NCBI GenBank assembly: GCA_963827685.1
Contig: CAWHBU010000004.1
Location: forward strand, 96,001-160,000
Reading direction: 5' to 3'
DNA: 64,000 bases
Source: an uncultured delta proteobacterium
GTDB taxonomy: Bacteria > Desulfobacterota > BSN033 > UBA1163
Of this stretch, positions 1 to 64,000 are shown piece by piece (position 1 is the first letter of the stretch; every line of letters starts with the position of its first letter). Below the pieces are notes generated by a model. That model made no database searches and had not been told where the DNA came from. It worked only from the letters and a program-made list of their open reading frames with translations. The translations under genes were made by a program, and so were the position numbers.

Positions 1-1
1 G

Positions 2-1633
2 CACGATCTCTTAGTCGGTGCTCCCAATCCGAATTTCCCTGCATGGAACACATTTGACTATTCCATCCTAAGGCATCAATACGGAACCGGCTTCAAAGTC
101 GACGCGATTCGCCCGTTCTTTCTCGATGTCTCATTTCAAAGGGAAAACAGGGATGGAATCAAGCCTGTAGGCGCGGCAGAAACAACTCCAGGAGGCAGAG
201 CCTTTGAGCTTCCAGAACCTGTTGACTACGTAACAAACAATCTGAAAGTTTCAGCAGGATATGCTCAAAAACCTCTGTTCTTGTCGTTGAATTATATCCA
301 CAGCGATTTTAACAACAGCAACGCTTCCCTGACTCTACCCTCCAACTTCAGCGCCCCCAATGCTTTCTCCCTTCCTCCTGATAATACCTATGATAAGGGA
401 GCTTTTAAGGGTGCGGTCAATCTCCCCTTCAATAGCAGATTTAGTACGAACATGGGATTTTCAAGGGGGACATCGGACACATCCATTGTCTCTCTTATTT
501 CTTCAGGTTATACGGGAAAAGTCGATAATGTAAATTATGACTTTGCACTCACTTCAAATCCTATGCGTTTTCTCGACGCAAAAGTGTACTATAAGTATTA
601 CAAGAGGTTTAACAAATCTGATGATCCTACCGGCGTTGTGAATATCTTCTTAAATTACAACGTTGCTACTTACGGAGGAGAACTTGGTTTGAGGCTCCCC
701 GAACATTTTTACCTCTCCGGCGGCTATAAATATGTCAAGACAGAGAGAAATAGGGAGGGAGTAACGGACCCGGCAGAGATTCTACCCTTCAACATGGACA
801 ACATCTTTTTTGCGAATTTAAAATGGAGCGGGGTCGATTTTCTGGAGGCAAGGGTAGGATATGAGAAATTAGATAGAGACGCCCGATACCGAACCGTTGA
901 AAGCGCTGTTAACCCAGCCCGAATATTTGCTTATGCAGCACAGAATAGAGATACTGTTAAGGCCATTCTCGATATCTTCCCTTTGGAAAATCTGAATTTG
1001 GGCCTTGAGTACAGGTATGCAAACACAGATTATTCGGACACGATATTTGGATTGACAGGCAACAAAAGGAATGAGTTCGAGGCCAGTGCCGATTATAGCA
1101 TAGGGAAAATTGCTAAAGTATATGCCTATGGCGATGTGGGACGGACTAAATTCAACCAATTACAATTTGAGGGCACGACTCTTCTCCCTTGGCAAGCGGA
1201 TCAATGGGATAAGACCTGGGGGTACGGCTTAGGGGCTGAAGTCTATGTTATCCCTAAGAAACTGACATTGATATTTCAACATGATTATCTGAAATCGAAT
1301 GGGTCCGTTGACTTCGCTCTTAATAATGGATTGTTTATTGCCGCGACTGGACTTGGTCCCGGAGCCGGGGCGAACAATGATAATATTGATATCGGCAGAT
1401 GGGACGATTACACACTCTATTCCCTTAGCATTAAAGGAGTTTACAATTTCACAAAATCCCTTGCAGCCATGATAGGCTATGCTTATCAGAGATTTTGGTA
1501 CAGTGATGCCCAGTTAAACAACTATATCTTTGCCCCCACAGGTGGTACGAACGCTGCCTTTCTCACCGGGGCTTACAAGGACCAGACATACAAGGCGAAC
1601 TTGGTTTTTGGAGGTATGACCTACAAGTTTTAG
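2..1633 (+). CDS. MtrB/PioB-family decaheme-associated outer-membrane beta-barrel (5'-partial)
   Basis: Frame is open from the window edge (HDLLVGAPNP...RDGIKPVG...FELPEPVDY). Aromatic beta-strand pattern, PDN motif and C-terminal TYKF are typical of MtrB/PioB. Confidence 0.75.
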   Translation, partial: HDLLVGAPNPNFPAWNTFDYSILRHQYGTGFKVDAIRPFFLDVSFQRENRDGIKPVGAAETTPGGRAFELPEPVDYVTNNLKVSAGYAQKPLFLSLNYIHSDFNNSNASLTLPSNFSAPNAFSLPPDNTYDKGAFKGAVNLPFNSRFSTNMGFSRGTSDTSIVSLISSGYTGKVDNVNYDFALTSNPMRFLDAKVYYKYYKRFNKSDDPTGVVNIFLNYNVATYGGELGLRLPEHFYLSGGYKYVKTERNREGVTDPAEILPFNMDNIFFANLKWSGVDFLEARVGYEKLDRDARYRTVESAVNPARIFAYAAQNRDTVKAILDIFPLENLNLGLEYRYANTDYSDTIFGLTGNKRNEFEASADYSIGKIAKVYAYGDVGRTKFNQLQFEGTTLLPWQADQWDKTWGYGLGAEVYVIPKKLTLIFQHDYLKSNGSVDFALNNGLFIAATGLGPGAGANNDNIDIGRWDDYTLYSLSIKGVYNFTKSLAAMIGYAYQRFWYSDAQLNNYIFAPTGGTNAAFLTGAYKDQTYKANLVFGGMTYKF

Positions 1634-1842
1634 CTAAATTTCTCTTTTCTTTTTCGGGTCTCTTCTTGATGCGCCTTAAACAATACGGGGTCGGTCACGA
1701 CCCCATACTGTTCTTTTGCTTTCTCAACGGAGACAAAACCATTCCTCACATCCTTCAGGACTTTCTCCATGGGCCTCTTTAAGGGGTCTCCGTATTTCCC
1801 TTCCGCACCTGCAATCTCATGGAGACTATAGTTTAAAAACAT
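1630..1842 (-). pseudogene. Hydantoinase B/oxoprolinase C-terminal remnant
   Basis: GKYGDPLKRPMEKVLKDVRNGFVSVEKAKEQYGVV matches the family's C-terminal motif; the rest of the gene is absent. Confidence 0.65.
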
Positions 1843-1902
1843 TGTTTAAGTCGTTCATTTATGCTAACATCTCAAACTAAATTCCAAGGAGGTGTGCCTT
1901 TT

Positions 1903-2139
1903 ATGGATATTCGGGAGATTTTGAAAAAAATTGAAAACACCGAGACCTCTAAAGTGAACAAAGTAGCGGTGGCTTACTCCGGAGGTTTGGATTCTTCTCT
2001 CGCCATTGAATTGCTCAGAAGAAAATATAATGCCAAGAAGATCCTTCCCATCACGATTGATGTTGGGCAGGGAGAAGAAGAAGTTCTCGAGAGCAAGAGG
2101 AAAGCCAAGGCTCTCAAAATCAAACCTCTCTTCTTCTGA
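1903..2139 (+). pseudogene. argG: Argininosuccinate synthase N-terminal fragment
   Basis: KVAVAYSGGLDSS and ITIDVGQ motifs with an AGGAGG RBS; the ORF stops 8 bp before the RAYT element. Confidence 0.75.
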
Positions 2140-2147
2140 TTCGAAAA

Positions 2148-3090
2148 GGGGTCAGGTCTTTTATTTTGGTATTATGGTATTGTACTTATCTCTTTCCCTT
2201 TAAAAGGTTGCTTATCGTCGAATAATGCATGCCCAAATAGCGGGCAATTTCAACCTGCAGATAGCCATACTTAACGAGAGCCTCGGCAATCTTCTTATCA
2301 CGCTTCGATTTGTCCATTATTATACCCTCTTGGAAGATTTGATCAAGGGACGGTCTGTTCACATAGCGTTGGCTTTTCGGAATCTCGGGCACGTCTTTAT
2401 GCTTTTTTAGGTGATCAATGAGACTGTCCACAAATTCATCATCACCCAGTATCGTCTGCCCCTTAACCTCTGCCCAGAGTGATGTTTTCTCCATTCCCCC
2501 TTGAACAAACTGCCGGTATTCCTTCTCCGCTTTGGCTCTCTTGCCGCTCAATTGGCCCAGTATCCAATCGGCTGTCAGGCTGGGATGAGGTTTTCCCCTC
2601 CCTACCGTACCACGATAGCTAGACCACTGCCAGTCTTCCGGCCGCTCGACCATCCCGGCACGGACAGGGTTTAAGACGACATATCGACAGACTTCAAGCA
2701 AATGAGCTTCCTTCTGGATAAGGATGGCCTTGTATCTCCCCTGGAAGAGGTGACCGATCCTTCGGTGTCGCTTGTTAAAAAGTTGGGTGTAGACGCCGTT
2801 TAACTGTCGCATACCTATAGAGAGATTGCCGTCGGGGGTCTCGATGAGGAGGTGATAGTGGTTGCCCATGAGGCAGTAGGCATGGCAGAACCAGTTATAT
2901 CGGTGATTGACATGCTGCAGGGTGTTCAGGAAATTCTTGCAGTCTTGGTCGTCTTTATAAACAGCTTTCTTTTCATTTCCCCGGCTGGTGATATGATAGA
3001 CCGCTCCAGGATATTCTATGCGCAGAGGGCGAGTCATAGAGAAACCATATCATAGCTTTGTGAATATATCAAGATAAAAGACCTGACCCC
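2148..3090. mobile_element. RAYT/IS200-like element bounded by 25-bp inverted repeats
   Basis: GGGGTCAGGTCTTTTATTTTGGTAT (2148-2172) versus ATATCAAGATAAAAGACCTGACCCC (3066-3090): 23/25 reverse-complement match. Confidence 0.8.
2186..3037 (-). CDS. REP-associated tyrosine (Y1/HUH) transposase with C-terminal HTH
   Basis: MTRPLRIEYPGAVYHITSRGN, HUH motif in CLMGNHYHLL, GHLFQGRY, YVVLNPVRAG. Confidence 0.92.
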   Translation of the reverse strand: MTRPLRIEYPGAVYHITSRGNEKKAVYKDDQDCKNFLNTLQHVNHRYNWFCHAYCLMGNHYHLLIETPDGNLSIGMRQLNGVYTQLFNKRHRRIGHLFQGRYKAILIQKEAHLLEVCRYVVLNPVRAGMVERPEDWQWSSYRGTVGRGKPHPSLTADWILGQLSGKRAKAEKEYRQFVQGGMEKTSLWAEVKGQTILGDDEFVDSLIDHLKKHKDVPEIPKSQRYVNRPSLDQIFQEGIIMDKSKRDKKIAEALVKYGYLQVEIARYLGMHYSTISNLLKGKR

Positions 3091-3113
3091 CTTGAGCTGC
3101 TCTTTTTCTACAG

Positions 3114-3186
3114 CCTCAACGCCCGGGATAACCGGCTGGTAAAGGCCTGCGGCTTTTACCAGTCCGAGTTCATCCCATTGTTAGCT
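3114..3186 (-). repeat. attC site of the Shedu-like cassette
   Basis: Minus strand AGCTAAC ... CTGGTAAAAGCC/GGCCTTTACCAG ... GTTGAGG: core sites around an imperfect palindrome. Confidence 0.75.
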
Positions 3187-3483
3187 GTCGGGCTTTTTTC
3201 TCTATCTTCTACAACACCTACTATCCATCGTAGTAGCGAATCATAGGTTCTTACCTCGACCTTGTGTCCCATAAAACGATTCCAGGCGGATTTAAATTTT
3301 TCACGTCTGGAATCATTAGAGAACTCTATCTCTCGTCCAATGAGAATAAATCCTTTGGGTTCCCTAAAATCTTTCAATTTTAGTGTATCACGCAAATATG
3401 CTTGGGCAGATGCACAGTAATCTATATATTCAATGGTTTGGCATATAGCCTTATTCGCGACAGATCCGAAGTATAAAATATTA
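3156..3483 (-). pseudogene. DUF4263/Shedu (SduA)-like nuclease C-terminal fragment
   Basis: KAICQTIEY...PKGFILIGR...VEVRTYDSLL motifs; 5' part replaced at an IS end. Confidence 0.6.
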
Positions 3484-3506
3484 GGGAATTGTTTACTTGA
3501 CAAACC
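3484..3506. mobile_element. IS1595-family-like terminal repeat (single end)
   Basis: GGGAATTGTTTACTTGACAAACC resembles IS1595-type ends and lies at the Shedu truncation point. Confidence 0.45.
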
Positions 3507-3596
3507 AAGCCATCCTGCATGATAAGATCATTGTGTCTAACCCAACTTTTTGATATATTCTCTAACACCAAAAGCCATACAATCAGGAGGATGAAA

Positions 3597-3917
3597 ATGA
3601 CTACATTCACTATCAGAACATTTGACCGTGAATTGGCGCAAGAAATACTAAAACTGAAAATAAACGATGGAATCATTAGACCAGGTGTAGAGAAAGCCGA
3701 AGGCTCCCCATACATCATAATAATACAATATATCGGACTCGCGGCCTCTTTAATCACTTTCGCCACCTTCCTTTTTAATTTGATAAAATCGAAACAGAAG
3801 GGCTCCCAAGAAAAGACCAAAACAATAATTTGTACCCAAAAAAATACGGTGGATCTCAGAGAACTCACTGCAAGTTACGAGGAATCGATCTACATAGAGA
3901 TCCAAGAAAAAGATTGA
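3597..3917 (+). CDS. Hypothetical single-TM protein
   Basis: AGGAGG RBS and one hydrophobic segment. Confidence 0.5.
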   Translation: MTTFTIRTFDRELAQEILKLKINDGIIRPGVEKAEGSPYIIIIQYIGLAASLITFATFLFNLIKSKQKGSQEKTKTIICTQKNTVDLRELTASYEESIYIEIQEKD

Positions 3918-3976
3918 AATAGACATTACTGTAGTAGTAATAATCAACCATTCATCAAAATCAGAAAGATAATATT

Positions 3977-4591
3977 TCATTCTTGTTCCTTTACTGCTCT
4001 GATCTCCGCGAGTACGCTACCATCGAATATGAAGCGAATCGCGTCCCATTCCTTGAAATCCGGATACTGATACCCGTAATACGCATACTCCCCACCCGAC
4101 TCGTCACGAAATTTAGGGTTCGGGTACTTCTTAATAATTTCCTGTCTCGTGGTCTTATTTGGTTTTATCCATAAGAATGATTCCAAAATAACCCACTTAC
4201 GCTTAGCCCTTGATCTGGCAATCGCCTCTTGTTCAGCACGAGCTTTGTCACGATTTTCAGCCCTCTCCAATGCCTGCCGAAATGTCCACAAAGTGTCCGG
4301 CGATTCAGGAAAACGAATCTGTGCGGTATATTCCTCTGCCCACTCAGGATACCAAACCCAAACTTTAACATCCGGTTTCAATAGGATACAACGACCCTGT
4401 TCTATCATTTTATTCACTGCTACGGAATCTCTTTGTGAAAAACACGTCGCCATTTCCTCAAAGTCTAATAAGAGAGCACAAGCGGGATACCCCGCTTTCG
4501 TATAGGCCAAGAAAGCAGCATTCGCCGATTGGACGGTTAACAAGGCTATCAATATGATTCCTAATATTACGATAAGTTTCTTCTGCCCCAT
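3977..4591 (-). CDS. Hypothetical secreted protein
   Basis: Signal-peptide-like N-terminus (...VQSANA), GGAGG RBS, 204 aa. Confidence 0.65.
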   Translation of the reverse strand: MGQKKLIVILGIILIALLTVQSANAAFLAYTKAGYPACALLLDFEEMATCFSQRDSVAVNKMIEQGRCILLKPDVKVWVWYPEWAEEYTAQIRFPESPDTLWTFRQALERAENRDKARAEQEAIARSRAKRKWVILESFLWIKPNKTTRQEIIKKYPNPKFRDESGGEYAYYGYQYPDFKEWDAIRFIFDGSVLAEIRAVKEQE

Positions 4592-4600
4592 ATAAACCTC

Positions 4601-4735
4601 CTATCCTTTAGTCTTTTTCCTTATCCTCTTTGCCCTATCCGGTTTGATCTGTATAAAGGCGGCAAGCGCCTCCCCCGGCTTTAAAGGGTAGAGCGAAACG
4701 GGCCTGGCGTATTTTCTCTTAGGTTTTACCTTCAT
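4601..4735 (-). CDS. 44-aa basic ORF (not in the ORF track)
   Basis: MKVKPKRKYARPVSLYPLKPGEALAAFIQIKPDRAKRIRKKTKG; resembles small ORFs I recall accompanying IS1595 transposases. Confidence 0.5.
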   Translation of the reverse strand: MKVKPKRKYARPVSLYPLKPGEALAAFIQIKPDRAKRIRKKTKG

Positions 4736-4748
4736 TTCTTGAAGTCCT

Positions 4749-5098
4749 TTATGACAATCCTAATTGTTGTTTCGCTAAATCAAACAATACCTGTTTTAAT
4801 AAATCGAATACGAATACATTCGATCCCAATTTACTGAAAATAATTTCCTTTGCTTTTTCCCATCGACTTTTATCTCTTGCAGCATCTAAGAAATCATGAC
4901 CATTCCAAGTTAGTCCAGATATAGTCAAAATAATCCCTCTAAAGTGTTTTACATCAATAAAACCGGCTTCATATAGTAATTTTAAATGGTAGTGTATCTG
5001 CTCAATGGAATGGTTAGCCGAAAGGGTCTTTACATCTATTTCTGTTGGTTTATCTGATTCTTCAATCTTTAACAGGATGGTACGAACTAAGTCTAGGC
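4749..5098 (-). pseudogene. DUF2513-family protein, start lost
   Basis: DLVRTILLKIEE...YHLKLLYEAGFI...LTWNGHDFLDAARD; the 5' end abuts the mini-RAYT element. Confidence 0.75.
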
Positions 5099-5106
5099 CG
5101 GATAAA

Positions 5107-5234
5107 GGGTCAGGTCTTGCAATCATACATTTCCATACACGCTCCACCCTTTCTATTGCCCGACTCATAGTAGCATAGTGGAAACCCAGATGTCCGGTAA
5201 TGTCCTTCAATGTGCTATTGCAAGACCTGACCCC
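5107..5234. mobile_element. Miniature internally deleted RAYT derivative
   Basis: GGGTCAGGTCTTGCAAT...ATTGCAAGACCTGACCCC inverted ends; the interior encodes HLGFHYATMSRAI, like the RAYT C-terminal HTH. Confidence 0.7.
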
Positions 5235-5264
5235 AACAACTTACCAACAACTTAGTTCCTTATC

Positions 5265-5322
5265 ACCGGACGGCAAGGCTCAGCGGACGCCATTGGCGGT
5301 CCGCTGGAGCCGTTTGTTCGAT
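5265..5322 (-). repeat. attC site with degenerate core (GTC)
   Basis: Minus strand ATCGAAC AAACGGCTCCAGCGGAC...GTCCGCTGAGCC TTGCC GTCCGGT. Confidence 0.65.
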
Positions 5323-5331
5323 GCTCAGGAG

Positions 5332-5841
5332 TCATCCTCCGCTCAGTGCTTCTGCTGAAGCACGACAAAGATCGTCAAGAATGACGCGCGCCGCTCCAAG
5401 TATTTCTGCGTCCCGAGGGCCCTCACGAGTCTTGAATCCATGTGCCCTCTTGTTTCGAATCCTTTTTAGGATTTCCCCTAGGGCGAGGATTGACTTTCTT
5501 GGATTTGTTTCTCGACACGCATTTATGGTTCGGACTGCTGAAGCTGCTGCTTCAGGATCAAGGCGTTCCTGTGGGTCGCTGAGGACGGTTTCAAGTGGCG
5601 GGTCCAAGTCCAGGAGCTGCTGAACAGGCGGACGTAGGAGGAGAGCTTTGATCTTAACCTCAGGAATTGCCTGGATCAGGTTCGTCATCCGCTTGTACTC
5701 GCTTGAGCCCGGCATGATGTTTGCCATCTTAAGAAGGGTGACCCAGAGCACATCGACCGCTTCGTAATCGGATAGGTGCACGGCGGCTTTGATGTCTGTT
5801 AATGCGCTGGTGATTCGCGCTTTCATGTCCATTTCCAGCAT
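5332..5841 (-). CDS. Cassette protein, HEPN-like
   Basis: All-helical with an RNKRAH (Rx4H) motif; followed by attC. Confidence 0.55.
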   Translation of the reverse strand: MLEMDMKARITSALTDIKAAVHLSDYEAVDVLWVTLLKMANIMPGSSEYKRMTNLIQAIPEVKIKALLLRPPVQQLLDLDPPLETVLSDPQERLDPEAAASAVRTINACRETNPRKSILALGEILKRIRNKRAHGFKTREGPRDAEILGAARVILDDLCRASAEALSGG

Positions 5842-5846
5842 CGCAC

Positions 5847-6251
5847 GAGCCTGCAGAAAAAGTCACTTTTTTAAAAAGTGCTTCTTCTGCTGGATCAAAA
5901 ATAGGAAATGATCATTTTCTCTCATCGAGACTTCTGTGATTCGTGACACAATTTCTTATTTTGATGATCTTTAATAGGATGACGGGACCGTAGGCCGGCG
6001 ATCGCATCTCATCGTTTCGGTACCGGGTATCAAAAATGGACAGGTCTATCTCGTTGTCAATGAGGTAATCAAGGCTATATTCAAACGCCCCGGGCAGTAT
6101 CTGTTTATCAAAGTGTATCGGGATGAACTTCCCCTGGGAATAATCATATTCTTTATATCTCGCCATCCAGCCCTCCTAAGCGGTCCCCGCTCTCTTTTCT
6201 GTTACTGATATGGCGATATTATCATGCTTCCAGGACTTTTTCTACAGCCTC
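5847..6251 (-). mobile_element. IS1182-family remnant (internally deleted) inserted in attC
   Basis: IRs GAGCCTGCAGAAAAAGTC / GACTTTTTCTACAGCCTC (16/18 match); contains the transposase N-terminus MARYKEYDYSQ...PAY. Confidence 0.75.
5912..6166 (-). pseudogene. IS1182-family transposase N-terminal fragment
   Basis: QILPGAFEYSLDYLIDNEIDLSIFDTRYRND...PAYGPVILLKII, then truncated. Confidence 0.75.
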
Positions 6252-6311
6252 AACATCACGGCTCACCGGGAGCCGGATTTATCGGCGATCCGGTGCACCT
6301 ACTGGTTCGCA
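6248..6311 (-). repeat. attC site of the DUF4145 cassette
   Basis: Minus strand TGCGAAC CAGTAGGTGCACCGGATCGCCG...CGGCTCCCGGTGAGCCGTGAT GTTGAGG. Confidence 0.75.
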
Positions 6312-6323
6312 GATTCGTGTACC

Positions 6324-7025
6324 TCATTTGGTGCTACCTGGCTGATTCTTCTGAAGTGTCTTCTCTTGGGCTACCTGGATTATTTTTTGCATTTTTACAT
6401 CCTTCTCGTGCCGTTCTATGTACCATTCCTCAAAAAGTGTCTCGATTAGCCAAATGAGCAAGGCAGCCTCTTCCGGATCCACGTCGATGATTAGATTAAC
6501 GTCCTTCTCCATGTGGGCACCAATGTTCCCGACGTGTCGCACAGCATCGGTGGCTTGCCAAGTCTTGGCATCTACCTTTCCTTCTAGTTCTGCGATTTCG
6601 TCAATGAGCTTGGCCTTCTTAATGCCCCAGAAATCCCGGATTATGCCTTGCAGGCATCGTCGACACAATGTTGCAGATGCCTTGGCACTCTTGTGCTTGA
6701 TGAGGCATGCTTCCTGATAGTCATCCCGTAACTGCTGCGGAATGTAGTCAGGAAATGGCTTTGCGTTGGATTCTGGGACAAGAAACCATTCATGGAGCTG
6801 TTTACCAGTCGCTTGTTTCTTTGGGTCCCATACCCAAATCCGTGATGCAATGCTGATCTTCCGACACTCGGGATTGGGGCAAATCTTGAACTGGATATTC
6901 CCGTAGACTGAGCCGTGATCTTCTGACAGGTACACATTGTCTGTCAGAAACCTAATATCCGAGTCCTGAAGGGTGCACGCCCGATTGCAGTAGGGACATG
7001 TCCACAAGATGCCTTTATTCGTCAT
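6324..7025 (-). CDS. DUF4145 (HEPN-like) protein with N-terminal Zn-ribbons
   Basis: CPYC and CPNPEC; DYQEA...KASATLCRRCLQ; RHVGNIGAH; GAGGAG RBS. Confidence 0.85.
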   Translation of the reverse strand: MTNKGILWTCPYCNRACTLQDSDIRFLTDNVYLSEDHGSVYGNIQFKICPNPECRKISIASRIWVWDPKKQATGKQLHEWFLVPESNAKPFPDYIPQQLRDDYQEACLIKHKSAKASATLCRRCLQGIIRDFWGIKKAKLIDEIAELEGKVDAKTWQATDAVRHVGNIGAHMEKDVNLIIDVDPEEAALLIWLIETLFEEWYIERHEKDVKMQKIIQVAQEKTLQKNQPGSTK

Positions 7026-7037
7026 TGTTCTCTCCTC

Positions 7038-7107
7038 TGCGAACGCCTCCGAATGAGCCGCGCGCGTGTGGATGTCATCGTGCGCCGGCTCTATTCGGTT
7101 GTTAGCC
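7038..7107 (-). repeat. attC site of the protease cassette
   Basis: Minus strand GGCTAAC AACCGAATAGAGCCG...CGGCTCATTCGGAGGC GTTCGCA, with extrahelical bases. Confidence 0.85.
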
Positions 7108-7119
7108 GTTGTCAACTCA

Positions 7120-7911
7120 TCATACGGATGTCCACGGCAGCTTGCTCATCGCGAGAAAGGACACGACATCGTTCGCCGGAATTGCGTCGCCAATGACAAC
7201 CTGCGTCATCGATCGGAAGTATTTGAGGACATCCGCAACCAATTGAGATTCGACAAATGTCTTGGTGTTCCCTTGTCCGTCAGTCGCAGTGAACACGATA
7301 CCGGACTGGTTGCCCGCAAGAGCGTCTATGGCGCTCTGAAGAAATGGGGTGATCGGAGCGTGTTTTGTTACTACAACACCGCGGACCGACGATTCGCCCC
7401 AACAAAACACAGGACCGCCTGAGTTGCCGGGATTGAGCGCAGCATTGAGGACCACACGCTGCTGAGCGGCACCACCGGCTTTCAGCACACGTGCCTCGAA
7501 ACCTGCCACGTAGCCGACAATCATCAGAGGGGCCGGGCCGTTGTACGCGAGCGGAAATCCGAGAGCGTAGACCTGAGTACCAACGGACACAGGGGTGGGA
7601 TCGATTTTGAGGGGAGTTGCGGAAACTGACGACTGCAACTCCAGAGCTGCCAAATCCAGCACACCATCCACTGCCACGATCTTGGCCACTGAATGGGTTG
7701 AGCCGTCAGGGAACTGCACGACAATCGCATTCGGAGCGCCGTTGCGTATAACATGCTCGTTCGTCACCAGCATCCGATTGGCAACTAGCCAGCCTGAACC
7801 TTTACTGCCCGTCGATTGCACAATGACCATCGCCACACAGTCGATAGGCTGCTGCGTGTAAGCGGGCGCTGAACCGTGCATCCACTGAGTCGCTATCGGA
7901 ACGTTGGTCAT
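7120..7911 (-). CDS. Trypsin-like serine protease (cassette gene)
   Basis: Catalytic triad motifs TNEHV, DLAAL and GNSGGP. Confidence 0.9.
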   Translation of the reverse strand: MTNVPIATQWMHGSAPAYTQQPIDCVAMVIVQSTGSKGSGWLVANRMLVTNEHVIRNGAPNAIVVQFPDGSTHSVAKIVAVDGVLDLAALELQSSVSATPLKIDPTPVSVGTQVYALGFPLAYNGPAPLMIVGYVAGFEARVLKAGGAAQQRVVLNAALNPGNSGGPVFCWGESSVRGVVVTKHAPITPFLQSAIDALAGNQSGIVFTATDGQGNTKTFVESQLVADVLKYFRSMTQVVIGDAIPANDVVSFLAMSKLPWTSV

Positions 7912-7942
7912 ATCGCCATCCTCGACTGCTCTTCGCCCCTCC

Positions 7943-7975
7943 GGCCAACAATTAATAGACGAAGTTCCGATTTGT
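7943..7975 (-). promoter_or_regulatory. attI-like site heading the cassette array
   Basis: Minus strand ...CTTCGTCTATTAATT GTTGGCC. This core matches the first cassette's GGCTAAC, and no attC palindrome lies upstream. Confidence 0.55.
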
Positions 7976-8155
7976 TTCCAATCGGTCCTCCTAAGTCCAC
8001 CTTATTACCACTTTTTACGCATGGTGTCTATAAATTTATTAATTCTATTTCACAAATTGCTCTTGGAGGATTTGTTCTTATCCAACGTCCACTATAACTT
8101 GATCTTGTCTTGCGAGTATCCGTTTGAAAATGATATATATGAGTACGCGCCGTAC

Positions 8156-8224
8156 AATGAACTATGGACGATGAACAATGAACAAAAAAAATAAGATACG
8201 GTTCATCGTTTATCGTTCATCGTT
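8156..8224. repeat. 7-nt-periodic inverted-repeat hairpin
   Basis: (ATGAACN)-type units facing (GTTCATC)-type units. Confidence 0.7.
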
Positions 8225-8266
8225 AACTTTGCCGTAAGACGGATTTATTTTCTAACTAATGGGAAC

Positions 8267-9478
8267 ATGAAATCCAAACGGGTTGTCATTACGGGATTGG
8301 GGATCTTCTGTTCGACCGGAAAGAATGTAGAGGAGTTTTGTCGCTCTTTAAAAGAGGGAAAAACGGGCATTGGATCGATCACTCTTTTTGACACTTCTAA
8401 ATATCCATGTAAAATCGGAGCGGAGATCAGAGATTATCGGTCAGAGGAATTCTTTAAGAAGAAAGAGCTGAAGAAGCTTTCGAGGGCAGACCAGTTTGGT
8501 CTCATCGCTTCTGAGGAGGCAGTGAGGGCCTCCGGGATTCATTCTTATCCTTCTGAAGAAGTGGGGGTCTGTCTCGGTGCAGGTGCCGGAGGAATGTTCG
8601 AGGCAGAGACCTATCACCGGGAAATCCTTGTCAAAGGAAGGTCCAAACCCTCTCTCATCTGGCCGTTCATACCAAGTTATACAACCGATCGTGTTGCGGA
8701 AAGATTCGAATTTTCAGGTCCGAAATTCACCGTCACGACGGCGTGCAGTTCATCGGCGACAGCCATTGGTTATGGAGCGGATCTCATCCGAAGCGGGAAA
8801 TCCAAAGCCGTTCTCTGCGGAGGGAGTGACGCACTGAGCGAACTCACATTTGGTGGGTTCAATTCTTTGAAGGCCACGGATCCTTCTCCCTGTAAGCCTT
8901 TCGATCGAAAGAGAGCCGGGATGTCTTTGGGCGAAGGAGCGGGCATCATCATTTTGGAGGATTTCGATGAAGCCATAAAAAGAGGCGCGAGGGTTTATGC
9001 TGAATTTTTAGGATATGGAATCGGAGGAGAGGCTTATCACATCACTGCCCCTGAACCATCTGGGATGAGGGAGGCTCGCATTATAAGGGAAGCCATGGAA
9101 GAGGGTGGGATACTTCCTACTGAGGTGGATTATATCAATGCCCATGGAACCGGCACACCGCTTAACGATAAAGTGGAAACGCTTTCCATAAAAAATGTTT
9201 TTGGTGAAAGGGCTTACTCGATTCCCGTCAGTTCCATAAAATCATCGGTAGGTCATTGTTTGGGTTCAGCAGGAGCCATCGAAGCGATTGCCTCGGTCCT
9301 CTCGATAATCCATCAATTCATTCCTCCTACCCTCAACCACCAAGTGGGAGATGCCGATTGTGATCTCGATTATGTTCCTGGGAAATCTCGTGAAGCAGAG
9401 GTGAGAGCTGTCCTCTCCAACTCCTTTGCCTTTGGCGGCAACTGCACCAGCCTGGTTTTTGGGAAATATTTTTTGTAG
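8267..9478 (+). CDS. fabF: Beta-ketoacyl-ACP synthase II
   Basis: TACSS, NAHGTGT, GHCLG, SNSFAFGG. Confidence 0.92.
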   Translation: MKSKRVVITGLGIFCSTGKNVEEFCRSLKEGKTGIGSITLFDTSKYPCKIGAEIRDYRSEEFFKKKELKKLSRADQFGLIASEEAVRASGIHSYPSEEVGVCLGAGAGGMFEAETYHREILVKGRSKPSLIWPFIPSYTTDRVAERFEFSGPKFTVTTACSSSATAIGYGADLIRSGKSKAVLCGGSDALSELTFGGFNSLKATDPSPCKPFDRKRAGMSLGEGAGIIILEDFDEAIKRGARVYAEFLGYGIGGEAYHITAPEPSGMREARIIREAMEEGGILPTEVDYINAHGTGTPLNDKVETLSIKNVFGERAYSIPVSSIKSSVGHCLGSAGAIEAIASVLSIIHQFIPPTLNHQVGDADCDLDYVPGKSREAEVRAVLSNSFAFGGNCTSLVFGKYFL

Positions 9479-9549
9479 CGCCCTCATTTACTGGGGGCGA
9501 ATGTCGTCGGCAATACCTGCCTGCCGGCGGGCAGGAATGCCGACGCTAC
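9475..9549. repeat. GTAG-type REP-like palindrome with nested CCTGCC...GGCAGG insert
   Basis: GTAGCG...GTCGGCAATA[CCTGCCTGCCGGCGGGCAGG]AATGCCGACGCTAC. Confidence 0.6.
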
Positions 9550-9576
9550 CTTTTTAATGATTAATCGGAGATCAAT

Positions 9577-10794
9577 ATGGACGGAGAAAAAATTCAATAT
9601 AGCAAAGACGGAAAGCTCATTGTTCCTGATGAACCGATCATTCCCTATATCGAAGGGGACGGGGTCGGGCCGGATATCTGGAGAGCATCCGTTAGGGTTT
9701 TCGATGGCGCCGTGAAGAAATGCTACGGAGTCAAGAGAAAGGTGCATTGGCTCGAAGTCTATGCGGGAGAAAAGGCATTTCAATTGAAAAAGGATTGGGC
9801 TCCCGAGGAAACGATCGAGGCGATTCGACAATACAAAATCGGCATTAAAGGTCCTTTGACAACCCCTGTAGGCGGAGGGATTCGAAGCATCAATGTATTA
9901 CTCCGGCAACAACTCGATCTCTATGCGTGCATTCGACCTGTGAAGTATCTTCCAGGCACACCGAGTCCATTAAAGCACCCGGAAAAAGTGGACATGGTTG
10001 TCTTTCGGGAGAACACGGAGGATGTCTACGCAGGGATAGAGTGGAAAGAAGGATCAGAGGAAGTATTGCGACTGAGGATGTTTCTTGAGAGAGAGATGGG
10101 GAAAAAGATTCGGGAGGATTCCGGGATCGGAATTAAGCCCATCAGTCGTTTTGGAACAAAACGCCTGGTTCGGATGGCCATTCAATATGCACTTGCTCAT
10201 GGCCGGAAGAGTGTCACATTGGTTCATAAAGGAAACATTATGAAGTTCACCGAGGGGGCGTTTCGTGATTGGGGATATGAGGTGGCCAAGGAAGAATTCG
10301 GCGATCGCATTCTATTGGAAAGTGAAATGGAGAAACGGGGAATAAAAAAAGTTCCCTCTGGGAAGATCGTAGTCAAGGATCGGATTGCCGATGCCATGTT
10401 TCAGCAAATTCTCTTAAGGCCTGAAGACTACGATGTGCTCGCTATGCCCAACCTTAACGGAGATTACATGTCCGATGCCTTAGCCGCCCAAGTGGGAGGC
10501 TTGGGCATGGCGCCTGGAGCAAACATTGGAGATCAGGCCGCTGTCTTTGAGGCCACCCATGGAACAGCGCCTAAGTATGCGAATAAAGATATGGTCAATC
10601 CTGGGTCTCTGATTCTCTCTGGAGCCATGATGTTCGACTATCTGGGCTGGAATGAGGCGGGGAAGAGGATCAAGAAATCTCTGGAAAAGGCGATTTCAAA
10701 GAAAACCGTCACGTATGATCTTGCTCGTCAGATGAAAGGCGCAAGGAAGCTTAAATGCTCTAAATTCGCCTCTGCGATCATTGAAAACCTTTGA
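9577..10794 (+). CDS. icd: NADP-dependent isocitrate dehydrogenase
   Basis: [46 protein letters not shown]. Confidence 0.97.
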
Positions 10795-10895
10795 CAACCT
10801 TTCCGTTTTTAAATTATCATTAATAAATAAAAGGAGATTAATAGACAAATTATTCTTGCCCTCACTTTCTTCAAGCAAAAATGGGGGTTTTGATC

Positions 10896-11210
10896 ATGAC
10901 AGAGACAAAGAAAAAGAAGGAAACACCGGAAATAGATATTTATGAGGCCTGGTGCAAGGCGTGCGGGATTTGTGTGGCTTTCTGCCCGACAGGCGTTTTG
11001 GCCAAAGACGAAGCAGGTCATCCCTATGTGAAGGACATCGAGAAGTGTATTAACTGCGGATGGTGCGAGATCCGATGTCCGGACTTTGCCATTACTGTAG
11101 AAACAAAAACCAAGGGAAAAAAGAGGGTTAAAGTAAAAGGTGGAGAAGAAGAGCCAAAACCGAAGGAAGAAGAAGTCTCACCTGAAAGAATTGTTGCTCC
11201 AAGGCAATGA
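10896..11210 (+). CDS. korD: 2-oxoacid:ferredoxin oxidoreductase delta (2x4Fe-4S) subunit
   Basis: CKACGICVAFCP and CINCGWCEIRCPD; operon position. Confidence 0.85.
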   Translation: MTETKKKKETPEIDIYEAWCKACGICVAFCPTGVLAKDEAGHPYVKDIEKCINCGWCEIRCPDFAITVETKTKGKKRVKVKGGEEEPKPKEEEVSPERIVAPRQ

Positions 11211-12309
11211 GGCCGTGGTGGAGGGAGCCCTCCAGGCAGGCTGTCGTTTCTTTGCGGGCTATCCGATTACTCCGGCCACGGAGATTTCTGAAATCTTATC
11301 CATAAAACTTCCTCAAGTAGATGGGACCTTCATCCAGATGGAAGATGAGATTGCGAGCTTGGGTGCGGTGATCGGCGCTTCTCTTGCAGGGGTGAAGTCC
11401 ATGACGGCAACCAGCGGCCCGGGATTTTCTTTGATGCAAGAGAACCTGGGCTTTGCCATCATCGCTGAAGTTCCCTGTGTCATCGTCAATGTCATGAGAG
11501 GAGGGCCCAGCACGGGACTTCCGACCTTTCCCTCTCAGAGTGATGTGATGCAGGCAAGATGGGGGACCCATGGAGATCACCCTGCCGTTGTGCTTTCTGC
11601 CTCAACGGTTCGTGAATGTTACGAAATGACGATCAAGTCCTTCAACCTTTCTGAAAAATTCCGAACGCCCGTTGTCCTTCTGATTGATGAAGTGGTCGCC
11701 CATATGCGGGAGAAGATGGTCCTTTCGGATGGAGAAGAAATAGAAATATATAATCGGGTCAAACCCACCGTTCCACCGGAATGGTACATCCCTTATGAAG
11801 ATACACCCGGCGGCGTCCCAGCTATGGCCAATTTTGGAGAGGGTTATCGATATCACGTCACAGGGCTCACTCATGATGTGAGAGGTTTTCCCACATCGAG
11901 ACCCGACGAGACCGGCCCCTTTATCGCCAGACTCCACCGGAAGATCAGTCAGCATTTTTCAGAGATTCAGATGGCTGAATCTTTTCAAACAGAAGATGCT
12001 GAGATCACGATCGTCGCCTATGGCTGTGTCGCCCGATCCGCCAAGAGAGCCGTGATTGAAGCGAGGGAGAAGGGGATCAAGGTAGGACTTCTGAAACTGC
12101 TGACCCTCTGGCCCTTTGCGCGATCTGCGGTGGAGAAAGTCCTTCAGACCTCGAAAATCCTGCTTGTCCCTGAGATGAATATGGGTCAGATCTCACGGGA
12201 GGTAAAACGGGTCAACCGAGGGGCCGCCAAGGTCTTCACCCTTAACAAAGTAGATGGAACGATCATCACCCCGGCAGAGATATTGAATCGAATCACGGAG
12301 GTTTCCTGA
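11140..12309 (+). CDS. korA: 2-oxoglutarate:ferredoxin oxidoreductase alpha
   Basis: FAGYPITPA, QMEDE, TATSGPGFSLM, RGGPSTG. Confidence 0.9.
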   Translation: MEKKSQNRRKKKSHLKELLLQGNEAVVEGALQAGCRFFAGYPITPATEISEILSIKLPQVDGTFIQMEDEIASLGAVIGASLAGVKSMTATSGPGFSLMQENLGFAIIAEVPCVIVNVMRGGPSTGLPTFPSQSDVMQARWGTHGDHPAVVLSASTVRECYEMTIKSFNLSEKFRTPVVLLIDEVVAHMREKMVLSDGEEIEIYNRVKPTVPPEWYIPYEDTPGGVPAMANFGEGYRYHVTGLTHDVRGFPTSRPDETGPFIARLHRKISQHFSEIQMAESFQTEDAEITIVAYGCVARSAKRAVIEAREKGIKVGLLKLLTLWPFARSAVEKVLQTSKILLVPEMNMGQISREVKRVNRGAAKVFTLNKVDGTIITPAEILNRITEVS

Positions 12310-13148
12310 TGGGAGAGGTCACCAAGCTCATCCACAAATATCTTCGACATGACAAGAAATTTCCGCATGTCTGGTGTCCGGGCTGCGGGATCGGAATCAT
12401 GCTTGGCGCCCTCATCCGGGCAATCGATCGGATCGGTTTTGAAAAGGATGAGATCGTTTTAGTTTCAGGCATCGGATGTTCAGGAAGACTTCCCGTCTAC
12501 GTGGATTTTAATACGTTACATACCACTCATGGCCGTGCTCTCACTTTCGCAACGGGAGTAAAGCTGGCAAAGCCCAGCCTGAAAGTGATTGTGATCATGG
12601 GCGATGGCGATGCGGTGGCGATCGGTGGAAATCATTTCATTCATACGGCCCGAAGGAATATCGATGTCACCTCCATCATTCTCAACAACAGTATCTACGG
12701 GATGACCGGCGGGCAATACTCTCCCACCACCCCTTACGGAATGAAATCCTCAACCACCGTTTATTCCAATATCGAACAAGACTTCAAAATCTCAGAGTTA
12801 GCCGTCACAGCGGGAGCGGTCTTTGTGGGGAGGGGGACCGTCTATCAGGCTCGACTTTTAGACAGCTTGATCGAGAAGGCGATTTTGAAACCGGGTTTTT
12901 CCGTGGTGGAAGTGATCGCTCACTGCCACACCCAATACGGAAGGCAGAACCGTCTGGGGACAGCTGTCGAAATGATGGAGTGGCAACGAGATCATGCCGT
13001 CACCGTAGAGAAGGCAGCCACCATGAAATCCGAGGAGTTGCAAGATAGGATCGTGATTGGAGTGTTGGTGGATAAGGAGCTTCCGGTTTATCAGGACGAG
13101 TACGAGAAGATACGGGAACGAGCTAAAGGAACAGCGGTACAAAAATAG
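12309..13148 (+). CDS. korB: 2-oxoglutarate:ferredoxin oxidoreductase beta
   Basis: WCPGCG, SGIGCS, HGRA, GDGD, GMTGGQYSPT. Confidence 0.9.
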   Translation: MGEVTKLIHKYLRHDKKFPHVWCPGCGIGIMLGALIRAIDRIGFEKDEIVLVSGIGCSGRLPVYVDFNTLHTTHGRALTFATGVKLAKPSLKVIVIMGDGDAVAIGGNHFIHTARRNIDVTSIILNNSIYGMTGGQYSPTTPYGMKSSTTVYSNIEQDFKISELAVTAGAVFVGRGTVYQARLLDSLIEKAILKPGFSVVEVIAHCHTQYGRQNRLGTAVEMMEWQRDHAVTVEKAATMKSEELQDRIVIGVLVDKELPVYQDEYEKIRERAKGTAVQK

Positions 13149-13149
13149 T

Positions 13150-13280
13150 AAATGCCAAGCTCCAAGCACCAAATAACAAATAAATTCAAAATTCCAAATT
13201 CAAAACAAAAACCTGTTTTGGTCATTGGAGATTGATATTTCGAAATTGTTTGGAATTTGGGTTTTGTGATTTGGGATTTG
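13150..13280. repeat. 7-nt-periodic long hairpin inside the kor operon
   Basis: (CCAAATN)-like units facing (ATTTGGN)-like units. Confidence 0.7.
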
Positions 13281-13344
13281 GATCTCACCCACGGAAGTGC
13301 AGGCTGACCAAGCCTGACAGAATTTTTTTAGGAGAGAAAAAAAG

Positions 13345-13947
13345 ATGGGGTATCGGTATGAGATCCGTCTGAGCGGTTCCGGAGGTCAGGGATTGATTCT
13401 GATGGGGATCATCTTAGCCGAAGCGATTGGAATTCATGACGGGAAATATGTTGCACAGACTCAGAGCTATGGGCCGGAGGCGAGAGGGGGATCCAGCAAA
13501 TCGGAAATCATCGTCAGCGATGGAGAGATCGATTACCCCAAAGCCATGAGCGTTGATCTCCTCTTGGCGATGAACCAAAAATCTTGCGACGAGTTTTACC
13601 CAGATCTCAAGCCGGATGGTTTGCTCATTGTGGATTCCACGTTCGTCACCCAGGTTCCCACTCCGAGGGCCTTTCAGATCCCCTTTACGCGTATTGCCAG
13701 GGAAAAGTTCAAAAGGGAGGTTGTCGCAAACATCATCGCCCTGGGAGCCCTGTCTCAATTAACTCCCGTCGTCTCTGCAAAAGCCATTGAATCTGCTGTC
13801 ATGGCACGGGTGCCCAAGGGCACAGAGAAATTGAACCGCGATGCTTTGAGGGCGGGGGTGAGTGCTGCCAAAAAGGCGAAGGAGGCATGGATGAAATCAG
13901 AAGTGCCTCTAGAGGTTCCCAAGGAAGACCTTCTGGATTCCTACTAA
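13345..13947 (+). CDS. korC: 2-oxoacid:ferredoxin oxidoreductase gamma
   Basis: GSGGQG, QSYGPEARGG. Confidence 0.9.
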   Translation: MGYRYEIRLSGSGGQGLILMGIILAEAIGIHDGKYVAQTQSYGPEARGGSSKSEIIVSDGEIDYPKAMSVDLLLAMNQKSCDEFYPDLKPDGLLIVDSTFVTQVPTPRAFQIPFTRIAREKFKREVVANIIALGALSQLTPVVSAKAIESAVMARVPKGTEKLNRDALRAGVSAAKKAKEAWMKSEVPLEVPKEDLLDSY

Positions 13948-13962
13948 CCCCTAAAGGGGAAT

Positions 13963-14284
13963 TTCAAATGGCAAATTTGAAAGTTCAAATAAATTATTAT
14001 TATTTTCAAGGCCAATTAGCCACCTACTAACCATGAAAGTTACCAGGCATCATCCTCCCCCTTGACGGGGGAGGATTGAGGTGGGGGTGGGCAAGAGATG
14101 TTCCCCCTCACCCTTCCTCTCTCCCCTGCCTTCGCCGAAGCGGCTTCGCGCAGGCAGGCGCCAAGGGGAGAGGGGAATAATTGGGGCCTTTCCCATATAA
14201 ATCCAAATGACTAAAGTTAAATTTGGAATTTGACATTTAGACTTCTAGATTTCAGTTGGCATTTGGGTTTTGAAATTTGACATT
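13963..14284. repeat. Nested repeats: periodic hairpin arms enclosing a GC-rich REP-like element and a CCTGCC...GGCAGG palindrome
   Basis: TCAAAT/ATTTGA units; CCTCCCCCTTGACGGGGGAGG...GGGGAGAGGGG at about 14055-14175; CCTGCCTTCGCCGAAGCGGCTTCGCGCAGGCAGG at about 14125-14158. Confidence 0.65.
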
Positions 14285-14295
14285 AACTTTTGGCA

Positions 14296-14913
14296 ATGAA
14301 AAGAAACTCTCTTGTCTATTCCGTGACCAAAAGCTTAGCCCAAATAGTCTTTTCCCTTTTTTACCGGATCGAGACCGAGTGGAAAACGGCTCTTCCTGAT
14401 CAGGGACCGGTGATCATTCTTCCCAAGCATCAATACTGGACGGATATTCCGATCATCAGTCTCGCCTTCAAGCCGCTGCTCTACTTTGTGGCCAAGAAGG
14501 AACTCTTCAAATTCCCATTGATTCGAGATTACCTCTCCCTTTTGGGCGGCCTCCCTGTGGACCGGAAACAATCCATTCGGACCTTAGACTCTTTCAAAAC
14601 GCTTGTCTCTTTGTTGAGAGCCGGTGAGAAGGTCGTCATCTTTCCGGAAGGAACCTACTTTCGAAATGAAGTAGGTTCAGGGAAAAGTCGGCTCCTTCAG
14701 ATGATTTTAAGGTTCCAATCGGAACTGGGATATCTCATTCCCTTCATTCCTGTAGGTATTCGATACGGAGAGAGAGCGGGATGGAGAAGGAGGGTGGAGG
14801 TGTACATTGGTTCTCCTCTCTTTGTAGAGAGGGATTCTGATGCCGCTCCCCTGACCCATCGAGCAATCGAAGAGATCAGTCGTTTATGTCGATTGCCGCT
14901 ATGTTCACAGTGA
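14296..14913 (+). CDS. plsC: Lysophospholipid (1-acyl-sn-glycerol-3-phosphate) acyltransferase
   Basis: HQYWTD (HX4D), FVAKKELF, IFPEGT. Confidence 0.8.
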   Translation: MKRNSLVYSVTKSLAQIVFSLFYRIETEWKTALPDQGPVIILPKHQYWTDIPIISLAFKPLLYFVAKKELFKFPLIRDYLSLLGGLPVDRKQSIRTLDSFKTLVSLLRAGEKVVIFPEGTYFRNEVGSGKSRLLQMILRFQSELGYLIPFIPVGIRYGERAGWRRRVEVYIGSPLFVERDSDAAPLTHRAIEEISRLCRLPLCSQ

Positions 14914-15004
14914 ATTGCGGATTGCAGATTGCGGAATTCGGAATAAAAATTTAAAAATCTTTCGGTTCATTGATTCCGCACTCCGCATTCCGAAATCCGA
15001 ATTT
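14913..15004. repeat. 7-nt-periodic hairpin
   Basis: (ATTGCGG)n facing (TTCCGCA)n. Confidence 0.75.
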
Positions 15005-15019
15005 GAAAAGGAGGTTATT

Positions 15020-15214
15020 ATGCCAAGACGAGAAAGGGATCGGGAACTGGCGAGGAGAAGAAAGCGGAGCAAGGAAAGAAGACGGCTCAAGGCCAAAGGA
15101 CTTTTGAAGCCGCCTGTTGGTGCTGTAAAAGAGGGTGAGAAGAAGAAGCCGGAGAAGAGACCGGCAAAAGAGACGCCGCAAGAGGTTGTAGAAAAACCTT
15201 CTACGGAGAGCTGA
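15020..15214 (+). CDS. Small basic hypothetical protein
   Basis: AGGAGG RBS; MPRRERDRELARRRKR. Confidence 0.6.
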   Translation: MPRRERDRELARRRKRSKERRRLKAKGLLKPPVGAVKEGEKKKPEKRPAKETPQEVVEKPSTES

Positions 15215-15255
15215 TCTTTTGTTGGAGTTTTTTCAACGATGCGGTGGATGTTCTT

Positions 15256-16104
15256 TTAGAGGTTTCGATAGACAAGGTTATCAATCAGTCTTGTCTTGCC
15301 CAGATAAGCGGCTAAAGCAACGACCACATCCCCTTCTATCCTGTCCACATCCTGTAAAGTGTGGGCGTCACAGACTTGGACATAATCAATTTTGACCAAG
15401 GGTTCAGACTGAAGGATTCCTTTCACCTCCTGAAGGATTCGATCTGCCTTTCTCTCTCCCTTTTGGAGGAGTCCTTTTGCCTTTTGCAGTGAACGATAAA
15501 GAGACAGTGCGGCTTTCCTCTCCTCGGGCAGGAGGTATGTGTTTCGAGAACTCATGGCCAAACCGTCCGCCTCCCGAACGGTCGGCAGTCCCACCACCTC
15601 CACACTCATATGAAGATCTCTGGCCATCTGTTGAATCGTGACCAGTTGTTGATAATCCTTCTCCCCAAAGATCGCCACATGAGGCATCACGATTTCGAAA
15701 AGCATCGTGACGACTGTGGTGACCCCCTGGAAGTGGGTCGGTCTGGACCTTCCGCAGAGGTTCTGAGTCACCTTTTCCACGCGAACGATCGTCTGATGAT
15801 TTGGGGGATACATCTCACTTGCCTCTGGAGCGAAAAGGACATCGACCCCCACTTCCTCCACCATCTTTCTGTCCCTTTCAAAATCTCTTGGGTAACTTTT
15901 GAAGTCTTCGCTCGGGCCAAATTGGGTAGGATTGACAAAAAGGCTGATGATGAGAAGATCTCCCCGTCTTCGGCCCTCCCGTATGAGGCTGAGATGGCCC
16001 TCGTGCAAAAAACCCATCGTGGGAACAAAGGCGATGGTCTTCCCAGCCCGTCTGGCTTGGGAAGAAAATTCTTTCATCTCTTCGATCGTCTTGATCACTT
16101 CCAT
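15256..16104 (-). CDS. panC: Pantoate-beta-alanine ligase
   Basis: VPTMGFLHEGH, FGEKDYQQ, GLAMSSRN, RLIDN. Confidence 0.97.
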   Translation of the reverse strand: MEVIKTIEEMKEFSSQARRAGKTIAFVPTMGFLHEGHLSLIREGRRRGDLLIISLFVNPTQFGPSEDFKSYPRDFERDRKMVEEVGVDVLFAPEASEMYPPNHQTIVRVEKVTQNLCGRSRPTHFQGVTTVVTMLFEIVMPHVAIFGEKDYQQLVTIQQMARDLHMSVEVVGLPTVREADGLAMSSRNTYLLPEERKAALSLYRSLQKAKGLLQKGERKADRILQEVKGILQSEPLVKIDYVQVCDAHTLQDVDRIEGDVVVALAAYLGKTRLIDNLVYRNL

Positions 16105-16191
16105 TTTTTTCAGACCGCGACGTATTATTTAGAGAGCCCTGAAAAACGACTAGAGGCTCTCTTCAGAGATTTCTGGCCTTCTTCCGAAATC

Positions 16192-16827
16192 TCATTTAGA
16201 CCTCATCGGGATGAAATACCATGTCCCCTTCTTCATCTGTTTGATCTCTCGAAGCAATTGGTCGAGATCTTCTTTTCGGTTTACGAAATCAATCTCGCTC
16301 GTATCGACAACTAAAAGTGGACTTTGATCATAGTGAAAGAAATAATAGTTGTAAGCTTCAATCAATGTCTTAAGATACTCTGAATTAATCGCTTTTTCAT
16401 AAGAGACACTCCTCGATTTGATCCGATGAAGTAATGCCTCGGGTTTAGCCTGCAAGAAGATGACCAGGTCTGGGGAAGAGATCTGTCCGTTGAGGAGGTG
16501 AAAGACCTGTTCGTAAAGGGCGAGCTCATGGTCATCTAAATTAATGGAGGCGAATATTCGGTCTTTATCAAAGAGGTAATCACAAAGGGTGATTTGGTTG
16601 AACAGATCGAGTTGGGCAATTTCCTTCTGCTGTTGGAAACGATTCAGTAAAAAGAAGATCTGGGTTTGAAAGGCGTATTTTCTACGATCCTCATAAAAAT
16701 GAGAGAGAAAAGGGTTCTCCTCCGCCTTTTCTAAAATACATCGGGCATTAAACTCCTTTGCCAAAAGTTTTGCCAGACTTGTTTTCCCTACACCGATCGG
16801 ACCTTCTATGACGATGTATCGGAACAT
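16192..16827 (-). CDS. Deoxynucleoside kinase
   Basis: EGPIGVGKT, ENPFL, FQTQIFFL. Confidence 0.9.
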   Translation of the reverse strand: MFRYIVIEGPIGVGKTSLAKLLAKEFNARCILEKAEENPFLSHFYEDRRKYAFQTQIFFLLNRFQQQKEIAQLDLFNQITLCDYLFDKDRIFASINLDDHELALYEQVFHLLNGQISSPDLVIFLQAKPEALLHRIKSRSVSYEKAINSEYLKTLIEAYNYYFFHYDQSPLLVVDTSEIDFVNRKEDLDQLLREIKQMKKGTWYFIPMRSK

Positions 16828-17184
16828 GATGCCCTGCCGCTCCTGATGTTCCCTAACACAACCCGATTGGTTTGTCGAGATTTTATTAGTTTAACCTTAA
16901 TGTTGCATTGAAAAGGCGGTTGGGTGACCTTCCAAACCCTTACAAAACGGTTCTTTACCATTTTTTATGGGTAACATGCTATACCACCTAAGGTGGCTTC
17001 TGTAATGTGCTTGGAGACATAGTAGCAAAATGCTAAAAGGTTCCGCTGTAAAGCTTTGGCGATAAATCGCCCGGAGATGTAGTTGTTTTTTTATTTTTTT
17101 GCCGGCCCAGCACACCCAACCGCCTTTGGAAACGTTTTTTATGCAACTGGAAGGTTAATACTTCCAGTCTTTCCTACTCTCTTC

Positions 17185-18051
17185 TCAGTCGTGCTCCCGA
17201 GGAGGATGTGACTCAAAGCTGTCCTTTTGTTGTTTCAGCTTATCTCCTAACTCTTTGGACCTTTGCGTCGCCGCGACTACCGCATCGATCAAGATTTTCC
17301 GCAAGCCTCCTTCTTCAAGTTTATAAAGCCCAGCAGCGGTGGTTCCGCCGGGAGAAGTCACCTTTTCACGGAGGAGGGCAGGATGTTCTCCCGTATCGGA
17401 AAGGAGTTTCACAGAGCCCGTCACCGTTTGAGTGACCAGCGTGAGGGCTTGAGCCCGGGTCAATCCCAGATGGACGCCCGCATCGGTTAAGGCTTCAATG
17501 ATCAAAAAGACATAAGCCGGACCGCTTCCGCTTAAGCCGGTGACTGTGTCCATCAGAGGTTCATGGATAATAATCGATCTCCCGACACAATCGAAGATGG
17601 CTTTGGCTAATTTGAGATCCTTCTCGGTGGCAAGATTTCCGGGGGCGATGGCAGAAGCGCCTTCTTGGACAAGGACGTTGATATTGGGCATAGCCCTGAT
17701 CAACCGAAGTTGTTTGCGAGCATACGTTTCGATCGCATAGAGAGGGACTCCCGCAGCGATCGAGATGAGGAGCTTGGAGGGATCTAAAGCATCTGCCATT
17801 TCTTCGATGACCTCCTTCATCGATTGTGGTTTGACGCAAAGGAGGAGGGGATCGCATTGGGAAGAGAGATGGTTGTTGTCAGAAGCCTTCTTGATCCCGT
17901 ACCTTTTTTGAATCAATTGGAGCCTCTTCCCATCCGGATCGAAGGCCATGATCTGCTCAGGAGCTGTAAATTTGGCTTTTAGCAGACCAGCGATTAAAGC
18001 CTCAGCCATGTTGCCTGTTCCAATAAAACCGATCGCTTTCCTTTTTTTCAT
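17185..18051 (-). CDS. proC: Pyrroline-5-carboxylate reductase
   Basis: GTGNM, RAMPN, SGSGPAY, VTSPGGTT. Confidence 0.96.
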   Translation of the reverse strand: MKKRKAIGFIGTGNMAEALIAGLLKAKFTAPEQIMAFDPDGKRLQLIQKRYGIKKASDNNHLSSQCDPLLLCVKPQSMKEVIEEMADALDPSKLLISIAAGVPLYAIETYARKQLRLIRAMPNINVLVQEGASAIAPGNLATEKDLKLAKAIFDCVGRSIIIHEPLMDTVTGLSGSGPAYVFLIIEALTDAGVHLGLTRAQALTLVTQTVTGSVKLLSDTGEHPALLREKVTSPGGTTAAGLYKLEEGGLRKILIDAVVAATQRSKELGDKLKQQKDSFESHPPREHD

Positions 18052-18278
18052 ATTAAACTCCTCAAAATGTATTGAATTCTTTTTATCATACCCCCCCTTT
18101 TTTTTCTATTAAAATTTTACACAAATCCTTTCGGTTATTGTAAAATGGGTGTGGTGCGGCGGCGAGTAAGGAGCGAGACTTCGGCACGCCGCAAAAATCC
18201 CCTCCCTTTATTAAAGGGGGAAACGGGGGGATTGAAAATGATGAATTCTCCTGACGCAACGGAAAGGTGGTTTTTGCT

Positions 18279-20597
18279 ATGGAACAGAATATTGATGTTG
18301 AGGCATTGAAACAAAGGGTGACCGAGCTGGAGAAAAGGGTAAAAGAGTATGAGCGAAGAGAGGCAAAGCAGGGTCTCCAAGAGGTGACCAAACGTCTTGA
18401 GAAGATTGCCGAGATGGGTGACGACGGTATTATCGTCTTCGACGAGGATTATAAGATTGGGTTCGCCAACCCCATTGCTTCCGAACTGACCGGATATCCG
18501 AAAGGGAAATTGGTGGGGATGGATTTCCGGCGTCTCTTGGGTGAAGGGGATATCGGTTATCTTGGTCAGATGCACTCTCAGGTGGGGGCGGATGAAAGCA
18601 AACGAGTCTGTACAGAGATGGAGGTCTTAACGGAGAAAGGTCTGAAACGGGATGCCGAGGTCTGCATCACAATTGCGAAGAAGGAGAAGGGTGGTGTCCA
18701 GACCTATGCGTATTTAAGGGATATCACAGAGAGGAAGAGGATGGAGAGGGAGATCCGGGAGGCCACGAAACGCTTTGAAAAGATCGCTGAGATGGGAGAA
18801 GATGGGATCATTGTTTTCGATGAAAATTCCCGGATCGAATTTGCCAATCAAATGGCCTCTGAGATTATGGGTTTTCCGAAAGACCGGATCCTCGGTCGAG
18901 AATTTTTCTCCCTCATCGGTAAACGGGACGAAGAGTTTTTAGAAGAGATGGTCATGCGGGGAGAAGGCTTGGGTCAGAAGGTCTGTACGGAGATGTCCCT
19001 TCACACTCCGCAAGACAAGATCAAAGAGACAGAAGTCTGCATCGCCCCGACACAATCAGAGGATGGCCGGATCAGGACCTATGCCTACATACGGGACATC
19101 ACGGAAAGAAAAAAGTTTGAGAAAGATTTAAGGGAATCAGAGGAGAAATACCGGAACCTCTTCGAAAGGGTTCGGCATGGACTCTACATCAGCAGCAAAG
19201 AAGGACATTTTCTCGACTGTAATCAAGCCATGTGGGGGTTGCTGGGATACCAAGATAAAGAGGAGTTCTTGAAGATCGACATCGTCAAAGATCTCTATGT
19301 GAACCCCGAAGATCGGAAAACTTTTATGGCGCTCGTTGAAAAATTAGGATTTGTTAAAGATTTTGAAGTGGAGTTTAAGAAGAAAAATGGCGAGAGGATC
19401 ACGGTCCTTCTCACTGCCACTGCAAAAAGGGATGAAAAGGGAACGATCATTGGATATGAAGGCCTCAATATCGACATCACCGACCGGAAGAAAATGGAAA
19501 GGGAGTTGAAAGAGGCGAACGACTTTCTAATGGACCTGATCGAGAGCTCTGTGGATGGCATCGTTGTCACCAACATGAAGGGAGATATCCTCATCTTCAA
19601 TAGAGGGGCGGAAAATATCCTTGGTTACAACCGGGAGGAAGTGGTGGGAAAAATGAATATTCGAAACATCTATCCGCCCGGCGTCGCCAGAGAGGTGATG
19701 GAAAAACTGAAGAGTCCTGATTTTGGAGGAGTGGGAAAGTTGACCTCCTTCCCTATTTTCCACCAGAGAAAAGACGGAGAACTGATCGAAGGAGATCTTT
19801 CAGCGTCTGTCATCTATGATGAGAAAGGGCATGAGATCGCCAGCATTGGCATCTTCAAGGACCTCAGGGAGAGATTGGGGATAGAGAGAGAACTCCAGAA
19901 GATGCAGGAGGCTCTTCTTCAATCTGAAAAGTTGGCTGCCATGGGAAGGCTCACCTCTCAGATCGCTCATGAATTGAACAACCCCATCTACGGTATTATG
20001 AACACCCTGGAGCTTCTCAAGACGGAAATCCCTCCGGAGAGTAAGAGAAGGAGAATTTTAGAATTATCCCTCTCAGAAATTCAGAGGCTCTCTGAGATGC
20101 TCCGGAACATGCTTAGTTTTTCAAAACCTGAAGAAGAAAAGCGAAGGCCCGTCAAAATAGATGGGCTCATTGAGGGAATCCTGTTGGTAATGGAAAAACA
20201 GATGAAAGAATCGAATATTCAGGTGGAGGTATCCTTTGATCCTGACATTCCAGAAATCATGGCCTCCACCAACCAAATGAGACAGGTATTGCTGAACATC
20301 TTCAAAAATGCCAAGGAGGCCATGCCAAAGGGAGGCACCCTCTTCGTCAGAACGAGCAAAGAGGATAATAGGGTCTTGGTTCATATTCAGGATACAGGAA
20401 TAGGAATCGCAGAGGAGATTAAGGATAAGATCTTCGAGGCCTTTTTTACAACCAAACAGAAGGTGAAGGGAGTTGGGTTGGGACTTTCGGTCTGTTACGG
20501 AATTATAAAAGATCATGGTGGGGAGATCACGGTAGAGAGCGAAGAGGGGAAAGGCACCACCTTCAGCATTCGTTTACCTATTGAGAGTCGAAATTAA
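18279..20597 (+). CDS. Cytoplasmic multi-PAS sensor histidine kinase
   Basis: Four PAS repeats ending DITER; AHELNNP; FFTTK; GLGL. Confidence 0.92.
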   Translation: MEQNIDVEALKQRVTELEKRVKEYERREAKQGLQEVTKRLEKIAEMGDDGIIVFDEDYKIGFANPIASELTGYPKGKLVGMDFRRLLGEGDIGYLGQMHSQVGADESKRVCTEMEVLTEKGLKRDAEVCITIAKKEKGGVQTYAYLRDITERKRMEREIREATKRFEKIAEMGEDGIIVFDENSRIEFANQMASEIMGFPKDRILGREFFSLIGKRDEEFLEEMVMRGEGLGQKVCTEMSLHTPQDKIKETEVCIAPTQSEDGRIRTYAYIRDITERKKFEKDLRESEEKYRNLFERVRHGLYISSKEGHFLDCNQAMWGLLGYQDKEEFLKIDIVKDLYVNPEDRKTFMALVEKLGFVKDFEVEFKKKNGERITVLLTATAKRDEKGTIIGYEGLNIDITDRKKMERELKEANDFLMDLIESSVDGIVVTNMKGDILIFNRGAENILGYNREEVVGKMNIRNIYPPGVAREVMEKLKSPDFGGVGKLTSFPIFHQRKDGELIEGDLSASVIYDEKGHEIASIGIFKDLRERLGIERELQKMQEALLQSEKLAAMGRLTSQIAHELNNPIYGIMNTLELLKTEIPPESKRRRILELSLSEIQRLSEMLRNMLSFSKPEEEKRRPVKIDGLIEGILLVMEKQMKESNIQVEVSFDPDIPEIMASTNQMRQVLLNIFKNAKEAMPKGGTLFVRTSKEDNRVLVHIQDTGIGIAEEIKDKIFEAFFTTKQKVKGVGLGLSVCYGIIKDHGGEITVESEEGKGTTFSIRLPIESRN

Positions 20598-21071
20598 GAC
20601 ACAAAAAACGAGTGAAAAATATCGGCACAGTGAATTGGAAGTTTATTCTCACTTTGATAATCTTCAACAAAAATCTGAATTCGGAAACTCCGCCATCACG
20701 TGTTGGAAAGGTTTAAGATTCACGGAGACCTGATTCAATTCTAATATGTTTTTGTCGATCGGACTCCCGCAAAATTATCTTCTGAATCCGTTTGCATACA
20801 AAACACATTGGCCACCTTTCCTCCGTTTTTCATAAATCGGATGGTGGAGAGGAGATCGTTGAATCAAGGTTTCTTTTGCCATGAGTGGGTCGAAATCTTT
20901 TGGTTAATATTGAGGAAAGTAAAAATTATGCCTTAAGGGGTTTTAAAATAATTGGATAATTGTTATATTATGGAAGAAAGGGATTGACTACAATGCTCAT
21001 CATATAGGGGAGAAGAAAACCCCAAAGCAGTTTGGCCCTGATAATCTCTTGGGCCGTCGGGAATATGAATT

Positions 21072-23030
21072 GTGTTTTACTCCACTCGATCTAAACTCAT
21101 CCTCAGTTTTCTTGGCATTTCCTTCCTTGTGTGTGGAGTCGCTCTTCTAGTGGGAGGGCAACTCCTTTACAAAGCGGTGCTCAACGAGGCAACGAATCGG
21201 GTCCGGTTGGATCTCAATGCCGCACGGGAAATCTATCTCTCGCGTATCAAAGGGGTAAAAGTCGCTCTCAACATTACCACCTTAGGGCCGGTATTCCGAT
21301 CAGCCCTTGAAAGACGGGATGCTCAGAGAATTATTCCTTTGTTGACAAATATCGCTCAGCAAACCGAATTGGATTTCGCAGGGATTGTTACGAAAGAAGG
21401 AAAAGCGCTATGCCGTATCGGACCCAATTCCATACCAAAAGGAAATAGTCCTACAAATCCAATTGCCAATTTAGCGCTCCAACAACAGATTGCTGTCTCA
21501 GGAACAGTCATTTTGAGCAACAAGTTTCTATTCTATGAGAATCCCGAACTCGCTGATCGAGCCGGAATCAAATTACTTCCCACAAAGAGAGCCACGCCAC
21601 GGCCCGAGACAGAGGAACTCTCGGGGATGGCTCTTGCGGCCGCTGTTCCGATCTTCGAAGCTGGAAATTTTCTTGGTGTTCTCTACGGAGGCGTGCTCCT
21701 CAACCGAAGTCAAGAGATTGTGGACCGAGTGCGGGACACTGTTTTTCAACACGAGATCTACAAGGGCCAGAGTATAGGCACAGCCACTATCTTTTTTAAG
21801 GATATTCGTATCTCCACAAATGTTCTTTCACCCGATGGAAGTCGAGCGATTGGAACAGTGGCCTCGGAGGAAGTCACAAAACGTGTCTTGACAGAGGGGA
21901 AAAAGTGGACAGATCGTGCCTTCGTTGTCAATGATTGGTTTATCACAGCCTATGAGCCCATCGAAGACATCTTTGGCCAAAGGGTTGGAATGCTTTATGT
22001 CGGAGTGTTGGAAGCAAAGTATGCGGATGTCCGCTGGAAGGCCCTCTCTCTTTTTATAATGATCACCGTAGCAGGAATGGTCTTAGCCATTGGCTTGGGA
22101 TATATTATTGCCAGCAAGATGAGTCGGCCAGTGAAACAGCTCATCGAGGCAAGCAATCAAGTTTCACAGGGCAACCTCTCTCCAGAGATCGGACCGATCT
22201 CAAAAAGTGAGCTGGGTGTTCTCCAGAAAACGTTCAAACAAATGTTGACTTCCCTCCAGGAAAGGGATAAACGTCAAAGGGTGGAAAGCGAGATAAAACT
22301 CCTGCAATCAGAAAAACAGGCGAGCATTGGCAAGCTTGCGGGCGGGGTGGCACACGAGATCAACAATCCTCTGACCGGGATATTTACCTTCACCCACATG
22401 TTGCTTCGCCGAAAGGACATTCCAGAGGATGTTCGCGCAGACCTCGAAACGATCGGCCAGGAGACGGAACGGGTTCGAAAAATTGTCAAAGGGCTGCTCG
22501 ATTTCTCACGTCAGACAGAACTCGACCGTGAGCCGACAGACGTCAATCGCCTTATCCGTTTCACCCTCTCCCTTGTCGAAAACCAGGCCCTCATCAAAGG
22601 CGTAAGCTTAAATTTTGAGCCAGGGGAAGGGCTTCCGATGATTACTTTAGACAGAAATCAGATGCAAAGTGTTTTACTCAATATCATTATCAATGCCCTG
22701 GATGCCACAGACCCGGGCGGAAGTATCACCGTCGCAAGTGGTATCGGCGTATCCACTAGCCATCCTGGTCAAAATGGTATTGAAATTTTATGTACGGATA
22801 CAGGTTGTGGTATTCCTCCTGAGAACCTTAATAAGCTTTTCGATCCTTTCTTTACAACCAAAGACGTTGGACATGGTACGGGTTTAGGGCTATCGGTGTC
22901 GTATGGTATCGTTGAACGCCATGGAGGGACCATGTGGGTTCAGAGTAAGGTTGGCAAAGGGAGCACCTTTAAGGTCTGGCTACCCATAGAGGAGCAAAGG
23001 GTAGGGGATGAAAATATTAGTGGTGGATGA
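21072..23030 (+). CDS. Cache-HAMP membrane histidine kinase
   Basis: Two TMs; GTATIF..DIRISTNV..G.RAIGT Cache motif; AHEINNP; GTGLGL. Confidence 0.9.
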   Translation: MFYSTRSKLILSFLGISFLVCGVALLVGGQLLYKAVLNEATNRVRLDLNAAREIYLSRIKGVKVALNITTLGPVFRSALERRDAQRIIPLLTNIAQQTELDFAGIVTKEGKALCRIGPNSIPKGNSPTNPIANLALQQQIAVSGTVILSNKFLFYENPELADRAGIKLLPTKRATPRPETEELSGMALAAAVPIFEAGNFLGVLYGGVLLNRSQEIVDRVRDTVFQHEIYKGQSIGTATIFFKDIRISTNVLSPDGSRAIGTVASEEVTKRVLTEGKKWTDRAFVVNDWFITAYEPIEDIFGQRVGMLYVGVLEAKYADVRWKALSLFIMITVAGMVLAIGLGYIIASKMSRPVKQLIEASNQVSQGNLSPEIGPISKSELGVLQKTFKQMLTSLQERDKRQRVESEIKLLQSEKQASIGKLAGGVAHEINNPLTGIFTFTHMLLRRKDIPEDVRADLETIGQETERVRKIVKGLLDFSRQTELDREPTDVNRLIRFTLSLVENQALIKGVSLNFEPGEGLPMITLDRNQMQSVLLNIIINALDATDPGGSITVASGIGVSTSHPGQNGIEILCTDTGCGIPPENLNKLFDPFFTTKDVGHGTGLGLSVSYGIVERHGGTMWVQSKVGKGSTFKVWLPIEEQRVGDENISGG

Positions 23031-23400
23031 TGATGCCATTGTGATCAAAAGTTGCCGGCGCATCCTCGAAGCAGAAGGATTCGAAGTCACCACGGTCCCC
23101 AGCGCAGACGAGGCACTGGAGAGAATTAAAGTTTACGACTTTGATCTTGTGCTCATGGATGTGAAGATGCCTAAACACGATGGAATCTTCCTCATGCGAG
23201 AAATTAAAAAAAATTGGCCGGACATCCCGATCATCGTGATGAGCGGTTACCCCACTCCAGAGACCATTGCCGATGTGCTGAAATTAGGGGCCGCCCAGTT
23301 TATTCCAAAACCTTTTAAACCTGACGAATTTATGAAATCCATTCGGCAGGTCATTCATAAGATGTCGCATAAGAGATCTTTTCCCACAGGAGCTGGGTGA
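23008..23400 (+). CDS. Single-domain response regulator
   Basis: VDDD, D-VKMP, KPF. Confidence 0.9.
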   Translation: MKILVVDDDAIVIKSCRRILEAEGFEVTTVPSADEALERIKVYDFDLVLMDVKMPKHDGIFLMREIKKNWPDIPIIVMSGYPTPETIADVLKLGAAQFIPKPFKPDEFMKSIRQVIHKMSHKRSFPTGAG

Positions 23401-23405
23401 AAAGC

Positions 23406-23570
23406 TAAAAATCCAAATTTCAAAATCCCTGCCTGCGCTGAGGTTTCGGCAGGTAGACAAATGTCAAATGAATGTCAAAGACCAAACGCAAAAAGAATTT
23501 TTTGATTTCGAACTATTAATATTTTGAATTTATCCATTGGGATTTCATTTGATCTTTGAAATTTGACATT
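23406..23570. repeat. Periodic hairpin with nested CCTGCC...GGCAGG insert
   Basis: TCAAAT/ATTTGA units; CCTGCCTGCGCTGAGGTTTCGGCAGG at about 23428-23453. Confidence 0.65.
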
Positions 23571-23598
23571 AATCTATTTCATGCGAAGGGGGAACACC

Positions 23599-24861
23599 AT
23601 GGCTGAGAAGATGCTGGTTATCGATGACGAAGAGATTGTACTGAAATCGTGCCGAAAAATATTTGAGGCGGAAGGTTTCGAAGTGGTAACAACTGCCAAT
23701 CCTCAAGAAGGTCTCAAACTTGTCTCCGAAAAATCCTTCGACGTGATTCTCTGTGACTGGATGATGCCGGGTTTTGACGGGATGGATGTGGTGGAGGAGA
23801 TTGACAAGCGTTCACCGAATTCAACCGTGGTTATGATCAGTGGTTACCCTTCTGTTGGGCGGGCGACCGAAGCGATGAAGCGAGGAGCGATGGATTATGT
23901 GGCCAAACCCTTCCGGCCAGAGGAGATCATCGAGGTTGTTAAAAAGGCAGTGAGACGCAAGGTCACTGAAGAGAAAAAAGCCATCGGACGATTTGAGAGC
24001 TTTATGAAGTCCTGGCAATTTCCGGTGCCGGCATTAGAGGATAGGGCGCCTAAGACAATCGCCGAGACGGTCGCTCAAACCGTGGGGGTAGCGAAGGCGA
24101 CCTCACCCTGGTTCACTGTATTTGTACTAGGAATTCTGGCTGGGGCTTATATTGGTTTTGGAGGTTTACTTTCAACAACCGTGACCTTTGATATGGCCGC
24201 CAAATGGGGCATCGGCTTCACAAAAATCCTAGGAGGAGCTGCTTTTAGCGTAGGCCTGATGCTTGTGGTCATTGCGGGGGCGGAGTTATTCACCGGCAAC
24301 AACTTGATGGTTTCAAGTGTCATGATGAAAGAGATCAGTTTCAGCACCATGTTAAAGAGATGGGGAGTTGTTTTTCTCGCCAATTTCATCGGATCGATTA
24401 TCATTGCGTTGGTATTTTACTTTTCCGGGCTCTGGAAGACCGGCGACGGGGCGCTGGGCGCGGCTGCGGTTAAGACTGCTTATAACAAAGTCGCCCTGAG
24501 CTTCGGCGAGGCGCTATGGCGTGGGATTGGCTGCAACTGGCTGGTCTGTCTGGCCGTCTGGATGGCTCTTGCGGCTCGCCAAATTATAGGGAAGATATTC
24601 GCCATCTTCTTTCCGATCATGGCCTTTGTTGCCATCGGGTTTGAGCACAGTGTTGCCAATATGTACTTCATCCCAACGGGAATATTGCTGATGAACGGAG
24701 CTGGATTCAGCAGCGTTCCAGGGGTCGATCCGAATATCCTCTGTTGGATCAATTTCTTGTGGAGGAACTTGCTCCCTGTAACAATAGGAAACATCATCGG
24801 TGGCGCGGTATTTGTGGGAATGAGTTATTGGGGAGCCTACCTCAGACCGAAGACCGATTAA
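23599..24861 (+). CDS. Receiver domain fused to a formate/nitrite transporter (FNT) channel
   Basis: REC: IDDE, CDWMMP, KPF. FNT: AGAYIGFG, AELFTGN, CNWLVCLA, FEHSVANM, GNIIGG. One continuous ORF. Confidence 0.9.
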   Translation: MAEKMLVIDDEEIVLKSCRKIFEAEGFEVVTTANPQEGLKLVSEKSFDVILCDWMMPGFDGMDVVEEIDKRSPNSTVVMISGYPSVGRATEAMKRGAMDYVAKPFRPEEIIEVVKKAVRRKVTEEKKAIGRFESFMKSWQFPVPALEDRAPKTIAETVAQTVGVAKATSPWFTVFVLGILAGAYIGFGGLLSTTVTFDMAAKWGIGFTKILGGAAFSVGLMLVVIAGAELFTGNNLMVSSVMMKEISFSTMLKRWGVVFLANFIGSIIIALVFYFSGLWKTGDGALGAAAVKTAYNKVALSFGEALWRGIGCNWLVCLAVWMALAARQIIGKIFAIFFPIMAFVAIGFEHSVANMYFIPTGILLMNGAGFSSVPGVDPNILCWINFLWRNLLPVTIGNIIGGAVFVGMSYWGAYLRPKTD

Positions 24862-25098
24862 AGCAACTGTCAACTAAAATACGCTTTCTACCTCCGGGCA
24901 TCATTCGGCAGTAGACCGATGATGCCCTTTTCTTCCTTCATCCTTGTACCACCTTCCATTTTTGCTAAGGGCATAGTAAAATTAATTAATAAAATCAAAT
25001 AATTATAATAAAAAAATTTAGGGCAAGAAATTTTTATTGACAAATTATAAATTCTATAGTAATTGAAAAAATGGTAAATTCTATAAAAGGAGAAAATT

Positions 25099-25671
25099 AT
25101 GGAAATTCTAACTGTATCACAGGCAAGTAAGTATTGTAAGGTCTCATCCAAAACAATCATCAACTGGATCGATGCGGGCTATATCAAGGCTTATAAAACC
25201 GTAGGGGGACATCGCAGGATTAAAAAAGAGGATCTGGATCAGTTTCTTAAAGAGAAGGGAATGCCTCTTCCAGAAGAGGCAAAAACAGAGGAGAGGAAAA
25301 AAATTCTTGTCGTGGATGATGACAAGATCATCGTGGAGACGATTGTGCAGGCCCTTGAGGAGGATGAGTACGGATATGAGATGATCTCCGCTTCAGACGG
25401 CTTTGAGGCAGGCCTTCAAGTTAACCATTTTAAACCGGACCTCTTGATCCTGGATATCATGATGCCCGACATCAATGGATATGAAGTCTGTCAAAAGATC
25501 AAATCCAGTCCCGAAACGAAGGACACTAAAATCATTGTGCTCTCAGCCTATCTCGATGACGATGCCTTCAATCAGATGAAAGGATACGGTGCAGATGCAT
25601 GCTTCTCGAAACCCCTTCCTTTAGAACAATTAAAATTCGAGGTAGCCAAACTATTGGGTTTGAAAAAGTGA
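25099..25671 (+). CDS. Excisionase/MerR-type HTH plus receiver-domain regulator
   Basis: TVSQASKYCKVSSKTIINW..G...AYKTVGGHRRI followed by VDDD, LDIMMP, KPL. Confidence 0.88.
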   Translation: MEILTVSQASKYCKVSSKTIINWIDAGYIKAYKTVGGHRRIKKEDLDQFLKEKGMPLPEEAKTEERKKILVVDDDKIIVETIVQALEEDEYGYEMISASDGFEAGLQVNHFKPDLLILDIMMPDINGYEVCQKIKSSPETKDTKIIVLSAYLDDDAFNQMKGYGADACFSKPLPLEQLKFEVAKLLGLKK

Positions 25672-25721
25672 AAGGTTTTGGAATACTACCAAAGTTATTT
25701 TAAACTAAAGAGGAGAGGACA

Positions 25722-26603
25722 ATGAGTTTACAAGAAAATTTAAAAAATAAGAGATTTATAGTGACTTCAGAGATTCAACCCCCTATCGGCACTGGTATCC
25801 AAGACCTTATCCGGAATGTGGAGCGAATTCGAGGGAGAGTGGATGCCCTGACCGTCCCTGAACTGAAGATAGAGGGTTTGGTGACTGATACGATGGGAAC
25901 CTGCCGGGCCCTAAAGGACCAAAAATTCGACCCGATCCTTCAGACCACCTGTCGGGAGAAAAATAGGCTTGATATCCAAGAACATCTCCTACGGGCCTCG
26001 GAATCTGGAGTAGAGAATATTCTCACCTTCACAGAAGATTATCGTATCACCGGAGATAGCCTCCAGGAGATTATGTTCTTCCATGTGGATTCGGGGAAGC
26101 TTTTTTCCGTTATCGAAAGCCTTCGTGAAGGTCAGGATATTTCCGGCAAAGAAATCCGGGTCAAACCCAAATTCTTTGTGGGATCAGGGATTGATTCGAA
26201 TTGGGGAAAGAAAGTGCCTGATCTGGAGTTAAAAGAGATGGAGGAATTGGCTGGTTTAGGGACTCAGTATTTTCTCACCACTCCAATCTTTGATCTTGAT
26301 TCCTTCCATGAGTTCATGAAAAAGGTGGGACCGATAAAAATACCGGTGGTCGCGGAAATCATTTTGGTGAGATCAGCAGAGATGGGTCTCTTTCTCAACA
26401 AACATGTCAAGCCAGGGATGGTTCCCAACCATATCATTGAAAAGTTAGCCAAGGCTCCAGATAAAGAGAAAGCGAGCATTGAGATTGTCAGTGATCTGGT
26501 GAAAGGGCTGAGGGACCTTTGCCAAGGGGTCCATTTTATTCCGATCGGAGCAGAAGATCGAATTTCAAAATATCTCGATGCAGCCAAGATTTCATCAATT
26601 TAG
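25722..26603 (+). CDS. Divergent methylenetetrahydrofolate reductase (MetF-like) paralogue
   Basis: TSEIQPP, PILQTTCREKNR, GVHFIPIG; clear similarity to the MetF at 33053. Confidence 0.8.
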   Translation: MSLQENLKNKRFIVTSEIQPPIGTGIQDLIRNVERIRGRVDALTVPELKIEGLVTDTMGTCRALKDQKFDPILQTTCREKNRLDIQEHLLRASESGVENILTFTEDYRITGDSLQEIMFFHVDSGKLFSVIESLREGQDISGKEIRVKPKFFVGSGIDSNWGKKVPDLELKEMEELAGLGTQYFLTTPIFDLDSFHEFMKKVGPIKIPVVAEIILVRSAEMGLFLNKHVKPGMVPNHIIEKLAKAPDKEKASIEIVSDLVKGLRDLCQGVHFIPIGAEDRISKYLDAAKISSI

Positions 26604-26693
26604 AATTTGGAAATTAAGGGATTTAGGGATTGTTCAATTCACAATTCCTCAATTCGAGAATTTTGCGGTTTAATTTTGAAAGGATTCACTGTT

Positions 26694-29600
26694 ATGAGTC
26701 CAAATGAAAATCGGAAGATTGGTGCGGCGTTAGTCGTGGGGGGAGGAATCGCCGGGATTCAAGCCGCCCTTGATTTGGCTAATTCAGGAATCAAAGTTTA
26801 TCTCTTAGAACACTCCCCAGCCATTGGTGGGAAAATGGCTCAACTCGATAAAACCTTCCCCACCAATGACTGCGCTATGTGTATTGTTTCTCCAAAGTTG
26901 GTGGAGGCAGGAAGACATCTCAACATCGAAATCATTACCAACTCAGAACTTGTCTCTTTGGAAGGTGAGGCTGGGCATTTCAAAGCAAATATTCGGAAAC
27001 ATCCCCGCTACGTCGATATGAGTAAATGCACGAGTTGTAATGATTGTACAGAGGTCTGTCCTATTCTCCTGCCGAATGAATTTAATGAGGGATTGGATCA
27101 GAGAAAGGCTATTTATCGGCCTTATCCTCAGGCTGTTCCCAACACCTTTCTGGTCACTAAAAGAGGAACCAGTCCTTGCAAAAACACCTGCCCCGCCGAG
27201 ACGAGCGCACAAGGCTACATAGCTCTGATCCAGGCAGGCCGGTATAAAGAAGCCCTCGATGTGGTCAAAGAATATAATCCGTTTCCTGCCTCGGTAGGGC
27301 GTGTTTGTAATCACCCTTGTGAAGAGAAATGTAATCGAGGAAAGCTTGACAGCCCTGTTGCCATCTGCAGCCTGAAGCGTTTTGTAGCGGATTGGGTGTA
27401 TGAGCATCGTGATCAGTTAGAGAAGCAAATCACACCTCACGCTTCACGCCTGACGCTTGACGCTCCTAAAGAAGAACCAGTGCGGCCAAAAGCCAAAGTA
27501 GCAATTGTTGGGGCAGGCCCAGCAGGACTGAGCTGTGCCCATCAATTATCCCGCATGGGATATCAAACCACGATCTTTGAAGCCCTCCCCGTAGCAGGTG
27601 GAATGATGAGGGTAGGGATTCCCTCTTATCGTTTGCCCAGGGATGTGCTCCAGAGGGAAATTGATGAGATCTTGAATCACCCACTCGTTGCGTTGAAGCT
27701 CAATACCCCGATTCGAAATATCAACAGCCTCTTCGATGCTGGTTATTCTGCTGTCTTTTTGGCCATGGGTGCCCATGAGCCCCAGAAATTGGGCATTCCA
27801 GGGGAAGATGCCTTAGGGGTCCACTACGGGGTCCCTTTTCTCCAGGCTGTGAGCTTAGCTGAAAGACACGGAGTGATGGAGGGGTTTGAAGATCGTTTCC
27901 TGATCGCTTTTGGAATCCCCATCGCACCCAAAGTGGGAGAAAAGACCATCGTCATTGGAGGTGGAAATGTCGCCATTGATGCGGCCCGTACAGCCCTGAG
28001 GTTGGGCGCTAAAGGGGTCAGTATTCTCTATCGTCGATCTCGGGACGAGATGCCTGCCAATTCATGGGAGATTGAAGAGGCTGAGAGAGAAGGAATTGAA
28101 ATCCAAATCCTTACTTCGCCAGTCGAGGTGTTAGTGAAGGACGGCAGGGTTTCAGGTGTTCGATGTATCAAGATGGAGCTTGGTGAACCCGATGCCTCAG
28201 GACGAAGGAGGCCCATCCCCATCAAAGGCTCTGAGTTTATCGTGCCTGGAGATACCATGATTGCTTCGGTTGCACAGGCCCCGGAAATCTCCTTCCTCGA
28301 CGAATCCCATGGCCTTGAAGTGACCCCCAAGGGGACATTTGCCGTAGATCCACTTACCTTGACCACGAACCGACCGGGAGTCTTCGCGGGAGGCGATGTG
28401 GCAAGGGGTCCTTGGATACTGATCCAAGCCATTGCCGATGGCCGAAGAGGAGCGCTTTCCATTGATCGATATCTTAGAGGCGTTGATCTCCTCACCCCAA
28501 GAGAGCAGATTCCCCTTCCAGTAGTTGACCTATCTAAAGAAGAAATCAATCAGATGGTAGAAGAAGGGAAAGTAGACCTCACGCTAAGGACCGCAGTCCC
28601 CATGCTGCCAAAGGAAGACAGGATCAGAGATTTTCGAGAAGTGGAGTTGGTCCTCACCGAGGAACAGGCGAAGAAGGAAGCCGCGCGGTGTCTCGCCTGC
28701 GGCATCTGTTCAGAATGCCATCTCTGTGTCCAGGTTTGTAAAAGAGAAGCGATCGATCACCAACAGGCTGATCTGATGGAAGAATTAGGAGTAGGTTCTG
28801 TCATCCTCTCACCAGGTTATTCTCTCTACCGACCGGAACTTTCGCCCGAACTTGGCTATGGTCGTTATAACAATGTTGTGACGAGCATGGAATTTGAGAG
28901 GATGCTGAGCGCCTCGGGTCCCTGGGGAGGCCATGTCACTCGTCGATCGTCGGATCACCGAGAACCAAAGAAGATCGCATTTCTCCAATGCGTCGGATCG
29001 AGAGAGAAGGAGCGCGATTATTGCAGTTCGGTCTGCTGCATGTACGCTACTAAAGAGGCCATGCTCGCCATGGAGCATATCCCAGGAGTGGAGATTAAGA
29101 TCTTCCAAATGGATATGAGGGCATTTGGGAAAGGATTTGATGCTTACTTTGAAAGAGGGAAAGAAAAAGGAATTCAGTACATCCCTTGCCGCATTTCTGG
29201 ATTGGAAGAGGATCCTGAGACAAAGGACATTCTTATCCAATACGAAAGTTCCAATGGAAGTCATACCGTTAATAAAGAGGAGCGAGTTGACCTGGCGATA
29301 TTGAGCATTGGCATGGCAGCCCTTCCAGATGCTCAAATGTTGGCGAAGGCTTCAGGTATTGAACTCGATCCACATCAATTCTGCTTCACCCGAGACTTCC
29401 AACCCATTGAGACAAGCCGTTCCGGTGTTTACGCGTGCGGAGCTTTTACAGAGCCCAAAGATATTCCTGATAGTGTGATTCAAGCCAGTGGTGCAGCGGC
29501 CAAGGCCCTTTCTGTAATTGGAGAAGCCCGTGGGACGCTCGTTCGTAAGAAGGAATATCCTCCGGAAAGAGAGGTTCCCCCCGACGAAGAACCACGAATT

Positions 29601-31274
29601 GGAGCCTTTATTTGTAGTTGTGGAACAAATATCGCTGGAACTGTGGATGTCAAGGAAGTTGTTGAATTTACGAAATCCCTTCCGGGAGTTGTCCACGTTG
29701 AGAATACCATCTACACCTGTTCTGCAGACTCCTTAAAGTTGATCCAGGAGAGAGTGAAGGAACTCGGTCTGAATCGTGTTGTGGTGGCTTCCTGTACACC
29801 GAGGACGCATGAGCCGCTCTTTCGAGACACGATCCGTGAAGTCGGTCTTAATCCATACCTTTTTGAGATGGCAAATATCCGTGACCAATGCTCCTGGGTC
29901 CACATGAACCTTAAAGCAGAGGCGACTGAGAAGGCAAAGAACCTTGTCCGGATGGCCATTGCCTGCTCCAGGAATTTAGAGCCTCTCCATCAAGTCCCGC
30001 GTAGTTTAGTTCACAGCTGTCTCGTCGTGGGAGGTGGTTTGGCTGGGATGGTAGCAGCCCTGAGCATGGCAGAACAAGGGTATCAAGTCTTTCTAATTGA
30101 GAGAGAAAAGGAGTTGGGTGGAAGGCTTCGACAAATCTTTTACAGCGGAAATGGTGGAGACCCACAGACTTATTTGAGGGAATTGGTGAAGAGGGTCGAG
30201 AGCCATCCAAAGATTGAGGTTCTAAAAGGCTATCAGGTTGTGGAACATGAAGGAGCAGTAGGAAATTTTAAGACGAAGGTTGCCAACGGTTCCACTCAAA
30301 GAGTCTTAGACCATGGAACCACGATCATTGCCACGGGTGGAAAAGAGTATCGAGGCAAAGCTTATTCCTTAGGGGAAGATTCAAAGGTAATTACCCAGCA
30401 GGAATTTGAGAAACGTATCTCCCTTTCCGATCCCACGCTTTCAAAAGCCAAATCCATTGTGATGATTCAATGTGTAGGCCCGTGGGATGAAGATCCTGCT
30501 AAAATTTTCTACTGCAGCCGTATCTGTTGCAATGTGGCAGTTAAGAATGCAATCAGGATAAAGGAACTTTGTCCCGAAGCTTCAGTGACTATCCTTTATA
30601 AAGATATGAGAACCTATGGTTTCAAAGAAGCCTTCTATACTCAGGCGAGGGAGAAGGGGGTTCTATTCGTACGGTTTGATGAAAAGAAAAAACCCTCTGT
30701 TGCACTTGCCAATGGTCAGTTGTCTGTCCAAATAGAGGATCCTATGCTTCATCTTCCCCTCTCGCTCCATCCAGACCTTCTGGTTCTCTCTGAAGCAGTG
30801 GTTCCTAATGAAGGGAGCAAGGAACTGGCGAATCTCTTTAAGTTCCCCCTGACATTGGATGGGTTTTTCTTAGAGGCTCATGTCAAATTGAGGCCAGTCG
30901 ATTTTGCAACGGATGGTCTCTATCTCTGCGGAATGGCCCACTATCCGAAATCAATCAATGAAACCATTTCTCAAGCAGAAGCTGCCTCAGCCCGAGCTGC
31001 CACAATCCTTTCTCAAGAAGCACTCCAGGTCGGCGGAGTGGTAGCGGTCGTGGAGGGCGAGCGGTGTGCGGCCTGTTTGACCTGTGTGAGAGTGTGTCCC
31101 TATGAGGTACCGGTCATCAATGTGAAAGGCGAGGCAGAGATTGACCTGGCAAAGTGCAAAGGCTGTGGCAGTTGCGCGGCCGAGTGCCCGGCCAGGGCCA
31201 TTGAGCTGATGCACTTCAGGGATCTTCAATTGTGGGCCAAGTGCGAAGCCCTAATCATAGAGAGTAGAGCGTAG
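26694..31274 (+). CDS. hdrA: Large HdrA-like flavoprotein (HdrL type) with an inserted GltD-like NAD(P)H module
   Basis: GGGIAG..QLDKTFPTNDC; GAGPAG/GGGNVA module; CSSVCCMY; second HdrA module (ICSCGTNI, GGGLAG, EAHVKLRP); C-terminal ferredoxin. Confidence 0.9.
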   Translation: MSPNENRKIGAALVVGGGIAGIQAALDLANSGIKVYLLEHSPAIGGKMAQLDKTFPTNDCAMCIVSPKLVEAGRHLNIEIITNSELVSLEGEAGHFKANIRKHPRYVDMSKCTSCNDCTEVCPILLPNEFNEGLDQRKAIYRPYPQAVPNTFLVTKRGTSPCKNTCPAETSAQGYIALIQAGRYKEALDVVKEYNPFPASVGRVCNHPCEEKCNRGKLDSPVAICSLKRFVADWVYEHRDQLEKQITPHASRLTLDAPKEEPVRPKAKVAIVGAGPAGLSCAHQLSRMGYQTTIFEALPVAGGMMRVGIPSYRLPRDVLQREIDEILNHPLVALKLNTPIRNINSLFDAGYSAVFLAMGAHEPQKLGIPGEDALGVHYGVPFLQAVSLAERHGVMEGFEDRFLIAFGIPIAPKVGEKTIVIGGGNVAIDAARTALRLGAKGVSILYRRSRDEMPANSWEIEEAEREGIEIQILTSPVEVLVKDGRVSGVRCIKMELGEPDASGRRRPIPIKGSEFIVPGDTMIASVAQAPEISFLDESHGLEVTPKGTFAVDPLTLTTNRPGVFAGGDVARGPWILIQAIADGRRGALSIDRYLRGVDLLTPREQIPLPVVDLSKEEINQMVEEGKVDLTLRTAVPMLPKEDRIRDFREVELVLTEEQAKKEAARCLACGICSECHLCVQVCKREAIDHQQADLMEELGVGSVILSPGYSLYRPELSPELGYGRYNNVVTSMEFERMLSASGPWGGHVTRRSSDHREPKKIAFLQCVGSREKERDYCSSVCCMYATKEAMLAMEHIPGVEIKIFQMDMRAFGKGFDAYFERGKEKGIQYIPCRISGLEEDPETKDILIQYESSNGSHTVNKEERVDLAILSIGMAALPDAQMLAKASGIELDPHQFCFTRDFQPIETSRSGVYACGAFTEPKDIPDSVIQASGAAAKALSVIGEARGTLVRKKEYPPEREVPPDEEPRIGAFICSCGTNIAGTVDVKEVVEFTKSLPGVVHVENTIYTCSADSLKLIQERVKELGLNRVVVASCTPRTHEPLFRDTIREVGLNPYLFEMANIRDQCSWVHMNLKAEATEKAKNLVRMAIACSRNLEPLHQVPRSLVHSCLVVGGGLAGMVAALSMAEQGYQVFLIEREKELGGRLRQIFYSGNGGDPQTYLRELVKRVESHPKIEVLKGYQVVEHEGAVGNFKTKVANGSTQRVLDHGTTIIATGGKEYRGKAYSLGEDSKVITQQEFEKRISLSDPTLSKAKSIVMIQCVGPWDEDPAKIFYCSRICCNVAVKNAIRIKELCPEASVTILYKDMRTYGFKEAFYTQAREKGVLFVRFDEKKKPSVALANGQLSVQIEDPMLHLPLSLHPDLLVLSEAVVPNEGSKELANLFKFPLTLDGFFLEAHVKLRPVDFATDGLYLCGMAHYPKSINETISQAEAASARAATILSQEALQVGGVVAVVEGERCAACLTCVRVCPYEVPVINVKGEAEIDLAKCKGCGSCAAECPARAIELMHFRDLQLWAKCEALIIESRA

Positions 31275-31337
31275 AAAGTGGAGAGTGGTTAAAACCATCT
31301 TCTACTTTCCACCTTCCACATTCCGAGAGGAGTTGTG

Positions 31338-31817
31338 ATGCCAGAGGCAGTTCAGAAAGAATCACAAATCACGAGTTACGAATCACCAATCACGCAGTTT
31401 GAGCCCGAGATCTTGGCCCTTTGTTGTGAGCATTGAGCTTATAGCGCCGCGGACCTGGCAGGTTCGATGAGGCTCAACTACCCTACGAATGTGAAGATAG
31501 TGAAGGTTCCCTGTACGGGGAGAGTAGATATTTTATTGATTCTTCATGCCTTTGAGTCGGGGGTGGATGGGGTTTACCTGGCGGGGTGTTTGGAAGGAGA
31601 GTGCCACTTCTTGAGAGGTAATCTCAGAGCCAAGAAGAGAGTTCAGTATGTGAAAGGTTTATTGGATGAGGTGGGATTAGGTAAGGATCGTATCGAGATG
31701 TACAACATGAGCTCGGCACAGGGTCAGCGCTTTGCCGAAGTAGCCCGTGAGATGACCGAGAAGGTAAGAGCTTTGGGGCCATCACCGGCCAAGAAGAACG
31801 TGAAGCGTGAATCGTGA
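31338..31817 (+). CDS. mvhD: MvhD [2Fe-2S] subunit, selenocysteine-containing
   Basis: GAGGAG RBS and ATG at 31338; FEPEILALCCEH-TGA(31434)-AYSAADLAG; PCTGR; GCLEGECHF. Confidence 0.88.
31444..31475 (+). promoter_or_regulatory. Putative bacterial SECIS hairpin
   Basis: GGACCT-GGC-AGGTTC stem-loop just 3' of the in-frame TGA. Confidence 0.6.
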
Positions 31818-31886
31818 TTGGTGAATCGTATAAAGAACCGAGTCACGAGTCACGAATCACCAATCACGTATTTTGGGAGGAAATCA

Positions 31887-32555
31887 ATGATCGTAGCGAA
31901 CCGGAAGTCATTGGAAGAGATTCTGAATATGCTCAAGCCCTACAAAAAGGTACTTCTATTGGGTTGTAATGAGTGTGTGACAGTGTGTGCTGCCGGAGGA
32001 GAAAGGGAGGCAGGAGTCCTGGCCTCGGAACTGAAGCTCTCCCGTGCTAAGGATGGCCAGGAGATCGAGATCCGGGAGCAGACCCTGGAGCGTCAGTGTG
32101 ATCATGAATATATCGATCAGGTTCGACCTTTTGTGGGGGACTATGAAGTGATCCTTTCGATGGCCTGTGGGGCAGGGATTCAGTATGTGGCAGAGAAATA
32201 TCGGACAAAAATTGTTCTTCCTGCAGTCAATACCACCTTTCTTGGGGTCACCTTGGAGCAGGGGGTATGGAGTGAGCGGTGTCAGGGGTGTGGGGAGTGT
32301 GTTTTGCATCTGACCGGAGGGGTTTGTCCGATTTCCCGGTGTGCGAAGAGTCTGCTCAATGGGCCTTGTGGGGGATCTTCGAATGGGAAGTGCGAGGTGG
32401 ACAAAGATCTGGATTGTGGTTGGCAGTTGATCATAGATAGACTTAAGGAACTAAATCAGTTGGATCGTTATGAGGAGATCATCCCGGTCAAGGATTGGAC
32501 GACCTCTCGAGATGGTGGACCGCGTAAAAGGGTCAGGGAAGACTTGAGGCTTTAA
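31887..32555 (+). CDS. metV: Methylene-THF reductase small subunit MetV
   Basis: GCNECVTVC, ERQCD, CQGCGEC..TGGVCP..RCAKSLLNGPCGG. Confidence 0.9.
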   Translation: MIVANRKSLEEILNMLKPYKKVLLLGCNECVTVCAAGGEREAGVLASELKLSRAKDGQEIEIREQTLERQCDHEYIDQVRPFVGDYEVILSMACGAGIQYVAEKYRTKIVLPAVNTTFLGVTLEQGVWSERCQGCGECVLHLTGGVCPISRCAKSLLNGPCGGSSNGKCEVDKDLDCGWQLIIDRLKELNQLDRYEEIIPVKDWTTSRDGGPRKRVREDLRL

Positions 32556-32560
32556 AGAAA

Positions 32561-33038
32561 GGTTAAGGCCAAGGTTGAGGTTGAGGGAATTTTCTTAACC
32601 TCAGCCTAAACCTCAACCTTTATTTATTAAGGTAGGTTAAGACTAGGGGAGATGGGATACAAATCATTTGAAGAGATGCCCGTATGGCAAAAAGCCATGG
32701 AACTTGCTGTTAAGATCTTTAATTTGACCGAAAATCTTCCGAGAAACGAAGACTATAGCCTGACTTCTCAAATCAGAAAATCGTCATTATCTGTATCGGG
32801 TAATATTGCGGAAGGATTTGGAAGAAAACATACGAAGGACAAATTGAATTTCTATTATCATTCTCGGGGATCTTTGGCTGAAACGAAAAGCCATTTGATA
32901 TATGGCAGAAAGGTTGGGTACTTTGACAAAAAAGATTTTGAAGATCTATTAATTTTTATTGATGAAATATGGAAGGAATTAAACTCTTTAATCAACTCCT
33001 TAACAAAAAAATCTCAACCTTAACCTCAGCCTTAACCT
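32561..33038. mobile_element. Four-helix-bundle gene module flanked by 6-nt-periodic inverted repeats
   Basis: GGTTAAGGCCAAGGTTGAGGTTGAG / CTTAACCTCAGCCTAAACCTCAACCT upstream and CTCAACCTTAACCTCAGCCTTAACCT downstream; AT-richer than the flanking genes. Confidence 0.55.
32652..33023 (+). CDS. Four-helix-bundle protein (TIGR02436 / 23S rRNA IVS-like)
   Basis: FEEMPVWQKAM, LTSQIRKSS.SVSGNIAEGFGR, RGSLAET. Confidence 0.92.
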   Translation: MGYKSFEEMPVWQKAMELAVKIFNLTENLPRNEDYSLTSQIRKSSLSVSGNIAEGFGRKHTKDKLNFYYHSRGSLAETKSHLIYGRKVGYFDKKDFEDLLIFIDEIWKELNSLINSLTKKSQP

Positions 33039-33052
33039 TATGATTTTTAGGA

Positions 33053-33985
33053 GTGGAGATGAAGACCAAATCAAACATTGAGCGGATACTGGAGAGTGGT
33101 GGATTTGTGGTGACCTCGGAGTGTGGGCCGCCGAGGGGAGCGGATGCGGAGGTGATCAGGAAGAAGGGGAATCTGCTCAAAGGGGTGGTGGATGCGGTCA
33201 ACGTCACCGACAATCAGACCTCGGTGGTGAGAATGAGCTCCTTTTCTTCATGTATCATCCTCAAAGAGATGGGGTTTGATCCTATCTTGCAGATGGTGTG
33301 TCGGGATCGGAACCGGATAGCGATTCAGAGTGACATCTTGGGGGCAGCAGCTTTGGGGATCAATAACATTCTCTGTCTATCAGGGGATCATCAGAAATTT
33401 GGGGATCATCCGAGGGCAAAGAATGTCTTTGATATGGACTCCATACAACTCATTAATACTGTCAAGATCCTGAGAGATGATGGGAAGTTCTTGGGGGGTG
33501 AGGAAGTAAAGGGGAAACCCATACTCTTCATTGGGGCGGCAGAGAATCCCTTTGCGGATCCCTTTGAGATACGGGCAGCGAGGCTGGGGAAGAAAGTGAA
33601 GGCAGGTTGTGAATTCATCCAGACCCAGTGTATCTACAACATGGAGAGATTTACCAAGTGGATGGAGATGGTGAGGGACAGAGGCCTTCACGAAAGGTGT
33701 GCCATCCTGGCCGGGGTAACCCCCTTCAAGTCGGTGGGGATGGCGAAGTATATGAAGAATTCGGTGCCAGGGATGGATGTGCCGGATGGGATGATCGAGA
33801 GGATGAAAGGGGTGCCGAAGGAGAAGCAGACTGAGGAGGGGATCAAGATTTGTGTGGAGACGATTCAGAAGCTGAGGGAGATACCAGGGGTGCGGGGGAT
33901 TCATATTATGGCGATAGAGTGGGAGGAGAAGGTGGCAGAGATTGCTAAAACTGCAGGACTGCTACCCAGACCCACCTTCTCGTGA
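33053..33985 (+). CDS. metF: Methylenetetrahydrofolate reductase large subunit
   Basis: ECGPPRG, NVTDNQ, CRDRNR, LSGDH, FIQTQ, GIHIM. Confidence 0.92.
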   Translation: MEMKTKSNIERILESGGFVVTSECGPPRGADAEVIRKKGNLLKGVVDAVNVTDNQTSVVRMSSFSSCIILKEMGFDPILQMVCRDRNRIAIQSDILGAAALGINNILCLSGDHQKFGDHPRAKNVFDMDSIQLINTVKILRDDGKFLGGEEVKGKPILFIGAAENPFADPFEIRAARLGKKVKAGCEFIQTQCIYNMERFTKWMEMVRDRGLHERCAILAGVTPFKSVGMAKYMKNSVPGMDVPDGMIERMKGVPKEKQTEEGIKICVETIQKLREIPGVRGIHIMAIEWEEKVAEIAKTAGLLPRPTFS

Positions 33986-34069
33986 GGCGTGAATCGTGAA
34001 GGGTGAGTCGTTAAAAAAATTACTCCTTACAACTAACCACTTGCGACTTGCGAGTTAGGGATATCATCC

Positions 34070-35500
34070 ATGGAAATAATGTTGAATACCATTTTTGCTG
34101 AAACTATCCAAAAGGAGACCGGGGAGAATGTCTTTCTCTGCTACCAATGTCAGAAATGCTCCTCAGGTTGTCCGGTGGTAGAGCACTTCGATCTCGCTCC
34201 CAATCAGGTGATGCGGGCGATTCAGTTTGGCCAAAAGGAGATGGTCCTCCATTCGAAAACCATCTGGCTCTGCGCCATGTGTGAGACCTGTGCTACCCGT
34301 TGTCCTCACGACATTAACATCACAAAGATCATGGATGTTTTAAAAATCATGGCCAAGAACGAAAAAATAGAATCAAAGGTTCCTTCTGTTCCACTCTTCT
34401 ATCAGGCGGCCATGAGAGGAATCAAGTGGTTTGGAAGAATGTATGAAGCTGGGTTGATGGGAGAAATCTACTTCCGTCAGATGTTGGCAGGTCAGCTCAA
34501 CTATCAGCAGATTTGGAAAAATGATATGCCAATGGCTTTGAAGATGTTGAAAAATGGAAAGTTGAAGATCTTTCCCACTTTTGAGAGGCCAAAGGTCAAG
34601 GGAAAGACGGCTGAGAAAAAAGATGGCATCGCTTACTTTCCAGGCTGCAGTCTTCATGGTACTTCAAAGGAATACGATCTCTCCACCAAAGCCGTATTCC
34701 ATAAACTCGGAGTCTCCCTCCATGAACCAGAGGGATGGGGATGTTGCGGGACCACACCCACCCATTCCACAAACCATTTTCTTTCGACATTGCTTCCCAT
34801 GAAGAATATCGCTTTGATAAAAGAAGAAGGGTTGGATAATGTCACAACACCCTGTCCTTCCTGTTTTCTCAGGATGCGGGTTGCATTGAGAGAGACCGGC
34901 GAAGACAAGAATTTAAGAGAGAGGGTCAGCCGGGAGATTCCAAACCTTTCCTACAATGGGATGAAGGTTGAACATCTCTTGAACACGATTACAGAAAAAA
35001 TCGGTTACCAACGGGTGGCTTCAAAGGTCGTCCATCCCTTCAAAGGACTTAAAGTGGTTTGCTATTATGGATGCATCATCACCCGTCCTCCAAAAATCAC
35101 AGAAGTGAAAGATTACGAATATCCCACCCAGATGGATCGTTTAATGAAGGCCATTGGAATCACGCCCCTCGACTGGTCTTATAAAACTCGCTGTTGCGGA
35201 GTTTCTCTTGGAATTTCACAACTTCCGATTGCTCTGGAGTTAAGCAGGAAAATTCTTAAGAATGCAAAGGGTGTGGGAGCGGATGCGATCGTTGTGGCTT
35301 GTCCGCTTTGCCATGTCAACTTAGATGCCCGCCAGAAACAGATTGAAGAGGAATATAAAGAGACCTTTCATCTGCCCATTATCTATTTCACCCAGCTAAT
35401 GGGATTAGCCTTCGGCTTGAGGTCAGAAGAATTGGGTCTCGATAAACACTTCGTCGATCCCATCCCCCTTTTAAAGAGGATAGCAGAGGTTTCACCTTAA
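34070..35500 (+). CDS. HdrC-HdrB fusion (2x4Fe-4S plus CCG domains)
   Basis: CYQCQKCSSGCP, CAMCETCATRCP; YFPGC, CCG, YYGC, CCG, ACPLC. Confidence 0.9.
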   Translation: MEIMLNTIFAETIQKETGENVFLCYQCQKCSSGCPVVEHFDLAPNQVMRAIQFGQKEMVLHSKTIWLCAMCETCATRCPHDINITKIMDVLKIMAKNEKIESKVPSVPLFYQAAMRGIKWFGRMYEAGLMGEIYFRQMLAGQLNYQQIWKNDMPMALKMLKNGKLKIFPTFERPKVKGKTAEKKDGIAYFPGCSLHGTSKEYDLSTKAVFHKLGVSLHEPEGWGCCGTTPTHSTNHFLSTLLPMKNIALIKEEGLDNVTTPCPSCFLRMRVALRETGEDKNLRERVSREIPNLSYNGMKVEHLLNTITEKIGYQRVASKVVHPFKGLKVVCYYGCIITRPPKITEVKDYEYPTQMDRLMKAIGITPLDWSYKTRCCGVSLGISQLPIALELSRKILKNAKGVGADAIVVACPLCHVNLDARQKQIEEEYKETFHLPIIYFTQLMGLAFGLRSEELGLDKHFVDPIPLLKRIAEVSP

Positions 35501-35573
35501 AGAGCTCCTTCCAAATTGTAGGTCATTAAATTAAGAGATAAGAATAGAATCTTATCAGGTTGATTTGGGTTGC

Positions 35574-37169
35574 CTATTGGTAGTGGGGAGTTAGTATATT
35601 TGCATCTAAATAGTTTTCTATTATTTCTTTAGCCTCACTAATCCTTTCTTGTGGTATGAGGACGGAGATCTCAATATAAGGGCCGAAAAAATAGAGCAGA
35701 GCCCGGTGATAATAACCTCTCAGGTAGCAAGGAAGACCTTTCTGTTCAAAAAGGCTCTTGACAAGCCCAGCCATTGGAACATCGTGCAACTCGGCGACTT
35801 TTACAAGGTCATTTCCCTTCCTTCTCAGACGAACATCTCCTATAAGGTCCAGTAGTATTGCGACAGCTGTGATTAAAACAGTGCCCCCCATAATGAAAAA
35901 CAAAAATCGAGAGGCAATTTTCGGTATGAAAACAATAAAAGCTAAGTAAAGAGCTCCAACAGGAATGATGGATTCAAGGCTTTTGTCAATATAGCTTTCT
36001 TCATTTTTCCCTGGAGGAGATAGAATTGAAGCGTTCTTGTTTTTCAAAAAAGTGACCATCTCTTTGGGATCGTAAAAGAATGAAACGAAAAGGTAGTAAA
36101 GGAAAATGATAGTAATAGCATAAGCCACATAATACCAAATACCTCCGCCAACAAGAGCTTCGGATAATTTTTGAGAAACTTGATAACCCATCATAGGCGT
36201 AAATGCTAAGATAGTTGTTAGTAGTCCAATCAGCCATTCTCCCCCAGAAGCAGGTATTATCCCTGCAGATGTAAGTTTTAACGGGATATAGGCTTCCGTA
36301 CCATCACTAAATCTGACCGGTATTTTTCTTTTAGTTCTTTCCATGGACACAATGACTGTGACTATGATAATGATCATTGAGACATATAGTAGAAATGATA
36401 CGAGAGAGACAAAATGTTGTTGAAATAAAGAATATATTTGCGGGATGTAAGATAGAATCCCCCGGGCGAATCCTATCAATATCAAAATACTTATGCCGTG
36501 ACCTATTCCTTTTCTCGTAATCAGTTCCGCTATCCATATCGTCAGGAAGGTGCCGGCTGTAAGAGTTAAAGCCGAGATCAGCCGGGAAACCAACCCTGGG
36601 TTTCTTATAATCTTTTCCCCAACTGGTCCAACCATATTTTCAAGCCCTTGAGCCAAAGCGTAACCGTGCAAGAGAGCAAGCAGAAATGTTGCAAAAAGCG
36701 CTATCTCTTTAATCCTTATCCTTCCTACATATCCCTCTCCCCGCCAAGATTTTAGCGGTGGGATAAACAACGATAAGATTTCAACTATTATATAAGCATT
36801 TATATAAGGCATAATACCAAGGGCTAAAATAGAGAATCTTTCAAGAGCTGGTTCATAGCCGAAAAATCTTAGAAAACGATTAAACTGCTCATCGCTAAAA
36901 AACCCACTAAGAGACTGAAGATCGATTCCTGGAACTGGTATTAATACCAAAACTCTATAGAGGAGAATAAAACCGATTGTATAAAGGACTCTTTTGTGAA
37001 GATCAGTGAGAGCGGTTTTTGGAGAAGTCTTCTGGGTATCTCCCTTTTCAGTGACTTCTTCCGAGAGCAGGCTTCCACAATCCGAGCAGTGGGTAATTCC
37101 TTCTCGAAACTCTGCAGGGCGTCCGGTTTTCTTTTTGTGTGGGCATTCAGGATTCAAACAAAAAGCCAT
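35574..37169 (-). CDS. SecY paralogue with N-terminal Zn-ribbon and C-terminal DUF2007-like domain
   Basis: SILALGIMPYI, LTAGTF..WIAELITRKGIGHGIS, IPLKLTSAGIIP, GGTVLI; N-terminal C..PEC...CSDCG; C-terminal AGLVKSLFEQKGLPC. Confidence 0.8.
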   Translation of the reverse strand: MAFCLNPECPHKKKTGRPAEFREGITHCSDCGSLLSEEVTEKGDTQKTSPKTALTDLHKRVLYTIGFILLYRVLVLIPVPGIDLQSLSGFFSDEQFNRFLRFFGYEPALERFSILALGIMPYINAYIIVEILSLFIPPLKSWRGEGYVGRIRIKEIALFATFLLALLHGYALAQGLENMVGPVGEKIIRNPGLVSRLISALTLTAGTFLTIWIAELITRKGIGHGISILILIGFARGILSYIPQIYSLFQQHFVSLVSFLLYVSMIIIIVTVIVSMERTKRKIPVRFSDGTEAYIPLKLTSAGIIPASGGEWLIGLLTTILAFTPMMGYQVSQKLSEALVGGGIWYYVAYAITIIFLYYLFVSFFYDPKEMVTFLKNKNASILSPPGKNEESYIDKSLESIIPVGALYLAFIVFIPKIASRFLFFIMGGTVLITAVAILLDLIGDVRLRRKGNDLVKVAELHDVPMAGLVKSLFEQKGLPCYLRGYYHRALLYFFGPYIEISVLIPQERISEAKEIIENYLDANILTPHYQ

Positions 37170-37190
37170 CGGTCGAACCTTTCGTTACGC

Positions 37191-38582
37191 TCATCGAATC
37201 TCTAATTTTTTTGCCTGTTTTGGAAGCTTCGATTCTATTTCTTTCATCAGTCTCTGGGCTTCCTTGTGACCTTGTCTTATTTTTAAGACGTTGTTTAGAA
37301 GATCTTTTATCTGGGTATAGTCAAGGAACTCTTGATCCTTTAAATAAAGGGATTTCGCCAACATGAAAGTATAATCAGGATTTTCAGGAGAAAGATAGCA
37401 GGCATTAGCAAATTCAGATTGAGCCTGTAGAATGTTCCCGCGTTGGTAAAACGCTAAGCCCCTTTCATAATGCTTGCTGGCCTGGGGTGGATCCTCAGAC
37501 TTAAGGAATTCTATCGATGATAAAACAGTTAAAATATTGCTCTCATCAAAGTATTTCTTTAATAACAGATACCCACCACCTGTGAATTGATTTTCCTTCC
37601 CTTTGTAGAGAGAAAACCCTCCTGAAAATAGGATGTCTGTTTGTCGCCTTTCCCAAAATCCCCTATAGCCATTCATATGGATTTCTTTTAAATCGATCGG
37701 TTCCCCTATTTTCCGTTGGGTAGAGCGAATAAATGCAACACCTGGATTCCAATTATTTGTTAGCATATATTTTTCGAGATCAAATCTAGAAACATGGCCC
37801 AGCCGTTTTCTAAATTCTTCATCATCACCGTAAGGCAATTCATTTGTTAAATTGACAATTCCTCTGATTTCTTTTCCCTTGTTTCGGAACACAACTCTCC
37901 ATTCCCGGTCCTTTCGTTCGGTTTTATATAAACCTCCTATGATAAATTCCTTTGGTAACAACAGGGAGACATTGAGAATTTCAACTTTCAGATATTTCTC
38001 CGGTGTTTCGGAAAGATTAGATTTCTTCAGGATAGTGACCCGAGGTTTGGCCACATAAAGAGGAATGTTATATTTTAGTTTCATAAATATTGAAAAGAAG
38101 ATCGAATAGAACGAAAACAAAAAAATAATAACGACTAAAAGCGCATGCCAGCTTATGAACTTAAAATGGTAAGATTTGCCAAAGAGAGCCTTCACTCTCT
38201 TTCTTGTGAAAAAAAACAATGTAAGAACGACAAAAAAGAACTGTATGTATATACCATATTGAAATAAGCTAAATATCCCCAAATACAAATATTGAGTAAA
38301 AATAACGACAAGAAATGTCAACATGGCTGCTATGGCGGCATATCTGGCCCAAAATCGTCTCCGAAGCAAGCCATATCCGACGATAATGTTTATTGGAGTC
38401 ATATATAGAGAGATGCCTGTAAGAATAAAGAAATGATTTAGGAAGATTACATTCGGTATTTTGGGGATCGTCAGGATTTTAGGAAGGATATTAACGACAA
38501 TGTCAAACACAGCATAAATAAGTATGAGGATAGAGTAAACCCATAATACAAGAATTTCTTTTCTGCTATTTGTGGGTTCCAT
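37191..38582 (-). CDS. Membrane protein with C-terminal TPR-like repeats
   Basis: About 5 N-terminal TMs; HYERGLAFYQRG..A...F..A..LSPENP. Confidence 0.65.
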   Translation of the reverse strand: MEPTNSRKEILVLWVYSILILIYAVFDIVVNILPKILTIPKIPNVIFLNHFFILTGISLYMTPINIIVGYGLLRRRFWARYAAIAAMLTFLVVIFTQYLYLGIFSLFQYGIYIQFFFVVLTLFFFTRKRVKALFGKSYHFKFISWHALLVVIIFLFSFYSIFFSIFMKLKYNIPLYVAKPRVTILKKSNLSETPEKYLKVEILNVSLLLPKEFIIGGLYKTERKDREWRVVFRNKGKEIRGIVNLTNELPYGDDEEFRKRLGHVSRFDLEKYMLTNNWNPGVAFIRSTQRKIGEPIDLKEIHMNGYRGFWERRQTDILFSGGFSLYKGKENQFTGGGYLLLKKYFDESNILTVLSSIEFLKSEDPPQASKHYERGLAFYQRGNILQAQSEFANACYLSPENPDYTFMLAKSLYLKDQEFLDYTQIKDLLNNVLKIRQGHKEAQRLMKEIESKLPKQAKKLEIR

Positions 38583-38731
38583 TTACCTTCTCCATTTTTT
38601 ACGAATGTACCCCGGATGTGATGCAATATATCAAAAACAAAGTCGGTATGCAATTGAGATGCTTATTAATGGAGTGGGCTTTGGGGAGAATGGAAAGTTT
38701 AATCGGTCCTTATATCCTTAACCTTGTATTT

Positions 38732-39925
38732 TTAATTTTTGCGCATCATGTAGCCCACCGCTTTCTCTAATCCATCCAAGGTCAGTTCAAACATGGGAAA
38801 GATCTCCCGGATATGATGGATGGAGCGTGTGTAGGGCCATTCTTCGGCGAGTTTTGGATTGATCCAAGCAGCATGAGGGAAGGTTTTGGCAATAAACTTC
38901 AGCCTCTCATAACTCGGTCTTCCGGATCTCTCTTCAATATGGATGGAACCATCCGTAGACATCAGTTCATAAGGAGCCATGCTCGCATCCCCTACGATGA
39001 CAAACCTTGTTTCCGGGTCAAGGCGGACCAGTTCGTCTACTGAGAATGGTTTGGTATGCCTGGGAGGGTCTTCCCAGAGATAATCGTAGATGGTGTTGTG
39101 AAAATAAAATGTTTTGAGGTCTTTGAACTGAGACCGTGCATAATTAAAGAGGGTTTGGACCAACTCGATATAAGGATCCATGGACCATCCGCCATTGTCA
39201 ATGGCAAGGATTACCTTTAACCGGTCCTTCAGACTCCGGTCAAATACAATCTCAATTTCTCCCGCATTCCTCATGGTCTCATAAATGGTCTTATCAATAT
39301 TCACCCTATCTTTAGGACCGAAAGGAACCATATTCCTCAGTCTTTTGAGGGCCTCTCCCATTTGGGATGCGGTCATTGGTCCTTCCTGGGAGTAGTCACG
39401 ATACCTTCGATCCATGGCCACTTTGACGGCTGACTTATTTCGAGAAACACCACCCACTCTCATTCCACCCGGATGATAACCGGAATGTCCCACAGGAGAA
39501 GTCCCTTTTGTCCCAATCCACTTGTTCCCTCCGTGGTGTGCCCCGGTCTGTTCTTTTAATCGATCAAGAAAGTATTTAAGCAGCTCATCCGGACTCAGCT
39601 TTAACAAATCTTCTTCATTCACCCCAAGGGCTTCTGCTAAGCCTTTAGGATCTTTCAACCACTCATCAAGCAGGCCACGGGCGATCTCGGACAATTCAAT
39701 TTCTTCTGGTTCCTTTAACTCAGCGCCCTCAAACTGATGGGCAAAAACCTGGTCATAAAGATCAAAATATTTTTCACTCTTCACCAGAATCGTGCGGGCC
39801 CCTGTGTAAAAATCATCCAGAGAATTGATCATCCCCATGCTCAAGGCTTTCTGGAGCCTGAGAAAAGAAGTAGGGGTGACTGGAATACCCGCTTTTTTTA
39901 GTAAATAAAAGAAATCGACAAACAT
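38732..39925 (-). CDS. VWA-domain CoxE-like protein
   Basis: GGNKWIGTKGTSP.G, IDNGGWSM, VGDASMAPYEL, WINP. Confidence 0.85.
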   Translation of the reverse strand: MFVDFFYLLKKAGIPVTPTSFLRLQKALSMGMINSLDDFYTGARTILVKSEKYFDLYDQVFAHQFEGAELKEPEEIELSEIARGLLDEWLKDPKGLAEALGVNEEDLLKLSPDELLKYFLDRLKEQTGAHHGGNKWIGTKGTSPVGHSGYHPGGMRVGGVSRNKSAVKVAMDRRYRDYSQEGPMTASQMGEALKRLRNMVPFGPKDRVNIDKTIYETMRNAGEIEIVFDRSLKDRLKVILAIDNGGWSMDPYIELVQTLFNYARSQFKDLKTFYFHNTIYDYLWEDPPRHTKPFSVDELVRLDPETRFVIVGDASMAPYELMSTDGSIHIEERSGRPSYERLKFIAKTFPHAAWINPKLAEEWPYTRSIHHIREIFPMFELTLDGLEKAVGYMMRKN

Positions 39926-39952
39926 AAACGAACTCTGTCACATTCCATAAAA

Positions 39953-39992
39953 TCCCCCCTCGCCCCCCTTTCGTAAAGGGGGGTTGGGGGGA
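39953..39992. repeat. GC-rich REP-like palindrome
   Basis: TCCCCCCTCGCCCCCCTTTCGTAAAGGGGGGTTGGGGGGA; a related copy lies at about 18197-18232. Confidence 0.6.
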
Positions 39993-40018
39993 TTAGTAAT
40001 CTTACACCCTGAATCGTG

Positions 40019-40852
40019 CTACCGCATTCTGGGCAACCACATAATCTGGCTCTTTTTAAACAGAATGCCCAAGAAAGGAACCTCTCCTTTGATCAGATCT
40101 TTCACCCGGAAGTCGGGATCTGACTTTAAGGCTCTAATCCAATTAATCAGCTCCCGGGTAGCAGGTTTCTTCTCAATACCTCTGATTTCTCTGAGTCGGT
40201 AAAAGGTTTTAATGGCGCTATCGAGTAATTCCTTGTCAATATCAGAAAAATGGACATGAACAATCTTTCTCATCATGTCGGGCTCTGGAAAGGCAATGTG
40301 GTGGAAATTACAGCGACCTAAGAATGGATCGGAGAGGTCTTTTTTGGCATTGGAGGTAATAATGATGACTGGCCGTTGTTTCGCCTTGATAGTTTTATCG
40401 ATCTCGATAATATCGAATTCCATCTGGTCCAGCACATCCAGCATATCATCCTGAAAATCAGTATCTGCCTTATCAATCTCGTCAATCAGGAGAACCACTC
40501 TCTGATCAGATACAAAAGACTGTCCGATCTTGCCCATCCGAATGTACTCTTCGATATTGCTCACATCTCTTTTCGAATCACCAAAACGGCTATCGTTCAA
40601 ACGCGTGAGGGTATCGTACTGGTAAAGGGCGTCAATCAGCTTCATGCTCGATTTGACATTGAGAACGATCAGTTTCATACCAGAAGCTTCGGCAATGGCG
40701 TGAGCCAGCATGGTCTTTCCTGTTCCAGGTTCTCCCTTGAGCAGAAGAGGCATTTCCAGCGCCATCGAAATATTGACAATGCTTGCCAGCTCATCATCCA
40801 GCACGTATTTGGAAGCACCCGTAAATTCCTTTTTTTGAGTCTCTTTGTGCAT
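40019..40852 (-). CDS. MoxR-family AAA+ ATPase
   Basis: GEPGTGKT, LLIDEIDKAD, ITSN, KKPATRELINW; probable frameshift near the C-terminus. Confidence 0.9.
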   Translation of the reverse strand: MHKETQKKEFTGASKYVLDDELASIVNISMALEMPLLLKGEPGTGKTMLAHAIAEASGMKLIVLNVKSSMKLIDALYQYDTLTRLNDSRFGDSKRDVSNIEEYIRMGKIGQSFVSDQRVVLLIDEIDKADTDFQDDMLDVLDQMEFDIIEIDKTIKAKQRPVIIITSNAKKDLSDPFLGRCNFHHIAFPEPDMMRKIVHVHFSDIDKELLDSAIKTFYRLREIRGIEKKPATRELINWIRALKSDPDFRVKDLIKGEVPFLGILFKKSQIMWLPRMR

Positions 40853-41086
40853 ATCTCCACTCCTTCGTCAATCCTATGAGAATTTAGATGATGATATCAT
40901 AACCACTTTGTCATCATGTTTCAATATTAAGTTGATCTTATCGCTCTGGGAATAGACGGATTTTGTGAATTGAAATAGCAATCTATAATTGGGCAGCTTC
41001 TTGTGTTGATACCGAAAATCTGTTTAAATTTAGGCTGGAAGAAGTTTTTAAGAGCGATGCGAAATACGTCGTTTCGAGGCACTGAG

Positions 41087-42472
41087 ATGATGAACGGGCG
41101 ATGGTGGGTGACAGTCAATATTTCTATTGGCGTCTATATGTCCACACTGGATGCCAGCATCGTGAATATCTCCCTTCCCACGATCATTCGATCTTTGAAT
41201 ACCCACTTGACAGCCGTGGCCTGGGTGGTGATGGCTTATTTGATCATGATCACGGGATGCCTGCTTGTGGTGGGAAGGCTCTCGGATCTTTTCGGACTGA
41301 GAAGGATCTACCTCTTAGGGTATTTGACCTTCACCATTGGTTCGGCTCTCTGCAGTTTTTCACCCACGATCTATTTTCTGATCGGTTCCAGGATGCTTCA
41401 AGGATTAGGTGCTTCTGCCCTGATGGCCAATGGTCCTGCGATACTGACAACGGCCTATCCAGAACATGAGAGAGGAAAGGCATTGGGAATTTTGGGTTCA
41501 GTCGTCTCAGCAGGTTTCTTAACAGGGCCTATTCTTGGCGGATTTTTGGTTGAACATCTCGGATGGAGATCAATCTTCTTTATCAATCTCCCCATTGGTG
41601 CCATGGGAATCTATCTCTCTTCGAAAGTCCTCGAAAGGGTCGAACCAACAGGTAAACCACGAGTGGATCTCTGGGGAGCCCTTCTGCTCTTTTTCTTCGT
41701 GACCTCTCTTCTCCTTTTCCTTAATCAAATAGGCCAAGGATCAGCTCCTCTCCTATGGGTATGGCTCTTTTTCAGTCTGCTCTGTTTCAGCCTATTTGTC
41801 ATTGTGGAGATCCTATCCCCTTTCCCATTGGTGGATCTCAAACTTTTTAGAAGACGGCTCTTCATCTCGTCTCTCGGAGCAAGCTTTCTATCCTTCTGGA
41901 TGAGTGCTGCCCATAGCTTCGTCATCCCTTTCTTCCTCCAGAATATCCTGGGGTTTTCGCCCTCCAAGGTAGGAATGCTCATCTTCCCCGTCGCCCTCAC
42001 CGTGATGGTCATGGCTCCTCTGGGGGGAAGGTTTTCTGATCGTTTCGGAGTTAGAATCCCGACCACCATGGGTTTGATCCTGACTTCTTTGACCGTCTTT
42101 TCCTTTACCTTTTTGAAGCCAGTGGTAAGAGATTTTGACATTCTATGGAGACAAATTGTTCTTGGCATTGGGATCAGTTTTTTTAATCCGGCCAATAACA
42201 GCGCCATCATCGGTTCTCTGCCCCGTGAGAAGGTGGGCCTGGCCTCAAGTTTTTTGGCCCTTTCGAGAAATTTGGGAATAGTGATTGGAGTTGCCTTTGC
42301 AGAGATGGTCATTGCTTTCAGACTTCCAGTTGTGCAATTGGAAAAAGCAAAGGCAGGTCCTTCTCTGGAAGGCATACAGGATGTTTGGAAACTTGTTTTG
42401 GTCATCGGGCTTACAGCGATCCTCATCTCTTGGGCAAGGGAGAGTAAATCTAATGTCTCTGGAGGGAAATAG
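41087..42472 (+). CDS. MFS drug:H+ antiporter (DHA2-like)
   Basis: LDASIVNISLP, GRLSDLFG, RMLQGLG, GPILGG, WRSIFFINLPIG. Confidence 0.9.
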   Translation: MMNGRWWVTVNISIGVYMSTLDASIVNISLPTIIRSLNTHLTAVAWVVMAYLIMITGCLLVVGRLSDLFGLRRIYLLGYLTFTIGSALCSFSPTIYFLIGSRMLQGLGASALMANGPAILTTAYPEHERGKALGILGSVVSAGFLTGPILGGFLVEHLGWRSIFFINLPIGAMGIYLSSKVLERVEPTGKPRVDLWGALLLFFFVTSLLLFLNQIGQGSAPLLWVWLFFSLLCFSLFVIVEILSPFPLVDLKLFRRRLFISSLGASFLSFWMSAAHSFVIPFFLQNILGFSPSKVGMLIFPVALTVMVMAPLGGRFSDRFGVRIPTTMGLILTSLTVFSFTFLKPVVRDFDILWRQIVLGIGISFFNPANNSAIIGSLPREKVGLASSFLALSRNLGIVIGVAFAEMVIAFRLPVVQLEKAKAGPSLEGIQDVWKLVLVIGLTAILISWARESKSNVSGGK

Positions 42473-42566
42473 TCCTAATCCTCCTTTGGAATGGGAAGTC
42501 GAAGGAAGTCAAAGGGTTGACTTTTTGGGGATTTCTTGAAAAAATAAATTTGAATGGAGGCTTTTA

Positions 42567-43292
42567 GTGAAACGTTCAGATGGAAGAGGGTTTAAGGCTC
42601 TAAGGCCTGTAAAAATTACGAGAAATTATTTAAAACATGCGGAGGGGTCTGTCCTCATCCAAATAGGGGATACCAAAGTGATCTGTTCGGCCAGTGTGGA
42701 AGAGAGAGTACCACCTTTTTTAAGAAATACTGGAAAAGGTTGGGTCACCGCAGAATATTCCATGCTCCCCCGTTCAACGCATACCCGTACTTCCAGAGAT
42801 TCACTAACGGGTCGAGGAAGCGGCCGCGCCTTTGAGATTCAAAGGTTGATCGGACGCTCTTTGAGGTCTGTGACCGATCTCAATGCATTCGGGGAAAGGA
42901 CAATCTGGATCGACTGTGATGTGATCCAAGCCGATGGGGGGACAAGGACGGCTTCTATCACAGGGGCTTATGTTGCTTTGGTGGACGCTTTTCGAAAGAT
43001 GGTTAAAAATGGGATGATTGAAAATGTTCCCGTCAAAGATTCAGTCGCTGCCATTAGCGTAGGGAAAGTGGGTGGGGAAGTCCTGTTGGATTTGGATTAT
43101 GAAGAGGATTCCAAAGCCGAAGTGGATATGAACATAGTGATGACTGGTGGAGGGAAGTTTGTAGAAATCCAGGGCACCGCAGAGGGGGGCGTCTTTGCAA
43201 AAAAGGAGATGGATGGGTTGGTGAAGATCGCTCAAAACGGAATTAAGATCCTTACAAGAATCCAGAAAAAGTCTCTGGAAGGGAAAGGATAA
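42567..43292 (+). CDS. rph: Ribonuclease PH
   Basis: [39 protein letters not shown]. Confidence 0.97.
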
Positions 43293-43311
43293 AGTTAATA
43301 TTAGAAAACGA

Positions 43312-43902
43312 TTGGAAGTGGTTGTTGCAACTCGGAACAAGGGGAAAATTAGGGAGATCCGAGAGGCTTTGAAAGGGTTGGGCCTTTGGATCTACACGTT
43401 AAGCGATTTTCCAAATGTCCCTGAAATCGAAGAGAATGGTAAGAGTTTCACTGAAAATGCTCTGAAAAAAGCTCGGTTTTATTCAAAGTACTTTCATAAA
43501 TTGACCATCGCGGATGATTCTGGATTAGAAGTAAATAGCTTGAAAGGCTTGCCTGGGATCTATTCCGCGAGGTACGCTGGAGAAGGGGCATCGAGTCAAG
43601 AGAATAATCAAAAACTCCTAAGGGAGATGCAAGACGTTCCGATTTCGAAAAGAGGAGCGAGATTTAAATGCATCATTGCAGTTGTATCGCCTGACGGAAG
43701 GGAAGCCCTTGCTGAGGGGGCGTGCAGGGGAAGAATTGGATTTGTAGAAAAGGGAAAGAAGGGGTTTGGATATGATCCCCTCTTCATTCCTCCAAATTAT
43801 GGGAAGACGATGGCCGAGCTTTCCCTTGAAGCAAAAAATAGGATTAGCCATCGAGGAAAGGCCTTAAAAAAGATCAGAAGGATAATTCAGTCTTTTTCGT
43901 GA
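43312..43902 (+). CDS. rdgB: dITP/XTP pyrophosphatase
   Basis: ATRNKGK, ADDSGL, GFGYDPLF, SHRG; follows rph. Confidence 0.95.
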   Translation: MEVVVATRNKGKIREIREALKGLGLWIYTLSDFPNVPEIEENGKSFTENALKKARFYSKYFHKLTIADDSGLEVNSLKGLPGIYSARYAGEGASSQENNQKLLREMQDVPISKRGARFKCIIAVVSPDGREALAEGACRGRIGFVEKGKKGFGYDPLFIPPNYGKTMAELSLEAKNRISHRGKALKKIRRIIQSFS

Positions 43903-43948
43903 TTGTGGGCGGTTGTCTCAGCAATAGGGATGTGTTAAATAGGAAGTC

Positions 43949-44097
43949 AATAACCAAATAGCAAGCACCAAGTACCAAATAATAACCGAAATTGCAATTT
44001 CCCAAAATGCTAATAATATTTACAAACGTATCTTGGTCATTTGGTAATTAAGTAATTGGAATTTGTTTAGAGCTTGGTATTTGGTGATTGGAATTTG
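43949..44097. repeat. 7-nt-periodic hairpin upstream of tRNA-Pro
   Basis: (ACCAAAT)-like units facing (ATTTGGT)-like units. Confidence 0.7.
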
Positions 44098-44102
44098 AAT
44101 AT

Positions 44103-44180
44103 CGGGGCGTAGCGCAGCCTGGTTAGCGCGCCTGCCTTGGGAGCAGGAGGTCGGCCGTTCAAATCGGCTCGCCCCGACCA
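44103..44180 (+). tRNA. tRNA-Pro(TGG)
   Basis: Cloverleaf CGGGGCG...CGCCCCG ACCA; anticodon arm CCTGC-CTTGGGA-GCAGG; T-loop GTTCAAATC. Confidence 0.97.
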
Positions 44181-44288
44181 GTTTTTCAGTTCCTTGCAAA
44201 CCCAATCTAATAAAACCTCGTTCCCTGAGTCTTCCACGTCCATTGAAACTCGATCAATGGTTAAAATGATTTCTTGGGATAGACCATT

Positions 44289-45821
44289 TCACTCAATTTT
44301 TCGAAGACCTCCGAAAGCAGGCAGTAGACCTTTTTCTTTAAGAAGAGATATCATCTTCAACACGTCATCTTTATTATCAAACTTTCCGATCACCACACGA
44401 TACCAGGTCTCTCGGGGTGATACTTTCCGAGGAAGGATCTCTATTTTTTTCCCTCTTAATGCTGGTTCATCGTTGTAAAATTTGGCGGGATCAGGAGTCT
44501 CAAAAGTTCCAGCATGAATTTTAAGAGTATGGTCAAGGGATTGGATGATCAGTAACTCCTCAGTGATATTGGGGATCTTAATTTCCTGGTCAACTATAAT
44601 GAGATGGACATTGGTAATTTTGGGGTTCAACTCTAAGATGAAATCCATAAGAGTTATATTGGCCCTCCCATAATATTTTTGCGTAAGTTGGGAGACGGTT
44701 TCCTCTTTTTTTACGGCCACAACCTCCTTCAGTTTATATTCTCGGCCCATATTGGCAAGAGAGGCAGAAGGTGGAGTAATCTGAGAAAAAGCTGACGTGG
44801 AGGATTCTTCGGTATGGACATGAGGACTTATAATGGATTTGATGCCCCACATTTTGGTAGGTCTTTGGTATGAGTATCTATAGATCAGAAGAAAGAGCCC
44901 TCCGATGAAAAATAAGAATAATAAGATGATAAGGGGAACTTTGTTTAGAAAAAATCTTAATCTGAAGGGGAATGTACGGAATTCATCAATAGGGGTGGGT
45001 GAAGAGGGGGTAATCTTCTGCAGGGTTGGACCTTCTATATCCTTTATCACCTCACGAACGATACTTGCGTCGATCTTATTCTTGGATAGACGGTAACCGG
45101 TCAGGAAAGCATTATCACATAGGGTATTGATAATGCGTGGAATTCCACCGGCATAGTGACAAATCATGGAGATAGCTTCTGGGGTAAACGTTTCAAGGCT
45201 GCTGCTTCCAACCAATCTGAGTCGATGGTCGATATATTCCTTGGACTCTTCTTCGCTTAACGCCTTGATTTGACACCTAACTTTTATCATCTGCTTGAGC
45301 TGTCTTAGACTTCCTAAAGCGAGCTTGTCCTCAAGCTCAGGTTGTCCCACGAAAACGATATTAATTGCCTTCGATTCTAGGTCAGAAAACATCTTGAGTT
45401 CTTCCATCACTTCTTCAGTAAGCTTTTGTGCCTCATCGATGATGATTACCAAGATTTCGTTCTTGGCAGCGATCTGAGTTGAATATTGAATAAGTTGATC
45501 CCAAAGACCTGCCTTGTTTTTCTCGACAGCCCAGAGGTCTAACTCCCGAAGGATCATTCTTAATAAATCATTAAAGGAGACGGTGGTATGAAAAATGAAG
45601 ATAGTCTTCACTTTCACGTCGAAACTATTAAGCAAGGAGTGAATGAGAGTTGTTTTACCTGTCCCCGCTTCGCCAATAATAGAAATTAAGCCTCTTCGTT
45701 CTCTGATCCCATAAATCACGGAGGCCAATGCCTTGCGAAAGCTAGGGGTGAGAAAGATAAATCTGGGGTCAGGAGTTAATTCGAAAGGCTTTTCTGAGAA
45801 AGCATAAAATTCATTATACAT
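44289..45821 (-). CDS. ExeA/GspA-type AAA ATPase with TM, LysM-like and SPOR-like domains
   Basis: FSEKPFELTPDPRF, GEAGTGKT, IIDEAQ, VGQPEL, GGIPRIIN; LNPKITNVHLI; WYRVVIGKF. Confidence 0.85.
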   Translation of the reverse strand: MYNEFYAFSEKPFELTPDPRFIFLTPSFRKALASVIYGIRERRGLISIIGEAGTGKTTLIHSLLNSFDVKVKTIFIFHTTVSFNDLLRMILRELDLWAVEKNKAGLWDQLIQYSTQIAAKNEILVIIIDEAQKLTEEVMEELKMFSDLESKAINIVFVGQPELEDKLALGSLRQLKQMIKVRCQIKALSEEESKEYIDHRLRLVGSSSLETFTPEAISMICHYAGGIPRIINTLCDNAFLTGYRLSKNKIDASIVREVIKDIEGPTLQKITPSSPTPIDEFRTFPFRLRFFLNKVPLIILLFLFFIGGLFLLIYRYSYQRPTKMWGIKSIISPHVHTEESSTSAFSQITPPSASLANMGREYKLKEVVAVKKEETVSQLTQKYYGRANITLMDFILELNPKITNVHLIIVDQEIKIPNITEELLIIQSLDHTLKIHAGTFETPDPAKFYNDEPALRGKKIEILPRKVSPRETWYRVVIGKFDNKDDVLKMISLLKEKGLLPAFGGLRKIE

Positions 45822-46108
45822 ATGTTACCTAATTATCAATAGAGATGTATCTCAAAGTATTTATCTTCTTTAAAGAAAATAGGGACTGAGTTCGTCCCTG
45901 AATCATTGAAACACAGCATCCACAAGGAAATAATCCAAAAGAAGTTTAACCCTGATTCTGGGATGCTTTCTCGTTTCAACGACGGCAGTTTTAGGTTTTA
46001 ACTTTTCCTCCCCTAAAGGGCTATTAATGGAAGGCTCAATTTTGATAAAAGACTACTAAACAGGAGCAAATAAGTCAACCGAAAGTTTAATGTCCAGTGA
46101 ATAAGTGC

Positions 46109-47554
46109 GAGTCAATACCTTTTTTAGTTGAAATTCGATAATGGCTCCTTGTTGAGTTCATCAGGCCGCCTCCGCCACCTTCGGCATTTCTTGTTTTCCT
46201 CCCTGTCTCGCAATCTCCCTCTGGATAGAAATTCTTAACTGTGGAAGATATCTGTAACCCTTGACCTTTCTAAGTCTCGGCTCAATATCTAAAAGGGCTG
46301 CGGCTAACCACCGATGCTTCTGATCACTATTCTTCCAATAATCGACCTTGTCGGTCTTCTGACCAATGAGCGCCATCAAGGATTCGATACAGTTCGTGGT
46401 TTTAAAGCTGATCCCACATTCTCTAAGGAGTCCCAAACGATGCAGCGTCAAGGTCTCTTCACATCCTTCGTCTAAACTATTGACCGCCGATCGGTTGAGC
46501 AGCTGCAGTTCCTTACGAATCTTTAACAGTCTCTCCTTCGCCCTTTCATAGATGGGCTCCTCATAGGCCTCTTGAAGCTTCCGCCTCATCGAAGCCTGCA
46601 TCGCCTTCGGAAGATAACTCACCACATTCTCCCGCTTGTGCCACTGGCATCGCTGCACCAAGGCTTTATTCCCAAAAACTTCATACACCGCTTTCCTCAA
46701 CCCTTTCGATCCATCAATCACACATAAAAACCCTTCTTCCATCTCTAGCCCACGCTCCAGCAACCCCTGGAGCATTTCCCGGCCAACCCGCTCATTCTCC
46801 GTCCCCGCCTGAATAAATCCTAAAAGAATCTTCTCCCCTTTGACGGTAATCCCCAATACCAAAATCATCTCATCTGCACCAAAACTCTTCCCATCCAGAA
46901 TCAATGCTACAAAATCATACCCCTCCAATCGACGCTCGCAAAGCTCCTTGAGCGCTTTTGCGCTGACTCGAATGTATCGCCTCGAAATCGTCGAACCACT
47001 CAAACCAAAAGCCTCCGGCACCGCTTCCGCACACTCCTCATAGTTCCGACAACTTAATCCATGGAGAACTCGTCTCAATACCCCTTCATCTGCCCCACGA
47101 GGCTCCTGTAACCGCTCATAACTCTTTAACCGTACCTCTTTCCCCCCACGCCTATCTCTCACCCTTGGCACCAAGATCGGAAGCTTCTGATCCGATAGAT
47201 AAACTGACCCCCCTTGGCTCCCCCAACGATCATACCCAGGAACCCCCCGGCGCTTATATCTTTCCCCAGCTAAACTTCTGACTTCTTCCTCCAAAACCTC
47301 CTTCACATGCCACAACCCTACGGGGATCAATGCCTGGATTAACTCTATCTTCATATCCACATCCATCTGCTTCAATCCCCTATCACAAATCTCTTTCACC
47401 CGCGCCCGCCTAACCTTGACACCTCTACCAATCCGTAATATCTTCTCCATCACTGGCTCCTTTCTTGGTGGTTTTTCTTTTTCTTCCCAAAGTAAGAGAT
47501 TACCACCATTTTAGGAGCCACTTCTCAAATTTCAACTAAATTTAGCACACCCTC
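46109..47554 (-). mobile_element. Complete IS256-family element with 8-bp target duplication
   Basis: ATAAGTGC at 46101-46108 and 47555-47562; inverted ends share TTTAGTTGAAATT. Confidence 0.9.
46161..47453 (-). CDS. IS256 (Mutator) family DDE transposase
   Basis: VPRVRDR, LDGK, DGSKGL, QRCQWHK, TTNCIES. Confidence 0.93.
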   Translation of the reverse strand: MMEKILRIGRGVKVRRARVKEICDRGLKQMDVDMKIELIQALIPVGLWHVKEVLEEEVRSLAGERYKRRGVPGYDRWGSQGGSVYLSDQKLPILVPRVRDRRGGKEVRLKSYERLQEPRGADEGVLRRVLHGLSCRNYEECAEAVPEAFGLSGSTISRRYIRVSAKALKELCERRLEGYDFVALILDGKSFGADEMILVLGITVKGEKILLGFIQAGTENERVGREMLQGLLERGLEMEEGFLCVIDGSKGLRKAVYEVFGNKALVQRCQWHKRENVVSYLPKAMQASMRRKLQEAYEEPIYERAKERLLKIRKELQLLNRSAVNSLDEGCEETLTLHRLGLLRECGISFKTTNCIESLMALIGQKTDKVDYWKNSDQKHRWLAAALLDIEPRLRKVKGYRYLPQLRISIQREIARQGGKQEMPKVAEAA

Positions 47555-47847
47555 ATAAGTGCCCTTTTTCATATATTAAATAGTGGGTGTAAAGGAAGTT
47601 TATGATTTTAAAAATGGGTCAGTAAGTATATTCAAAAGAAAATAAGCCTGCTGAGCTCCTGAGGAAGAGTCTCCCTATTCTTTCTTCCACTATTCGTTAA
47701 AACCTGGACAAAATGTCAAAGAATGAAAAAAATCGGTACTGTTCCGCTAAAATGGAGAAAAGTAAGGTAAGAGGGGGATCATTATAACTTAATAAATTCA
47801 TTAAGTTTAGGAAGCATTTATACCTGCGTGTTCTCAATGGTTTTCAA

Positions 47848-47864
47848 TTGGTATGTTTTTTGCT
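47848..47864 (+). promoter_or_regulatory. Putative sigma-54 promoter
   Basis: TTGGTATGTTTTTTGCT fits GG-N10-GC, upstream of the kinase gene. Confidence 0.55.
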
Positions 47865-47936
47865 CAATTTTCACAATAGATGGATTAAGTAAGCGAAATA
47901 AAATTTATTTTTTCCAGACTCGAACGTAATTATAAG

Positions 47937-49871
47937 ATGGAAAACCAGGAAAGAAAAAAAATCATTTTAACGCTAAGATGGACCGCCGTCATTGTCACTT
48001 CTTACCTCATCCTATTTGGTAAAGGGAGGGTGATGGACCTCTATTCAAGTTACATTCTTATTATTGTCTATCTCTTGTCAAATGTTTTACTTACCTTCTT
48101 TCCTAAAACATGGTTCTCAAATTTAAAATTATTCTACCCGTTAGTCCTCTTTGACACTGGAATTGTTTCGTTCGGAATGTATCTTTCTGAGAAGATGACG
48201 ACAGATTTCTATATCGTTTTTTTCTTGATTATCATCTTTGCATCGGTCAGTCGCAATTTTAAACTATTGATGGTCATTGGAGGGATCACTGCACTTCTCT
48301 ACGGGGTTCTCCTCTATTCATGGGGACTTTTAACTAAGGAAGAGGGTAGTAGTTACACCCTTCGGATCCCCTTCATATTCATCATGACGGCTTTCTATGG
48401 GTATATCGTTCAAACCTTAACGAGGGAAAAACGCCAGGAGCTCACTATTTCTGAAGACAAATATCGTGGCCTCTTCGAAAATGCCAACGAGGGGATCATC
48501 CTCTTGAGAAATCCTCAGTTACAAATTGCTGATGTCAACAGAGAAGTCGAGAAGGTGTTAGGTTACACCAAAGGAGAACTTTTTCGAAAGGAGTTCTTTG
48601 ATTTATTCACACCTGAAGAAATAGAGAAAGCAAGAGATTATTTCAAAGAAGTCGCTGAGAAAGGAGAAGGAAGAGCTGACTATCTATCCCTAATAAAGAA
48701 GGATGGATCCTCACTCGAGGTGGACTTTTCCATCAAGAGAATTGATTTAGGGGATGATTCCTTCTATCAGATGATCTTTCGGGATCTGACCGAGCAGAGG
48801 AAGCTTGAAAAGAGAATCAGAGAAAGTAAAAGAAATCTCGAGGCGATTTTCGATGGAATTCGAGATCGGCTCTCCATACAGGCTCCGGATTATCGAATTC
48901 TCCGTGTGAATAGAGCTGTCATTGAAAATTACCAAACCACTTTTGAAAAATTGATCAACCAAAAATGTCACGAGGCTTATTTCCGGAGATCGCAACCCTG
49001 TGAAAGATGTCCAGTCTCAGTGACCATCGAGACCAAACAACCCGCCACCTCTATCATGAAGAGTTCAGAAGATAATACGACCTTGCAAGTCTTCTCTTAT
49101 CCCATTTTGGATGAAAAAGGAAATCTTTTATCGGCCATTGAATATACGAAGGATATTACTGAGGAGCAAAGGTTGCAAGAACAGCTCATCCAATCAGAGA
49201 AGTTGGCAGGAATAGGGATATTGGCCTCCGGTGTGGCGCATGAGATCAATAACCCTCTCAGTGGCATTATCGGGATGGCAGAGATTGCATTGGAGGAGGA
49301 AGATCCTACTAAAAACGAAAGTTATTTAAAGGATATCCTCAGTTGTGCCCAAAGAATCAGTGGGATCGTGAGTGCATTGCGATCCTACTCTCGAGCTGCG
49401 AAAAAAGGAGAATTGGATCTTGTGAATCTCAATGAAGTTCTTGAAGAGACCCTAAAGATGGTTCGCTTAGTGGCCCAAAAGACTCCGGTGGAGGTAATCA
49501 AGAATTTTCAACCTACTGAAAAAATACAGGCTAACATTGGCGAAATTCAGCAAGTCTTTACCAATTTAATTACCAATGCGTTTCAGGCTATGGATGGAAA
49601 AGGTGGAAAATTGATTCTCTCCACTCGATCGGTAGGAGATTGGGTCGAGGTGAAGGTGAGCGATGATGGCATGGGAATTCCTCAGAAATATCTCAATCAA
49701 GTTTTCGATCCATTCTTCACAACCAAAAAACCTGGTGAGGGAACGGGCCTCGGTCTAAATATTGTTTATCGAATCGTGACCAAGTATGAAGGGACAATTG
49801 ACGTGGAGAGCAGAGACCAAATTGGGACAACGTTTACGATTAAATTTCCAATAAGGAGGGCTGAAACATGA
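47937..49871 (+). CDS. Membrane PAS sensor histidine kinase
   Basis: N-terminal TMs, two PAS domains, AHEINNP, FFTTK, GTGLGL. Confidence 0.92.
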   Translation: MENQERKKIILTLRWTAVIVTSYLILFGKGRVMDLYSSYILIIVYLLSNVLLTFFPKTWFSNLKLFYPLVLFDTGIVSFGMYLSEKMTTDFYIVFFLIIIFASVSRNFKLLMVIGGITALLYGVLLYSWGLLTKEEGSSYTLRIPFIFIMTAFYGYIVQTLTREKRQELTISEDKYRGLFENANEGIILLRNPQLQIADVNREVEKVLGYTKGELFRKEFFDLFTPEEIEKARDYFKEVAEKGEGRADYLSLIKKDGSSLEVDFSIKRIDLGDDSFYQMIFRDLTEQRKLEKRIRESKRNLEAIFDGIRDRLSIQAPDYRILRVNRAVIENYQTTFEKLINQKCHEAYFRRSQPCERCPVSVTIETKQPATSIMKSSEDNTTLQVFSYPILDEKGNLLSAIEYTKDITEEQRLQEQLIQSEKLAGIGILASGVAHEINNPLSGIIGMAEIALEEEDPTKNESYLKDILSCAQRISGIVSALRSYSRAAKKGELDLVNLNEVLEETLKMVRLVAQKTPVEVIKNFQPTEKIQANIGEIQQVFTNLITNAFQAMDGKGGKLILSTRSVGDWVEVKVSDDGMGIPQKYLNQVFDPFFTTKKPGEGTGLGLNIVYRIVTKYEGTIDVESRDQIGTTFTIKFPIRRAET

Positions 49872-50257
49872 GCAGGAAGATATTGATCGTGGATGATGAA
49901 GAGGTGATCCGAAAGTTTTTGAAAATCCATCTGACTAAATTGGGTTATGAGGTACAGGAGGCCGCCGATGGGGAGCAAGCCATAGAACAATTGGGAAAAG
50001 ATGATTTTGACCTTCTCATCTGCGATATTCTGATGCCCAAAAAGGACGGATGGGAGGTTATTAAAGAGCTGAAATCGAATCCCAAAACGAAGGCTATGCC
50101 AGTGATTGTTCTAACGGCTAAAAATGAAGATTCAGATATGTTTAAAGGATACGGTCTGGGTGCCAATTATTACATGACCAAGCCCTTCACTAAGGCCCAA
50201 CTCCTCTACGGATTGAAACTCATGTTCAATGAAACTCCAGGAGAGATAAGGGTATAA
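49868..50257 (+). CDS. Single-domain response regulator
   Basis: VDDE, DILMP, LTAK, KPF. Confidence 0.92.
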   Translation: MSRKILIVDDEEVIRKFLKIHLTKLGYEVQEAADGEQAIEQLGKDDFDLLICDILMPKKDGWEVIKELKSNPKTKAMPVIVLTAKNEDSDMFKGYGLGANYYMTKPFTKAQLLYGLKLMFNETPGEIRV

Positions 50258-50737
50258 GGCCATTGTTATTCAGCCCTTTTCTTAAATAGGCTGGAAGAAC
50301 TCGATCTTGTTCACTTATGAAGCTTCTTCGTTTACCTAGGGATCTTCACTCTGTTACAGAACAATAGCTTCCTACCTCACCGTCAAGGTTTCGTCTGGCA
50401 AAATGTAAAACTTTCCTAACAGACAAAGGCGGAAATTAATAAAAAATGTCTAAAGGAGAAAAGGTCTAAGAAAACCAACTGTTTTCTGAAGAATGTTGAA
50501 TATTTTTATTGACTTATTTTTTGAAGTAATATAAATATGCCTCTGTTCGGACTTATCAAATGTTGTTGAAGCAAAAGCCCATTTTGAGATTGATCAGATA
50601 TTGAAAAAGAAGTGAGAGGAGAAAATCCGAGAAGGAGTATTCACTGGGCTTTTGTTAGGGAGGCCGGGGTTTCCAAAATGACCTCGTTCGATTACAAAAA
50701 AGAGAAATTCTCATGGGAACAGGGGGGGCGCTTTAGA

Positions 50738-51241
50738 ATGAAAACCATCGTTTTCGCCATTTTGATTATTAGCCTATTGTTGTTTCCCTTACAAGTTAAA
50801 GCAGACGCACAATTCCAATTCGTTGCTCGTGATCTTTCTGCACCTCATTCATCACCTTCCCGGCTCATCGCAACAGACCAAGAGGTAAGACAGTTTTTTG
50901 ACAACTATATCGAACGATATACGAGAAAGGACATCGATGGATTTCTTTGGCTTTTCTCTTTGAAAGCCGTTCAGAATCAGAAAGATGGGCTGCCTGAGAT
51001 CAGAGAGATGTACAGCAATTTTTTTGATCAGACCCAGACACTCCGTTGTCGCATCGAGGACCGGAAGGTAGAAATTTATGAAAATGCTGTAGAAGTGAAA
51101 GCCCGTTACGAAATTGAGCAAATAGTGAAGAGAAGTGAAGAAAGGAAAGTCTTGAAAGGATGGATACGGTGGGTTTTGGTCAAAGAAGACGGAATTCTCA
51201 AGATCCTTTCCATCGATTATAAACATGAGAAAACCCCTTAA
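50738..51241 (+). CDS. Secreted NTF2/SnoaL-like domain protein
   Basis: Signal peptide; EVRQFFDNYIERY..KDIDGF; WVLVKEDG.LKI..IDY. Confidence 0.65.
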   Translation: MKTIVFAILIISLLLFPLQVKADAQFQFVARDLSAPHSSPSRLIATDQEVRQFFDNYIERYTRKDIDGFLWLFSLKAVQNQKDGLPEIREMYSNFFDQTQTLRCRIEDRKVEIYENAVEVKARYEIEQIVKRSEERKVLKGWIRWVLVKEDGILKILSIDYKHEKTP

Positions 51242-51351
51242 AGGAAGAAGGGCACGGATAGGACTTCATAAAATCATTTTTCTTTTCCCTTATGGTTTTC
51301 ATTTCGGTATACTTTCTTTTTGACAAGGCGTAAGCTTCTCCCACTTGAAAT

Positions 51352-51560
51352 CCGGATAGCCATGGCCATGGAGGAGGCTGATCAATTCATTGATGAATAT
51401 GTAGCTCGGCGAATGAAACTGGATCTCGATCCCTTTAAGGGACTTTTATGAAGAAAGTCATGAAAAATCGAATGCTCCCTTATGCCGATATTCGAAAGGC
51501 TTACCAGAAGGTGGTTGCTTGCAGCCGTTCAATCGTGTACCTTTTAAAGATTTATTCCGG
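51352..51560 (+). pseudogene. Degraded paralogue of the upstream NTF2-like domain
   Basis: EEADQFIDEYVARRMKLDLDPF...YADIRKAYQK with an internal stop. Confidence 0.4.
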
Positions 51561-51951
51561 CGTAATTAAACTTCAAATTACAGAGTTAAAACTCTCAAAA
51601 TTCCAAACCTTTTGACTGAATTATTCAGTCAAATTTTCCATTCACTTGAGGGATGGTCTGTTTCTTTAACCCTCTTATGCATCCTCTGGCTGGCCGGATA
51701 GTACCCCGCAATCAAATTTGGGATGAGGGGTACAATATAATGTGATCGTTCATTCCTGGGAAGCTCCATTCTTTTCGCGTGAAGCTTCCATTCTCCAGTC
51801 AGTTCCTGGAAAATCCCTTATGAACAGGAATGTGACTCGTAATCTTCATCATCCTTGAAACTAACAGCACCGTAGGTACGTCCGCGCAATACTTCAATGA
51901 CAAAATTACTCAATAACTTAAGGAGCTTAAATCCAGCCGACTAATTTCGCC

Positions 51952-51980
51952 TTGACGAAAACTCAAAGAAGTCGTATATT
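51952..51980 (+). promoter_or_regulatory. Sigma-70 promoter of tRNA-Arg
   Basis: TTGACG-17-TATATT. Confidence 0.65.
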
Positions 51981-51990
51981 TAGCAATTAA

Positions 51991-52067
51991 GCGCCTGTAG
52001 CTCAGATGGATAGAGCTACGGACTTCTAATCCGTGGGTCGGGGGTTCGAATCCCTCCAGGCGCGCCA
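51991..52067 (+). tRNA. tRNA-Arg(TCT)
   Basis: GCGCCTG...CAGGCGC GCCA; anticodon arm ACGGA-CTTCTAA-TCCGT; GGTTCGAATC. Confidence 0.97.
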
Positions 52068-52073
52068 AAGATT

Positions 52074-53189
52074 TCAAGCACTTGCAATGGTGCTTGTTCC
52101 AATAGAATCCGGGTTTCCCACTATTTTCCCACTATTGAGAGCCAACTTTTCCGCTTGCTTCCTTTGGTATTCAATATCCGACCCAATGTAAAAGCCTTCC
52201 GTTGTCTTGACCGTGGTATGCCTAAGTTGATCCTTGATCGCTAAGGCCGGTACTCCCTTCAAGTGCATCAAAGAGGCTGTGGTATGTCTCAATTCTTTCC
52301 ATGAGTAAAGTTTCGTGTCGATCCCTAAAGACCTCAACACTTTCCTAAAGGGCTTAAATATGTTCCAATGGTCGTATGGAGTGCCATCAGGCTTAGAGAA
52401 TACCCATTCCCCAGGCTTAGAAAACCCTTGGAAGAGGTCTATTAGCTCTCTTTGCAGAACAACCATTTGACCTCTACCAGTGGAATCCTTGAGGGTTTTG
52501 GAAGAGGGGAGATAGATCACTCCGCTATTAAAGTCAACCCGTTCCCATCTAAGGCCCCTGAGTTCGGATTCTCTCATTCCCGTGTAATAGGCTGTCAGGA
52601 TCATCGGTCTAAGCCATTCAGGAGAGGCTTCAAGAATCTTCTCAATTTGTTCCTCAGTGAAGAAGTTTCTAAGGCCCTTTTTCTCAGGATAGAGCAGACC
52701 GCTTTTTGTCGTGGACGGAAATGGGTTCGATTCCATTAATTCACGCCCTACGGCAAAATTAAAGAGTCTCCGTAGGCCAGCCAGGGTCCGATTAACATGG
52801 GCCTCGGTAACCGGTTCTCCACCACGTTGTTTAGGAGTTGATTTAACTTGGTCCCTGAATGCGAAGAGGTCTTTTCGGGTGATCTGTGATAACTTGCGTC
52901 CACTGAAAAAATTCAGATAGACAGATCCCTTGCCCAAGATATATTCCTTCTGATCGCCTTCTCTTCGGTAGAGTTCCATCAGCTCATCAAAGCTGATTCT
53001 CTCTTGCCTCTCCATCACTTCATAACGACCGCCCTTGATTCTTTTTTCTCTATCTATTTTCTCTTTAAGTGCCATGGAAAGTTTAGGCCCCACCGCTTTC
53101 TCATGCTTCTTTGAATGCTCGTAATAGGTGATGTAATAGATTTCACCCACCTTGTAGATACCCTTATGCTTAGTCTTCTCACGTTTCAT
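52074..53189 (-). CDS. Tyrosine integrase
   Basis: TGMRESEL, KELRHT, LRHTT..TTEGFY; ends at the tRNA 3' end. Confidence 0.92.
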   Translation of the reverse strand: MKREKTKHKGIYKVGEIYYITYYEHSKKHEKAVGPKLSMALKEKIDREKRIKGGRYEVMERQERISFDELMELYRREGDQKEYILGKGSVYLNFFSGRKLSQITRKDLFAFRDQVKSTPKQRGGEPVTEAHVNRTLAGLRRLFNFAVGRELMESNPFPSTTKSGLLYPEKKGLRNFFTEEQIEKILEASPEWLRPMILTAYYTGMRESELRGLRWERVDFNSGVIYLPSSKTLKDSTGRGQMVVLQRELIDLFQGFSKPGEWVFSKPDGTPYDHWNIFKPFRKVLRSLGIDTKLYSWKELRHTTASLMHLKGVPALAIKDQLRHTTVKTTEGFYIGSDIEYQRKQAEKLALNSGKIVGNPDSIGTSTIASA

Positions 53190-53243
53190 ACTTCCTCCTA
53201 ACCGTTAGCGAAACGACTCACCCCCTTTCCTTTCCAAATTGGT

Positions 53244-53543
53244 TTATGCTTTCCCTGCCTTCTCCCAATCGAGTTCATATTCTGGAGGCTTTGCTTCCCC
53301 GGAATTAGCCAATGCCCCAATGATTAGGATGCTATATTTCATTTCATCCAGTCTCAAAGTGGCTGCTTTCTTTTTCAATAATTCAATCTCAGCTTCGATC
53401 CGCTGCCTTTCCAATGGATCGAAGGTCTTGATCAACCCCCTTTCCCTTCTTCTGACCTTCGACTTTAGATTCGTTATCTGTCTTTTCAACTCTTCGGTTT
53501 CAGCGATCAACCTCTTCAATTTCAGATTCATATTACTATTCAC
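53244..53543 (-). CDS. Coiled-coil hypothetical protein
   Basis: 99-aa ORF overlapping the RHH gene stop. Confidence 0.5.
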   Translation of the reverse strand: MNSNMNLKLKRLIAETEELKRQITNLKSKVRRRERGLIKTFDPLERQRIEAEIELLKKKAATLRLDEMKYSILIIGALANSGEAKPPEYELDWEKAGKA

Positions 53544-53689
53544 CTTTTGCCCTTCTTCTCAAATCTCTCCCAATACTCATCGATCGCTCGTCTCAAAATC
53601 TCAGAAGCGGAAAGCCCGGTTTTCTTCGACATCGCTTTAAGCCTCTTCACCTGAATCTCTGCCAAATAAAAGTTAGCTCTTATGGCCAT
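53540..53689 (-). CDS. CopG/RHH DNA-binding protein
   Basis: MAIRANFYL...LKAMSKKTGLSASEILRRAIDEY; AGGAGG RBS. Confidence 0.8.
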   Translation of the reverse strand: MAIRANFYLAEIQVKRLKAMSKKTGLSASEILRRAIDEYWERFEKKGKR

Positions 53690-53727
53690 CGTTCTTGCTC
53701 CTCCTATCTCGGGTTCTCCAGGTCGGG

Positions 53728-53997
53728 TTACTTCTCGCTCGGGATCAGGAGCCACTCCTCCCTCACCAGCTCCCACGCAATGTCGTGGGCTTCGTTCTCC
53801 TTCAGCCCGTTCTCCAGGAGTCGGCTCTTTGCGTTCTGGTAAGCTTGCAGGGTATTCCTCGCAGCGTTGTCCAGGGCCTCTTCGAGGTTCCCTTCCTCCT
53901 GGAGGCCCCGGAACTGCTTCGGGCAGTGTTCCTTCAAGTGCTTCCGGCCTAACTCCTTCAACTCTTTCTCGCTCGGCGGGTTCGAGATCATGTTCAA
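53728..53997 (-). CDS. TnpV-like small protein
   Basis: GRKHLKEHCPKQF..L...GNL...AWELVREEWL. Confidence 0.5.
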   Translation of the reverse strand: MNMISNPPSEKELKELGRKHLKEHCPKQFRGLQEEGNLEEALDNAARNTLQAYQNAKSRLLENGLKENEAHDIAWELVREEWLLIPSEK

Positions 53998-54019
53998 CCT
54001 CTTTCACTATTTTGTGTCC

Positions 54020-54049
54020 ATTATACACACACTCCAAAAAGTTTGTCAA
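54020..54049 (-). promoter_or_regulatory. Sigma-70 promoter toward the integrase
   Basis: TTGACA-18-TATAAT on the minus strand. Confidence 0.7.
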
Positions 54050-54100
54050 CCTTTTTCTTTGTCCTCACTCGTCTCGAAACTTTCTTCCTGAAACTTTCGC

Positions 54101-54129
54101 TTGACCAATTTCCATTGAATGTGTATATT
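54101..54129 (+). promoter_or_regulatory. Sigma-70 promoter of the cargo operon
   Basis: TTGACC-17-TATATT. Confidence 0.6.
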
Positions 54130-54197
54130 CTAACCAATAATCGAGGGAGAGGAATGTTTCTTCATTCTGTTCCCTGCGAATTGTGCCAGAGGTGAGC

Positions 54198-54608
54198 ATG
54201 GCGACCGAGACAAATCAGACCGGTGCTGCTTCGTACATGTGGTGGCGTTCCAAAGCTGTCCAGGCGGTTCATTCCCCTCTGGGCTTTTTCGTTCTGGCGC
54301 TGCTGATCGTCGAGGCATTTCTTTCCGGAACAGGCACGTGGTTCGGGTTGCCGGAACCATGGAAGATTGCAGCCATCGGTGTCGGAGTCATACTGTTTCT
54401 TATCGTTTTTGGCACGGTGGTGTGGCTCGTCATCCGATATCCGCAGAATCTGGTGTTCAGTGAGGAATCACACATTCAATTCGCGGCCATGAAGATATTC
54501 GGCTCCGAAAAACGTCTCATTACCGGTCGAGACCTTGAAGCGTTACCAAATCAGCCGACACCTAATCCGGCGGTAGGTCAGCTTCCTGGGTCCGGCCAGG
54601 AGAGTTGA
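54198..54608 (+). CDS. Two-TM cargo protein
   Basis: SPLGFFVLALLIVE and a second TM ending PQNLVF; GAGGTG RBS. Confidence 0.65.
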   Translation: MATETNQTGAASYMWWRSKAVQAVHSPLGFFVLALLIVEAFLSGTGTWFGLPEPWKIAAIGVGVILFLIVFGTVVWLVIRYPQNLVFSEESHIQFAAMKIFGSEKRLITGRDLEALPNQPTPNPAVGQLPGSGQES

Positions 54609-54611
54609 ACA

Positions 54612-54905
54612 ATGCCGCTGCTGTATCCTTACGCATACATCATCTGCTACGACTTGTACCAACCTTTCGGCCTGTACGAGCCATTCTTCGAGGAACTGAA
54701 ACGATCATACCGCTGGTGGCGCTACATGAACTCGACATGGGTCGTGCTTCGATATGAGGCACTTGTGGAGCTTGCTCCTAAACTTCGCCTACTGATCTTT
54801 GAAGGCGATCGTCTGCTTATCCAGCCGGCGAAGGGGCCTTCTGATGGGTGGCTCCCGAAGGACGCATGGGAATGGCTTAAAGAAAACGTTCCGAACGAGT
54901 GGTGA
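54612..54905 (+). CDS. Small Cas2/VapD-like-fold cargo protein
   Basis: YIICYDL...Y.....L.....W....STWVV...D.LLI......GWL...AWEWL. Confidence 0.55.
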   Translation: MPLLYPYAYIICYDLYQPFGLYEPFFEELKRSYRWWRYMNSTWVVLRYEALVELAPKLRLLIFEGDRLLIQPAKGPSDGWLPKDAWEWLKENVPNEW

Positions 54906-55100
54906 GTGTTAGAACAGTATCGCTGTAGGAGTAATCTTCAAAAAAAGAAATCAATATTCAATTGTCAAAGAGCAAGGCCAGAAAGGGCTCTTCCCTCTAA
55001 TCTTTAGGGTTCTGGTAGTGGGAAAACAGTGGGAAGGCTTCAAAGCCCTTTGAATATTCAAGGGATTTTTTCGGCTTATGGATAACAAATGCCTGAGCCT

Positions 55101-55289
55101 TCATCTCACAACCTGTCTTTTTTCTACCCTGGATCTCACAAGGTAAGCCTCAACGTCAGACAATCGAAACCGGATCACCTTCCCCATCTTATAACAGGGT
55201 AAGAGTCCCCTCTTAACCATGATGTAAGGCCATGGTTTAGATACCTTCAGGAGTCTCGATAATTCTTTTGGACTAAGTAGCTCCTCCAA
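55101..55289 (-). CDS. Excisionase/AlpA-like HTH
   Basis: LLSPKELSRLLKVS...Y.MV..GLLP..KMG..IRF. Confidence 0.85.
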   Translation of the reverse strand: MEELLSPKELSRLLKVSKPWPYIMVKRGLLPCYKMGKVIRFRLSDVEAYLVRSRVEKRQVVR

Positions 55290-55573
55290 CTTCTACCCTG
55301 TCTCCTCTATTCTTTGTGAACGTAGAGCCTGATAATCTGCCCCTTATGCTTGACCTGGTAGGCTTCTTGCCCCACCTGCATCCTGTAAAGTTCAACCCCG
55401 CTGAACGTGCTTATGGGGTTCGTGCACCTTCTTTCTGAAAAGTGTAGTTTTATGTAGTTTTGTTAACCCCCTCACATCCCACTTTTTGCAAAAATTGCTA
55501 ATCCGAAAGCTTAACTTTTCTCAACTTTTGTTAACCCCTTTATCCTGATGATCTCATCAAAACATTCATTTCC

Positions 55574-55942
55574 TCAAAGTCTCGGTTTTAGAACGGGATA
55601 AGGCCATAAATCCGAATCCTCCGATCCAATCTGCCTCTGTCTCCGCTCTATTTCCTGCAGAGACTGACGATCCCCGTGTTCCAACCAGACCAGGTAGGCA
55701 TCGACGCCGCCCTGCATCTGAAAAAGCTCTCTCTTAAACATGTACTCAAGAATGGGCTCGAATTTCGTCCTTTTTCGCCATCCCTTGACCCGGCAAGAGG
55801 TGGGGGTGCCCCCATAAGCCACCCGGGCAGCTGCTGTGGCATTAAAAGCAGACTTGAAATACTCCCGGATCCACACCTTCTCCCTCTCAGTGAATTTCCA
55901 TTTCGGCTTGTGCGTCTCTCTCTCCAAGGTTGCCCCCTCCAT
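55574..55942 (-). CDS. Terminase small-subunit-like protein
   Basis: TEREKVWIREY...FNATAAARVAY, the TerS N-terminal HTH pattern. Confidence 0.65.
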   Translation of the reverse strand: MEGATLERETHKPKWKFTEREKVWIREYFKSAFNATAAARVAYGGTPTSCRVKGWRKRTKFEPILEYMFKRELFQMQGGVDAYLVWLEHGDRQSLQEIERRQRQIGSEDSDLWPYPVLKPRL

Positions 55943-55983
55943 CTAACTCTTGTCGTTAAACGTTCAACCGCTTCTGTTAAACG

Positions 55984-56187
55984 TTATTGCTTCCTGCTTG
56001 CCTTCTCTTCGCCCGTAATCACTCCCCATCCTGCTACGATGCAGTCCATGAGGAATTCCGTAAGAGTCATCCCTCGCTTTCTGGATTCCTCTTGGAGCCT
56101 TTTCTTTATGAACGGCCGAACCCTAACTCCAATCGTCGTTGACCTCGTTTCGTCTGCCTCATCCATCGTTTGCTCCTTCATTTCCAC
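55984..56187 (-). CDS. RHH-like small protein
   Basis: TIGVRVRPFIKKRLQEESRKRGMTLTEFL. Confidence 0.55.
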   Translation of the reverse strand: MEMKEQTMDEADETRSTTIGVRVRPFIKKRLQEESRKRGMTLTEFLMDCIVAGWGVITGEEKASRKQ

Positions 56188-56471
56188 TCGATTCCCATCC
56201 CTTTTCTGTTCCGGAATCCTTGCCCATATCCGGCCAGGATTCTATCAATCTGGTCATGGTTCGTGAGCTTGTCCATCCTCGACTCTACCCGAGACCCTTA
56301 TGTCTTGATTTATGTCGGGAAGACGATTTCAGCTTCGGTTGCCGAAATCATACCCGTGAGTCCCCCCTTTCTGAGATTGCCTTTAGGGCAAGATCATTTC
56401 AATTCCCTCGTTCGTTACGCCGCTTGCACTTGATTGCAACATCTGCCTATCCAACCGCTCCAAATTCTCCC

Positions 56472-57725
56472 TCAAACGCCAGATCCACCCTTTTCCCTGC
56501 TCACGGCAGTCGGCGGCACTACAGGTCCAAGTTCCCCATCTTTTTGGGGTTGTTCAAATCGGCGGTGCCCTCCCCGGTAATCCCCCAAATCCAACATCCT
56601 CAACGCCTCTTGATCTGGCAGTCTTCCATCAACCGTCATGATCGCCAACCTCTCTAACTGCGTTTCATCGAATCGTTGGAGCCATTCCTTTGGAAAGGGT
56701 CTTATTATGGTCTCTGTGAGCTTCTCTCTTGGGAGGGAAAGGATTTTATTGGGCAACCCTGCCTCTATCCATGCCCGGATGTTTGTCCCCTTCTGGAATG
56801 CCTCTGAAGGATCTTTCCCCACAGGGACCGGCCAGCGCTTCACCTTCGCCCCGTATGTTTCGGACCAAAACCCCCAGCTTGCCTCTGCCCCGGCCCTATC
56901 GAAGTCAAGGCAATTCAGAATCAACCCGGCCTCCTTAAGCAGTCGATTCGTGTCCTCATCGGGTCTTATCGTCACACTTCCCAAAGCTATGGTTCCGATC
57001 AAGTCACCGGCCTCTTGTGAGATCAGCAAGCCATCAAGTTCACTTTCAACAATGACAAAGGATCCCAAGTCAGGATTAAACATCATCGGTTTTGTGTCAC
57101 TTCCGGGTACGATGTAATAACGCAGTTCACCTTTTGCCCGCCGTATCCTCAGCCTTAAGACCCGGTCTTTCTCCATCAAGGGAATCACAAGTCCCTCCGG
57201 AAGCCACAACTTCTTAGCCCTTCCACGTTCATCCATTGCAGGGTCGAGGCCCCATGTTTCCCGGTCCCCATATTGACCTTTGGGATTCCAACCCAAAGCC
57301 GCTGTCCGAATCGTCTCATCTCGAAGCCCCCGGCCATGCAGGAAGGAAAGAACATCGCTACTACGCCATAGCGATTCAATGGATTCTTTGAGAAAGGTTT
57401 CCGCTTTTCCCTGCCACTTGAGGGAGGGTGAGAGTTTCTCTTCTCGTTCATGGCGAACCATATTTGACTGCTTAAGGATAGATTCTCCCCCTAACTCTTC
57501 GACCGCTTCCCGGAAGGACAGACCTCGGCTCTCTCTCAGATAATCAATGGCGTCCCCGTGCTTCCCGCAACCCCGGCACCAATACCGCCCGCCATCCTCA
57601 TTCGGCCATACTCGGAAACGGTCACGGCCGCCACACCACGGGCAGGGTCCGGCCCATTCTCCCCCGTGGGTTCTTGCTACACGTCTTAGCCGGACATTAG
57701 CCTGGAGCAGTTCAAGAAGTGTCAT
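56472..57725 (-). CDS. DNA primase (CHC2 Zn-finger plus TOPRIM)
   Basis: GPCPWCGGRDRF, WCRGC...GDAID, VESELD, LDFDRAG, KDP. Confidence 0.85.
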   Translation of the reverse strand: MTLLELLQANVRLRRVARTHGGEWAGPCPWCGGRDRFRVWPNEDGGRYWCRGCGKHGDAIDYLRESRGLSFREAVEELGGESILKQSNMVRHEREEKLSPSLKWQGKAETFLKESIESLWRSSDVLSFLHGRGLRDETIRTAALGWNPKGQYGDRETWGLDPAMDERGRAKKLWLPEGLVIPLMEKDRVLRLRIRRAKGELRYYIVPGSDTKPMMFNPDLGSFVIVESELDGLLISQEAGDLIGTIALGSVTIRPDEDTNRLLKEAGLILNCLDFDRAGAEASWGFWSETYGAKVKRWPVPVGKDPSEAFQKGTNIRAWIEAGLPNKILSLPREKLTETIIRPFPKEWLQRFDETQLERLAIMTVDGRLPDQEALRMLDLGDYRGGHRRFEQPQKDGELGPVVPPTAVSREKGGSGV

Positions 57726-57984
57726 CCTCAATTCCAGATCCTTAACTGTCACCACAGTTGCCACCACTTTGTTAGGTGACAAGATTCCTTTTAAATTCTT
57801 TCGAGTTGTCCTACATTGCCACCGCTTCTATAGAGGTAGAGAGGTTTATTAATAATGATTTCCCCACCCCACCCCATCCTTATTTATATATATTTCTGAT
57901 CAGCCAATTGAAATCATTATGAAACATACCTCAAATGTCTCCCCAAACAATGTGGTGACAATATTGGTGACACTCGATTCAAGG

Positions 57985-59256
57985 TCATTCGCCTTCCTGC
58001 CCTTGATTCAAGTAAAATGTATTTTTTTTGAACAAGATCTCCTTATCTCCAATCAAACCTTGAGTTGCCATCTTCCAATAATAGGTCCCATACCGGTCTT
58101 TGTGACATTTCCTTTCGAGCTCTCGCTTTGTCAGCGTTCCGTTTGCCAAGGCACCTTTTATGGAGCATTCAATTTTGGCTATCAGAGTTTCTCCGTCTAT
58201 CGGATCAATGATTCTTCGAATATCTTTTTGCCAGTCAAGAAGATCGATCACTTTTTGAACAACACCAACCGTAATGCGTTCCTGCTTTTCATTCGCCGCG
58301 AGAAGGATGAGGAGTCGGTGCCCGTAGGTGTCGAGCCTCTTGGATACTTTCGATTGCTCCTGGGAGAGATACCATGACTCAAAAAGTTTATCGGCATCGT
58401 CATCTATCGGCAGCTCATAGGTGCCGTCTTTGGCAAGGGACTCAATCCAGACCAGAATATCTTGGAGATCATTTCTTAACGGTGCCTTTTCGGCGTCTGG
58501 GATTTTTCTTGGAATGGCAAATTTTCTCTCCGTAGATCCGATGATTACAAAGAGCCTGTTTATGAAACCGATGTCCAGGAAGGCGGGAGTCCACATTCTC
58601 TGATAAGTTTCCAAAGTTGAGGCACCTAAAAGAGAAAGGTAAACGTCATCCAGAGAGATGCTATTTTTCTTAGTCGAAGAATGGAATACATTTGACTCAA
58701 ATAGAGAACACACGCACTGTAATAAGATCGAGCCTTCGATTTGGGCCTTATTTACGAATGATTTCAATTCGTCGTATACAAGTAAGATGGGTGAACCAGA
58801 GAATTTAGTCGCAAGCCCCTCGGCACTTCCGAGCCCTTGGCAGAGGTCGATCTTAAATACCGAATTATTTATCGTCTGCAAACATTGAATGAAGAAATTT
58901 ACCACTTGGCGTATTGCCTCGCTCTTCCGATCATCTGCGCTTCTTCCAACGAGAATCATATATAGCCTTGGCTGTGGGTGAATCTGGCTTTTAATGGTTA
59001 TCCTGTGAGCGATCAGAGCTCCCAAAATAGTAAGATAAACCATTGCCAAAAATTCCCACGCTGATTCGAGATAAGAGGAGTAAACGTCTGCAAAACGGCC
59101 AGCTGCACCACCTATTGCATTGACCGGAAACTCAGATTTGTGTGAGGGGGTTACGTGTTTGCGGTTCGATTTTCTATTGATCTGTTCAGCCTCGACCCGC
59201 TCCGTCACAAGCCGGGCGATCTCCCTGGGATCACTCAATTGAGGTATCTGTCTCAT
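57985..59256 (-). CDS. DUF3987-like replication ATPase/helicase
   Basis: PRLYMILVGRS..RKS, SAEGL, LLVYDEL, GFINR. Confidence 0.7.
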   Translation of the reverse strand: MRQIPQLSDPREIARLVTERVEAEQINRKSNRKHVTPSHKSEFPVNAIGGAAGRFADVYSSYLESAWEFLAMVYLTILGALIAHRITIKSQIHPQPRLYMILVGRSADDRKSEAIRQVVNFFIQCLQTINNSVFKIDLCQGLGSAEGLATKFSGSPILLVYDELKSFVNKAQIEGSILLQCVCSLFESNVFHSSTKKNSISLDDVYLSLLGASTLETYQRMWTPAFLDIGFINRLFVIIGSTERKFAIPRKIPDAEKAPLRNDLQDILVWIESLAKDGTYELPIDDDADKLFESWYLSQEQSKVSKRLDTYGHRLLILLAANEKQERITVGVVQKVIDLLDWQKDIRRIIDPIDGETLIAKIECSIKGALANGTLTKRELERKCHKDRYGTYYWKMATQGLIGDKEILFKKNTFYLNQGQEGE

Positions 59257-59464
59257 CCGTGGACTCCATCTCAAAACACCCCTCTGGATTAAGGCCCAAA
59301 ATCTTCCCTACTGCAAGTACCCTTGGGTCATTTGGCTTCACCTTTTCAATGCCGCAAATCAACTTTGACAGGGTTGAGGGGTTGAGGCCTGCCTGCCAAG
59401 CTATCTTGTACGAACGTTGGTCACCGAGTTTAAGGGCTTCAATAAACCTTCGAGAGACCTTCAT
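59231..59464 (-). CDS. Cro-like HTH
   Basis: YKIAWQAGLNPSTLSKLICG; GGAGG RBS. Confidence 0.75.
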   Translation of the reverse strand: MKVSRRFIEALKLGDQRSYKIAWQAGLNPSTLSKLICGIEKVKPNDPRVLAVGKILGLNPEGCFEMESTDETDTSIE

Positions 59465-59509
59465 TTGGACTTACCTCCAAAGAATTCTTATTAGCTGTTA
59501 ATGATTAAG

Positions 59510-59550
59510 TGGTACTTCTGACGTACCAATTTGGTACTTTTGGCGTACCA
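59510..59550. promoter_or_regulatory. Tandem palindromic operator-like sites
   Basis: TGGTACTTCTGACGTACCA and TGGTACTTTTGGCGTACCA at a 22-bp period. Confidence 0.65.
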
Positions 59551-59597
59551 TTCGAGGAGAAAGTTAGATTAGATTGACAGCTTCAAGGGAATATAAA

Positions 59598-60800
59598 CTA
59601 AAGATCGGAATTCCAATGGAGGTCAACAGGAGGGATGTATAAACAAGTATGACCTAAAGCCACATATTTTTTAAGATGATCTGCCAAGCCGGGATGATGT
59701 TGCTTTATGTGGGTTATGGCTCTATTAATTGCGTTTTTAACAGAACTTCTTGCTTTGTCGTTGCTCTTAGTAAAAGAATCCGATAGCTCATTTAGAATCA
59801 TATTCTTTTCTTCTATCGCTCTTGAACGTTCATCCTTCGGTGATTCTTTTTCGTCTATTATTTCATTAAGTTCCTTAATTCTTTTTCTAAATGTATCTTT
59901 CCTTTGTTCGTTCTTAGCTTTTTCCTTGTGATCAAGTTTTTCAACGAGATGCCCGGGAGACCTCGATTTGGTAAGGCTGAGCTCTTCTAACTGGTCTTTG
60001 GACATTTTGTTCAGCGGATCTGCTTCCCGTGAGATTTGGGATGTCCGAATAAATTCTGTAGCGGGTGTGCTCCGGTAAGGATTCTCTACCAAATATTTTA
60101 TGTAGTCCATTCCAATTAAATGCTTGATGGTGCTAACCGCTTTCCCATCGAAAGAGACCTCCCAGAAGTCTCCTTCTTTCCGAAAGATGTTCCCTTTCGA
60201 AATAGGTCTATCCGTTTCTTCTCTTACCTCCAAGTGCTTTGGTGTTGTTTGGGTACGAAGAAGGGTAAACTCTACGTCAATCACCTCACGAGCTTTCTGC
60301 AGGGCATACTTAACGTAGCTTTGAAATAAATCTTCAATTTTAGTAAGTCCCAACTCCTCTGGGTTGTAATCTTTCCTCCATGAACTAAGTTTGCGTTCGA
60401 CCTCACCGACAAACACAGGTAGACGCTGGGTGTAATCCGAATAATTGAAAAACTTAAGAATAAACTTCTTTACCGCCTTCTGCAAATTCTCATCAGCATC
60501 CACCTTGGGAAGGACCTCGAGAGCCGTTGCTATCATTGATTTAGCTTTGTTCATGATCAGCATTGCAGTTATGTACGGAAAGGACTCAATCTGGGCTCTG
60601 TGGTGTATATGAGTGGTATCAACAGCCAAAGTAGCGGTGAAATACGGGGCGGGATCAAGTTCGGCATATATATGGCCCCGGTCGCCAAGCCAAGCCGCTT
60701 CAACCTCTTCATCAACGAGCCTGAGCTTCGCCTTTATCGCTTTACTTACTGGGGTCTCATTTCGTTCCATTTTCGTCACCTCCTGCGTGACCTCCTGCAA
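59598..60800 (-). CDS. Putative regulator with winged-helix-like C-terminal domain
   Basis: FRKEGDFWEVSFDG...GMDYIKYLVENP...KARSSVKNAINRAI...HPGLADHL. Confidence 0.55.
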   Translation of the reverse strand: MQEVTQEVTKMERNETPVSKAIKAKLRLVDEEVEAAWLGDRGHIYAELDPAPYFTATLAVDTTHIHHRAQIESFPYITAMLIMNKAKSMIATALEVLPKVDADENLQKAVKKFILKFFNYSDYTQRLPVFVGEVERKLSSWRKDYNPEELGLTKIEDLFQSYVKYALQKAREVIDVEFTLLRTQTTPKHLEVREETDRPISKGNIFRKEGDFWEVSFDGKAVSTIKHLIGMDYIKYLVENPYRSTPATEFIRTSQISREADPLNKMSKDQLEELSLTKSRSPGHLVEKLDHKEKAKNEQRKDTFRKRIKELNEIIDEKESPKDERSRAIEEKNMILNELSDSFTKSNDKARSSVKNAINRAITHIKQHHPGLADHLKKYVALGHTCLYIPPVDLHWNSDL

Positions 60801-61529
60801 AAAAGAATCGGGGGAAACCGGCAGGAGTCCGGCTTGTCGGGGAGCTCTCCCTATCCCCCAAGAGTCACATTACTCCATTTTGCTCGAAAATCCAATATGG
60901 AAACTACCGGGAGAAGAAGTACAGAGGGAAGGTTATGAACGGAGGCCGGGGGCCTTAAACAGATTCGACCGGGGATGTTTCTCTATCCACCCACCCGATT
61001 GATGCACACCTGGACACCTGAAAAAAAAGACATCCAAAGCTCTATGTTGGCCCTCCTTTAGCGCCTCGTCTCGGATGTTTACTTGGCAAACCCGAAAGAA
61101 TCACTTCCTCCGTGACAGGGTATGAAAGAGGGGCACTGGGCCTTCTAAACCTTGTGGAAGCGAAAGGAGGAATTACGTGAACAAGGACACTCCGAAGCCG
61201 GTATCACCAAAATCATTGAAAAGGTTAGAGCACGCATTGACACAAAACATTTGTTCAGTTTCCTATTATAATGATTTGTGTAATTCAACATCATCGTTCC
61301 ATCCTTATTGCTAAGAACGCCATTGCCGTAATCTTTTTTAAAACGCTCTTCGGGCCGTTTACCACACCGTTCTCGTAACTCATCTCCTTCTTTGATTGGG
61401 GCTGCATAGCTGCCACCTTATGCCAAGCCGCCTCTCTGCTTCGGCAATGAACCCGTCTTAAAACATCCGCTGAGTAGCACTTGGTTTTTTCATAGGTTTA
61501 TCTCCTATTAGGTAAATGACACATCCCCC

Positions 61530-61880
61530 TCACTTCCACTCCCATGCCCATTTTATAATCTTCCACCCAACCTTAAGAATGGTGATCCCCAAAAATAAGA
61601 TTATCCCCAAGACAACCAAAACAACGATCGCATAAAAAAGTCCTTTGAGAATCCCTGCAATAATATCATCAATATCCCATCCCCGGGTTGATTGAATAGT
61701 ATCGGAAGACGGATACACAGGGGACAGATCACTTCCTTGAGTTTCATCCATGCCCCTTGATTTTTCTTTTAGCTTACCACACACATTGCAGAAACCTCTC
61801 TGGTCTATGGTTCCGATACAGCAATCATCGTCACACAAAATGCGTTCGGCTTCTTCCTGCTCCATTTCGTTGACCTTCAT
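61530..61880 (-). CDS. Hypothetical Cys-motif membrane protein
   Basis: RILCDDDCCIGTIDQRGFCNVCGK plus a C-terminal TM. Confidence 0.55.
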   Translation of the reverse strand: MKVNEMEQEEAERILCDDDCCIGTIDQRGFCNVCGKLKEKSRGMDETQGSDLSPVYPSSDTIQSTRGWDIDDIIAGILKGLFYAIVVLVVLGIILFLGITILKVGWKIIKWAWEWK

Positions 61881-61922
61881 GCCAAGTTACAAAACCTTTC
61901 ATTTTGACTCGCTTGCGCTATG

Positions 61923-62906
61923 TCAGTTCATCAGCGGTTTGAGGATTTCAGGAATCTGTTCACGCCATTCCAGTTTTTCTTGGACATCCCGGCGTTCTTT
62001 GGCCAACCAAGCGAGAATTTGGGCCACGTCAAAGAGGTTCTTGCTCTTGGACGGAGAACCAGGGACTTGGCGTACCTGTTTGGTTTCAATGGTGGTAGGT
62101 GTCTGGCCCTTGTATTGACCGACAATCTCAACGTCATAGCCCGTGCCAGCGATATGGAATGTGCGAGTTGCTGCCTTGAAGCCCCATTGGTCCCTTACAT
62201 CCTTCTCTACCCACCTTACAACGGCTTCAGGCGAAACGCGCTGTTCGCGCCACTCACGGAAGTTCTCTTTTTCGGTTTTAGCCCTTTCGAGTCCCGATGA
62301 GAGAACCGAGCCCACATCGCCAAGGTTCAGATCTCCCATGTGCCGGCGGCATATCTGCGCCTCCGTCACACCGATCACAAGGCCGTTGCTGCACACAAAT
62401 CGAAACCAACCCATCATGGCCCGGAAACGAGTACTGCCGTCCACGGAATTAATGATCTCAAGCCGCATGGCGAGCTCGTGCCCGTCACCAGGGTCGAACG
62501 CATACTTCGGTGGCAGGTATAGGCTAAGGGCCATTCGCTCACCATATTCGGTGAGGGTGAGATCGACCCCCACGCACTCGGGTTCAATTCCAAATTGCCT
62601 CATAACCTCTTTCGCTGTCTCAACGACTTCGGCGTGTTTTACGAGGACGTAGTCCTTCGAAACGATGTTAATCGGGACGGAGGCCCATTCCGTTCCGAAG
62701 GGTTTTCTGATGATCATATCGAGGCGAGCATTGGCGAGGCTTGGTTGGTTGGCTCGATCTCCAAGAGCGAAGTCCTGTCGATCAAAATCCGGTATGTGTT
62801 GGGGAATGTCCGCGAGGGACCCTTTATGAAATCTGACTGGTGAGTTGAGCCACTTTTGATCTTGACCAATGGGGAGAATCATTTGCTGTTGCCTCATAGG
62901 CATCAC
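61923..62906 (-). CDS. DUF932/DUF945-family protein
   Basis: VSKDYVLVKH, NSVDGST, FRFVCSNGL, RRH. Confidence 0.8.
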   Translation of the reverse strand: MMPMRQQQMILPIGQDQKWLNSPVRFHKGSLADIPQHIPDFDRQDFALGDRANQPSLANARLDMIIRKPFGTEWASVPINIVSKDYVLVKHAEVVETAKEVMRQFGIEPECVGVDLTLTEYGERMALSLYLPPKYAFDPGDGHELAMRLEIINSVDGSTRFRAMMGWFRFVCSNGLVIGVTEAQICRRHMGDLNLGDVGSVLSSGLERAKTEKENFREWREQRVSPEAVVRWVEKDVRDQWGFKAATRTFHIAGTGYDVEIVGQYKGQTPTTIETKQVRQVPGSPSKSKNLFDVAQILAWLAKERRDVQEKLEWREQIPEILKPLMN

Positions 62907-63176
62907 CTCCTATTTTCCCCTTCCTATGCATACGTCCGAATGTTGTCCGTGCTCATGCCAATTCTTTGTATAAACCGATGCCAATTTCTTGTCGTAAATT
63001 ATCAGCAGATTCCCAGAATTATTCTCCTCAGCAGCCTTGTGAAATTAAAAGACCCTACCAATTATCCCAATAATACAAATACTAAGACTTAAAGTCAATT
63101 TATTAATAATAATGACTCTATGTCGCTGTTAAATACCCTACAATTGAAATATCCTCTCCTCCAAAAAGGAGTGGAT

Positions 63177-63512
63177 ATGGCCAATATTAAGAAGAAGCTC
63201 GGAATTAGACTATTTCAGTTGAGAAATGAAGCCGGTCTTACCCAAGCTGAACTTGCTGAAAAAGCTGATCTTAGCATTGACTCAATAAGTAGGATAGAAA
63301 GAGGAGAAAGGGCTCCGTCATTAGAATCGTTGGAAAACATTGCTTCAGCCCTGGGGGTTGAACCAATGGAATGCTTTAACTTTAATGGAAAGGAAATTGC
63401 AATACTGGCTGAAGGATCACCAGAAACCTTGGAATTGTGGAACCTCTTGAAGAGTAAAAAGCGAGACCAAATCAAAAAAATACATGATATCGCTAAGATT
63501 TTATTACGTTAG
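63177..63512 (+). CDS. XRE-family HTH regulator
   Basis: LRNEAGLTQAELAEKA...ISRIERG...PSL..L..IA.AL. Confidence 0.9.
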   Translation: MANIKKKLGIRLFQLRNEAGLTQAELAEKADLSIDSISRIERGERAPSLESLENIASALGVEPMECFNFNGKEIAILAEGSPETLELWNLLKSKKRDQIKKIHDIAKILLR

Positions 63513-63569
63513 TTAGACAAGTGGAGTCACCCATAAGTCGGCCTCACTATCCTCCTCTCTTTTCCCTCT

Positions 63570-63728
63570 TCATCCCCGATCCACCACCCTTACCATCTCC
63601 AAAAATTCCTCCTTGGTAAATACCCCCTTCTCCACAAGCAACCTGGTGAGGGCTCCCTGTTGGACAACCTGGGACATGAGGAGTTCTTCAAAGGAAACGA
63701 TTTGCTTAGGGTCAATGGCGGTTGCCAT
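63570..63728 (-). CDS. Small hypothetical protein (not in the ORF track)
   Basis: MATAIDPKQIVSFEELLMSQVVQQGALTRLLVEKGVFTKEEFLEMV. Confidence 0.5.
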   Translation of the reverse strand: MATAIDPKQIVSFEELLMSQVVQQGALTRLLVEKGVFTKEEFLEMVRVVDRG

Positions 63729-64000
63729 GAGACTTCCTGTGAAAGATTTACAAACCTTGTTCTAAAGATCTAAATCCAATGCATTGTATATCTTGAATAA
63801 TTATACTCATCTATTCTTTTCAGAAGTGACCTATCATCGGGGTTAGGGGCATAATTCCTAACATGCCATGCCATGATTTTCATTTTCTTACAGAATCTAA
63901 AATACGGGTCATCGGCAGAATCGGAAAAATAGAAACAATCATATTTAAAAGCTATGTTTGAGTCCCAAAGGGGAAGGAAATTGGGGGCAAAAAGGCAAAG

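What the first reader, a model, noticed from the sequence alone, without database searches (positions are those of the whole stretch)
35574..38582. Orphan SecY paralogue embedded in a Zn-ribbon/DUF2007 protein, with a membrane TPR partner
Seen: a 531-aa ORF with SecY signature motifs along its length, far from any ribosomal operon or secA2/asp cluster, in an AT-rich two-gene unit. The N-terminus is C..PEC-x-EFREGITHCSDCG and the C-terminus is DUF2007-like. I recall these two parts occurring together as one small protein, so SecY appears inserted between them. The GIRPG cytoplasmic loop carrying E. coli R357 (SecA/ribosome contact) reads SPPG here. Inference: a repurposed, possibly metal- or signal-gated channel or membrane sensor rather than a SecA-driven translocon.
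Basis: partly seen in the sequence, partly recalled or inferred. Interest (0 to 1): 0.82.

Follow-up and report, generated by a model that had tools for sequence, protein, structure and literature searches.

The report
Capped SecY paralogue, undescribed family
This gene encodes a second, divergent copy of the protein-export channel SecY that carries its own zinc-ribbon and DUF2007 domains on the cytoplasmic side and lacks the usual docking sites for the ribosome and SecA. It belongs to a widespread family that I could not find described in the literature.

Summary
Window 35574-37169 (-) encodes a 531-aa protein with three parts: an N-terminal 4-Cys zinc ribbon, a complete SecY core (Pfam E 3.6e-56; AlphaFold pLDDT 85.9; Foldseek TM 0.82-0.83 to solved SecY), and a C-terminal DUF2007-like domain. 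The genome also has a canonical secY in the ribosomal operon and one copy each of secA, secE and secG.

The fusion is not an assembly artefact. All 120 best database relatives have E <= 2.6e-100, and 76 of them carry both Pfam domains. The C-terminal domain alone finds 514 clusters (50% identity). These include forms without the zinc ribbon and 790-880-aa forms with a SecD P1-head domain in front of the SecY core.

On the SecY core alone the family separates from 17 canonical SecYs (support 0.984). Family-wide, the C4 loop is shortened and lacks the R255/R256 pair, R357 is never Arg, and one pore-ring position (E. coli I278) is mostly polar.

The TPR membrane protein is a neighbour only within the window's genus, and each gene occurs without the other.

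My best reading is an auxiliary polypeptide channel that is fed or gated by its own cytoplasmic cap rather than by SecA or the ribosome. This function is inferred, not shown. Five literature searches aimed at this architecture or at SecY paralogues found no description of it.

The parts
35574..37169 (-). Gene for the 531-aa capped SecY paralogue (stop codon at 35574-35576).
   Evidence: ORF. Pfam SecY E 3.6e-56. The 120 best relatives listed have E <= 2.6e-100. AlphaFold pLDDT 85.9, pTM 0.80.
37062..37169 (-). N-terminal 4-Cys zinc ribbon, residues 1-36 (C4, C9, C28, C31). Cytoplasmic by SecY topology.
   Evidence: All four Cys present in 73 of 80 aligned relatives. pLDDT 80-89 over residues 1-40. 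Pfam zinc-ribbon models are not significant (E 0.04). NCBIfam 4-Cys prefix domain is weak (16.9 bits).
37005..37061 (-). Flexible linker, residues 37-55, between the zinc ribbon and TM1.
   Evidence: pLDDT below 50 for residues 41-52. Poorly conserved in alignments A1 and A2.
35820..37004 (-). SecY channel core, residues 56-450 (ten membrane helices).
   Evidence: NCBIfam SecY match over residues 59-444. Foldseek top hits are SecY chains with TM 0.82-0.83 on the target. phmmer to E. coli SecY, E 3.8e-54.
36285..36314 (-). Shortened C4 loop (residues 286-295). The positions aligned to E. coli R255/R256 are T291/E292, and the loop is 9 residues shorter than in the genome's canonical SecY.
   Evidence: Alignments. 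The segment from window residue 285 up to residue 296 is 11 residues long in 78 of 80 relatives and 20 in 17 of 17 canonical SecYs.
36009..36020 (-). C5 loop tip SPPG (residues 384-387) in place of GIRPG. E. coli R357 aligns to P385.
   Evidence: At this column 61 of 80 relatives have Pro and none has Arg. In the wider set 0 of 56 have Arg, against 17 of 17 canonical SecYs.
35577..35819 (-). C-terminal cytoplasmic cap, residues 451-531. A DUF2007-like alpha/beta domain that starts four residues after the TM10 helix, with the family motif around Y487-H488-R489 ... P497.
   Evidence: DUF2007 27.7 bits when scanned alone. Helix 429-450 is followed by a strand at 455-461. R489 and P497 are invariant in 80 of 80 and 56 of 56. 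The domain alone finds 514 clusters at 50% identity.
37170..37190 (-). 21-nt spacer between the TPR-protein gene and the SecY paralogue gene, with an AAAGG stretch that ends 9 nt before the ATG. Probably co-transcribed.
   Evidence: Sequence. No terminator-like site on the minus strand in 35300-39000.
37191..38582 (-). Gene for a 463-aa membrane protein: about five N-terminal membrane helices, a beta-rich domain and three TPR-like repeats. The soluble part is probably periplasmic. A genus-level neighbour, not an obligate partner.
   Evidence: Hydropathy and positive-inside count. AlphaFold pLDDT 75.7. Foldseek: designed TPR at TM 0.88, PsbP/Apa-like folds at TM about 0.5. 115 homologues, and the organism labels listed are Thermodesulfobacteriota or Desulfobacterales. 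Occurrence.

Best explanation
The ORF is a member of a family of SecY paralogues that I found no description of in the literature. I call it 'capped SecY'.

It has a complete ten-helix SecY channel core. The last membrane helix runs almost directly into a cytoplasmic DUF2007-like domain with an invariant Arg and Pro motif. In this branch the N-terminus also carries a 4-Cys zinc ribbon on a flexible tether.

It coexists with the housekeeping SecY, SecE, SecG and SecA.

The cytoplasmic loops that dock the ribosome, FtsY and SecA are shortened or recoded throughout the family. One or two pore-ring positions carry the kind of substitution that loosens E. coli SecY.

I therefore propose that it is an auxiliary polypeptide-conducting channel for a dedicated, still unknown set of substrates. 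In this reading, access and gating are provided by its own cap (and zinc ribbon) rather than by SecA or the ribosome.

Shown here: the domain architecture, the SecY fold, the coexistence with canonical Sec genes, the family-wide loop and pore changes, and the existence of SecD-head-fused relatives.

Inferred: that the cap sits over or beside the cytoplasmic funnel, that polypeptide is what passes through, and that SecA and the ribosome are not used.

The upstream TPR membrane protein is probably co-transcribed here but is a lineage-specific accessory at most.
For: - SecY domain and fold.
- Canonical secY in the rpsE-rplO-secY-adk context, plus a single secA, secE and secG.
- In all four other genomes tested, a capped copy sits beside a canonical copy. 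G002, G006 and G011 score 176-206 against 405-409 bits. G722, from another phylum sample, scores 54 against 373 bits.
- Real, conserved fusion: the 120 best relatives are 329-567 aa, and 76 of 120 carry PF09413 + PF00344 precomputed. There are 22 invariant columns across 80 sequences.
- On SecY-core columns only (405 columns, cap excluded), the 41 family members separate from 17 canonical SecYs with SH-like support 0.984.
- Docking elements. Passages of PMC3575545 call R255/R256 (C4) and R357 (C5) universal binding sites for the ribosome, FtsY and SecA. Here these positions are T291/E292 within a loop shortened by 9 residues, and P385. At the R357 column, Arg is present in 0 of 80 and 0 of 56 family members, against 17 of 17 canonical SecYs. 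The C4 segment is 1-16 residues in 55 of 56 family members against 20 in 17 of 17 canonical SecYs.
- Pore ring. The position of I278 is S308 here. In the family it is E19, S16, D13, Y7, N5, T4 and others out of 80. The position of I408 is T434. Passages of PMC13537251 list I278S, I278A/Y and I408G/A among variants with 2- to 8-fold higher translocation activity. The same paper calls the pore ring a proof-reading device.
- Polypeptide handling. 5 of 10 longer or divergent relatives that I scanned have a SecDF P1-head domain in front of the SecY core. P0292 also matches the SecD model over residues 80-370. A review (PMC6028853, passage read) describes the P1 domain as proposed to bind the emerging chain.
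- The cap starts 4 residues after the TM10 helix, so it must sit at the cytoplasmic mouth region.
Against: - No experiment, no substrate and no expression data.
- I could not see model coordinates, so the position of the cap and zinc ribbon relative to the funnel is unknown.
- No conserved operon partner points to a substrate or a motor.
- The plug region is poorly conserved and modelled with low confidence (residues 95-105, pLDDT below 50).
- The polar or acidic pore position could equally suit a non-protein solute.
- Loss of the C4/C5 arginines does not prove that SecA or the ribosome cannot bind in another way. A zinc ribbon could even be an alternative ribosome contact.
- The canonical SecY set used for comparison (17 sequences) is narrow: 15 come from the window's own phylum, plus L008 and the metagenome locus L049.
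- One copy in the genus (G012) is interrupted by stop codons, so the gene is dispensable in at least some strains.
Confidence: 0.45

Rival explanations
1. It is an alternative core subunit of the ordinary translocon. It assembles with the single SecE and SecG and is still driven by SecA and/or ribosomes. It would be used under particular conditions or for a subset of ordinary Sec substrates, with the cap and zinc ribbon acting only as regulatory add-ons.
For: - The genome has only one secE, one secG and one secA and no second set, so any partner subunits would have to be shared.
- The SecY scaffold motifs are kept. Columns invariant in both the family and the canonical copy include G221, G223, G225, E277, K298, A302, G303, P306 and D441.
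- Four of six pore-ring positions stay hydrophobic.
Against: - The residues named as universal docking sites for the ribosome, FtsY and SecA (PMC3575545 passages) are missing in every family member examined: 0 of 80 and 0 of 56 have Arg at the R357 column, and the C4 loop is shortened.
- The C-terminal tail is replaced by a folded domain.
- The SecY equivalog model scores below its cut-off (212.4 against 253.6).
Confidence: 0.2
2. It is a repurposed SecY scaffold that no longer moves proteins. It would be a ligand- or metal-gated channel for ions or small solutes, or a membrane-anchored signalling protein whose DUF2007 and zinc-ribbon module senses a cytoplasmic signal.
For: - DUF2007 carries the Pfam description 'putative prokaryotic signal transducing protein'.
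- The position of I278 is polar or acidic in most of the 80 close relatives (E19, D13, S16).
- Docking loops are lost.
- Conserved His and Cys in the cap and in the C3 loop (H224 in 78 of 80, H462 in 72 of 80, C481 in 73 of 80, H488 in 75 of 80) could form a metal or ligand site.
Against: - Relatives fuse the same core and cap to a SecD P1-head domain, a domain proposed to hold emerging polypeptide.
- One distant member lies directly downstream of a signal peptidase I gene (L044).
- H224 and C481 are not kept in the wider family (N in 33 of 56 and non-Cys in 33 of 56), so a universal metal site there is unlikely.
- The Pfam name is a structural-genomics label, not a tested function.
Confidence: 0.2
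3. It is a decaying or selfish duplicate with no function of its own, or an assembly or binning artefact.
For: - The G012 copy carries in-frame stops.
- Patchy occurrence: 5 of 15 genomes of the genus, 0 of 26 other relatives.
- AT-rich compared with its surroundings.
- The genome bin has 7.98% estimated contamination.
Against: - 22 invariant and about 60 nearly invariant columns across 80 relatives that go down to 37% identity.
- 514 clusters share the cap.
- The architecture recurs on independent contigs from many samples and in G722, on a contig of 3.73 Mb, beside a canonical secY.
- Flanking genes are about 94% identical to those of sister genomes.
Confidence: 0.03

Closest known systems
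Canonical bacterial SecY (core of SecYEG; TIGR00967, PF00344)
   Same: Same ten-helix fold and the same order of conserved motifs. About 32-34% identity to the genome's own SecY. Four of six pore-ring positions are hydrophobic. N- and C-termini are cytoplasmic by homology.
   Different: - Scores below the equivalog cut-off.
- Not in the ribosomal operon.
- The C4 loop is 9 residues shorter and lacks the Arg pair. R357 is replaced.
- The I278 position is polar.
- Extra zinc ribbon and DUF2007-like cap.
- Patchy, accessory distribution.
SecY2 of the accessory Sec system (Gram-positive cocci, with SecA2 and Asp proteins)
   Same: A second, divergent SecY that coexists with the housekeeping one and is presumed to serve special substrates.
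   Different: - SecY2 models score 66.3 and 57.2 bits against cut-offs of 353 and 249.6.
- Only one SecA in the genome.
- No asp or glycosyltransferase genes among the neighbours examined.
- SecY2 has no zinc ribbon or DUF2007 cap (recalled, not tested).
- Different phyla.
Small zinc-ribbon + DUF2007 proteins (PF09413), for example the 158-aa protein on L003 in the same genome
   Same: Same two modules in the same order. Two collinear BLASTP pieces match the N- and C-termini of the fusion. DUF2007 scores 44.2 bits and Zn_Ribbon_1 has E 0.0016.
   Different: The modules are contiguous and soluble there. They are separated by about 400 residues of SecY here. The cap of the SecY family has its own invariant motif (R489, P497) that the four free-standing DUF2007 proteins I read do not show. 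Function unknown in both.
E. coli prlA-type / 'super-active' SecY pore-ring mutants (I278S, I408 substitutions)
   Same: This protein naturally has Ser at the I278 position and Thr at the I408 position. Such substitutions raise translocation activity in a cell-free screen (PMC13537251 passages).
   Different: Those are single laboratory mutations in an otherwise canonical, SecA/ribosome-dependent SecY. Here the changes are natural, variable between relatives, and combined with loss of the docking loops.
SecDF (P1 head domain)
   Same: Some family members (790-881 aa) carry a SecD-like membrane helix, P1 domain and membrane helix in front of the SecY core.
   Different: The window's protein has no such domain. 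In the fused relatives, no match to the rest of the SecDF membrane domain was reported. The TIGR01129 match covers model positions 33-259 of 397, so proton-driven movement is doubtful.

Membership tests
SecY superfamily (PF00344 fold) | Pfam SecY domain above the gathering score | tested here: met
   191.2 bits against 32.2, residues 113-442 matched to model positions 1-305 of 306.
SecY superfamily (PF00344 fold) | Ten-helix SecY/Sec61 fold | tested here: met
   AlphaFold model pLDDT 85.9. The 12 best Foldseek hits are bacterial SecY chains, with TM up to 0.83 on the target and E down to 1.9e-18.
Housekeeping SecY (NCBIfam TIGR00967 equivalog) | Score at or above the equivalog cut-off | tested here: not met
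   212.4 bits against a cut-off of 253.6. On the Pfam SecY model the genome's other copy scores 408 bits against 193 for this one.
Housekeeping SecY (NCBIfam TIGR00967 equivalog) | Position in the ribosomal protein operon next to rplO and adk | tested here: not met
   Neighbours here are an HdrD-like protein, MTHFR, a TPR membrane protein and an AAA ATPase. The canonical copy on contig 1 has the ribosomal context.
Housekeeping SecY (NCBIfam TIGR00967 equivalog) | Basic docking residues R255/R256 (C4) and R357 (C5) for the ribosome, FtsY and SecA | tested here: not met
   These positions are T291/E292 in a shortened loop, and P385. Arg at the R357 column in 0 of 80 and 0 of 56 family members, against 17 of 17 canonical SecYs. 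The role of these residues comes from passages of PMC3575545.
Housekeeping SecY (NCBIfam TIGR00967 equivalog) | Six hydrophobic pore-ring residues | tested here: not met
   Four of six are Ile (I119, I123, I226, I230). The I278 position is Ser and the I408 position is Thr. The identity of I86, I191, I278 and I408 as pore-ring residues comes from PMC13537251 passages. I82 and I187 are recalled.
SecY2 / accessory Sec system | Match to SecY2 models above their cut-offs | tested here: not met
   NF009082 scores 66.3 bits (cut-off 353). TIGR02920 scores 57.2 bits (cut-off 249.6).
SecY2 / accessory Sec system | A dedicated second SecA (SecA2) in the genome | tested here: not met
   One SecA_DEAD match in the whole genome. 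The genome is 94.5% complete.
DUF2007 (PF09413) | HMM score above the gathering score | tested here: inconclusive
   23.7 bits in the whole protein (below 25.7). 27.7 bits for the last 92 residues alone and 27.5 bits in the six-frame search. 76 of the 120 best relatives carry the precomputed domain.
DUF2007 (PF09413) | Small alpha/beta fold of the family | tested here: inconclusive
   The model has strand-helix-strand-short helix-strand-helix over residues 455-520 with pLDDT mostly 84-96. The domain was not compared on its own with a solved DUF2007 structure. A sequence search of the PDB gave only a chance-level hit (E 0.2).
Zinc ribbon | Two Cys pairs in the right spacing, conserved | tested here: met
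   C4, C9, C28 and C31. All four are present in 73 of 80 relatives.
Zinc ribbon | Zinc actually bound | not testable with these tools
   Needs metal analysis of purified protein. Pfam zinc-ribbon models are not significant on the 40-residue piece (E 0.04).
TPR protein (the upstream gene) | TPR repeats | tested here: inconclusive
   Pfam TPR_9, TPR_11 and TPR_2 are all below cut-off (18.9, 14.7 and 14.2 bits). The C-terminal helices superpose on a designed 3-TPR protein (1na3_A, TM 0.88 on the target, rmsd 2.1 over 89 columns).

The most novel reading that the evidence does not exclude
Capped SecY is a self-contained translocon. It needs neither SecA nor a docked ribosome. Its pore is naturally in a loosened, prlA-like state and is kept shut or opened by its own DUF2007 cap and zinc ribbon. 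In some lineages a built-in SecD-like head holds the emerging chain.

By the logic of domain fusion, the many free-standing zinc-ribbon/DUF2007 proteins of unknown function would then be cytoplasmic factors that dock on ordinary SecY. That would give this DUF a function.
Probability: 0.25. Interest if true: 0.88.

Novelty: new variant of a known kind. Interest (0 to 1): 0.72.

Why it matters
SecY is one of the best-studied membrane proteins. The only established bacterial paralogue I can recall, and the only one my searches turned up, is SecY2 of the accessory Sec system.

Here is a family present in several phyla, with 514 clusters (50% identity) sharing the cap. It has dropped the contacts to SecA, FtsY and the ribosome, added its own cytoplasmic domains, and sometimes added a SecD head.

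If it moves proteins, it offers a natural experiment on how a SecY channel can be gated and driven without the canonical motors. It also offers a first functional lead for DUF2007.

If it does not move proteins, it would be an example of the SecY fold put to another use. I know of no bacterial example.

Either way, current annotation as 'preprotein translocase subunit SecY' or 'DUF2007 domain-containing protein' hides it.

Tried and rejected
- Complex prediction: the zinc ribbon (residues 1-40) against the rest of the protein (53-531) gave 'no answer' (score 0.00). I do not count this for or against docking.
- The look-up of sequencing runs: no RNA holder listed.
I used FastTree instead.
- In one search one canonical row (canon_L076) had a branch of 4.6. 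My script had probably picked a wrong ORF, so I dropped it.
- The first protein-atlas search (whole protein) listed four SecY-carrying clusters (three of them also carrying DUF2007), commonest phylum Myxococcota or Acidobacteriota. I treat these as leads only. The second call, on the cap alone with SecY clusters left out, gave no usable hit.
- PDB sequence search with the cap gave only a chance-level hit to LptE (E 0.2).
- PADLOC had no hit for the fusion, the TPR protein or the 397-aa neighbour.
- NCBIfam has no dedicated model for the family.

Search for conserved neighbours. Beyond the TPR gene in close relatives and a divergent HAD hydrolase gene in one sub-group (6 loci, two of which may be the same contig), the neighbours are unrelated housekeeping genes: UvrB, YicC, molybdopterin oxidoreductase, ferredoxin, an IS200-type transposase, MauJ-like and DUF2442. 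I rejected an operon-level partner.

Readings I rejected:
- SecY2 membership.
- 'The genome's only secY'.
- Misassembly of the fusion.
- The TPR protein as an obligate partner. The two genes occur separately. Their identities to the window's copies are incongruent: L027 has partner 79% and fusion 63.5%, while L025 has partner 50.8% and fusion 71.8%.

Literature searches. SecY + DUF2007 found 0 papers. DUF2007 alone found 6 papers (5 listed), none with SecY in the title or abstract start shown. I did not open them. SecY paralogue and SecY2 terms, SecY/SecD fusion terms and SecY with Myxococcota, Nitrospirota or zinc ribbon gave no description of this architecture in the listings. Subscription-only papers and supplements were not searchable.

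Full report
WHAT IS THERE

Window 35574-37169 (minus strand) is a 531-aa ORF. Pfam gives SecY at E 3.6e-56 over residues 113-442 and DUF2007 at 23.7 bits over residues 456-519, just under the 25.7 cut-off. Scanned alone, the last 92 residues reach 27.7 bits. NCBIfam's SecY equivalog model scores 212.4 bits, under its 253.6 cut-off, and the two SecY2 models score 66.3 and 57.2 bits.

The first 36 residues hold four Cys in a ribbon-like spacing. The upstream gene (37191-38582, minus strand, 463 aa) ends 21 nt before the SecY ORF, with an AAAGG stretch ahead of the ATG and no terminator-like site between them. The two genes are the most AT-rich part of the window, at GC 0.402 and 0.364 against a mean of 0.458.

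THE REST OF THE SEC MACHINERY

The genome (5.23 Mb, 14 contigs, 94.5% complete, 7.98% contamination) has a second SecY match of 408 bits on contig 1. That gene is 442 aa, lies between ribosomal protein genes and adenylate kinase, and has the canonical GIRPG loop. There is one secA, one secE and one secG. So this is an extra SecY with no second motor and no second set of small subunits.

The 120 best relatives in the 5.8-billion-protein collection all have E <= 2.6e-100 and are 329-567 aa long. 76 of the 120 carry PF09413 + PF00344 precomputed. The few source names are Nitrospirota, Thermodesulfovibrionales, Thermodesulfobacteriota and Deltaproteobacteria. An alignment of 80 of them, down to 37% identity, has 22 invariant columns.

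The C-terminal 92 residues alone, searched against 1.84 billion cluster representatives, found 514 proteins at E <= 0.001 and 68 at E <= 1e-10. Of the 150 listed, 59 are 400-600 aa, 16 are over 600 aa, 48 are 130-399 aa and 27 are under 130 aa. Many of the short ones are likely fragments.

Of 10 longer or divergent ones that I scanned, all 10 have a SecY domain and 5 also have a SecDF P1-head domain in front of it. P0292 matches the SecD model over residues 80-370. By my Cys-pattern regex, 23 of the 75 proteins of 400 aa or more have the N-terminal ribbon.

The family therefore has three architectures:
- zinc ribbon, SecY core, cap;
- SecY core, cap;
- membrane helix, SecD-like P1 domain, membrane helix, SecY core, cap.

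The cap is the constant feature. R489 and P497 are invariant in 80 of 80 and 56 of 56.

A FastTree tree used 405 SecY-core columns with the cap excluded. It covered 41 family members and 17 canonical SecYs: 15 from the window's phylum, one from the Aminicenantes genome of L008 and one from metagenome locus L049. I had dropped one row because of a wrong ORF. The family separates from the canonical set with SH-like support 0.984. Ribbon-bearing members occur in both major branches, so the ribbon is probably old and was lost repeatedly. The canonical sample is too narrow to say where in bacterial SecY history the family arose.

WHAT CHANGED IN THE CHANNEL

I mapped residues by hand from the phmmer alignment to E. 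coli SecY (5abb_A).

- Pore-ring positions I82, I86, I187 and I191 correspond to I119, I123, I226 and I230.
- I278 corresponds to S308 and I408 to T434.
- R255/R256 fall on T291/E292 in a loop that is 9 residues shorter.
- R357 falls on P385.

These changes hold across the family:

| Feature | 80 close relatives | 56 wider representatives | 17 canonical SecYs |
|---|---|---|---|
| R357 column | P61, K4, no Arg | Arg in 0 of 56 | Arg in 17 of 17 |
| C4 segment length | 11 residues in 78 of 80 | 1-16 residues in 55 of 56 | 20 residues in 17 of 17 |
| I278 column | E19, S16, D13, Y7, N5, T4, others | mostly S, A, T, V, G | Ile in 17 of 17 |

Passages of PMC3575545 state that R255/R256 and R357 are universal binding sites for the ribosome, FtsY and SecA, and that the triple charge-reversal mutant is defective in ribosome binding. 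Passages of PMC13537251 name I86, I191, I278 and I408 as pore-ring residues and list I278S and I408 substitutions among variants with 2- to 8-fold higher translocation. That I82 and I187 complete the ring is my recollection.

STRUCTURE

The AlphaFold model built on the 80-sequence alignment has pLDDT 85.9 and pTM 0.80. The ribbon (residues 1-40, pLDDT 80-89) is joined by a low-confidence linker (residues 41-52). The TM10 helix ends at residue 450, and the first strand of the cap starts at 455. Foldseek's best PDB hits are bacterial SecY chains, with TM up to 0.83 on the target.

SecY's termini are cytoplasmic (established topology). So both add-ons are cytoplasmic, and the cap is held close to the cytoplasmic end of TM10. 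I could not obtain coordinates, so the exact placement of the cap is not known.

THE TPR NEIGHBOUR

The upstream protein has about five membrane helices with positively charged loops at 70-76 and 125-147. This places the 297-residue soluble part outside the cytoplasm. Its model (pLDDT 75.7) shows a beta-rich domain with weak likeness to PsbP/Apa-type folds (TM about 0.5) and three TPR-like repeats (TM 0.88 to a designed TPR). Its 115 homologues carry only Thermodesulfobacteriota or Desulfobacterales names.

It precedes the fusion in the window, in L021 (where it is split into two ORFs), L025, L026, L027 and L031, and in L023, where the fusion is broken. All of these have fusion identity of about 61% or more. 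It does not precede the fusion in L029, L030, L032, L033, L034, L036, L038, L039 or L044.

Within the genus, 8 of 15 genomes have the TPR gene (G000, G002, G004, G005, G006, G009, G010, G012). 5 of 15 have the fusion (G000, G002, G006, G011, G012). In G009 the TPR gene is followed by the next conserved gene with no match to the fusion in between.

Flanking genes (AAA ATPase, 397-aa protein) are about 94% identical between genomes, while the TPR protein is 50-79% and the fusion 61-72% identical. The two sets of identities are incongruent. I conclude that it is a co-transcribed, lineage-specific neighbour and not a defining partner.

DISTRIBUTION

- The fusion is in 5 of 15 genomes of the genus and in 0 of 26 other relatives.
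- In a sample of 401 genomes of the phylum (254 genera), the cap query hit only the window's genus.
- In 301 genomes of the phylum of L008's genome, it hit one genome, G722. G722 has a canonical SecY (373 bits) and a capped one (54 bits, DUF2007 23.3 bits) on a 3.73-Mb contig.
- ESM Atlas clusters with SecY + DUF2007 list Myxococcota and Acidobacteriota as the commonest labels (a lead only).

So the family is sparse within each phylum sampled but spread over several phyla. In each of the five genomes checked (G000, G002, G006, G011, G722) it sits beside a canonical secY.

MECHANISM

The scaffold of a protein channel is kept. The known docking sites for all three cytoplasmic partners are gone. 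The C-terminal tail is replaced by a folded, strongly conserved domain. The pore ring carries prlA-like loosening substitutions. Some relatives add the periplasmic domain that, in SecDF, is proposed to grip the emerging chain (PMC6028853 passage).

The simplest reading is an auxiliary polypeptide channel whose access and gating are handled by its own cap. I put this at about 0.45. I give about 0.2 each to a shared-subunit, SecA/ribosome-driven alternative core and to a non-protein channel or sensor. A functionless duplicate or artefact gets 0.03, and the remainder is left for readings I have not thought of.

The free zinc-ribbon/DUF2007 protein in the same genome is one hint, and a DUF2007 gene directly after a capped SecY in L053 is another. 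Together they suggest that free DUF2007 proteins may act on translocons. This is untested.

NOVELTY

Five full-text searches aimed at this architecture or at SecY paralogues found no description of it. I judged them from listings and abstract starts only. Three further searches checked residue roles and were not aimed at novelty. Source annotations call these proteins SecY, SecD, 'hypothetical' or 'DUF2007 domain-containing'. Subscription journals and supplements were not searchable.

LIMITS

- No expression data (reported only as tried).
- No coordinates.
- The complex prediction gave no verdict.
- The canonical comparison set is small and phylogenetically narrow.
- Residue mapping to E. coli was done by hand from one alignment.

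Noticed in passing
Proteins P0292, P0294, P0298, P0316, P0320: Relatives of 565-881 aa combine a SecD-like P1-head domain with a SecY core and the same C-terminal cap. JGI names one of them SecD. This is a second architecture that I could not find described in the literature searched.
   Followed up: partly
G012:C5, locus L023 8705-10317: The genus-mate G012 has the capped SecY gene interrupted: the genome search reports one TAG and one TGA inside the matches, and it appears as two ORFs of 409 and 114 aa. This is either a pseudogene or a sequencing error.
   Followed up: no
Window 37191-40852 compared with L024/L025 and L023: The AAA ATPase and the 397-aa gene are 92-96% identical between genus-mates. 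The adjacent TPR gene is only 50-52% identical, and 79% in another lineage. This is a sharp mosaic boundary that suggests allele replacement by recombination.
   Followed up: partly
L044 491-3163: In a distant family member (32% identity) a signal peptidase I gene with an N-terminal extension lies directly upstream on the same strand. This is the only neighbour found with a link to protein export.
   Followed up: no
L053 15-1397: A free-standing DUF2007 protein with a C-terminal Cys-rich/hydrophobic part is encoded 80 nt downstream of a capped SecY gene.
   Followed up: no
Window 38732-39925 (-): The 397-aa protein next to the AAA ATPase has no Pfam, NCBIfam or PADLOC hit although it is highly conserved in the genus. 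The ATPase is MadB-like but far below that model's cut-off (121 bits against 475).
   Followed up: no
Window 26607-31274 (+) and around 47500: There is a 1555-aa ORF upstream of the region, and a second AT-rich patch (GC 0.379 in 47501-49000). I examined neither.
   Followed up: no
G002:C17, loci L021/L069/L070: The TPR gene in G002 is split into two ORFs (275 and 149 aa) with a TAA in between, next to an intact capped SecY gene.
   Followed up: no
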